A DNA stretch of 61,377 nucleotides, counting the filler, from Hausera hauseri (taxonomy: Eukaryota), in NCBI GenBank assembly GCA_046269625.1. It is 11 parts of 11 records of this genome, joined end to end, with 100 filler letters (N's around TTAATTAATTAA, not from the genome) between each part and the next. Parts side by side here need not be neighbours in the genome. Positions count along the whole stretch, not along the records: positions 40,184 to 52,223 come from JBJURY010053329.1; 10 more parts are not named here. One strand, given 5' to 3'. Positions 1 to 61,377 of this stretch are shown here, piece by piece (position 1 is the first letter of the stretch; every line of letters begins with the position of its first letter). The notes beneath the pieces are model-generated. The model was given only the letters and a program-made list of their open reading frames with translations. It did not search any database and was not told the origin of the DNA. The translations under genes and the position numbers were made by a program.

Positions 1-2700
1 CATAGCTGCCTAACTCATCCGTGGAGCCGTGAAGAAATGAGCCGGATCCTATGCATGGCTCTTTATTGTAACATCCCTAAAACTCTCAAAGACATCTGTT
101 AGCAGCGGCACGTCCGTCTTGAGGTATACGTCGCTGTATTCCCCTATTGTCCGGTATTTGAATGCCTGCCAGACGTTCTGAGCATGCTGGTAGTCAGCAT
201 CACTGATATCACAGTCCGATAGTTAGCTGTAGAAGGCATCCTTGGGTAGTATTGAGGTCTCCTCCAGTGTTTCCTATGAGGTTATGTAGTCATAGGGAAC
301 ACTCCTTTCCTCTTGACTAGGTAAAAGTTAGTGGGAAAGAACCAAAAGTTCTTCTGCAGGGAGGTTCTTCTCTAAACTGTTCAGTGATGAGCTCATGAAG
401 CGGAAGCTGTCTATGAATCGAAGCCTGATTTTCTCAACATGTTTGGTAAAGGTGATGTATTTCTTCTCACTGTTGGGGATCACATCAATATTACCAACAA
501 TGTTGCCTAATTCTCGGACTATGAAATGGAAATCATAGCCACTGAGATGGTGAAACACTACAGGCACATATGTACATGTTTTGTAGCGAAGACTGCAGTT
601 GTTGCATGCTGCGCCCCGATATGCACCTGTAAAATGGCAATGATCTCTGACTTTATGATTATTCTTGGTGAAGGGCTTGTCGCACAAGTAACATGTTGTT
701 GCCTTACGCCATTCATCTTTTTGCTGCTTCGACATGTTCATATTATCCTTATACTGCTGCTGCATATCTCCAATCCTATGAGCCATGTCTTCAAGTCGTT
801 TCATGAAATGTGCAGCTGAACCTGGACCTCTGAATAGAAAAGGTTCACTGTCCAGTCCTTTGGCATACATGCAATATGATGAGAGTTCATGATATTGGTA
901 TGCCGTTTTGCTGCTATGTTGAGGACTGAGAGTGCATGTCTGAACTGGCCTGAGAATAGCCTCAAAGTCGCAATAGATGATAATTGGGACCTTGAGCTTC
1001 TACTCGAACTCCTTGAATTCAATGTAATCCTCCTTGGGAAATTCTGGCCTGATACAGTAATTGTTGTTGCAGTGCATCTTGTGCTCTGCAAGCTTGTCCA
1101 CTGCTGCATCACCACTGAAATGGGAAAAGCATTGTTTGCATATTTCGATTCTTGTTGTGTGTTTTGCAATTTGGGATCTGACTAGACGCTCTAATTTCTT
1201 AATTCAAATATAATGTTTCTTTTCTCCATCGTCTAGTAGGAGCAGATCCCTATGATCTTCCAATTCAGCATCACATATCTGCAGGGGATAGAATTTGTCC
1301 TCATCATCCAATCCAATGATGTTGATAGATATATTGTTGATTCGGCTGAACTTCTTAATTTCATCTAAAAATGGAAGGAACTTAATACATTGGAAGTCAT
1401 AGTTGTGCTTCAGATCATTATATAGCCAAACTCGATCTGCAGAATGTTTTTAATTCCGTACGAGTTTGCATAAAATGACATACAGAAAACACATGTTGTC
1501 ATTATTATGGACATTGATGCATGCTTTTTATTAGCGATCCATTCAGGAAGCTGAATTTATAAACTATTCCGCATGGGAGAGTACTTGTGAACATACACAA
1601 GCAATCTCTTGATGGTTGCCAAAGTCCATCCGCTCTTCATATCCTGACTCTCCTCAGCTTCACGGATCAGCTTCGCATGCTCTTCATGTAGCCATTCTGC
1701 TATATTGGCGTTCTCCAATATGGGCCTATTTTCGGTCTTGAAGGCTCTATTGGATTCTTCGCCATCAACATTGATGTATGTGGCCTCCAGTTTCATATTA
1801 ACCTTAAGGGCCTTGAGCTCAGCTATGTTGTCCTGGAGAATTCATTCTGTTTCTTTTTTGTATATTCCAGGAACTCCTTGATGGTTTTTTGGTCAGTTGC
1901 ATCAATAACATATCTTCGGCATTTTCTCTTTAATGCTACCGCATCAACTGGCTGCTCTCTTTGACTTTTTGTTGGAGCCGGTGCATATGATGTGGCCGTG
2001 CCTGATGCTGCTGCGCATGATATTGCTGCGCCTAATGCTGATGCGTATGATGCGGTTGCGTGTTTCAATTCTCTAAGATGCTTCGCAGCTGTTACACCAA
2101 ATCCAGCAGTATAATGCGAGGCAGAATACTGCGAAGCATCATACTGCGAAGAAGATGCATCAATATTATGTTCATTATAGATGGCCTTCTTGGACTTTGA
2201 TGCGAAGTGAATCAAATGATGTTTGTGATCATAATAGAACTGTATGTAATCTGCACCGCATACAGTCTCGCATCCTGGACATGTATAATATTGGATATTT
2301 TGGATTTGTATCCATAATACCGCTGCATCGTTTCATGACACTTGCAGATTGTGCTTTTGGTGTGCAATAAGCATAGGAACCGCACATCAGATTTGCTTTT
2401 GAGCTCTTGTTGTCATTAGCATATTACTGTTGAATATTTCTTAGATTTTGTGAACGAATCCAGATGCTGTCATGCTGGTTGTAAAATTTGTCGTAACCAG
2501 TCCGGCACACTACCTCACATACAAGATATACATAGTATTGAGTCCTATTGTGCTGGTATCCAAAATAATTCTGCATCACACTGGCAATTCTGTTCCTCGT
2601 GTTTCTGCGCCATACAAAATTTGTGGAAGTTGCAAATCTAAACAAACCAATTATTTGAGGAGCACAAATAACAAAACTTACCATTCTTGGAAGTGAATTT
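1..2700 (-). pseudogene. Polinton/adintovirus protein-primed family B DNA polymerase, family A copy 1 (N-terminal half, disrupted)
   Basis: Multi-frame ORF pieces give SGWTL, KIKVPIIIYCDFEA (ExoI), CYLCDKPF..VRDHCHFTGAYRGAACNNC (EndoVII-like Zn insert), PVVFHHLSGYDFHFI (ExoII), [31 protein letters not shown] (ExoIII); many stops/frameshifts; continues off the left edge. Confidence 0.9.
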
Positions 2701-2744
2701 GGAAATAATGAAATATGTAGCCATGTCAACATGCACTGCTTAGT

Positions 2745-3053
2745 TTATAGATTTTTCGAACATTCTAGAACACTTTGTTTTAATGCATCATTTACATTAA
2801 CTTGTTTACATGATGCACTTGACTTGTTAATGTCATACATAGATGTACCAAAATTTGTTTTAATGCAACAAATACATAAATTTCTCCACGCCAAATTTAA
2901 AATTTCATCAAGTTTTTCATATATGGGAAATCTATAGAGCTCGTGAGGTTCTTCTAATAACGTACACTTTATCGATTTTTTGAGTTCGGATCGATAATTC
3001 TTCGATTTCGAATAATCTTTTCGATCATCTAACACAAGATTCAGATTCGCCAT
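2745..3053 (-). CDS. Small hypothetical ORF upstream of pPolB, derived from subterminal repeat unit
   Basis: 102-aa ORF from track; its N-terminal half recurs degenerately at ~3240-3390 and ~3520-3650. Confidence 0.3.
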   Translation of the reverse strand: MANLNLVLDDRKDYSKSKNYRSELKKSIKCTLLEEPHELYRFPIYEKLDEILNLAWRNLCICCIKTNFGTSMYDINKSSASCKQVNVNDALKQSVLECSKNL

Positions 3054-4545
3054 ATATGCTTTGCTATCCCTGTGCGCTTAAAGATTTAGCGATTTCAATA
3101 TGCTTCACCTTCAAATTTACCTCAATTGCTTAATTAATATCACAATTAATTAGCATTTATTAAGTACTTTTAACATATTAGGAAACCTTGTTTTTATACA
3201 CCGCAATGCACTGCACCGCATTAATATTAATTACCATATAGGTTTTCGACCACGAGGATTCGAATGCCTTCATCTGATTTTTCGAATAATGTATGCTTGA
3301 CCGAATATTCGAGTTCGAATCGATAATTCTTCAAGTTAGAATAATGTTTTTGATCATCTAATATCATATTTCAATTTGGCATACATGACTTCCTATCTAG
3401 TCCCGCTATTAGATTTATCGATTTCCGCTTCACTGTGCATTAAATGCACATTTTGCTTATATAGAAATATTGATTTTATGCCAATATAGTACATTTTCAT
3501 GGAATAATTTTTATGCACATAGAGGTTTTCATACACGATGAATCGATTCCCGCTGTTAAATTTTTCGAATAGTTCGAACTTCGATATTCAAGCCAAACAA
3601 TTTTCGAATTTCGAATTTTCGACTCGAGATTCGAGTTCGCCATACTCGATTTCCTATTTATCCGCGCTCAATGTTATATCAAATTTTGCTTCATTATCAC
3701 TTAAAAACATATCGAATATATGGCCATTTTGCATTTTCGATCGATATTAATCGATAACTAATCGATAAATTTAAATTCTAACTGCACAGTCATATACCAC
3801 ACCATGTGTCCTTTCGAATGCACACGGTCACATGTCGTAATCATCAATATTGGAAATATCGGAAATTCGATATTATTGATTTTTGCACACTTGCACACGT
3901 TTTTGCACTGCACACCACATATCAAGGTGCATCTCGATGTGCTCTATCCACCTGCACTTGACCCCGATCAATTCCATCAATCCTACGCTGCACAATTGTA
4001 AAAGTGTGAAAAGTGCTCCTGCACACCGATCAATAAACACACCAATCTCGATTAGTGCACTATTCGATACTACATCAAGTACTGCACACGCCAGTATATG
4101 TTTCATATTCGTATCATTGATTTAAAAATTATAGCGGAAAGGCCTGTGGCAGTTCGGTCCCACTTGCAAATTATTCGAAAACCAATCAATCGATTTAAAT
4201 TCTAACTGCACATTTACATACAACATCGTGTGCTCTACCGATTGCACTTAGTCCCGAGTGCTAATCATCACTTTTTGAAATATTGGAAATCCAATATTTT
4301 TGATTTTTGCACACTAGCACATGTGCCTCACACTTGCACTTGCACCAATCGATGTACACTGATGTGCACTATCGATTAAAACTTTGTCCCCACCGATTTG
4401 ATCAGTAGTGCAATGTGCAGCAATCTATTTATGAAAATACAAAAGTGCCCTTAGCAACAGTTCCCAGCAGCACCGTTGCCAGGCACTTTTTTGATCAATA
4501 GTGCACGCTGTGCACTATCGAACGGCACATATGGAAAATCGATTT
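2940..4545. repeat. Diverged direct repeats in Polinton subterminal/TIR region
   Basis: ~330-nt unit (gagttcg.atcgataattcttc...gatcatcta) near 2982 and 3311 plus a weaker third copy; ~425-nt unit (atttaaattctaactgcaca...gatttttgcacact) near 3769 and 4193; strong excess of TCGA and TGCA palindromes. Confidence 0.7.
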
Positions 4546-4594
4546 ATCGATTACCCCCCCTCGGGTAGGTCAGAACCGCCATTTTCACACTACT

Positions 4595-5200
4595 AAGTCG
4601 ACATAAGTTGCCAGTCAGGCTAATCGTCTCATGTATATCGTGTATGTACATTCGGAACGAGAAATTGTTGGAAGAACTTCTTTTGTCGTACATCGCCATA
4701 AAACAAAACGAGAATGGCATCCCTAGGGAAAAATGTTTAGGAATATGCAATTAGGGTGCCACTGCAATATCAGGAATAAACAGTGGAGTCATTGCCACAA
4801 TGAAAGAAATTGCATCAGATATTGTTTGGATTTAGTGCGGCATCCATCGAGAAGCGTTAGGAACAAAGGAAATTCCCCCAGGCTTCAAGACTGTCTTAGA
4901 CACAGCAGTCAAAATTGTTATTTACATTAAATCTCGTCTGTTTCATTCAGACTATTTCATATTATTTGCCAGGAAATTGGAAGCACTCACTTACAATTAC
5001 TCTTGAACACTGAAGTAAGATGGCTATCCAGAGGAAAGGTTCTTACCCGACTTCTTGAGTTACGGGAAGGGGTTCAAATTTTTTTCACCGGCCATCCATT
5101 TCAACACATCGCATCCTTGGATGATTCAGCATGGATTTCTCTGCTTGCTTACCTGGCAGATATTTGTTCAAGTCTGAATGATCTCAACAAATGGCTACAG
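4595..5200 (+). pseudogene. hAT (Buster/SCAND3/ZBED8-like) transposase fragment
   Basis: HREAL motif (~4842), LLLNTEVRWLSRGKVLTRLLELR, LAYLADICSSLNDLNKWLQ; truncated by the spacer. Confidence 0.9.
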
Positions 5201-5300
5201 NNNNNNNNNNNNNNNNNNNNNNNNNNNNNNNNNNNNNNNNNNNNTTAATTAATTAANNNNNNNNNNNNNNNNNNNNNNNNNNNNNNNNNNNNNNNNNNNN
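5201..5300. other. Artificial contig spacer N44-TTAATTAATTAA-N44
   Basis: Same 100-nt spacer also at 9400-9499, 15450-15549, 20248-20347, 24557-24656, 28842-28941, 35875-35974, 40084-40183, 52224-52323, 56414-56513; TTAATTAATTAA gives stops in all six frames. Confidence 0.97.
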
Positions 5301-6079
5301 TTTATTTGTGGCAATTATTGATTTCTTGTTATCCGTTAATGCCATGGATTTTCGGAATTCGGCCACTTTTAATTATGGCAATTATTTTAATTTCGATCCG
5401 ATTCGATTGCCATGAGTTCGGCTCATCTGTTACAAAAATCCAGCCGCAATTTCAGGACGTTAGTGTCTCTAACATTGTGGAGATTCAGATAATTTGAAAT
5501 ACTCTCGGTAATTATCCGAATAATAATAGTAGGTTTTGTGCTAATAGTGGGAGTCAAGATAATTATCGTCGATAGATCTAGGTTTTATATTTTAACCTTA
5601 ATTGAAATATTAGAAATCATTTGAACTTTAATATTTCAATCAATATACTATTTGGCGTTGTATCATTTGTTTATTTATTCTAGGCAGAGAAATAGAAATA
5701 TTTCCTCGATATAAGTATCGATCTTAATTTATATAATATGCATCAGGATTTATGTCAGGATTTTGAGATATGTAAATGACAAGAAAAGTGAGTTTTATTA
5801 GTTGTTCCTTATCGAGTAGTGAAATCCTAATAACAAAAATATATAATGTAGTTTTTCTGGACGTCCTTATTTTGGTTCACACGAAAACATTTGGTAGTTC
5901 ATCGTTGATTATAAATTTTACACTATAATAATTGGAATATGGAGAGTCAACTTTGTTGAAAATTGTGAGACTGTTGATAATGTTCAGTTTTTGTTTAAAT
6001 ACGTGATGTGACGCGTGCGCCGAATTTTTCAAAATAGAGTTTCTTGTGTAAATAGTTATTTCCTTACAAGCTATCACGG

Positions 6080-7810
6080 CCATTATGCACTTCAAGTTTT
6101 CGGACTTGATTTCTCGATATGAACGATCTACCGATCTTTTTCAGTGGATTCAGAAAGTGGAAATTGTATGTCAATTGAAGGGATTTGCCGACGGTCACGG
6201 TTTTATTTCGCTATTTCTTAGTGGCGGGACACTCTCAGTCTGTCGGATGCTGCCGAAGAAAGTAAGAACAATTATGACAAACTGAAGATGGAAATGATGG
6301 CAGCGTTTACGTTGTCTCCTACCCAGGCCTATAGACAACTTATTCAAAGGACATAGTATGAGGGGGAAAATGTGAATATCTACTTGTCGGACCTCTGCCG
6401 TTTATCAGCAATCATAACCGGTAATTCGGGCAATGAAGAGTTCGTCAAGGCCGCTTTTGTTTGCGGACTTCCAAAAACATTGAAATGATCATAAATTAGG
6501 ACCGTATATCAGATAAGAATATCAATGACTTATTGGAATTAATCAAATCTTTTTAGAGGCCAATAGCGAAACATGTTCAGTGAAGCGGAATATGCGAAGT
6601 CCAAAACAGTGGAAGGAAGACCCTGAGAAGATTAGAAAACGCTTATGCTTTCAGTGTGGAAAAATGGTCATTGGCGAAGAAATTGCCCTGAACGGAATAA
6701 GCAAAACGACATCGGGAAATATCACTGAGTAGCAGCGTTAGTGAATGTTTCCCACGCAATAATTCGTCTCAACTGGCAATATTTTATTGTACAATCAATT
6801 CTTTTAGAACCCAAGCTCTGACTGACACGAGTAGCTCTGTACATTTATTGTCGAAAAATCTATCGGAAACAGAGACTGTTACTTAGACCCGAAAAACGTG
6901 ATTGTTATGAGTGGAGAGATACTGAACTGTACTAGAGCGTGTAATTGCGAAGTTACTGTAGGAGATGTGAAGGTTAGAGTTTCCTCCTCAATAGTTAAAT
7001 GTTAGAAATGAATTTTGTGACCGTTGTTGGTAGCCTGAGTATCAAATCGACAGAAGTACTGTTGAGTAGTTTCCGTTAAAAATACTTTTGCTATTGATAT
7101 GACTGATAGAATTATTATAGAAGATGTAAATTTTACAGCTACATTTAGGCGTGGCTCGTGGATCGTTAAATGGAATTGGAATACGAAAGATGAACTCTAT
7201 GTACACATAACCGTAGACAATTTCACTATCCCTAAGAAGCCCATGCTTGATTTTGAAAAAGAAATGTAAATGTAGATCGATAAAGGTTGGTTATTTCCTT
7301 ATAGCGAGGAATGTAGGGCATTTTACCGTTAATGGCGGTGATGCAAGAAAATAATAACAAAGTCCGGCAGGTGCTGGATTATAAGAAATTAAATGAGTTT
7401 GTTTCGTCGCATACTGGGGAAAGTGTAGCCTGAAATAAAGCATTACGTAAATGGAGAAAGATGGACAACAACGTTCAGATCCTAGAGATGCTTATTTACA
7501 AACTCATGAGACAGTCCAATGAGGAAATATCAAGTTGTCCAGTTCAAGAGAAAGAGATATTGTTTAACGCGTTTGGGGTTCGGACTTAGGAAAAAGGATC
7601 ATGGGAAAAATTGCTAACAGAATTTTTATGACTGATTCGAATATGGCTGAAGAACAGACTCTTATATTGATGATATTTCGGTAAATGAAGATGTAATCAC
7701 AGTGACGACAGTAAAGGACAGATAGGGAAGATTCGGACTTGAGTGCAAGATGTCAACCTAGCTGTGCAATAGCAGGGTTCTTGGATCGCGACTTGTTCAT
7801 CAAAGTAATA
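6080..7810 (+). pseudogene. Degraded Ty3/Gypsy gag-protease-RT
   Basis: gag-like DLFQWIQKVEIVCQLK, CCHC knuckle remnant (~6646-6690), protease ALTDTSSSVTF (~6815), RT VLDYKKLNEFV, RYCLTRLGFGL, SYIDDI (~7660). Confidence 0.8.
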
Positions 7811-7812
7811 TA

Positions 7813-9399
7813 CAGTAAAACTTGTCCATTGCGACCACTGTTGGGACCCTGTGTAACTGGTCGTAATATGCAGATGATTGGATTAGGTGACCTTAACATT
7901 TAACACCAAATTAAAATACAATTAAGAATTTACTGCTTAAACAGTTACAACTTTTGCACGAAAGTATCTAATGTCAACTTCTTACCATGCATTCTTAATT
8001 CCAAGGCATGACGTTGCACTTATTCCTCTGTTTTTTCAGATGTGGCAAATCAGCGGGACATTTACTCAAAAAATAGAATCGCAACTGGTATATTCACTTC
8101 TGTGCTTCCCAGAAAGAGCTGATCAGCTGCGGCTCTTCATCGGACTCACCTTCAGATGCAGTTGTTTGGTCCTCAATCATTTCAGTTCGCTCCTCGTCTG
8201 TATTCTCGCCAGCCTGCATTTAAGTAGCCAAATCATTGTCGACATTGAGGAATTCCTCAACACACATAAGTGATGATGTTAGGAGATGGCGGACACTGGA
8301 TGACAAATCAATAAGTGCTGAATATCAGCCACGTAGTCTATATCTGTGGAGCTCGATGGAGGTGCTCAGACCACAGAAAATCCGCAGTGAGCAAAGCTTC
8401 GCGTCACTGTTTCAGGCTTAATCTCGCGAACAGCTCTGGCGATCCAGTTAACTGCATCCAGAACCGTGACCGAATTCTTCAATTCCTCACCAGGTTTAGG
8501 TGCATCTTCTGACATTGCATAAACATGCGAGCTTAATGTACAAAGGAAAAGTTTACGTTAAGTTGTTTTACGGCTTGAATAATTCCTTGATCAAGCAGCT
8601 GACAGGCTGCAGTTGTATTCGGTGGCAAAAAGAATGTTTTTGTGTTCGTCAGTCGTACATCATGTTTGTGCGATGGGCATGATCCATGAAGAGAAGCACC
8701 TGTAGTTTCTTATTACGCATTTTTCGGTCAAATACTTTGAGTCACTCAGAGAATAATGTGCTAGTCACCCACGCCGTGCGATTGTATTCCCACGTCACTT
8801 GATGGTGGTCTACATCAATGCGTTTAAAGCAGCGTGGACATTTCTGCTTACCAATAACGAGTGGCGTAAGAAATTCTTCTGACATGCTGCAGTAAAGAGC
8901 TACAGTAATGCACCTTTACGCTGCTCGCCTTTGATTATTAGTGTTTTACTGGGAAGAACGCGAAAGAAGACATCAGTCACATCCATGTTAAAAATGTTGG
9001 ATGCATCATACTATGCCACTAACTCTGGAATTCTTTGAAATCAATCGTTCACTACGACGTTATCCACACTGACTCCCTCCCCACAAATGATTTTGCACGT
9101 TATATTGTGCCGATTTTTAAAGCTCTGCAGCCTGCCATTAGAGGCTTTAAAGGTAGAACAATGAAGTTCTTTAGCATATGATAAAACCTTTTCTTGCATC
9201 ATTGAACGAGATACAGGCATGTTTAGCAATAATATGTTCTGAAACCACTTCCAAGTCTTCGTATTCACAGCATCATATTGTCCACATTCGCTAATGCGCT
9301 TACAAGTTAAGCTGCAGTTGTTTTCAAAATCGCCCAAAAAAGGGCGCTTCCGCTACTGTGAGTTGCAGAATCAAACTGCTGAGCAAGCTACCTTTGACT
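7813..9399 (-). mobile_element. Tigger/pogo DNA transposon remnant (CENP-B HTH + DDE_1 transposase pseudogene)
   Basis: FKASNGRLQSFKNRHNI (HTH-CENPB), NIFNMDVT..F.R.LPSKTL, PLVIGK.KCPRCFK, AWVT, LLFMD; end TA|CAGTAAAACTTGTCCATTGCGACCAC at 7811-7838 resembles a pogo TIR; interrupts the Gypsy RT. Confidence 0.85.
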
Positions 9400-9499
9400 N
9401 NNNNNNNNNNNNNNNNNNNNNNNNNNNNNNNNNNNNNNNNNNNTTAATTAATTAANNNNNNNNNNNNNNNNNNNNNNNNNNNNNNNNNNNNNNNNNNNN

Positions 9500-11350
9500 A
9501 AACAAATACCGAAGCCATCCACAGTGACTGGACTTCGCAGTTTCCTTGGCACGATCAACTTCTGCCATCGCTACATTCCGCATTGCTCGGAAATCCTGTC
9601 ACCTCTGTCTGCTCTAAGCCAAGGACCCAAGAAATCCCAGGCAAACTGGACAGATGAGGTTGAACAGGCATTTGCCAATGCAAAAATGGCGCTTCTCCAC
9701 CTACCTACACTACACTATGAGAAACGAGATGTACCGTTTATCTTAACAACAGATGCATCCACAATCGCTGCAGGCGCCATGCTTGCACAATCAATCGATA
9801 GCAAAAATGCTCTCATTGAATTCTTTTCTTACAAAATCAATTCGGCTGAGTAACGCTATTCAACCTTTGACCGAGAATTACTAGCCATAATCCTCAGCGT
9901 CAAACACATTAGACATTTCCTCGATGGAAATGTGTTCACAATCCGCACGGATCACAAACCGCTCATTCACATAATGAGTATGAAGAACCCATCTCCTCTT
10001 CAAGAGCGGCACATTTTATTTCTTTCAGAATTTTCATTCCAGATAGACAACATAACTGGAAAAAATAACACAGTTGCTAACTTCCTTTCCAGAACTGGGT
10101 TATCAACAATATTCTTTGACCCAATTTTCACGAAAGAGGTTCTCCGATCGAACCCTCTATATAAAGACGATGTTACGTTCTTCAAAACAGTCGACACAAA
10201 GGATAGAATACATTACAATACCATCCTCAATGGTTGTCCACGTCCAATTCTGGCAACAAACCTACGGAAACAGGCGTTTGACACCATTCACAACATCCAT
10301 CACCCTGGATCAAAAGCCTTAGCTCGGTTATTGAGCAGTAGAATTTGTTGGCCTCGCATGCTCAGCGACATAAAGCGGTGGACAAAAGAATGTTCACTTT
10401 GACAACAGTACAAAGTTAACAAGACTATACAACCCCATATAATACACTATTCTACTGGCTTACAGTTTGAAACCATCCACATGGACATAGTAGGACCACT
10501 TCCCGAATGCAACGCATATCAATACGTCCTAATCATTCTCGACCGAAAAACAAGATGGCCCGAAGCCATTCCAATCCGCCAAATAACAACGCATAGCGTT
10601 GTGGCTATATTGCTAAATACGTGGATTTTTTGGTTTCGAGTGCCCAAAAACATTATAACAGATCAAGGTACCCAATTCGAGTCAGCCATGTTTAATTAAT
10701 TGACAAAATCGCTTTGTTTTAAGCACATACATACATCATCCTACCATACGCAGGCAAATGGCTTGATTGAACGATTTCATCGTACACTCAAATCATCTCT
10801 AAGAATCCTATGCCACGAAAACAAGAATTGGCTCGATGCATTACCCATCGTGCTATTAGAATGGAGAAACACTCCGAACACTAGCACTGGCGCCTCTCCG
10901 GCACAACAATTATTTGGTGCTTACCTTACATTCCCACAAGATCTGGTATGCAACAAGGAAGTAACTTCAATCCATGCTCTCAATCAAGCCCCGAAGCATT
11001 TCCTGTCAATAGACACGAACCCTGCATTCCACAATAATTACAAGAAACCCGTTATACCAAAGAACCTACAAGATGCATTCTCTGTCTGGCTCAAAAGCCA
11101 AAAAAGTCACGGTTTTGAACTGTATTATACTGGCCTGTACAAGCTTATAGAAATCACTGTGCACAACACCAAAATACTGCGCGACAATGAGGAACATATA
11201 GTCCACCTGACGAATGTAAAACCCGCATTCGGCTATCATGATTCCGATACGGAAGATCCTATAGAACAAAACATACCAAGCATGTCAGAAGTAGACAAGC
11301 TTCAAAAAACTACGACAGAATTGATCCATTCAATATGGACACTCCAGTAG
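9500..11350 (+). pseudogene. Ty3/Gypsy pol: RT connection, RNase H, integrase
   Basis: LRSFLGTINFCHRYIP, LTTDAS, FDRELLAI, TDHKPL, HNIHHPG..C..., HMDIVGPLP, TDQGTQFES, YHTQANGLIERFHRTLK; a few in-frame stops. Confidence 0.93.
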
Positions 11351-13276
11351 CCTATGACCCAACCCTATGAAACAAATATTATTCCAACGCCCAGACTTCC
11401 GGAATCGGAACATACAACTATACGCAACCAAACCCCTGTTGCACCGTTATCGAGTCGCACCAGGACTGCATCAAAAATACTTAGACTTCATTAAAACCCT
11501 ACAGGCTGAACAGAAAGAGTACCCGATTGCATGCAGCATGCACGTCGCATCAAAGCAGGTGCGGATTAAACCCACAGTGTCGAATCGACACTCGCTCATA
11601 CCGTTTTAATAAGCGACGAACACGCCACATACAACCATGCGAAGCATTGGAAGCTCGCTGAGAAGCCGAACAATTTTCGATTTGACACGGTTAAAACCGT
11701 TGTCCCACTACGAATTTGCATTGTGCACAACTCCTTTGCAATGCCATTTCGTCGCCAAGCGCTTAACACAAAACCTATCGACACGGCCCACCTTAATACT
11801 ACTCACTCAAATGCCTGGTTGCACGCAGCGTAAACGCTGCATCAAAACAGGTGGGGATCGAACCCACATTACCGATACTGGCACTCACTCTCGCCGTTTT
11901 TCATGGGCGGCGATTGCGCTTCATGCAACCATGCAAAGTGCAGATTAACTTGACTCAAGTGCCAAATCAACAAACAATATAGCACTACCAAAAAACGTGT
12001 TTCCCATGCATAGTCGAGAGCACAAAATGCCGTCTACCATGACGCATCAAACAAACTCGCCATATAATCCATCAAACATCGGTTTGAATCTATCACGGTT
12101 AGCGAGTCATTCCACAACCGTTGTCTCATTACAGAACTTGCAAAACTCAGGTAATTGTTAAGAAAAAAACCCAGATTGACAGAAAAATCGATTTCTTCTT
12201 ACTATTAATTCCTAATCGACATAAACAATCAAAAATCCGTTTAAAGAACCGTTGTGGAAATATATCGATTTAATTGAAAATTATATAATTTACTTCTTGA
12301 AATATCCTCCATTTATTTAACTAACATAATTAAATTTATTCTCAAAATTGTAAAAAACAAATCAATCAAATAAGTGATACAAAGCACCATTTATAACATA
12401 AAATTATGCTTTATATAACTTTCTAACATCATCTCATAATTTTGTAAATTTTCAAATCTACAATAAAAAGAAAAATCAAATCAATGACATCATCACAAAG
12501 CACCGCAAAACTACCGCAAATTGTCGTTATTTTCAAAAAACCACCGAAATAAGACAAAACTTCGGATAACAAAACAATTCCAAAATTTAAATTTTCGTTT
12601 TTCCAATAAAATCGGTTAAAATTATTTTTTTCAATTAATGGAGCAAAAAATTAAAATTCTTTAATTGCATGGGTATTTATGAGGTCACGTTTAATTTACC
12701 TCAATTATACAAATGAAACATTATATATTTAGCAAATTGTCACACACGCACAAAAATAGCAGCACTTGGTGAGTCACCGTATTCAACTAGCAGACTAAAA
12801 TATTCTTAGCAATGTGAATTAACCAATAGTAAAAGAGAACAAAGACAATGAATTTTCGTTTCATTTTTTGAGGAAATTTTAGATTTAGTGTTTTCTTGAT
12901 ATTGTGACAAAAAGTAAAAGATTTCGTTTATAGTCCGAGGAATTAAACAAATACATTTCAGACCGACAGAACATAAATCAAATATTAAAAAAAAAAAAAC
13001 ATTAGCTGCAATTGTGACAAAGTTCAAAATTTCTGCATTCAAAATAAAATTAAATCGCAGCGAATTAAAGCCACAACAAATTCCATTCAAACCTTATCTC
13101 CGCTGCAATACTTTTTCTATTTGACATTCGATAAACCTAAAGATCCAAAATATATCTTGCGGATCAATGTTCAGCCGTGTCATATTCAACATGTTTTTCT
13201 GACAAAATTTTTGTTGAAATAAAATTACACATACACGCACACATGACTAATTTTAAAATTGATATATAATACTTAC

Positions 13277-26499: not shown

Positions 26500-28841
26500 T
26501 CGAGGTCAATACCGCAATGCATCTAACTCAGGAATTAAAATGTAGAACACGTTACTAAGTACATCAGGTAAATATAGATGATCTAAGAATAAGACAGAAT
26601 CATACGGAAGGGAACATCCGGCAGTTAATTAGACATATACAAGATATACTCCGACAGAGAGGAGACGACACAGTAGAAATAAGCACCATAAATAATGGTA
26701 TGAGACTGGATAGAGTCGAAGAAAGAACTATATAACTAGAACAAAAGTAAATTATAACGTCACAAGTTTAAATGGACTCGAGGAAGGAACTGATCAAAGA
26801 ATAAAAAATATAGATGCCCATACTAGACAAATACATAATTTACAACAGCAAACTATTGAAAATGTAGCCGCAATACATAGAAATAGGGAACGGATCGATA
26901 ATAATGAAAGACAAGCGAATCAAAGGTTAAATGGAATGTAAAATCAAGTAGCAATTATAGTATGCGAACAAGCACAGATACAAGCAGAACACAACCTTAC
27001 CATAGATCAGATCGATGTTCTAGCCAGAGACACTAACTAACTGAACGAACGTCTCGAAGAAGTAAGGACAGAAGAATTGATAACCCGACTCAATGGACGA
27101 CTAGAATATGTGCAGTCACCAGAACTTTCAGCGGAACTAAGTTCCACACCTTGTAAAACCCCGTACACCGATAGTAACAACATGGAGCCACTATGGAATA
27201 ATCGAGAGCCGCTGGCTCAGCATGGTGAGTGTAACTGTGGTATGCAAAGGGATATAAATAACAATGTCGGTTATGACCCACCAAATCTTAATGAAAGAAG
27301 GAGAGAAGAGAAGTAACCAATGCTCTCTCACCTTGAGCCATACAAAGGACGATTATCAGACTTAGAGGATTTTTAGACGAATACGATTCGCTAGCAACAG
27401 TCATGCATTTGGATGATGCAAAGAAATTATCCGTTTTACCAGTGCATGTGAATAATAATCTGAGAATGGAAATAACACGCATACCTAGACATATGGACGA
27501 AAATTGGGCTCAACATCGAGAAAGAATTTTACAAAACCAACAGGTTAACATACAAGAAAACCGATATCTAAAATTTCAAAACTGTAAAAAGAAACCAAAT
27601 GAAGAAGTTTTAACATACATCAGTAGATTTAAAACCGCAATGAATAGATATTTCGGTTTGAACGCACAAGCCTTTGGGGCTATGATCATGAAGCAATTTG
27701 TATTTTGACTTTTACCGCCTTTATGAAAAAGAGTCAAATTCCATACAGCGAATAATTTTAACGAGCTGATAAAATATACCCGACGAATGGCGAATCGAAT
27801 AGATGAAACATCTCTCTGGACTAATCAGACGCAGATGGCAGCAGTAGCCACTCCACCTTTGTTAGTAAGACCAGATGTAACAAATAGTAGCAATTCACCT
27901 TGGAGGAATCCGTCGAGAAGCCAAAGCCCTAATCGACAGGACGGTAATATACCAGGGAATTCAATACTCCAGAAAGAGGAAATTATAACCAATCACCGAA
28001 AGACTAAAACAACAATCAAAGAGATACATCATATCAAAGAAATAGAGGGTACTATGATGATCGGCAACGGAACCATACAAGATACTTTGGATCACGAGAT
28101 TACTCGAGAGAGAGAGAGAAATAACAACAGAATCCGATTTCCTAGTAGAGAAAAGTACAGTAATGATCTAAATCACAATCGTTATGATAACAGAAATAAT
28201 CAAGTGAACTCATATTATAGACGAGATGACAGCCGAACACGATATCCAATTAATGGGCCTGGAAACTGAGAACCAACTATCCCAACGACAGGCGAAGTGA
28301 AAGCTTCCAGAGGTTTAGAAGAGATGACAGCCGAGAACAATATAGTAACTTAAACGGAAATGATAGCAAAGAAAGAGATAACCGACGAGGTGATAGCAGA
28401 GACATATATAATTCTGGAAATGATTCAAAAATGGAAATTATGACAGAAGACGTCACTATATCCCACTTCGACGAGAATTGCATAGATATAATAGAAATCC
28501 CAGTCAATATCCTCAAAGAGATCAAAACCGAGCCCCTTCTCCTAGACCAAACAATAATAATGACAGATATACTCGATTATCCGACTATAATTCCAGATGA
28601 AATGCGTTGCCGTCATATAGAAACACTTCCCCATCCAGATAGGATAGAAATGCCTCACCAAACTATCCTAAATACTCCAATGAAAGAAAATTGGACTCAA
28701 CAATACCATCTTGTAATAGCTCCACAAAATAAAGACGAAACTCCTCGGATAATAGGAAAAGTAATAGCGTCGAAAGGAGCTCAGGAACTTTCAACGAACA
28801 AATTATATCAGCCTTTATGGCACTACTAATGACGAAACCAA
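26500..28841 (+). pseudogene. LTR retrotransposon gag (coiled coil, capsid domain, R/D/N/S-rich tail)
   Basis: Heptad-rich region 26560-27130; GFLDEYDSLATVMHLDDAKKLSVLP and FQNCKKKPNEEVLTYISRF (Q..GE.V..Y..RF-like MHR), QFVF*LLP; low-complexity tail. Confidence 0.7.
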
Positions 28842-28941
28842 NNNNNNNNNNNNNNNNNNNNNNNNNNNNNNNNNNNNNNNNNNNNTTAATTAATTAANNN
28901 NNNNNNNNNNNNNNNNNNNNNNNNNNNNNNNNNNNNNNNNN

Positions 28942-29342
28942 ACAAACGGGCAGTTATACCACCGATTCGGAAACGTTTACCCATAGCAATGTGAATTACA
29001 TCAGTTTGGGTAAGAATGCGGATTTCGTTGAGATACAAGCAGGATTTCGAGACCGGCGGTTACGTTTGCACATATATGCAATCTATCGTGCGCAACATGG
29101 ATTTGCTGAACAAAAATGTCAACAATGACATATCGATGGATTTGTTCAAGTCCACCTATCCATTCTTCACCTTTGTCCTAGCACCAGATTATGACATTGA
29201 ACAGACTCAACTACCTCAGCAGGGAAACCTATAATTGGAGGTTCACTTCGCTGAAGCGTTGGAGCAATCTACTGTGATGTACATTTACGGTGTATTTGAT
29301 GCCGAGGTTGAAATAATGAAAAACGGAACAATCATTGTATAA
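28942..29342 (+). pseudogene. Polinton major capsid protein, C-terminal part
   Basis: DISMDLFKSTYPFFTFVLAPD...GNL*LEVHFAEAL....MYIYGVFDAEVEI; first 89 nt match 39995-40083 with 3 mismatches. Confidence 0.9.
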
Positions 29343-29406
29343 ATAAAACCTTTTTCTTCTTCTTCCTATTTGTACCATAAAGTAATTGATTACCACTATT
29401 ACTATT

Positions 29407-29781
29407 ATGATTAAATCACGTTTCACGTTTAGCTAAACTTAACTCAGTCACTATAGAAAACTGCTCTTGGGTGTGAAATTCAGCGGTGTGTTTCCACTGG
29501 ACCGTGTGCCGCGTGACTTATGACAAAATGGTGGCGGAGGTTTCATTGTCAACACACACAGTTCATCGTTATCGGGTAAACATTGGATTGCGGTGTACTT
29601 ACATCTGACCGTCATCAAGGTATTCGATCCGCTCGGGTTTTATTACCCGTCATAGTTAGTTTCTCAAATTGAAAGACAATCATATCGTGTTAAATATAAT
29701 CTACTTTATTATCAACATCCACTTAGCGTATTGTGTGGACATTACTGCCTATTGTGGCTTACATTACAGACCTTATTGTAA
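29407..29781 (+). pseudogene. Adenain-like cysteine protease (maturation protease)
   Basis: FSGVFPLD..P, IVNT....GKHWIAV, VFDPLG, YQHPLSVLCGHYCL: His-Asp-Gln-Cys catalytic set; several stops. Confidence 0.88.
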
Positions 29782-31140
29782 ACATTGACTAAACGTATTC
29801 CGCTTTTTTGAATGGACAGACAGACTGTTTTTGTGATTTTGAAATTTACAACTTGTTATATTGCTGTTGCTGCTGTTACATCATTTCAATATCTGTTACA
29901 TATTTGGTGTTACTCATTAGTTTGTAGGCAGACGGTCTCAGGTGTCACCACCACCACCATTGCACTTTTGATCACAATCATTCTACTTGTGAGTAGTAGT
30001 AGTACTCAATTATGAGCTCGTGGTAATTTGTACGATCGTAAACCGCCGTTCGGTTTTAAGCGTCGTCGTACAAAAAAAATTCACGATTTTTCTACAAAAC
30101 GAACGCATTTACAACGATAATGACGATGATGATTTTGACTTCTTTTTAACAATGCGTTTCGTTTAGTTTTTCGGTTGCATTTTTCACCCGGATCCGTTAG
30201 TCTGATCGTGAGGTGGTCACAATATCAAATTTTCCCCAACTTATGGGCAATGTATGAGACCTATTTCCATCACCGGCAGACTTGAACAGGGGGAAATTTT
30301 ACCCGTCGGAAATTTTCCCAACCGGTTTTCCCCATGTTCCCTTGGTCTGACGACGACGAAACCGTGTCAATTCGACTTGCCAACATCAATTTTACCTCTG
30401 TACAAAATTTCGGTATACCAGCAACATGTGTTGCGTTGCCGGTTGCACATTGCCCGTTTTTCTTCTTCCGCCTCCTATGCCGCCGGGTTACATTTTTCGG
30501 CTTCGCGGCGCTATTGACTTTTGCTCGCCTTGTCCGGCTCGACCGATTGGTCTCGGTCTAAAGTCCATTGCCTTACTTCCATCTGTCCCTTGGGGGTCTC
30601 CGACGACCAGATATGAAATGCTCAGAATTGCGAGATAGGTGGAAAAAACTGGTTTTCAGGTCGATCTGAGCACTTTGGGAAAGTGGTTAGGAGAGGTCAC
30701 TTTTACCTACTTACATACTGAATACTGTGATACATTAACAATTAATGCCATTTCACGCTGTTTTGTTGGTGCTTTGAAGCAAAACTTGAATCTTAGAGAC
30801 TTCGGATTCCGTTAAATCATCAGATTTGCCAATAATTCAACAATAAACAAAATAAAACTGAGATACTAACAAAATTAAATTTGCATGGTAACTAAATTGT
30901 TAGTAATTAGTTACTATCTGCAATAATTGCTATTTTTATGCCTTGATTGTAACAATTTGGCCACCTCTGTATTATTTATCAGTTAAAACAAACAAATTTT
31001 CACTATAAATAGTTTTATTGGTCGCAGAATGTGTTACACAGGATACAATGAATAAACAAAGCACAAAATTTTAGCACAAATATTATAATTATTTAATCTG
31101 GCCACCTCCGTATTGTATCATTCGTCGAATGTGATAAAAA

Positions 31141-31332
31141 AGTTATGATCGGTTTGCTCGGCAAGATCGGCGGATCGAAATATGCAGTATCACCTGACAT
31201 TTTATGGCACATTTCGTCAAAAGTTGAATTAGAGTTAAAGTTTGAAATACAGTTTATTAATTACAAATTTTCAAACAATTTTTCCGTTTATTTAAAATAA
31301 ATAAATTTAATTATTATTTTTAAGCCATCACT
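31141..31332 (-). repeat. 3' LTR (192 bp)
   Basis: Direct repeat of 35172-35355; termini AGTGA...TAACT on minus; adjacent polypurine tract. Confidence 0.85.
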
Positions 31333-34300
31333 TTCCCCTCTCCTTTATGATCCTTGTTCACTCTTTTCAGCCATTCCACCCTTCTTCAAATCACTCTACC
31401 ATCTTCAACTTATCAGCCCCCTGATAAGGCGAAATTTAGCGAATTATTTGTTACGGTTCTTCGAACTGATAAGCATCTTTTCTTCTTTTCTGAAGATTTA
31501 CTTTCACCAACACTTTCTGTCTAATTTCACATTTTCGTTTCCCTCTCTTCTTCCCCTTGAAATTTTCCATTAGGTTAGCTGCCTCTGTAATATGTCTTGT
31601 AATACCTTGTGTCAGTTTGCCATAATCGGTCTCTCCTGTGACTCCTCTAGCTGCGTGCAAGTTAATTTCTCGTTTAAAAACTATTTCAAACGGTGAATGT
31701 CCCGTTGTGCTTTGTACCGTGGCATTTATTGAAAATTCAATTTTCGGTAGTGACTTCCACATACTCGGCCCAACATTTCTACAGCACTGGTTACCAATAT
31801 ATCCCGAACAGTTCGGATGACCATTTCTGCTGATCCGTTAGATTGATGTTGAAACGGACTGCTGAATAATTGTTTAATTCCATATTCTTTGCAAAACCAT
31901 ATAAATTTGCTTCCTGAAAAACACTTACCGTTGTCGGTCAAGATTGATTTCGGTTTTCCAAATCTGTAAATCCATTTCACCAACATGCACTCTATAACTG
32001 TTTCTTCCTTCGGCGTCCGTATTTCTGTTAAACCCACTAGCTTTGAAATCAGATCAATAATAACCAACATATATGGATACATGCTATCTTTGTCTGCCAC
32101 ATACGCAATATCCATTACCAATTGGTCCAGAAAATTATCACACTTAATAGGAATGAACTTTTCTTGTCCTTTCTGTTGGGATTTTCCGACGTAAATATTC
32201 TTCACATTTTCCAATGACATCTACTTCTTTTGATAAACCGGGAACTGCGAAGTGACGTTGAATATATCGTTTTGTCTTCTTCATACCTGAATGGCATAGA
32301 TCTACATGATCTTACGAGTGAAATCTTTCCGCATATTTTTGGAATTACTGGTAGTCTGTAATTCTGATCTTTATATACCAGGAGACCGTCTGTCATTTCC
32401 AATTCATCGATCATATTGAGAATCTCTTTCGAGTTGTGCTTTTTTCGTCATTGCGCCGTCTAATCGACATTTTACTTGTTTTTCTGTATATTTTTCCTGT
32501 CCGTCTTTTATCCATTGCAAAGTTGACCTGACCAATAGTGAATTATTATGCTTTGCATGCACCCTTTTATCTTTCGGATCAGCATGTACTGTTTGGCCCT
32601 GAGCACACATCATCATACAACCGCGACAATCCATCTACATATCCATTCTGTTCGCCCTTCCTATATTCTAGTGTAAAATTAAAATCCGTCATATTTTCTA
32701 GCCACGTCTGGAATTGCCGTGTTATTGGATTGGTAGCGGTCTTCGTATATACCAATATCATATGGTGAAGTGCTTACGATACAGACACTGCTTAAAATGC
32801 AGCATAAACTCTTGCAATGCCAACAGTTCCATTCTGGTAACGCAACATCCTTTCTCAAAAGACAAGTGTTCTAGATGCATACGCTACTACCTTTTCTTCA
32901 ATTCCCATTTGTTAGCTGAGTACTGCTCCGATTGCACCAAGCGACGTGTCTGTATCCAAAATAGAATCTTTCGTTGGATCCATAAAGGTTAATATTGGTG
33001 CTTCACATAGTTTCAATTTCAATAGTTTGAAACTTTCTTCACACCCCCTTGACCAAAATAACTCTTTACATGTACCTTGCAAACCTAATGCAACGGCGCC
33101 GCAATGAGCGTGAAATTATTGACAAACCTTCTGTAATAGTTGGCCAAACCGAAAAATGCGCTCAACGACCGCGTACACTTTTGGACTGCCAAATTCTGAA
33201 TCTCTTACTTTTAGTTGATTTGTTGACACTCCATTATTACTAATGGTAGGGCCAATAAATATCAACTTCGAAACATCAAATCCACATTTTTGGAATTCAC
33301 TTTTAGATTTGCATTTTTCAATATTTTCATTACCTCTTCTAGTAGTTTGCAATGTCCCGAAATCTTCTTTGAGTAAATCAACACGTCGTCTATATATATG
33401 ACAACATCAGCAAACAGTAAGTCTTCATCAGTGTATTCAGAAGTTGCTGAAAAGTTCCTTGGGTCATTGAGTGACCAAATTATACTCGGTTGAAACAATA
33501 TTGTTGTGATTTCGTGCAAAAGGCTGTTTTCTCTTGGGCGTTTTCATCCTATGCGACTTGATATGCTTTACCGAGATCTATACCTCAGAAAATTCTTCAA
33601 CCACCTTACGCATTGAATAAAGTCTGACTTTCCGGCATTGGAAAAGAAATTCTCTTTGATATTTCATTTAACTTTCTAAAATCCAAACCAATTCGGATTC
33701 CCTTATCTTTCTTTTGAGCGACCACTAAAGGCGAATTCCATTCACTTTTGAATTTCCGAATAATATCCGCTTTCTCCAAGTCTCAAAAATTTTTCAATTT
33801 TACCTTTCAGATATACTGATTGTCTTCTAGGATTCAAAAAATGGTACCCACAGTTTCGATTCTGTTTTACCAGATCCGTAAACCCTAAATCGTAATCTTG
33901 TTTCATAAACACCTCCTCGTAGCGTTTTACAACTTCCACTTATTGACTATCCGCGATTTCCGGTTTTCGCATTGTTGTCACTGCTGCTATCTCTCAGTCG
34001 AGATTCACTAACGTCGGTTTTCACTAATTTCACACTAAATGCCTTTAAAACATCTATACCACCAATAGCTTCCGGCCTGATTCTTTTTACTACTATCAAT
34101 TCAATCTTATGTACTTTAGCATCCCACTCCACACTGCCTTTTACCTTCCCCAAACAACATCAATTTTCGAAGACTCCATCCAATATTAAAGCACACTTAG
34201 TTAGCTTAAGTTGTCCTATCGCTTTCCAAATCTTTTCACTGATTACTGACACACTGGCTCAACTATGCAAGAACATTTCTATTCCACACTTGTTTAACTT

Positions 34301-35171
34301 CACTTAGTCCACCACTGTTCGTCTTTCCCTGCTACTATTGTTGCATCTTGATTTTCTAAATTTCCTACGCCAACTCCACTGACGAAATGTTCACAGCAGA
34401 GTTTCTGGTGTTTAAAGTTTCCTACACGTCCTCTTCATGAAACTATTTCATCCCTATGATCCTCATACATCTCTTCCACACACATCGGATTTACCTGTTG
34501 TAATTTGAAACAGTTTCTAAATCCGTGTCCACTTTCTCCACATATCAAACAAGTTGTTTAAAGGGCAATTTCTTCTAATGTGCCCATATTTTCCACAGCA
34601 AAAACAATCACTTTTAGATAACACTTCCTCTTTCGGCGCGGGTAACTGTTTCACGCGGCAGGAGAGCATACTGGCTTCATATGAAGAGTGCGTTGGAGTC
34701 TGTCTTCTATCTGTGATCAAACTATTGGGCTAATTCGTTTTCTCAGAACTTCTTGAACGAATTCTTCTTTGTTCAACTCGGTTACTTGACGCCTCCTGAT
34801 CTCAACTGTCAAAAAATTTTCTTCTTTTTGACACACGTTGACCAATTCGACTACCTCATCGAGAGGGTTCACCTTCCTCATAGATGTAGTTTTAAATCAT
34901 ATGGCCTCTTCACCCAATGGTTTGTGCCCCGTTTTTGTTTAAAATCAGTCCACAGAATTCTTGCTTGTTCGGTTAATAAGAATTCACATAGCTCTACAAA
35001 TGGCCGTCGAAAAAATTTGTTAGCGTATATCACATCTTCTACCCATCGTTTTGCTTCATCTGTAAATGAACCATCAGATTGCCAAAGTGAAACATCATAG
35101 TATTTACGGAAATGTGCGTTATAGTCTGTATGACTAATATTACCCGGTCCCGTGATTGTGGCTTGATTGTT

Positions 35172-35355
35172 AGTTATGATCGGTTTACTCGGCAAGATTG
35201 GCGGATCGAAATCCGGAGCATTACCTGACATTTTATCGCACATTTCGTCAAAAGTTGAATTAGAGTTAAAGTTTGAAATATAATTTATTAATTACAAATT
35301 TCCCGTTTATTAAAAATAAATAATTCTAATTATTATTTATTTTTGAGCCATCACT
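35172..35355 (-). repeat. 5' LTR (184 bp)
   Basis: Direct repeat of 31141-31332; contains the gag ATG (35228-35230). Confidence 0.85.
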
Positions 35356-35977
35356 TGTAAGTACATAAATCTCGGGAAAATATTATGGACAAGTGTCTGT
35401 TTAATAATATAGAAAGACATGAAAATAACACATTATTAATACTTCAACTATTCATTGTTTATTTTTGATCAAATTTAGGGCGAAAATGGTTTAGCCCTGA
35501 ATAATTTTGTAAATGGAATCAAATCTCGTCAATTTCACATGATGATTGGACCATCTTTGTCCAGTGAAGTAACTCTAGTGTTCTCATTAGAAAAATTTTA
35601 CAAAATGTTTAGTGTAAGCTTATTTTTATGATGGAATTTTAAAATTTTTTATGTGGCCTTATTCACCTATTTTATGAACTGATCACTAGGATCAATACCA
35701 CTACGAAAACTGAATCATAAATGTGGAGAATTTGAACAAATTTTGAGTTTTCAGAAAAGTTTCCTAATTTTTAGATTAACATTAAACAAATACTGAATTT
35801 CTAATATGCTTTAGATATTCAATTTCTTATGAGAAGTTGATATATTCTGTACAACTAAACAATATTCATCTAATNNNNNNNNNNNNNNNNNNNNNNNNNN
35901 NNNNNNNNNNNNNNNNNNTTAATTAATTAANNNNNNNNNNNNNNNNNNNNNNNNNNNNNNNNNNNNNNNNNNNNATC

Positions 35978-37850
35978 TTATGGTTTATGCAAGAATTTTA
36001 TTGCGTCCGTTAACATGTCTCGATGTCCTTGACAAATGTCTAAGATTTTGATATCTTGGGCAGAGATTTCGCTGATCGGTTTTCCCGTTAAGTATTGGAC
36101 TCCTTCTAGTCGAGCAACCCTTAACCTTGAGTTTACATCGTAAATCATATTCCGCTTTTCCGTAAAGTTTGTCTCTTCGATCAGTTTGTAGATCTTTTCC
36201 AATATCGACACTCTTTTTTTCCCTTTTTATAAATTTTAGCCGTCGCAACGCTTCGAATTGAGTACGAATGTCTATTTCTATTCGCATTGTGCCTAAATCA
36301 TATGCATTTTCTTCTACTTGCTTCTTCACCATTGGCTCGCTTTGCGGAAATTCTTTTCTGCGATTTTCTACCAATTTGCTTAGTCGCGTTCCTAAATCGG
36401 TCCATTCCGACAATTGATTGGAGATAATTGGTTTTGCCATTATAGCCCTATCTAACATCATATACGTGTCTTTTAACTCATCGTCCGGCCCTTTTAAGAA
36501 ATTTACAATCCAACTGACATAACTAAACTCGTCCTTATACTCGTCCAATTCTACGATACAAACCTTTACTACGTATTGAGTTTCTTCATGGTTTGGAGAA
36601 ATGATTCGGTTTTTCAAGCTATAAATCTGTACTCGTTTTTCATTTTCCATTTTAATTCGATCCTCTAGATTCGTGTATCGTTTGGGTATAGCGAAAGCGA
36701 TTTTAATCATCTCTATCAAGGGAGGGATATCTACTGGTTCTATACCCAATATATCCAAGTCGATATTATTTCGATCGATAACCGGTTTTTCCCTAAGCCG
36801 ATTAATCATGGCACAACAAATTTTCTCCATAATACGTTCTAGGTTACGGACTACTCTTTTCAGTTTGGGGTTGGCTTTTAAGGTAGATAACAACGTTTGA
36901 GCTTTAGCAACCTTTACGTCAACGCTATATTCGTTTTTACTCCATCCTTCCGAAAATTCGACTCCACTTTTCATCCATGATTCTAATACGCACTTCCATT
37001 TGGATAGGACTTCAAGNNNNNNNNNNCTTTTTCGGATATATCTACTTGTTCGCTAATTTGCTTATGCCTTTCTAAATTACGCTGTAGTACTGCTGGATCA
37101 TGACGCCTAATTCTCATTTTTTAACTCATCGGTGTTTTTCCACGGACGTCGGACTTTCCAATTCTTTGGGTCAAAGTTGCCAATATTTACCGTTTCTTCC
37201 TCACCAGTGTGAAGTGGGCAAATCTCATTAATTTCATCGACTAACACTGTGGGTTCTTTCACCTCGATAAGTGTAAATGGACCGGTTTCTGGTGTTTCTA
37301 AGTTTTGTGCTACGTCGCTTTCCACCGCGATGTTTGTACCTTCCATTTCTTCGATTTTCTCTCCAGTTACTTTGAAGCGTGAACGACTTCTACGTTTTCT
37401 TTATAAGGAAGGGCTACAGCCTCTATTTTTCGTAATTTTAAGTATTAATGGCTCCATAAATTCTTTTTCTGCTGTATCGTCGTCGGTGGGCTCATCTACC
37501 TTTTTAACCGTGAACGCAGGTTCTGCATCTAAGTCGACTTCTGTCGATGTGCCTAGTTTATTGGATGCGGATGGTCTATTACTTGTCGGAACACTTTTCT
37601 TTCGTATCATATCAACTCGTTTGGGTGCTATCTCATGCTCATATTCAGTTTCTGGTTCTGCAAAACCGTGATACACTTCTAATAGTCTTAACTTATCTCC
37701 GTATTCTTTTCTAGCCATCAGAATTTGTAAGTTAATAGTATCCGACTGAGCATCTAGAAATTTTCTCAAGTCCTGTATATCGACGATAGTACATGTATCT
37801 CCGCGAATGCCATACTTTGCTTCTAAATTTTTGTTAATTCTGATCATACT
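35978..37850 (-). pseudogene. Long intronless orphan ORF(s), charged/helical, probably mobile-element derived
   Basis: Colinear minus-strand ORFs 37401-37847, 37107-37346, 35985-36974, 35978-36211; no recognisable motif. Confidence 0.4.
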
Positions 37851-37859
37851 AGTCGCTTG

Positions 37860-38700
37860 GTATGAAAACTAGATCTTTTTTCTTTAGTACTTTTAAAGTT
37901 TGAAGTTCTTCCTTACTTATATTATATTTAGTTGATTTAGGGATTTCGTGTAGGATTTTACAATAAATTATTTTGAGGTATCTTCTTATTCTTGGTTATC
38001 ATTTTGTGGATCGCAGAAAGTTTTGTTATAGGGATATCTTATAAATGGTTGGTCGATTTTATTTAATTTAGTGAGGTTATCGTTCCATAATATTTGGTAA
38101 GCGACGCGGCAGAAATTAGTATTAATATTATTAAGCGTCTTACTATTAATTGGTTTCTGAAGAGCAACATTTGGACCCTTAGACAAAATTTTTAATTCAG
38201 CGGTTGTTAGGGAGTGTGACAAATCGGTTACGAGTATTTTATCAGTAGGATTCTTAGCATATTTAATCTCTTCATTGATTTTAGGTCTTAACCTATTTAA
38301 TTTCTTACTTAGTTCCTTAGATTAAAATTTCTTGGAGTTATAATAAACAGTTTTGTTAATTTCGTCAAAGTTGCTTATAATTTTATGATATTTAAATGAA
38401 TTAATAAAGTTACTTATGTGATTTTTGATATAATTTGACTTACTATATAAATGGCGCTTAGTTTGTCTTAGCGTAGTTAGTTTAATTGAAAATTTTAGGG
38501 ATTCCTTAAGATATTTAGGTAGATGAATATTCTCAATAGTTTTTGGAAAACCTTTATTTTTTGATAGTTCGTGAGGAACTTGATTTGACTTCTGATCTTT
38601 GCCAACTTTTCTTGATATACAAAATAGCCCATTAGTCTTTAAAAGAAATCTTATCCAGGCTTAGTGACGTTGCCGTCGATTTCAGAATACGGAAATTCTT
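37860..38700 (-). pseudogene. Penelope-like retroelement ORF, N-terminal fragment
   Basis: VTDLSHSLTTAELKILSKGPNVAL matches the Penelope N-terminal V.NLS...L...E..LL.KG..F motif; preceded by K/N-rich region ending KKLNRL; RT not present. Confidence 0.6.
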
Positions 38701-38817
38701 TTGGAGCAACATTTAAATATATAATATAAAGTATTAAATTTTTTTGAGGACAATTATGTTGCAAATTTTTCGAATCTGATATTTTGATCTTATTAAGATC
38801 TGATTAACTAGTACCAA

Positions 38818-39162
38818 CATAATTGATTCTGAAATCGTTTCAATTTACAGTAAACCTCAGCAGGCCGGTGAACTGCCGTACTTCTTTGGCAAACAGCATG
38901 GCTCTGGATGGTTGCGCACATTGGCATATTTAGCATTTCCAGTGTTGAAACGTATTGGATCCATGGTAGCAAAAACAGCACAGGATGTATCATATGAAAA
39001 CAAGTCGATTTTACCATCACTGAAGGAACATGCCTTCACAGAAATAAAAAGAGCTGCACCGGGAGTCGTTTAATCAGTTAAAAAACAATTCCTGTTAGTG
39101 GCTCGAAAAAGCGTGGTAGATTGGCTAGCTTTTAACGTCGTCGTCGTACGATTTTCAATTGA
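38818..39162 (+). pseudogene. Second copy of virion core / membrane-active protein
   Basis: QAGELPYFFGKQHGSGWLRTLAYLAFPVLKRIG; homologous to 21368-21736. Confidence 0.65.
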
Positions 39163-39177
39163 TTGATTAACAGACAA

Positions 39178-40083
39178 ATGACATATGCAAAATCTAAATT
39201 GTGTATATTCGACAAAGCCGCATCACAAGTTGTTATTGACAATGCCACATTTGAAGAAATCTACCCCGTTGATTCGGTTTCAACGGACGATAACATTGAT
39301 GTTCAATTTAACATTATGGCATCGGCCAATGAATACCTAAATTTGAGCTATACACTACTCTATGTAAAAATCATTGTTAAAAATGATGCATCAACGGTTC
39401 TCGCTGCAAAAGACACTGTCACACCCTCCAATTACCATTATCTCACACTGCTCCAGGAGGCTTCACTGAATCCAAATAGCGTCAAAATCGAAGGCAGCAC
39501 CAGTATATACAGTATTAAAGCACTCATTGAAACGGCGCTGAATTACAGTGCAGACACGAAAACGACTCATTTGACGAAAACCATCGGATATGATTGTCAG
39601 GCATGGGTGGCAGAATAGAAAGCTTTTACAATGTGTAGACCGCTGTACTTTGACTTTTTCGACCAGCCTAAATACCTACTGCCCGGTGTTAAAGCCATTA
39701 TTCGGCTGCAACAAAGCGACAATGCCTTTTGTTTGAAAACCGCAGTTGCAAATCTCAAACCCATGATCAAGATTACCCAGGCACAATTATACGTACGTCG
39801 TGTAAAGTAGAATCATCTGTGCTCATGGGACATCAATTGGGCTTGGAAACACAAAATGCCTGTTACTTATTACAACACATGGAACTCGTCCTTTACACCA
39901 TACCCAAATGTTCAACTACTTTTTACAACGATGCACTATTTGGGGACATGCGATTGCCGAAATTTGTGCTCGTTACATTTCAAACGACTGTTCAACAAAC
40001 GGGCATTTATACCACCGATTCGGAAACGTTTACCCATAGCAATGTGAATTACATCAGTTTGGGTCGGAATGCGGATTTCGTTG
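39178..40083 (+). pseudogene. Polinton major capsid protein, second copy
   Basis: MTYAKSKLCIFDKAASQ, EYLNLSYTLLYVK, DQPKYLLPGV, LFGDMRLPKFVLVTF; runs into spacer. Confidence 0.9.
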
Positions 40084-40499
40084 NNNNNNNNNNNNNNNNN
40101 NNNNNNNNNNNNNNNNNNNNNNNNNNNTTAATTAATTAANNNNNNNNNNNNNNNNNNNNNNNNNNNNNNNNNNNNNNNNNNNNTAGAACAAATTTCGAAG
40201 TTGTGAGCGAGCTAAGTATTTCGTATTTCACACAAGCATAAAAGATAGTCGCTTCTTCTAAATTTTGTAACTCTATCTTTGTTGGCTCCCTAATCATGTT
40301 AACATATGAGCCGGAAAAAAAGAAAAAACGCACCTACAATTACATTCTCAATGGCGAGTGAGAAGAAAAATATGACTGCATGAATTTAGCCATAGCATCA
40401 TATAAGTTATATATTGAGGGCGGCCCTAATCAACTCCCACTATATAACAATAAGTTAATTAATTTGATCGCTTTTTAATGCAGGTAGGGATTACCGTTC

Positions 40500-41330
40500 T
40501 CGGTAACCAGAATGTGCCTTAATAATTTAAATATCAATTGTTCAGTAACCGCTGGTACTGCGTGCAAATCCTGTGCCGTAGATTAATTAATTCTCCTCTT
40601 AACTATCTAATTTTAACTGATATTTTAACACTTAGTGTAGTCGAATCGATATTAAGAATCGAAGAGAAACTAAGTAAATTTAAGTCTTTTACAAACAAAA
40701 ATATAATTGACAATACACATGATACCTGGAACACCCAGTTTCCCAATAAAGTCTACTGATACTGAATGGAATTTTCCTTCGGATGTTTCACCACTGGAAA
40801 TTTCTCTGTATCTCAATAACTGATAATGTGAATATCCAACTGCTGCTTCAGATCTGTTTCTAAATACTGATTCCGATTTCTCTGATACTAATTCTCGAAA
40901 TATGAATACTGGTTAGCTATCGATTGCTGCTTGTATCTGTAACTATCTGTAACTGACTAACTGTATCTGTAACTGTAGGCAGCAGCAACTGTTCAACTGT
41001 CAACAACAACAAATAACAACTACCGCACTGATCTACGTCGATGCGCTTATATATTACGCTGTGTGCAGGAATTTTTGTTTTCGCTGAATTTTCCGAAGGT
41101 ATTTTCGATTTGATAAGAATTTTCGGATAATTTTCACAACTAAATTCTTCAAATTTCTACACAATTATCAATTTGATTTCCACAAATTCACATAATTCAT
41201 AAAAATTCCATAAAATATTTCTAATCACTAATAATACCATTTTCCGATAATACCAAAATTTTACTTTGGTACATCAATCTCACTTGATGTAATTCTTAAC
41301 TCTAATATGTACAGCTATGTAAAATTTCTC
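40500..41330 (-). repeat. Putative 3' LTR (boundaries uncertain)
   Basis: Non-coding; minus-strand TATATAAG at ~41046-41053 followed ~20 nt later by TCAGT; pyrimidine tract (PPT complement) tttctcctccct at 41325-41336; second LTR not in the window. Confidence 0.35.
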
Positions 41331-41459
41331 CTCCCTGAGCGGCATCCTCGCAGGAGTGGTGACTCCCAATTAGTGTCGGTGCCGTAGGCCCAGTCTACTC
41401 CGGAGACTACTAGAACCTTGTCTCCTCCGCTTCTAACGCGTAATTAGTGCTAGGTTGGT

Positions 41460-42720
41460 TTTAAATCGGAACTAATCTATTACACTCGCCATTTGAGAAA
41501 TATTTCAGTCCATCCGCTTCTGCTCGACATACTGGACACGTGGTTTTGCTGTTATCCAAAGTCCATGTTTCAAGGCATGTACGACAATATTTGTCTGAAC
41601 TCTTTGTTATCTAATTTTACATAGCCTTGCAAAAGGTTTTCTCTACAAACGAGGCAGGTATCTTCATCTTCATTAGTGTTTTCGTCCTCAAGGTCTACTT
41701 TTGGGATATTTCTAATCTGTTCAAATACGAGTCCATCGTGGTCGTAGTATAGGTAACTATGAAGTTCATTTTGGTGGATGTTGATCGAGCTTTTACGGGA
41801 ATCATAGTCTACTGGAACTAATGTCCAATCTATAACTGTCTCTTTGTCAAGGTCAGGAATTTTATCCTCCTTCTTATACGCCTGATATTTCTTTTTCCAC
41901 ATTTCTTTGATTTGGGCATCCACGGGAATTGAGAGTTTTCTTATTCTCTTTTATTTAAACATTGGGGCTAAATACTGTCCTATCTTTGGGTTTTCCCAAA
42001 CGTATGCACCTTCTGGAACATCGCGTATTCCTCCATTATTCACATAGAATATCGCCTCATTTATCTTTGGACGACTACAATACTCTGCTGTAACCAGAAG
42101 TTTTGGGTAGTCCTTAGTTGTTTCTTTTGATTTCTTTTTCTTAAGCATATTTACTCCGGTGAATAACTGGGTGGAGTCATTTTCTGATTTTCTTCGGGGT
42201 GTTTGGTTCCTAATTTTTCTCTGAACCCTTTCGGACTGGATTGTGTCCATTGTCTTTCGGGTTTTGGTTTCTTTTTCTTGTTCTTTTGGTTTTCTACTCC
42301 TTTGGAATTGGGTTTTCCTCAGGTGATTTTGTCTCTTTTATTTGTTTCCTCCGTTCCTTTTGCTCTTCACGGTTTTTCTTTTTAAATATATAGTTGTAAC
42401 GTGATAATTTACTCTTATTCTCAGGTATCTTGGTTTCAGTTCTCTTCTCTCTAGGGTCGTTGATCTTTTCGTGATAAAATATTGGAATTTCTGGTGTTTT
42501 AAGAGTTGCTTGTGGCTTGGCATCCCTAATTTTAACTTCGGAGCTGGAATTGTAATTGATGCTGGGTTTGTTCTCTGTTTTTGGAAAATTCGTGACTGAT
42601 TTGGAATTAGATTCTTCTATACTGATTCGATAACTGGCTCGTGGTGTAGATTCAACAATTCTAAGGGGAGAATAAGATCTGAAATGTCTTCTATATCTCG
42701 AGCTCAATCTTTCTGCATTA
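41460..42720 (-). pseudogene. Basic accessory protein with C-terminal RING finger
   Basis: DTCLVCRENL...(frameshift)KYCRTCLETWTLDNSKTTCPVCRAE; upstream K/R/S-rich ORF pieces 41570-42707. Confidence 0.65.
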
Positions 42721-42759
42721 GTTGAACTTCGTAAGTTTTGACTTGGGTTGTCGGGGATC

Positions 42760-43867
42760 CATTCATGTCCTATTTCAATCCTGCGTATATGTAGCGCAAA
42801 TACTGAGAACGTTGACTTGCTGTTAGTAATCAGCTTATTCTGACATGTTTCCCGCTCGTTGCTTCGAGCATTAACTTAAATCGGCCTTCAACGGTCAGGG
42901 GTATGTAACCGTTTCTTTCTTTGAGAGTCTGTTTCATTTGTTCCATTATTGTAGGGTGAGTTTCTGTTTCTTGTATTCCTGCCATATGCGTGATGGGTAG
43001 TTTCAGTTTTTCCACAACTCTTTCTACTTGATACCCGGCAAGGATACATCCATATAGGCAGTGGGTCAATTCTTCTCGGACTAATTTGATATCTTTACCG
43101 TGGACTAATTGTTCCTTTTTTATTTCCGTAACTTCTGAGTAGGTTTCTCATATTTGTTTTCTCGGGCTAATGACTTAAATAAACTTCGATTCGTCCTATT
43201 TCTCGTACAGATACGTCGACCGGAATATCATTTCCGTCATCTTCTTCTCCATAGTTCAACGATATTATTTTTAGAATTTCTAACATGTTGTACGAGTCTG
43301 AAGGATTGTAGATGTTCTTCTTGATCTTTTTCGGTAGGTTCCTGTCTAAATTGAAGGGGCGGTAATCGAACAAAGGGTGCATTTTCATAGGTCATTTCGA
43401 TCATTAGTTTAACTGGTAATGTGTCAACTCTGAATTCTAATTCGCAATTGTGATGATGGAAAGCTTCACTGTTGATCGAGAGGATACTATATCGATGTTG
43501 CCTTCCTTGCGAGGAATCCAAAATTTGATCCTTCAATCGATAATAGATTTCTCCGCCTGCAAAGTGAATAAAGATGCTGTGATGAGACTGTTTCATATTG
43601 GATTATTTGTCTCAAAACATATGCTTTTGCATCTTTGTCTTCTCTCATGGCAAATAAGTGTGCCGTTCTATTTTCTTCAGTGGTTCCTTTAAGATTACTG
43701 GGAATCTCACTAGTCTGCTTGTATTCTACAAATGTTTTCCCTTGTAATTCTTTATTGATCTGATGAAATATTGACTTAGATTGGGGAATTAGCACGGTTG
43801 CATATTTTTGCAGAAAATCGTCGATGCTACGTCGGCTTGTTTTCATGGTTACTTGAATACTTACCAA
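42760..43867 (-). pseudogene. Orphan accessory ORF(s)
   Basis: Overlapping same-strand ORF pieces 43487-43867, 43237-43596, 43167-43388, 42830-43069 consistent with one frameshifted gene; no motif recognised. Confidence 0.45.
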
Positions 43868-43966
43868 TCTGGGAAATAAACGACAAGGATTTATCTTAAA
43901 ATAAATCGTGGTTTTAAATTAAAACCAGTTCGTTTTTTGATGATAGAATAACCCAATCTGTAGTTG

Positions 43967-45295
43967 TCAGGTTATTTTATCGTAGGGGTACTCTTGGGTT
44001 TCCGATACTGTTAACCCCCGTTTTATGATTTCACGACGCTTATTATGACAGTTTTTGGTAACTAATCGAAAAGTCGCTATGAATATTATTAGCGCAAACA
44101 TTGATAAGCTTACTATCATTTTGATTGGCAAGGTTGTTAATTCTTTTAGTTTTACAGTTGTACTTACTGTAGTTATGTCAATTTCTGCGTCTCGATTCAA
44201 ACGGGGTTTAGTTTGCACTTCATCTAAGGTATGTAATGCAAAGATTAGACTCTGCCTGTCTTTTGCGTTTATTTGTATTATATATTCTGTTTTCGGTTTT
44301 AACGAATCGCACGTAGTCTGATAAGTGTTTTTCAACAGGGTTACCCTTTGATGAGTGTACATGGTACGGCAATTTATCTCGTCATCATAGTTGAGTTTTT
44401 CATCCACGGAAAACATTATTTTGCGCTGTTGAGTCAGACATTTAACAGGAATTGTAACTGAATCTCTTATAAGCGTTTCCCTCGTCGCAGTAATCTTAAC
44501 AATGGTGCTTACTCGAGTAGTTGGTTTCTTCGTTGTCGTTTCGGCTGCGATTTTCCAGATTCTATTGTTCGGATAATATCTTTCTAGATATATACTCGAT
44601 CTGTCCATTTTGATTCCATAAAGGTTAAAATGGATTCTATATTCACAACCTTCTGGTATTTTATAACACGAATTTGGTCTGGTATTTATGATACCACAAT
44701 AATTTGGAGATGGGCTCATCTTGTTTATTTTGACAATTTGAACTGAAATCTCTTGATTGCTGGGCAGTCTCCCCTTGGTTTTCACATTGATACATTTGTC
44801 CTTCTTTTCTTCCGATATACCAATTATGTTTTTATCCAACACCCATTTGATTGGATCTGTTGATTGAATTATGTCGTTAAAGTCTATTACATTGATTCTG
44901 TGGCCTTATGGCTCCTTGCGTGCGCCCATCGTTCTTATAATGCATCCGTTTCACAAAAGTGTAGGTGCTTCCGTAATTTATAGCACAACATTCTTCTTGA
45001 AATCCATAAGGCAGGTCACAGTGGGTCACTACCTCCTGAGTCGTGTTCCAAAGAATTACTTGGTATTTCACTGATCTCCTGACCGGTCTGTCTGTTCTGA
45101 ATAGTACACAGTTTTTTATCGGATCTATACTCCGGGCCTTAAAGCGATCTAGGGTATTTAGATCTTTCCGCTTCATGCTTACCATCTCGTTTTTCATTCA
45201 TCGGTTTAGTAACTGAACCAGTCCGGTCTGAGCTTTTGTTTCTGGAATATATGAAGCGATTAGAGACAGTGAAAGACTATTTGTATGTAAAACAT
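43967..45295 (-). pseudogene. Type-I membrane protein: Cys-rich ectodomain, FN3-like domain, Thr-rich stalk, TM, short tail
   Basis: Signal-like MFYIQIVF/LSLIASYIPETKA-QT; DSLKPKTEYIIQINA (FN3 signature); TM MIVSLSMFALIIFIATF; tail ends EYPYDKIT. Confidence 0.65.
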
Positions 45296-45329
45296 AGGTC
45301 TGATAATTATGGTCTAAGCTTTTCTTCTT

Positions 45330-48300
45330 CTGTTATCCGGTTTATGATTCGTTTTCGCATTACTAACACACAAATTGTATCGTTTATCTGGTTTTATTTC
45401 TGTTTTCACGACTCATTGTATCGATACTACTTTTTCTTTTCCGTTTCTATTAATATAAACCGTGGTAGGTGTTGTTCTGAGGACTTCATATGGTCCTCTT
45501 GCAGTGCGTGTAAGCTTTAACGGGCTGCCTCTCCTGGCTACGGGGTAATGCACATAAACCCAGTTTCCGGTTTCTATATCATGCGGTTTCGCCTTCTTAT
45601 CATATTGTTTTTTAAATTGTTCCTGATATTCTAGGGATAATGTTTTCGCTACTTTTCAACACTCTTGTAATCTGTTTTGTAAGACTTCTGCAAAATTTGA
45701 CTCTAAGTCCTCGAGATTCGCTTCATATGGAATCATTCCTAAGTCCGTCGGCAATGTTGCTTCTCGACCATACATCATAAAGAATGGTGTGAAACCGGTG
45801 GCAAGATCTGGTGTTGTATTAATGGCGGATTGATTCCCTTCTAAAAATTTATCCCAATCTGTCTGATCTTTTGCGACTACCGTGGACAATATTCGTATAA
45901 CGGTGGCATTCATACGTTCCACCATTCCGTTGCATTGAGGGTGATAGGTTGTTGTAGTTAATCTTTCAATTTCAAATATTTTAATGATTTTGTCAAACAA
46001 CTCACTGGTGAAATTCCTTCCTCGATCCGTTAGTATGTGTTCCGGTGGTCCATATCTTCAGATAATTTTCCTTACTAACGCTTCTGATAAGGTTTCTGCT
46101 TTTTGATCGTATAATGCTACTAATTCTACAAAATGAGTTAAACGGTCGACGCATGTTAATATATATCTGTTATTCCTGGACGTCGTGGGTAGCGGTCCTA
46201 CGATGTCCATTTACATGGCTTGCATTGGTCTGTCTGGTACGTTTATGGGTTTTAGCTCTGCTATGTAATTTCGCGCTTTTCTCTGCTTTGGTTGCACACA
46301 CTTCGCAGGCACTTACTCAGTTTTTCACATCAATATATATACTTGGTCAGTAGTATTTGTTAAGTACCCTTTCTAAAGTCTTTTTCCAGGACATGTGTCC
46401 GGCTAAATACGAGTCGTGCTCAGCCGTTAAAACTTGTGTTCGTAAAACTTTGGGTATAACTACTAGTTTCCTTTTCACTTGTAGCGGGAACACAATATTT
46501 GTGTCCGTGTCGCCGTAAGTGTTTCCTTAACTGATGACCTTCAGGCTTTACATCTGTTTCGGTGTGCTCAATGATTTGTTGGATAACCTTATTCTTCTTT
46601 AGTTCGATGGAAATTCTGATTGCTTTATCTAATGTTAGGATTCGCTGTCTGTCTACTAACTCTTCGGGCATACTTTTCTTCATTGTCATAATAGCACTCG
46701 TTTTTGTCTTCAGTCTAGATAATGCATCGGCATCCACGTGCTTAGTGCCGAGCTTGTATTGAAATTCAATATTGTATATTGAGATTTCTTCAATCCATCT
46801 ATTTAACCTGCATGTAGGGTTGTTTGCTCGTCCTTTCAAAGTTGTGACTGCTCTGTTGTCGGTCACTATTATTATTCTCTGTCCATAAACATAGACATTG
46901 AAGTGTCTTAAGGCTTCTTTTACAGCTAATGTCTCTAATTCCGTTGCCGAATAATTTTTTTCAGCTTTCTTTAAGGAGCGTCCTCCGTAAGCGATTGGAT
47001 GTTCCAATTCTTTCTCTTCGCGTTCTTGTCCTAGTTCGTATCCGATACCTTCTTTACTGGCATCTGTCTTAATAATAAATGGAAGATAGAAATCGGGATA
47101 TCTCAACACTGGCTCACTCGTTAATCTTTTCATTATTTCATCGAACTCTTTTTGTTCGACATCCGTCCATTTCCATTTGATTCCTTTTTTAGTAATCGAT
47201 ATAACGGCGCGTTTATTTTTGAATTATCAGGTACATATATAGCGTATTACCCACATAAGCCTAGCCAATGCCTTAATTCTTTTTGGTTCTGGGCTCCATA
47301 CAGTCCAAAATTTTATTCAACAACGATTTGTTTGGTTTTGATTCCCCTTCTGCAACTATATGGCCAAGGTAGGATACAGCATTTTGAGCCAATTTACATT
47401 TCTGTGGGTTTAGTTTTAACCCGGCTTGTTCTAATCTCACAAGTGTGTCTTCAATATCCTTTATATGCTCTTTTTCCGTTTTTGATGCAATCATTACGTC
47501 GTCTAAGTACGCAAATGCATGCTCGAGACCCATTAATAATTTATTCATCATTCTGGTGAAAATAGCTGGTCCAGTGGTAATTCCAAATGGCATAACATTA
47601 AACTCATATACTCAATAGTGAGTTTTAAACGCTGTTTTATAGCGGTCTTCCTCTTCAATCTCTACTTGCCAGTATCCGGATTGTAAGTCCAGAGTGGTGA
47701 ACTATTTCGCTCCTGAAAGTCTATCTAATGCTTCTTTTACAGACGGTAGGGGAAATGAATCTTTCGTCACGAGAGTATTTAGTGCTCGGTAATCGATACA
47801 AAATCGATGTTTTGTGTACCTTTCTTTTTGACCATAAGTATAGGCGAGTACCAAGATCTGAAACTTGGTCTAATGATATCGATCTTAAGCATCCGCTCTA
47901 CTTCCTTGGTTATCTCATGTCTTAAATAATGCGGTGGTGGATACCATTTTGGCACTTTCTGTTCTTCGAGATCAATTTCGTCATTGGTATCAGGCTTTTT
48001 CTTAAGTGGTATAGTTAACTTTAACGTTTTTACTCGGCCGATGTCTTCTTCATTCTTAGCAATAATTGAGTTGTATCGACATAGCAATTCATAAAACTGA
48101 CAATAGGCTTCTGATGAAAATTTAGTCTCTACATGGTGAAGAAACTGAGCATATTTGTATGGTTTTTCTTCAACAGTTATTGCCGATACTTTATAAGTGT
48201 GATGTAAGGTAGTGTTAGCATATAATGTTACTGGAATTGGCGCATTATTCACTATTCTAACAGGTATCCGACCCGATGCTACACTGGTTAATATATTACT

Positions 48301-48900
48301 CAGTATTATGCTTGGTTTCGGCGTGTCTTTCGGCTCGAAGTACACCGGTAAATCGTCGTCTTGATAAATTTGTGCAAATATTAATAATTACATTCTGGGC
48401 GGAATATTTTCGTCAACCGGAATTCATACTTTTCCGATTTCTCTCTCCTTATTAATTTTTGTTCCTTTTATTGGTCCGAATTCGACTAGTTATGAGGCGT
48501 TCTATCTACAGCTATAGTTGGTAGCCTTTTTAATAGATTGCATCCTAGTACTACGTCATCCGTTAAGTGTTCCATTATCGAAAATTCATGTTGGAATGTT
48601 TGTTCCATTATGTTGGCGTTAAGGTTCCATTTAAATCTCGGCCTTGATTCTTGTCCAAAAGCTCCTATGCTTCTGGGGTCGGTTGCTAGTAGTAAGCGTA
48701 GTTGATTTCGTAACGTTTTCGGTATTGATCCGTCCTTTATAAAGGATCTCTCTAATCCGGTATCTATTAACTCGTATACTTCCCAACCTTCAATGCTAAT
48801 TTTAGCGAAGGGTCTGCCTTCTTTTACTTTGGGTTGTCTAGCGACGGATATTTTGTACCCATTTATACTAATTTCTGGTGCTTTATCCTCGGCTACTTAT
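45330..48900 (-). pseudogene. pol: Ty3/Gypsy pol (protease, RT, RNase H, integrase with GPY/F)
   Basis: LIDTG (~48760), [84 protein letters not shown] (~45490). Confidence 0.95.
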
Positions 48901-49068
48901 TTTAATTCCTCAGTGAGTACAATCCATTATTTACACCATTTTCATTATCTCGATCTGGTGCATTGATCAGTGTCTCCCGGGTGTTTGAGTTATGGGAAGA
49001 TTGCATTCGCGGATTGTCCCAAACGGATGATTTAGTTTCCATATTCCGCGATATCCTTGGAGAATAAA

Positions 49069-51269
49069 TCACTTTGCAGTCACCCACCGGCTGGCGGCAT
49101 GATTTAGATTTTTCTTTACTTCTGTAATTTTCCGTAACACACCGTATTGTTTCGTTTCTTCATAAGAATCTTCATAGCTGAAAGGCTTTTGATAGGTTTC
49201 CGACCTATAAGAGTTGATGGATCTTTTGTCGCAATCTTCATACATTGGTGCTGAAGGAGGCAACATAGGCAAGGGTGGTTTAATGACCAAATATCCTTTC
49301 TGTCTACCTAAGTTGGAGACCAGGTCTCCTCCATTAGGCTCGTCATCATCTGAATTGTTTCTTTGTCGTATGAAGAATACGGGTCTCCGCTTCCATTTTC
49401 GATTGTCATAGCCGACATGTCTTTTGACATCGCTTTTCCATTTGTCTTCTTCATATGCACTCAGGAATTTTCCGAAGGGCGTTATAATCGCGGTCAAAAT
49501 TTTTCAGGAAAATCTAGGCAGGGTAAAAATTTCATAGCCGTTAATAACAGATTGAATTACCGCTTTAATTGGTTGTACCAAGGAATAGATGGCTAGGAAT
49601 CCTGATGCGGCTTGCCCAAAAGTTAAAAATCTTCCTCATATTTTGTATAATATCTCCGTAGTAACTTTTTGATAATGGTTGGCACCAATCAAGGATTCCC
49701 ATTTCGCTTGATGGCGAATATCGTCTATCACTGACGTCATAGCCCTATTCGGTTCATGTGTACGCTGACGAGGAAAAGCTAAGAATTGTCTGAAAGCTTC
49801 AATTTCCTTTGGGCAGTAAATCCATTTACTTGCGGTGTCAATGAATTTATCGTCTGCAATACCTTTAGCAAATTCGTACCTGTTAGTTTACTTGGTGTGG
49901 CGATTATTCCTCCATTTGGCAGACTTACCCAGTCTGTCTCGCTTTTTTTAAACATAGGTTCCCCTAATCCTGATTTACATTCCTTCAAAATTGTTGGTTG
50001 CGTCTAGTTTTCCAATAAAACTCTTGTAAGTGGCATTGCTAATCGAGGCACATTCTGATACAATACAGGTGGTTCTTGTATGCAACGTTTCTCTTCCATG
50101 TTTATGGATACATCTCGTTTTTCGCACTCATATGTTAGTAGGACTTCTCGGGTGACTCGTCCGAAAATACCTTCTTTCATTGGAATTACAGGTGAAGCTA
50201 GATCTGGATTGGCGTATATTAAGGCCAATTTGGTTCTCATTCTTTCTATGTCCAACTTACAGTCGTTCGCGATCATTTTGTGGTATAGTACTGCTATTTC
50301 GGTCTGTCCCTTATAATAAAAGTAGTCATCTCTATTTTTCAAGTAGTCTTCTATCTTCAGATCTTGTGTCTCCAACGTAAAAGTAGTTATTTCGGATTCA
50401 GCTACAAAAATGCTTCGTAGTTAGTGGCGTACATCAATACGTTACATCATGAGAGCATTTGCTTTTTAATAAACTTTAGCCCATGACTGTCAGAAATCAA
50501 TATCGTCGGCGTGGAGTTTTCGGCCACGTCCTTCCTTGATCTGGCGTTGGTGTCTACTGTATATACATATCCTTTTCCTGTAGTTTTGTTAAAACTTATC
50601 TCTTTTATCCTGATAAAATTAGTCACTTGCAGGGGGTGGCGCCCAAATAACTATCGAGCTTTGGAAAGTGCAAGCTCCATCTTGAATACGGCACCTCTGA
50701 TTTTCAGTGTATGTCTTTGTAACACTGTGGAACATTACCTTTTGATTTCTCATTTCTGTCTCATAAAAATCGACTATTACAACTCATGCTTCTTTTCCCT
50801 TACCAGTGTCATATTCTGCTCCGTTACAGTGTCCTGTGTGCATGTCTAATTTTCCAATTGCTACTTTATATGCTCGAATTATTTTCCCTTGCTGAACTTC
50901 CAATTTTATACCGTCCCATCGCAATGTTCCGGTTTTTTTGGCCTGTTTACATTGTTGTCGCTCTAAATTCATGGGAATCAGTGGAGTCGTTGGTTGTATT
51001 ATCGACTAGTGTCCATAAATATTCTCACAGTAGAAAATGCTTCGTGACCTCCGTAACATACATTCTATTCCGTTTAACGCGACTAATTCACGCTGCTGAT
51101 ACAGGAAGCACTCCTTCTCAGTTGTTACTAGCTTGTGTGGTCTAGCATCTTCGCATATTTCTAAATCTATCAAAGAGTATTTTTGACCTAGTTTGAATTT
51201 ATCACAATCGTATACAATGATCGCTCCAAATTGTCTTACCAACATCATGAGCGTTATTAACTTAATCAT
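49069..51269 (-). pseudogene. env: Envelope glycoprotein, chuvirus-like / gB-related class III fusion protein
   Basis: Signal peptide then AIIVYDC, SL.D...C, C...RSIFYC, C..AKKTGTL, GHCNG..Y, LY..M....C.L, P...., G......EV...YEC, CIQEPPV, MPLTRVL, C....PMF....W, hydrophobic TM region ~49490-49640; Cys spacing matches Chuviridae-type glycoproteins; frameshifted. Confidence 0.8.
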
Positions 51270-51275
51270 CCAATT

Positions 51276-52223
51276 TTATTTATTTTTTCGCGCGGGGCTG
51301 GGTAGCAGTAAGTTTCTTACCATATCCTTTATTCTAGTAGAAGGTCCGGTTTTATCTTTGTCATCGAATAGTTTGAACCAATTTATCTCTCTATGTATTT
51401 TTCTAGAAGCTTTTCTGATCAATTCAGTGGTTCTATTGAACTCGTTTTCCTTTAAGGGATTTTTTTGATTGCCAAGTACAAAACTATCTTCCACAATTCT
51501 TCTTTAGTGTTCTCCACCATTATTTCCTCAATTACGGCTTCACCTAGTAGATTACTTTTGTTTATCCTAAATCGAAATGTTCTCATTATCCTTGCCGCGT
51601 TATATACTGCCTTTTCTCGATCATATAATAGATCGTTTCTTGATCCTAAATAGTTCAATATTTTTATAATGTTTCTCAGCAACTCGTTCAATTCTTCGCT
51701 ATTAGAATTAATCTCGGGCATGGATAGTTGCCTCAGTTCCCGGATCAGGGCTGCATTTTGTTCAGTACCATCTCTTATTTTCCTTGGCCTTCCGATTAGT
51801 CGTCTCTGTTTCGGCGCAGTTGGTATCGTTTCATTAACTGATACTAAGTTATTCTCGAACTGCTCCTTATCTTCCTCACTTTGTAAGTAGTCAAAATACA
51901 TGGCGGGGTCTCTAGTCCCCATAATGCGTCCTACGGAATGTTCATCCCTTGCTTTCCTTACAGCCTAGTCTTTTGTTTGTTCATCGGTAATTATAGCCAT
52001 TATTCTATTTGATTCCTCCGGAATAATCCCAACATCGATTAGTAGCTCGGGTTTGTCCAGTATCCCACCTAGCAAATATAATCGATAATTTACTTCGTCC
52101 TTCCCATTGTTTTGTACTATCCATTGTTTTACTTCTCTAACCGATGTTATCGTTGTGCATTCAATTTCTCTCTTCCATTCATTCAGCTGATACCTTTACC
52201 TTAATCGTCGTTTCGGGTTTAAC
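51276..52223 (-). pseudogene. ORF with ubiquitin-like domain upstream of env
   Basis: Own translation of 51970-52205: IKVKV/YQLNEWKREIECTTITSVREVKQWIVQNNGKDEVNYRLYLLGGILDKPELLIDVGI...RIMAII; in frame (one TAG) with track ORF 51452-51922. Confidence 0.6.
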
Positions 52224-52323
52224 NNNNNNNNNNNNNNNNNNNNNNNNNNNNNNNNNNNNNNNNNNNNTTAATTAATTAANNNNNNNNNNNNNNNNNNNNN
52301 NNNNNNNNNNNNNNNNNNNNNNN

Positions 52324-53801
52324 AATAGATCAGACGAAATAGCATTAGACACAAGGACATGGTAAAGATCATTATGCAACACAAGAAAACTAATTTTGAA
52401 AATTGTTTCATTGTTTTGTGCACCAATTATTTGATTGGCTATTTTCTTTTCTAATTTTTAGACTGATTGTGTTCGGTCGAATAGTTTGGAGGTAAATAAA
52501 CCGATTTCTCACGCTTGACTAATTCTAATTTGTTTTTCATAGCATACTCACTAATGCTTTTATTTCTTTATGCCGACTAATATTGTTGCACATGGATTTG
52601 TGTTAACGTTTTGTTGACTTTTTACAGACTGCAAAAAATAAAGTCAATATACAACTGGCAAGTTACGTACAAAGAAAACAGCTCAAAACTTCCAATGGAA
52701 TAAAAGCTTCCGTTCGAACGTGGAAAGAATATTACTGCGTTCTAAGAGGTTATACGTTAGCATTCTACAAAGATGAGAACGGTACGTCATGAGATCCACC
52801 ACATTTCGAATTTTAAATCGGTGGTTGTTATTCAGTTTCCATTGACCAACCGAACATGCCCGTCCATAGTCACAATGTATACAGAGCCGAGGTTGTTCTT
52901 CCAAAAGATTATCAGAAACGACACAATGTCATTCAGCTTCGCTTTTTGGACAAATCGGAAATTTATATTGAATTGGACTCGCCCCTTGATACGAACTTAT
53001 GGTTTTCAAAACTTCAACAGAATTCCAGTAGGCTACCGTTGATAGTCGATGAGTTATATTTCTGTAGAAATGGTCGTAGATTCTGACCAGTTAGTAAGTG
53101 AACTGCCGGAATCAATTCTAGTTAAAGAATCGATCGACGTTTCCAATATTCTTGATGATGAACCTCTTACTCCTGTACGATTGTCTTTGGAAATGGATGG
53201 TCTGTTTTGACATTGATCCATTGATGTTTGATATGGATGTTTAGAACCATCTTCACAACTTCAATCACCAACCAACCATAGCACTAAAGATAAACCCAAA
53301 TCATCCACACGTATATTTTATTGCATAACAACGGACCATCTTGTAATTTTCTTGTTAAGTGTCACGACAACAGAAGAAAGAAGCACGAGGTTAGCTATGT
53401 TTTCTGTCTCTCTGCAGCCGCCATTTTACCTGCCGTTACGCGTGCCTTTCATAGCTTGCCATTATAATTTAGCACTTCCGCCGTCGAAGCCAACTCGTCT
53501 TTCACAGACTAGCAAGTTTACATCGATGATGGTCGATAGGACTCCTCCAGTTTCACCGTTACTCGTCAAGAGTCGCATGTTATCGATGGGTTACTTATTT
53601 CTTTTTCTCATTATGTGCAATAGTTGCCGGCATTTCGTTTTGCATTTACAATGGTCCACATTATGACAATTGTTGATATGGGTTTCGATTTTAGAGTCCA
53701 AAACGAAATCCATGGAACATGGTGATCACGGATCAAAGAAAAGTATTCTGCAATTTCTGAAGAAGAAGAAGCACGATAAGGACGACGGTGATGAAGTCTA
53801 G
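52324..53801 (+). CDS. Host beta-spectrin-family gene, 3' exons (PH domain and C-terminal tail)
   Basis: Spliced exons 52628-52781 and 52836-53027 give YVQRKQLKTSNGIKASVRTWKEYYCVLRGYTLAFYKDE..VSIDQ...DYQKRHNVIQLRFLDKSEIYIE......NLWFSKL (spectrin-type PH); further short exons; last exon KKSILQFLKKKK, stop at 53799-53801. Confidence 0.75.
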
Positions 53802-54638
53802 TTGAATCTGTGATGGGATTTTAGTTTTTGTCAATTTATATTTTTCATGCCTTGAACTTTTCCAGTTGCTACCTTTCGCATTATAAAATCGTGTTCAATA
53901 AATTTTGATTGCTTTTTTATTCTTTCTCGGAAATTAGAAATGATACTTTTATCGAAATTAATGTGTTTATTTAAATTTTTTTTGGTATTAAAATATAAAA
54001 CATTCTAAACTTCTGTTATAATTTTGTGGATTTGAAATTAAAACCAGCATTTCGCTAGTAATACGGCCCGACACACGATTATCTTTAGTAGAAGGCGATC
54101 TTGGAGTTTGGAACATTATCTTACGGTGATACACAGAATTTCATAAAATTCGCATAATTTTTGCAATATTGATACTTCTTGCACGTAGGATTAGTGTAGA
54201 TTGAACATTTTTGACGAAAAACAAATTTGCATACCTTTCAAGTAATTCAGTGAGCATTATCAAAATAAATTGCAGTATTGAAATAATATACAATCGTATT
54301 GAAATAATATACAATGCTTTGGAAATAAAAAGATAATGGGAGTAGTTTAATACATCGGTTGTTATTCTCAGTCAAAAAGTACGATTACGTCACGTGATCG
54401 ATCATGAACTTCAATGAATATAAAAAGTGTTCAGTATTTGTCGTAAGTGACAGATTTAATAAACATCTCCCTTTGCAAAAACTTCTTTCAAAGGCACTGA
54501 CGTTTTTTTCCAAATTAACATATATATCAGAAGCTTCAATAGACTTTATTAGATAGTGGGTCACTATTAACATGATTCATTATTGTATTTTCTGGATTGT
54601 GGTACTAAGGCAAGTTAGAGAGAATATTGAGGGATTAA

Positions 54639-54853
54639 CCCTTTGCACTCCGTAGGCGCCGCTATTGCGCCATATGCTTTCATTGCACTAATTGTATTTC
54701 TTTTATCACAAACTACATTAATTAAATAAATAAATTTATAAGAACACATCTTTTTTTTTAGTAAAACAGAAGTTCATTTTTCAGATGCTCCAACGCAAAA
54801 ATGTCACGGAGTTGCCGCACTCTTGAGTAAAAAAACACTCGGAGTGCAAAGGG
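54639..54853. mobile_element. piggyBac-family MITE (215 bp)
   Basis: Perfect 14-bp TIR CCCTTTGCACTCCG / CGGAGTGCAAAGGG flanked by TTAA at 54635-54638 and 54854-54857. Confidence 0.9.
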
Positions 54854-55364
54854 TTAAAAGCCAAATTCAATCCAAGTGAAATCACAAAATAGACTTCCAG
54901 GAATTCAGCGTTTTAAAATCAAGTATTTCTTTGAATGTTTATTTTTTAAGGATTTACTGAAATAAAAATGAAAACAACAATTTCGGTACGGTTTGGCGTT
55001 AATGATCTTGGGTAAATTTGCACGAATTTCGAAAACACTTTGAAATGTGGTTTCGAAATATGGTCAAACAATTCGGAAAACTATTCTCAAACATTTGACA
55101 AATCGACGTTTGCCCCGAATTGCAAAACAATTAAATATCGATGGTGCCTGCGTTATAGATAAGGCAGGACGACTCTTAAATTGTGAGTATACATTTGGTA
55201 GTTATTGATGTACAAGATAGTACAAGAAAACTTTTATAAATGATATAGACAAAGATATGAATGGTGTGACTGATGATGATTCGATGTTCAATAATTTACA
55301 CAAAAGTGAAGTTGATTTTATTAAGTAATGAAATGAAATATGCACAAAAATGTTAAATCTGATA

Positions 55365-56168
55365 TTAAATCACCTTAGATCGATTGCTTGGCCCAATACC
55401 TTTCCAAGGAACATACACCTGAGGAAAGTTTCCCAGTGAAGGACGCACAGGTTTCGATTCAGGCCCAAATCTGCCTCTATGGGCGTACAAATATCTGGAC
55501 AGCGCTCTCCCCTCTACGTCTGGGATGGTGTAGTAGTAGTCTGACGCTCTGTCAAAAATGCGTGGCACGCTGACTCCAGGGTAGGAATTTCTCTCCAGAG
55601 CCCGAGCTCTGGCGAGTCGACCAACATCTTTTCTCAAGATTTTCGGCCTGTGAGCCCATAGCTGAGCTGACGCAATTTCTGGTTGATAAAATGATGCAGA
55701 TCCGTAAGAGGGCTCTAAAGATCTTGCTCTAGCTGACCTCAAAACGTGTGACCTGATGGGCCTGTGAGCCCATAGCGTGGCAGTAGCTAGTGGTGCCGGT
55801 GGAGCATAGAGAGGTTGAACATGTCTTGGCGGCAGCGAGGAAGCACGGACGTATCGTGGCTCTGGCGGCGGGACGGAGCTAGCACGTGCTCTAGTGTACC
55901 AAGGGGCGTCTGCCTGTGAGAGAACGACTGGCTTAGAGGCATAGATGTTACTATTAATAGCTTTATCACTACTACTACTCGGTGCCAACAAGATCACTAC
56001 TGGTCGTGCAGGGGATTGTCTGGTCAGCAAGGGTTCAGCTACCTGGCTGTAGTGCTGCTGATGGACTTGCTGAGCAGGGAAAGGTCGGAGCACGGGAGGG
56101 ACTGAACTAGCCCGCACCCTCCTGCTGACAGCAGCTACCCGCGGGTTTACGTGCAGCTCTGTGGACAC
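55365..56168 (-). CDS. Terminal exon of host Pro/Arg/Ser-rich repeat protein
   Basis: Open GC-rich frame in AT-rich context; acceptor TTTCAG at 56169-56174; repeats RASSVPP/RASSLPP and LWAHRP...RAR. Confidence 0.65.
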   Translation of the reverse strand: MSTELHVNPRVAAVSRRVRASSVPPVLRPFPAQQVHQQHYSQVAEPLLTRQSPARPVVILLAPSSSSDKAINSNIYASKPVVLSQADAPWYTRARASSVPPPEPRYVRASSLPPRHVQPLYAPPAPLATATLWAHRPIRSHVLRSARARSLEPSYGSASFYQPEIASAQLWAHRPKILRKDVGRLARARALERNSYPGVSVPRIFDRASDYYYTIPDVEGRALSRYLYAHRGRFGPESKPVRPSLGNFPQVYVPWKGIGPSNRSKVI

Positions 56169-56346
56169 CTGAAAGTACAAGATCTAGCATTCAGGAGGAG
56201 TCACTCAACACACCAGGGGATAGAGGGGTTGACAGAGGGAATTGGAAACACAGACAGGCAGAAACGCAAACAGGGATGATATGACAATAATGATTAAAAG
56301 AATACATAAACATTTGAACTAAACCTTCTTTGTCTTACATTATAAT

Positions 56347-56381
56347 CTCTGTCTCTGTCTGTCTCTCTCTGTCTCTGTCTG

Positions 56382-56413
<32 letters not shown>
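56347..56413. repeat. (CT)n/(CTGT)n microsatellite
   Basis: Direct reading; terminates the contig. Confidence 0.9.
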
Positions 56414-56513
56414 NNNNNNNNNNNNNNNNNNNNNNNNNNNNNNNNNNNNNNNNNNNNTTAATTAATTAANNNNNNNNNNNNNNNNNNNNNNNNNNNNNNN
56501 NNNNNNNNNNNNN

Positions 56514-59381
56514 CCTTGCGCCATTCATCTTCTTGTTTCCACGACATGCTCATATTATCCTTATGCCCCTGAAGCATGTTTTCAAGCTTGAGCAATGTCT
56601 TCAAGTCGTTTCGTTAAATGTGCTGCTGCGCCTGGACCTCTAAATATATATGGTTCACTGTCCAGTCCTTTGGCATACATACAATATGAAGAGAGCTCAT
56701 GATACTGGTATGCCGTTGTGCTACCGTGTTGGGGATTAGGACTGCTACTCTGAACTGGCGGGAAAATAGCTTCCAAGTCGCAATAGATAACTATTGGGAC
56801 CTTGATCTTCTTCTCGAACTCCTTGAATTCAGTGTAGTTTTCCTTGGGAAATTCTGGCCTTACACAGTAATTGTTTCTGCAGTACATATTGTGCTCTGCA
56901 AGCTTGGTCACTGCTGAATCACCATTGAAATTAGACAGGCACCGCTTACATATTTCTATTTGTCCATGATGATTCGTAATTTGGGATCTGACTAGACGTT
57001 CAAAATTCTTTATATAAACAATGTTTCTTTTCTCCATCGTCTAGTAGGAACAGATCCCTATGATCTTCCAATTCATTATCATATATCTGCAGGGGATAGA
57101 ATTTGTCCTCCTCATCCAATCCAAAGATGTTGGTTGATATGTTGTTGATTCGACTGAACGTCTTAATTTCATCTAAGGATGGAGGGAATGTGATACATTG
57201 GAAGTCATAATTGTGCTACACATCCTTATATTGCCAAACTCGTGAAGCATTATGTTGATCAGGCACGAGTTTTGATAGAATGACATACATGAAACACATG
57301 TTGTCACTATTATGGAAATTGACATGCTTTTTTATTAGCGATCCAATCAGGGAGCTGAATATATGAACTACCCCGCATTGGGGAGAATCTTTGCGCATAC
57401 ACAAGCAATCTCTTGATGACTGCCAGAGTCCATCCGCTCTACTTACTCTGGCTCTCATCGGCTTCACGGATCAGCTTTGATTGCTCTTCATGTAGCCATT
57501 CTACTATATTGGTGACTTCACAAATGGTTCTATTTCTGGTCTTGAAGGCCCTTTTGGACTCTTCGCCATCAACATGGACGTATGTGGCCTCAAGTTTCAT
57601 ATTAGCTTTAAGGGCCTGGAGCTCAGCTATGTTGTGCTGGAGAATCCCTATTGTTTCTTCCTCTGTATACTCCAGGAACTCCTTGATGGTTGTTTGACCA
57701 GTTGCATCAATGACATATTTGCGACATTTCCTCTTTAATGCTGCAGCATTAACTGGCCTCTGTCTTTGATTCTGATGGAGCCGCTATGCCTGATGCGCCT
57801 GATTGGCCTGATGCGCGTTTTAGTCCTGCATATGGCTGTACTGCTGCAGCAGGCTGTGGTACTGCAGTCTGTGCAACTGGCTTATGTTCATTAAAGATGA
57901 TCTTTGACTTTGATGTGAAGTCAGTCAAATGATGTTTGTGATCTTCATAAAAATGTATGTATTCTCCATAACATACAGCCTCACATCCTATTGAATTTGT
58001 GTCCATAATAGCTCCATATGGCATTGTGGCAATTCTGAGGGTTGTGTATTGCACATGGATTCTATGTCATTGGATTCTTCGAATAATGCATGTTTGACCG
58101 AATATTAGAGTTCGAATAGGTAAGTATTCGACATGTATGCTCGATTTCAAATATCTAGCATCATATTCCGATTCAACATACATGACTTCCTATCCCGCCC
58201 CGCTTATAGATTTATCGATTTTCGCTTCACTGGGCTTCAAATGCAGATTTTGTTTAATTCGAAATATTGATTTTATATCTATATAGTACATTTTCATGGA
58301 ATAATTTTTATGCATAAGGGGGTTTTGATATATGAAAAATCTATTGCCGCTGTTAGATTTTTCGAATAGTTCTAACTTCGATATTCGAGCTCGAAAATAT
58401 TCGAATTTCGAATATCTGACTTGAGATTCGAGATCGCCATGATCGATTTCCTATATGTCCCCGCTAATTATAATATCGAATTTTGACTCCTTACGACCTA
58501 AAAAGCCTATGGGAAGTCTGTCCCAGTTGCACTTTGGATCGATATTATTCGAAAACTAATCGATAAATTGAAATTCTAACTGCACATTCATGTACTGCAC
58601 TATGTTTGTTCGAATGCACTCAGTCACATGTCCTAATCATCAATACTGAAAATATCGAAAAACCGATATTATTGATTTTTGCACACCTGCACGTGTTTTT
58701 GCACTGCATAGTATATATCAAGGTGCATCTCGATGTGCTCTATCTACCTGCAATTGACCCCAATCGATTCCATCAATCCTATGCTGCAGTGACAAATGTG
58801 AAAAGTGAAAAAGTGCCTTAGCAACCGTATCCAAGAGCACACTTGACTCGAGTATTTCACTGAACGATAGGACATCAAGTGCTGCACCCGCCAGTACGTG
58901 TCATATTGATATTATTGATTGTCATTTTATAGCAGAAAGGCCTATGTACGTTCTGTCCCAGTAGGAAATTATATGAAAACCAATCAATGTATTTAAATTC
59001 TAACTGCACATTGACACAGTCCATCATGTGTGGTATCGATTGCACCCGGTGCCAGGTGCTAATCATCAATATTCGGATTATCGGAAATCCGATATTATTG
59101 AATTTTGCACACTTGCACGTGTGCTGCACACCTGCCCTGTGCAGCAATCGATGTGCACTATAGATTAGCACTGTCCCATATATTCGATCAATTGTGCAAT
59201 GTGTAGCGATCGATTTGTCAAATGTCCCAAAATGTGCATAGCAACGGTGCCAAGGGCACAGTCGCCTAGCACACTACCGATCGATAGTGCAGTGTGCACT
59301 ATCGATGGACACATGTGCAAATTGATTTATCGATTCGTACACCCCCCGGAGTGTGAGGCAGACTTCCCGTTTTCCCCTACT
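56514..59381 (-). mobile_element. Polinton family A copy 2 (pPolB N-terminal part + subterminal repeats), end ...CCCCTACT
   Basis: Clear homologue of ~700-4594 (KIKVPIVIYCDLEA, SYCMYAKGLDSEP); homology ends at CTACT 59377-59381. Confidence 0.85.
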
Positions 59382-60915
59382 TGGACTGTCTGTTTTTGAC
59401 CAATCAGTAAACCTGAGTTCTTGTTTGACGAGCATGACATACTTTGTTTTTCCAGAAGAAATTTATCTGCACAGAGTCACATGTTTCTCCCATGTTGTTT
59501 CCGACCTGAATCCATGAAGACATACATGACACTATTTTAACTGTATCCGTTTTTGGATGAAATGGTCACGCTCCATGTTCCATAGTCTGTCCAGATGTGT
59601 CACTGCAACATAATGGTACTTTTCTTTTTGTTCCAGTAGCAACAAATTTACTGAGCTGCGATTTGCGTTCCGACTACGATAGATTATATCCACATGAGGA
59701 TTTTTGTAAATTTCTCTATCCGCTGGTATTTCTACGATTGTGTTGTACCGGAAAACGTTGATTTCCAGTGTCGAATTACGCCTTTCAAAAGCCGGAATGG
59801 ATTTCAGTTTCACCTGCATCCAGCTTTCATCGAAATCCAATTCAGAAAAATATTTCTGATACTGTTTTGGACGAGATGCACTGTCTGTCCACCGTCATAT
59901 TTCAATACCGCCAGAATACTGTAAAGAAAACAGTATTCGTCGTTAATATTTTTTACATTCACTACCGCGAGACTGCTTCAGGGCTGCAGGTGTCGGTATG
60001 AATGATCGTCCAGACAAATACATTATGTCACTCGACTTTGTTATGATAAAGCCGAGGGTGACAATTTTTATAATTCGCCATCCACTACCCATTTCCGCGT
60101 AGTTGGCGATTTTCTCCTCGAGCTTTTCGCCTACGTCGGCAATAAAATCATTGGCATATGGTAAAGCTCGATGTGACGGGTACCATTATTTCCTGTCACC
60201 TTCAACGTTTTCCAATTCTGCGAGTGCATAATATTGCACTTTGCAGTGATGATGGTGGTGGAATTTCTCCATTTCTGATTCCAACCGATTGCGCATATTT
60301 TGCGGAACATGTCTCAATTGCGTTGTTGTTTTTGCCGACATGTTAGCTTTTATGTCCACGTACGATATGTTCAGATCGTACTTGACTGTAATATTTGGCA
60401 GATTGGCATCCTGTTGTTGTTGTTCTTGTTGGTGCTGTTACTCGGTAATGTTTCTGATTAAGTCGTCTACTGGTTGTTGAAGGGATGCTACTGATGCTGG
60501 TTGAGTCCATAACTAGTTCTTTTTTCGACCGTTTAAACTGTTTTAAGTGGCCTTTGTGTAGATTATAAAATTATTCATAGTTGATTTCATCAACTATAGA
60601 ACAACTGTGCACCATTGTGGCGCCATAGTACTGGTTCATTACACTATGGTAACCATCAACGTCATGCACTCTTACTACAGTATCGCGAGTACGTGGAGCA
60701 ATGCACAACCGTCATCTTAGACCGATTAAACGGTCCGAGATGATGCTTGTGCACCTCATAAAAATCGGCTACGGATAGAGGGTTGGAACATCACACGTTG
60801 GACATATACGTGTCCGTGCCAATTTTGTAGTACTTCGCAATGAGAGGGACGCAATACATGGGATATTTCGTGCATTGTGAATGAGAAACAAGTTAAAGTA
60901 AATGTTAAATGTCAT
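59382..60915 (-). pseudogene. Polinton family B pPolB copy 2, N-terminal part
   Basis: Close homologue of 18915-20247 (KLKSIPAFERRN..YKNPHVDIIYRSRN; SGWRI). Confidence 0.88.
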
Positions 60916-61074
60916 AGAAATATATATATACTCTATAATTTAAATTAAAATTCACTTAAATCGCACCTTATACTGCTCCATCTATGGTGATGGTGGTTGT
61001 TGTGGTGGTCTCAGGGCTCCACTTACTCGGCTATAAACATTTGCCATACTCAGCACTTATTTTGTATAAATCAA

Positions 61075-61344
61075 ATGGAAGAATATATTGAAAGTGAAAT
61101 TCATAGATTGACCGATGATATTTTGACCGGACATGTGTTTGATGTACAGTTGTTATGTGAGCTCACAGAAACGGGAATAATGAGCAGGCGAGAGTATATT
61201 GAATTAATAGTCAGATCTCTCTTCGTAAAACGTATCAAAGGTGAAATGAGACGAAAACGACAACGACGTATTAATTTCCTCATTGGATTTGTATTTACTG
61301 CTTCGCTTTGTATTGTAATGAAAAAGTTGATTTACCGTATTTAA
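61075..61344 (+). CDS. Small protein with basic patch and C-terminal TM helix, divergent from pPolB
   Basis: Intact 89-aa ORF MEEYIESEI...RRKRQRRINFLIGFVFTASLCIVMKK; TATAAA at ~61032. Confidence 0.5.
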   Translation: MEEYIESEIHRLTDDILTGHVFDVQLLCELTETGIMSRREYIELIVRSLFVKRIKGEMRRKRQRRINFLIGFVFTASLCIVMKKLIYRI

Positions 61345-61377
61345 TCAGAAATTTTGTTATGTTTGTTTTCGTGAATC

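Follow-up and report, generated by a model that had tools for sequence, protein, structure and literature searches.

The Burro elements of Schmidtea mediterranea (Burro1, or GYPSM1, and Burro2-4) combine a Gypsy pol with an in-frame env, placed between gag and pol, that matches mononegavirus fusion glycoproteins (PMC6431247). In Burro1, gag, a Ubi2/SUMO-like domain, BCL2, the mononegavirus-type env, protease (PR), a dUTPase-like domain and reverse transcriptase, RNase H and integrase (RT-RH-IN) follow one another in a single frame; Burro internal regions reach up to 25 kb, and the elements exceed 30 kb in all (PMC6431247). Burro1 has been termed planarian-specific (PMC13465017), and regeneration is reportedly helped by the anti-apoptotic cargo of the family (Lee et al. 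2026, cited in PMC13465017). Gypsy elements of GAG-ENV-POL order are known from three phyla, Nematoda, Bryozoa and Platyhelminthes, and are reported as non-monophyletic (PMC13524379).

The locus described here lies within a window of 61,377 nucleotides, composed of 11 joined parts of the Hausera hauseri assembly GCA_046269625.1. An element copy occupies part of one 12-kb contig (40,184-52,223), flanked by 100-base N spacers, and is probably a dead, 5′-truncated member of a Burro-like, multi-copy family of Ty3/Gypsy LTR retrotransposons, in an assembly that is apparently of a gastropod. All of its parts are located on the minus strand of this contig, in the order ubiquitin-like domain (UBL), probable Bcl-2-like domain, Monjiviricetes-type (class III) env, PR, dUTPase-like, RT, RH, IN, FN3 membrane protein, probable exonuclease-like ORF, RING and a repeated non-coding end:

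52,224-52,323, no strand: assembly spacer, with 12 bases amid two runs of 44 N; contig and element break off here and include no gag end or 5′ LTR
51,968-52,222, minus: ubiquitin-like domain, start broken (ESM Atlas and relatives' profile)
51,330-51,700, minus: probable Bcl-2-like helical domain, frameshift near 51,480 (weak profile match)
49,470-51,275, minus: Env, ectodomain of a Monjiviricetes-type fusion glycoprotein, several stops and frameshifts (Pfam, tblastn collinearity, hydrophobicity)
48,489-48,896, minus: aspartic protease, LIDTG at 48,770 (RVP E 5e-6, motif)
48,070-48,400, minus: weak dUTPase-like linker at the PR/RT junction (profile against PDB)
46,700-47,830, minus: reverse transcriptase and RNase H, both broken, with YLDD at 47,509 and TDAS at 47,067 respectively (Pfam, motifs)
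45,416-46,470, minus: integrase (H2C2, core, GPY tail), broken (Pfam, alignment to relatives, motifs)
43,970-45,380, minus: post-integrase membrane protein (FN3 profile, alignment to L002, hydrophobicity)
42,833-43,846, minus: first accessory ORF, in four pieces (profile match to relatives' exonuclease ORF)
41,951-42,875, minus: low-complexity K/E/R-rich coding pieces (no Pfam match, no match in L001-L005)
41,461-41,950, minus: ORF with a terminal RING-like finger, frameshift near 41,600 (zf-RING_2, motifs)
40,500-41,460, minus: non-coding 3′ end, possibly the 3′ LTR (sequence by eye, end of strand bias, repeat depth)

The coding span is about 10.8 kb and the element is at least 11.7 kb, with a coding strand that is uniformly A-rich (A 0.33-0.47) from 52,223 to about 41,400. 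A Pfam scan of the window returned Monjiviricetes_fusion, RVP, RVT_1, RNase H, integrase H2C2, rve and a partial RING in the order that had been read from the sequence alone, and the UBL and FN3 membrane protein of that reading are likewise supported. The same reading described more than 11 kb of gap-free, abutting ORFs on one strand; the single strand holds, whereas the longest stop-free stretch is 312 codons and frameshifts recur. When the polyprotein of an intact relative is aligned to the copy, nine segments are recovered, the frame changes repeatedly, and 22 stops fall within segments, some of these stops stemming from segments that run across a frameshift. These stops and frameshifts are attributed to decay because RT, RH and IN are cut by them too.

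The relatives bear directly on how the parts are expressed. In all nine that reach RT (P0002, P0010, P0017, P0021, P0053, P0054, L001, L002 and L005), env precedes PR-RT within one ORF of 2,146-3,703 aa, a count that represents fewer independent lineages than nine, as P0002/P0053, P0017/L005 and P0004/P0052/L001 are near kin. Among the relatives, gag comes upstream of env where the 5′ end is present: gag or CCHC lies ahead of env in P0001, P0003, P0017, P0052, L002, L003 and L005, with the order CCHC, ubiquitin, Bcl-2, env in P0001 and capsid, CCHC, Bcl-2, env, PR, ankyrin in P0052. The sequence-only reading had taken env as a separate gene before pol, gag as missing or elsewhere, and the UBL and FN3 proteins as separate ORFs expressed from spliced RNAs. 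Stops do separate the parts in the copy and no gag is found on the contig; however, the contig breaks off immediately ahead of the UBL, the nine RT-bearing relatives keep one frame, and L001, L002 and L005 largely refute a separate-gene model, making it very improbable. The observation that no gag sits between env and protease is correct as to position, and gag is probably absent from the copy only because the contig ends at 52,223. The UBL, env, pol and FN3 parts are thus best read as pieces of one ORF, as they form one polyprotein in the intact relatives; in the copy itself, which is too broken to show the frame, collinearity with that polyprotein is what is seen. The probable Bcl-2-like domain, the decay of the copy and the single-polyprotein make-up had been overlooked.

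The UBL of the copy has no Pfam match of its own. In the ESM Atlas its top match is the ubiquitin family (0.94), followed by Rad60-SLD (0.92), and a profile of eight relatives' UBLs scores 19.5 bits against it, with 0 of 2000 shuffles as high; searched against PDB, the UBL profile gave only E 0.29-0.96, amid unrelated LEDGF matches. The Bcl-2-like region is weaker, at 6.4 bits against a profile of five relatives (13 of 2000 shuffles as high), and an initial profile test on unjoined fragments detected neither this region nor the post-integrase parts. At the equivalent place, the relatives match Pfam Bcl-2 with E values of 0.00096 (P0004), 0.0015 (P0052), 0.055 (P0001) and 0.2 (P0011).

Env matches PF24664 (Monjiviricetes_fusion) with E values of 1.1e-15 and 2.2e-12, and this domain sits directly upstream of PR. 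A signal-like hydrophobic stretch starts at 51,269 and a C-terminal membrane region spans about 49,635-49,500. The env search matched 51 proteins at E<=0.001, and P0004 has a weak match to Borna G (E 0.017). No solved class III structure was matched by sequence in the env alignment, and the N-terminal piece of env, used in a word-based search, matched none of the longer proteins. BEL/Pao elements of the Anakin type, which bear a chuvirus glycoprotein, provide one comparison. They are LTR elements that captured the same kind of glycoprotein, but their pol is BEL/Pao rather than Gypsy and they are without the accessory modules seen here (PMC13524379). Chary and Hayashi describe GAG-ENV-POL errantiviruses whose env is of HSV/gB type; these share an env between gag and pol, a class III (gB-like, chuvirus-like) glycoprotein and a Ty3/Gypsy pol, and the class III label of the present env is a putative type assignment that follows the Pfam family match and that work. 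In contrast, all 10 gastropod table rows there, and all of the 11 bivalve rows examined out of 36, are ENV_F, and the main text does not contain 'Burro', 'fibronectin', 'Bcl', 'polyprotein' or 'dUTPase' (PMC13524379).

The pol order PR-RT-RH-IN is that expected of Ty3/Gypsy (Metaviridae) elements, with Pfam matches to RVT_1 (E 5e-23), RNase H (E 8e-33), H2C2 (E 3e-8) and rve (E 0.002), and the RT shares 44-52% identity with relatives across 176 residues. A profile of the PR/RT linker from the window, L001, L002 and L005 has a dUTPase as its sole PDB match at E<=5, a weak one (E 0.39), and Pfam dUTPase was not matched in the relatives. No relatives of the RT-RH or env were found among viral contigs, nor of P0010 among GTDB genomes.

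An earlier lead to Burro is borne out as to design, the core domain order matching the Burro1 polyprotein (PMC6431247), and the layout, for which no description was at first known, is already described, given both Burro1 (PMC6431247) and the GAG-ENV-POL elements (PMC13524379). Shared with Burro are the Gypsy pol, the mononegavirus-type env ahead of PR, the Ubi2/SUMO-like domain before it, and accessory ORFs with RING-type ubiquitin-pathway domains (PMC6431247). The in-frame env is shared by the RT-bearing relatives, the BCL2-like domain next to env and the dUTPase-like one at the PR/RT junction are probable common features that are weak in the copy, and ankyrin is seen in relative P0052 only. 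The differences are that the relatives' polyproteins reach 3,703 aa versus 4,873 in Burro, and that their loci, contig-limited to 9-15.5 kb, show no sign of a 25-30 kb element (PMC6431247); moreover, the copy is decayed and its host is apparently a gastropod. It is also possible, though somewhat unlikely, that the same element and mechanism belong to an independent Gypsy lineage outside the Burro clade, assembled by convergence or module swapping. The non-monophyly of GAG-ENV-POL elements and the planarian-specific label of Burro1 agree with such an origin, as does the lack of MATH, BIR, Smc and AIR1 domains in the window, where the 5′ part is absent, and in the relatives scanned. However, convergence would have had to reproduce a long and specific single-frame succession of gag-CCHC, UBL, Bcl-2, mononegavirus-type env, PR, dUTPase-like and RT, and the Atlas match of the UBL is PF11976, the same Pfam family cited for Burro. 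An RT-RH tree built without a Burro sequence gave no resolution, having long branches and an env-less outgroup falling among the ingroup. Convergence concerns clade membership and is compatible with the Burro-like design as the best explanation.

Behind the integrase, a weak signal-like stretch at about 45,320 (KD 1.51), in the frame of the IN tail, leads into a cysteine-rich ectodomain with a membrane-proximal FN3 domain at 44,422-44,264, a transmembrane helix from 44,116 and a short tail. The FN3 domain scores 32.8 bits against a profile of eight repeats from five relatives (0 of 2000 shuffles as high; E 6e-8, the top score among 1422 fragments of the window), while single-relative profiles are weaker, with at best 24-43 of 1000 shuffles as high. 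The protein is 40.5% identical to L002 across 37 aa, and the homologous L002 region is predicted to fold as two tandem FN3 domains (Foldseek E 5.5e-7; VIA Z 10.0, rmsd 2.6 across 83 residues); the single-sequence fold of the window's FN3 ORF reached pLDDT 40.8, with Atlas matches below 0.9. Three FN3 repeats had been suspected by eye in the window, of which the two upstream ones are unsupported (1662 and 271 of 2000 shuffles as high). A signal-FN3-transmembrane module in frame behind integrase is present in the copy and five relatives, FN3 in the ectodomain having been examined in relatives other than L005 and P0021. The module is not universal, as P0054 is without it and P0017 ends inside IN. 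It goes unmentioned, like the exonuclease ORF, in the Burro text, figure aside (PMC6431247), and no description of it was found in the literature covered, which took in few subscription journals and neither Repbase nor figures; this module and the presence of such an element in a gastropod assembly are therefore what appears new here, the gene order itself having been described. The most likely role of the FN3 protein would be attachment, through binding to cell surfaces or matrix, the alternative being a receptor decoy.

Hydrophobic segments occur before env, after env and at least twice after IN in L001, L002, L005, P0002, P0010, P0021 and P0053. Intact relatives encode, in one frame, Gag (capsid and CCHC knuckles), UBL, Bcl-2-like, a signal, the class III-type Env, a transmembrane segment, protease, dUTPase-like, RT, RH, IN, a second signal, the FN3 ectodomain and a final transmembrane segment, a polyprotein predicted to thread the ER membrane four times. 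Gag, UBL and Bcl-2 would remain cytosolic, and Env and the FN3 protein would both be lumenal, with Pol back on the cytosolic side between two anchors. Signal peptidase could release two type I membrane proteins and the element protease the Gag and Pol parts, so that, by cleavage of one chain, capsid, enzymes and envelope would be made 1:1 at one membrane. Env may mediate fusion of budded particles with neighbouring cells or with those of the germ line, and the UBL, Bcl-2-like, exonuclease-like and RING parts may keep the host cell alive or blunt host defences. The present copy performs none of these steps now, and its own value is as a family marker only. We tentatively propose that Burro-type elements are a widespread enveloped retrovirus-like Gypsy lineage reaching molluscs, in which a four-pass polyprotein could yield a class III fusogen, encoded before pol, together with an attachment protein of host-derived FN3 type, encoded after integrase. 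If true, such a two-part entry machine would join a polyprotein strategy like that of alphaviruses and flaviviruses to a division of binding and fusion like that of herpesviruses or paramyxoviruses. A pol lying between two membrane-crossing modules in one frame would imply an unusual joint production of capsid, enzymes and two surface proteins, and suggests that an LTR retrotransposon has a protein dedicated to attachment.

Downstream, the first accessory ORF is a probable homolog of the DEDD exonuclease ORF located behind the L001 and L002 polyproteins, an ORF that matches ISG20/ISG20L2 (E 7e-14). It scores 14.2 bits against the relatives' ORF (0 of 2000 shuffles as high); hhalign gave 27.5 versus a maximum of 23.7 among 100 shuffles, at a probability of only 7% (single pieces 0.4-1.8%), and the catalytic acidic motif is not recognisable in the copy. 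Bdelloid rotifer LTR retrotransposons with an extra ORF3 similarly carry a dUTPase domain, a captured DEDD-type exonuclease as accessory ORF and small transmembrane ORFs; unlike the present element, they encode a paramyxovirus-like env as a third ORF, and a UBL/Bcl-2/env polyprotein is absent from the abstract (PMC5408684). The RING-like ORF has CxxC motifs at 41,656, 41,586 and 41,538 and a partial zf-RING_2 match on its second half (E 8.8e-5), with no BIR seen upstream. Its assignment to the element rests on strand bias, abutting position and repeat depth; it was not seen in the available DNA behind L001 and L002, and the relatives' coiled-coil ORFs have no match in the window. The non-coding end contains, by eye, a purine run near 41,335 and a TATA-like box near 41,053, and the strand bias stops there. 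Only one element end lies within the contig, and no LTR pair was found in the window or in L001-L005.

In run X1, 10,304 contig pieces align to the element at >=80% identity, 6,104 of them less than 90% alike, and 30 of 30 bins are covered. Summed contig depth reaches 1,044 at 40,988-41,389 versus about 9-12 for the copy's own contigs, which have depth 8-12 in X1. Zero-difference X1 contigs bridge 50,850-51,688, 49,327-50,170, 48,857-49,353 and 44,974-45,607, and X1 may be the source sample. Nested insertions or misassembly might in principle have brought env, FN3 and RING parts of unrelated origin together with the pol of an ordinary Gypsy element, as the assembly is repeat-rich with short contigs, no single X1 piece among those listed covers the stretch from end to end, and the relatives do not share the RING ORF. 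Such a chance mosaic is nevertheless highly unlikely: four intervals are bridged without a difference, the strand bias is uniform, and the relatives share the order from UBL to FN3, probably through the exonuclease ORF, the last 1.5 kb of coding sequence (K-rich and RING) excepted. The parts are not a nest of unrelated insertions, and the large, complex env-bearing Gypsy element first read from the sequence stands, including its UBL, its fusogen of class III type, its FN3 membrane protein and probably its RING ORF.

The element contig, the ninth of the stretch, carries no host gene; the gastropod assignment derives from a gene on contig 10, for which five of eight homologs carry names, all of gastropods. 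The element contig might derive from a parasite or passenger of the snail, such as a flatworm, and would in that case be no evidence for such elements in molluscs; flatworms are among the known carriers of both Burro-type and GAG-ENV-POL elements (PMC6431247, PMC13524379). This origin is improbable, however, given the very large, diverged family along the whole stretch in X1 and the depth of 8-12 of the copy's contigs. No description of a Burro-like element in a gastropod assembly was found in the same literature, and a Burro-like UBL/Bcl-2/env design in this assembly and in several metagenome contigs would widen a family thought planarian-specific. GC content, at 0.32-0.40, is similar in the element contig and the other contigs, which also argues against a foreign source.

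The window joins 11 short, unrelated contigs, with 100-base spacers (44 N, TTAATTAATTAA, 44 N) between them, and contigs that face each other across a spacer are not neighbours in the genome. The Burro-like element sits on contig 9 (40,184-52,223, minus strand), its right end at 52,223 being the contig edge, beyond which the minus-strand sequence upstream of the first coding piece falls. A Pfam scan of 28 pieces identified a Monjiviricetes fusion glycoprotein (E 1.1e-15 and 2.2e-12), protease (PR), reverse transcriptase (RT), RNase H (RH), integrase (IN) and half of a RING domain. The first coding piece is ubiquitin-like (UBL; ESM Atlas 0.94), and its score against a profile from the UBL domains of eight relatives was reached by 0 of 2000 shuffles; the stretch from UBL to env scored weakly against the relatives' Bcl-2-like profile, a score equalled by 13 of 2000 shuffles. 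The sequence of domains proposed in the sequence-only reading is confirmed by Pfam, ESM Atlas and the UBL profile.

The same reading described gap-free ORFs, which does not hold: the longest stretch without stops is 312 codons, and alignment to the 3,703-aa polyprotein of L002, a metagenome locus with a related element, is broken into nine segments that shift frame and contain 22 stops, some of which arise because a segment crosses a frameshift. Contigs of sequencing run X1 with zero differences span several of the breaks (49,327-50,170, 50,850-51,688 and 45,622-46,243), so the breaks reflect decay rather than a fault of this assembly, although X1 may be the source sample. Judged on its sequence, the contig 9 copy is dead.

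Intact relatives were retrieved with the env piece as query, giving 51 proteins, 18 of which were scanned for domains; a second search gave five long proteins (three new), and a metagenome scan reduced 569 candidate stretches to five loci. Env precedes PR-RT-RH-IN within a single frame in all nine relatives reaching RT, which are not independent, several being near kin. In relatives whose sequence includes the 5′ end (proteins P0001, P0003, P0017 and P0052; loci L002, L003 and L005), the order starts with capsid or CCHC motifs. That no gag lies between env and protease in the window is therefore true and expected, and the gag of this copy is expected past the contig 9 edge. Between gag and env, weak ubiquitin matches occur in P0001 (E 0.031), L002 (0.018) and L003 (0.0047) and weak Bcl-2 matches in P0004 (0.00096), P0052 (0.0015), P0001 (0.055) and P0011 (0.2); neither was matched in this interval of P0017, L005 and P0009. 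Several relatives carry three aspartic-protease-like domains (L001 2-10279, P0003 and P0053), the window copy showing one; in some of these relatives, C2H2 fingers separate env from pol or an additional protease lies past the integrase. P0010 (HBK71150.1), a 2,627-aa env-pol-FN3 polyprotein labelled at NCBI as a Flavobacteriaceae MAG protein, is almost certainly of animal origin, its DNA having been binned with a bacterial genome.

Behind the integrase, the frame continues in L002, L005, P0002, P0010, P0021 and P0053 into a hydrophobic stretch resembling a signal, then an ectodomain and another hydrophobic stretch, a layout also seen in L001; the module is absent from P0054, and the P0017 sequence stops within IN. 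The modelled L002 ectodomain (mean pLDDT 54.5, domains 60-79) resembles tandem FN3 structures (Foldseek best E 5.5e-7; VIA Z 10.0, rmsd 2.6 over 83 residues). An FN3 profile made from eight repeats of five relatives, anchored by eye, picks the membrane-proximal domain of the window as the top match among 1422 fragments (E 6e-8; 0 of 2000 shuffles). The window copy also retains the IN-tail motif present in most relatives, with a weak hydrophobic stretch (KD 1.51) in the same frame. Together, these sequence features indicate that the FN3 protein is a component of the element, most likely as a piece of its polyprotein. In L005 (7700-8518) and at the P0021 C-terminus, a signal-like segment follows the integrase and the ectodomain looks non-FN3; the elements may retain a slot after IN and exchange what fills it.

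Separate ORFs follow the polyprotein in L001 and L002, one being an ISG20-like DEDD exonuclease (E 7e-14); this ORF and a coiled-coil ORF stand in reversed order between the two loci (L001 10617-12663, L002 11375-13470). The first "orphan" pieces of the window collinearly resemble the exonuclease ORF (0 of 2000 shuffles), with an hhalign probability of 7% read through and <2% for single pieces and no tblastn match to the relatives' exonuclease ORF; homology is probable. The K-rich pieces match neither a Pfam family nor L001-L005. The RING ORF has no counterpart within the relatives' sequenced DNA behind the polyprotein. Strand bias extends through it, and its bin reaches a summed depth of 142, the copy's own contigs lying at 9-12, summed depth in X1 not being copy number; these observations fit a repeated part of the element but fall short of proving that the ORF is linked to it. 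At 40,988-41,389 the non-coding end is strongly repeated (summed depth 1,044); this end may represent the 3′ LTR, of which no second copy was found within the window.

In X1, 10,304 contig pieces match the element stretch, 6,104 of them less than 90% alike, and 30 of 30 bins are covered, indicating that the family is large and old. A contig 10 gene (55368-56183, minus strand) is a host exon for a protein rich in repeats, whose best hits are 59-66% identical; five of its eight homologs are named, all from gastropods (Arion, Bulinus and Candidula). The assembly is therefore taken to be from a snail or slug, although contig 9 itself carries no host gene.

In the accessible text of PMC6431247, Burro1, a giant planarian Gypsy element, has a gag with CCHC knuckles, then MATH, Ubi2/SUMO-like (PF11976) and BCL2-like domains; its env resembles mononegavirus fusion proteins and lies in frame between gag and pol, with a dUTPase-like domain between PR and RT, and BIR and ankyrin also present. 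This core order is that of the window element, so most of the structure given by the sequence-only reading stands and its claim of an undescribed layout falls. GAG-ENV-POL with a gB-type env is reported in nematodes, bryozoans and flatworms (PMC13524379, as far as available); in its supplementary rows, all 10 gastropod entries and at least 11 of 36 bivalve entries have an F-type env. Available portions of other papers cite the Burro1 RING+BIR module and call Burro1 planarian-specific (PMC13465017), and describe dUTPase and DEDD exonuclease capture by rotifer LTR elements (PMC5408684); those of PMC8532177, PMC13238120 and PMC6238403 contribute nothing further on architecture. No description of a post-IN FN3 module was found in the literature searched; Repbase entries, the Burro figure, Grohme 2018 and Lee 2026 may show one. 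New as far as searched are the in-frame FN3 membrane protein behind the integrase and the gastropod host. A tree of the element and its relatives, lacking any Burro sequence, was unresolved. By comparison with the published description of Burro1, the element works like Burro, and it is a candidate member of the Burro clade.

The analysis shows the domain order, the single frame in relatives, the positions of hydrophobic segments and the FN3 fold, and a mechanism can be proposed. By signal/anchor logic, Gag-UBL-Bcl-2 would be cytosolic, Env luminal, Pol cytosolic between two membrane anchors, and the FN3 protein luminal. Signal peptidase would free two type I membrane proteins and the element's protease the Gag and Pol parts, with assembly and budding at the same membrane. 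Env is a putative fusogen because of its family; our best guess for the FN3 protein is a putative attachment protein, with about equal odds that it instead acts as a decoy or in adhesion on the producing cell. By likeness to Burro1, the element is predicted to counter apoptosis and to act in the ubiquitin pathway.

Other features of the window are as follows.
1-5200, 15550-20247 and 56514-61377: related decayed pieces, 78-83% alike, matching type B DNA polymerase and endonuclease VII, as in Polinton/Maverick elements
9500-11347, plus strand: ordinary Gypsy RH-IN fragment
13356-14159, minus strand: 268-codon open frame with no convincing Pfam match
20564-22290 and 38816-40083: a related pair (80% alike over 933 bases); by eye their ORFs resemble Polinton-type capsid genes, with no Pfam match
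31141-35301, minus strand: small, decayed Gypsy element, in which two stretches of ~197 bases, 84% alike and ~4 kb apart, are probably the LTRs; no env match
24657-28841, plus strand: C3HC4 RING (E 4e-8), then retrotransposon gag (E 8e-4)

The last entry belongs to another decayed element of the same kind, of which it is the 5′ part, and stops at a contig edge. It may represent the gag end of a sister family, and the stretch at the edge shares 43% identity over 145 aa with the region that precedes the UBL in P0020, a related protein.
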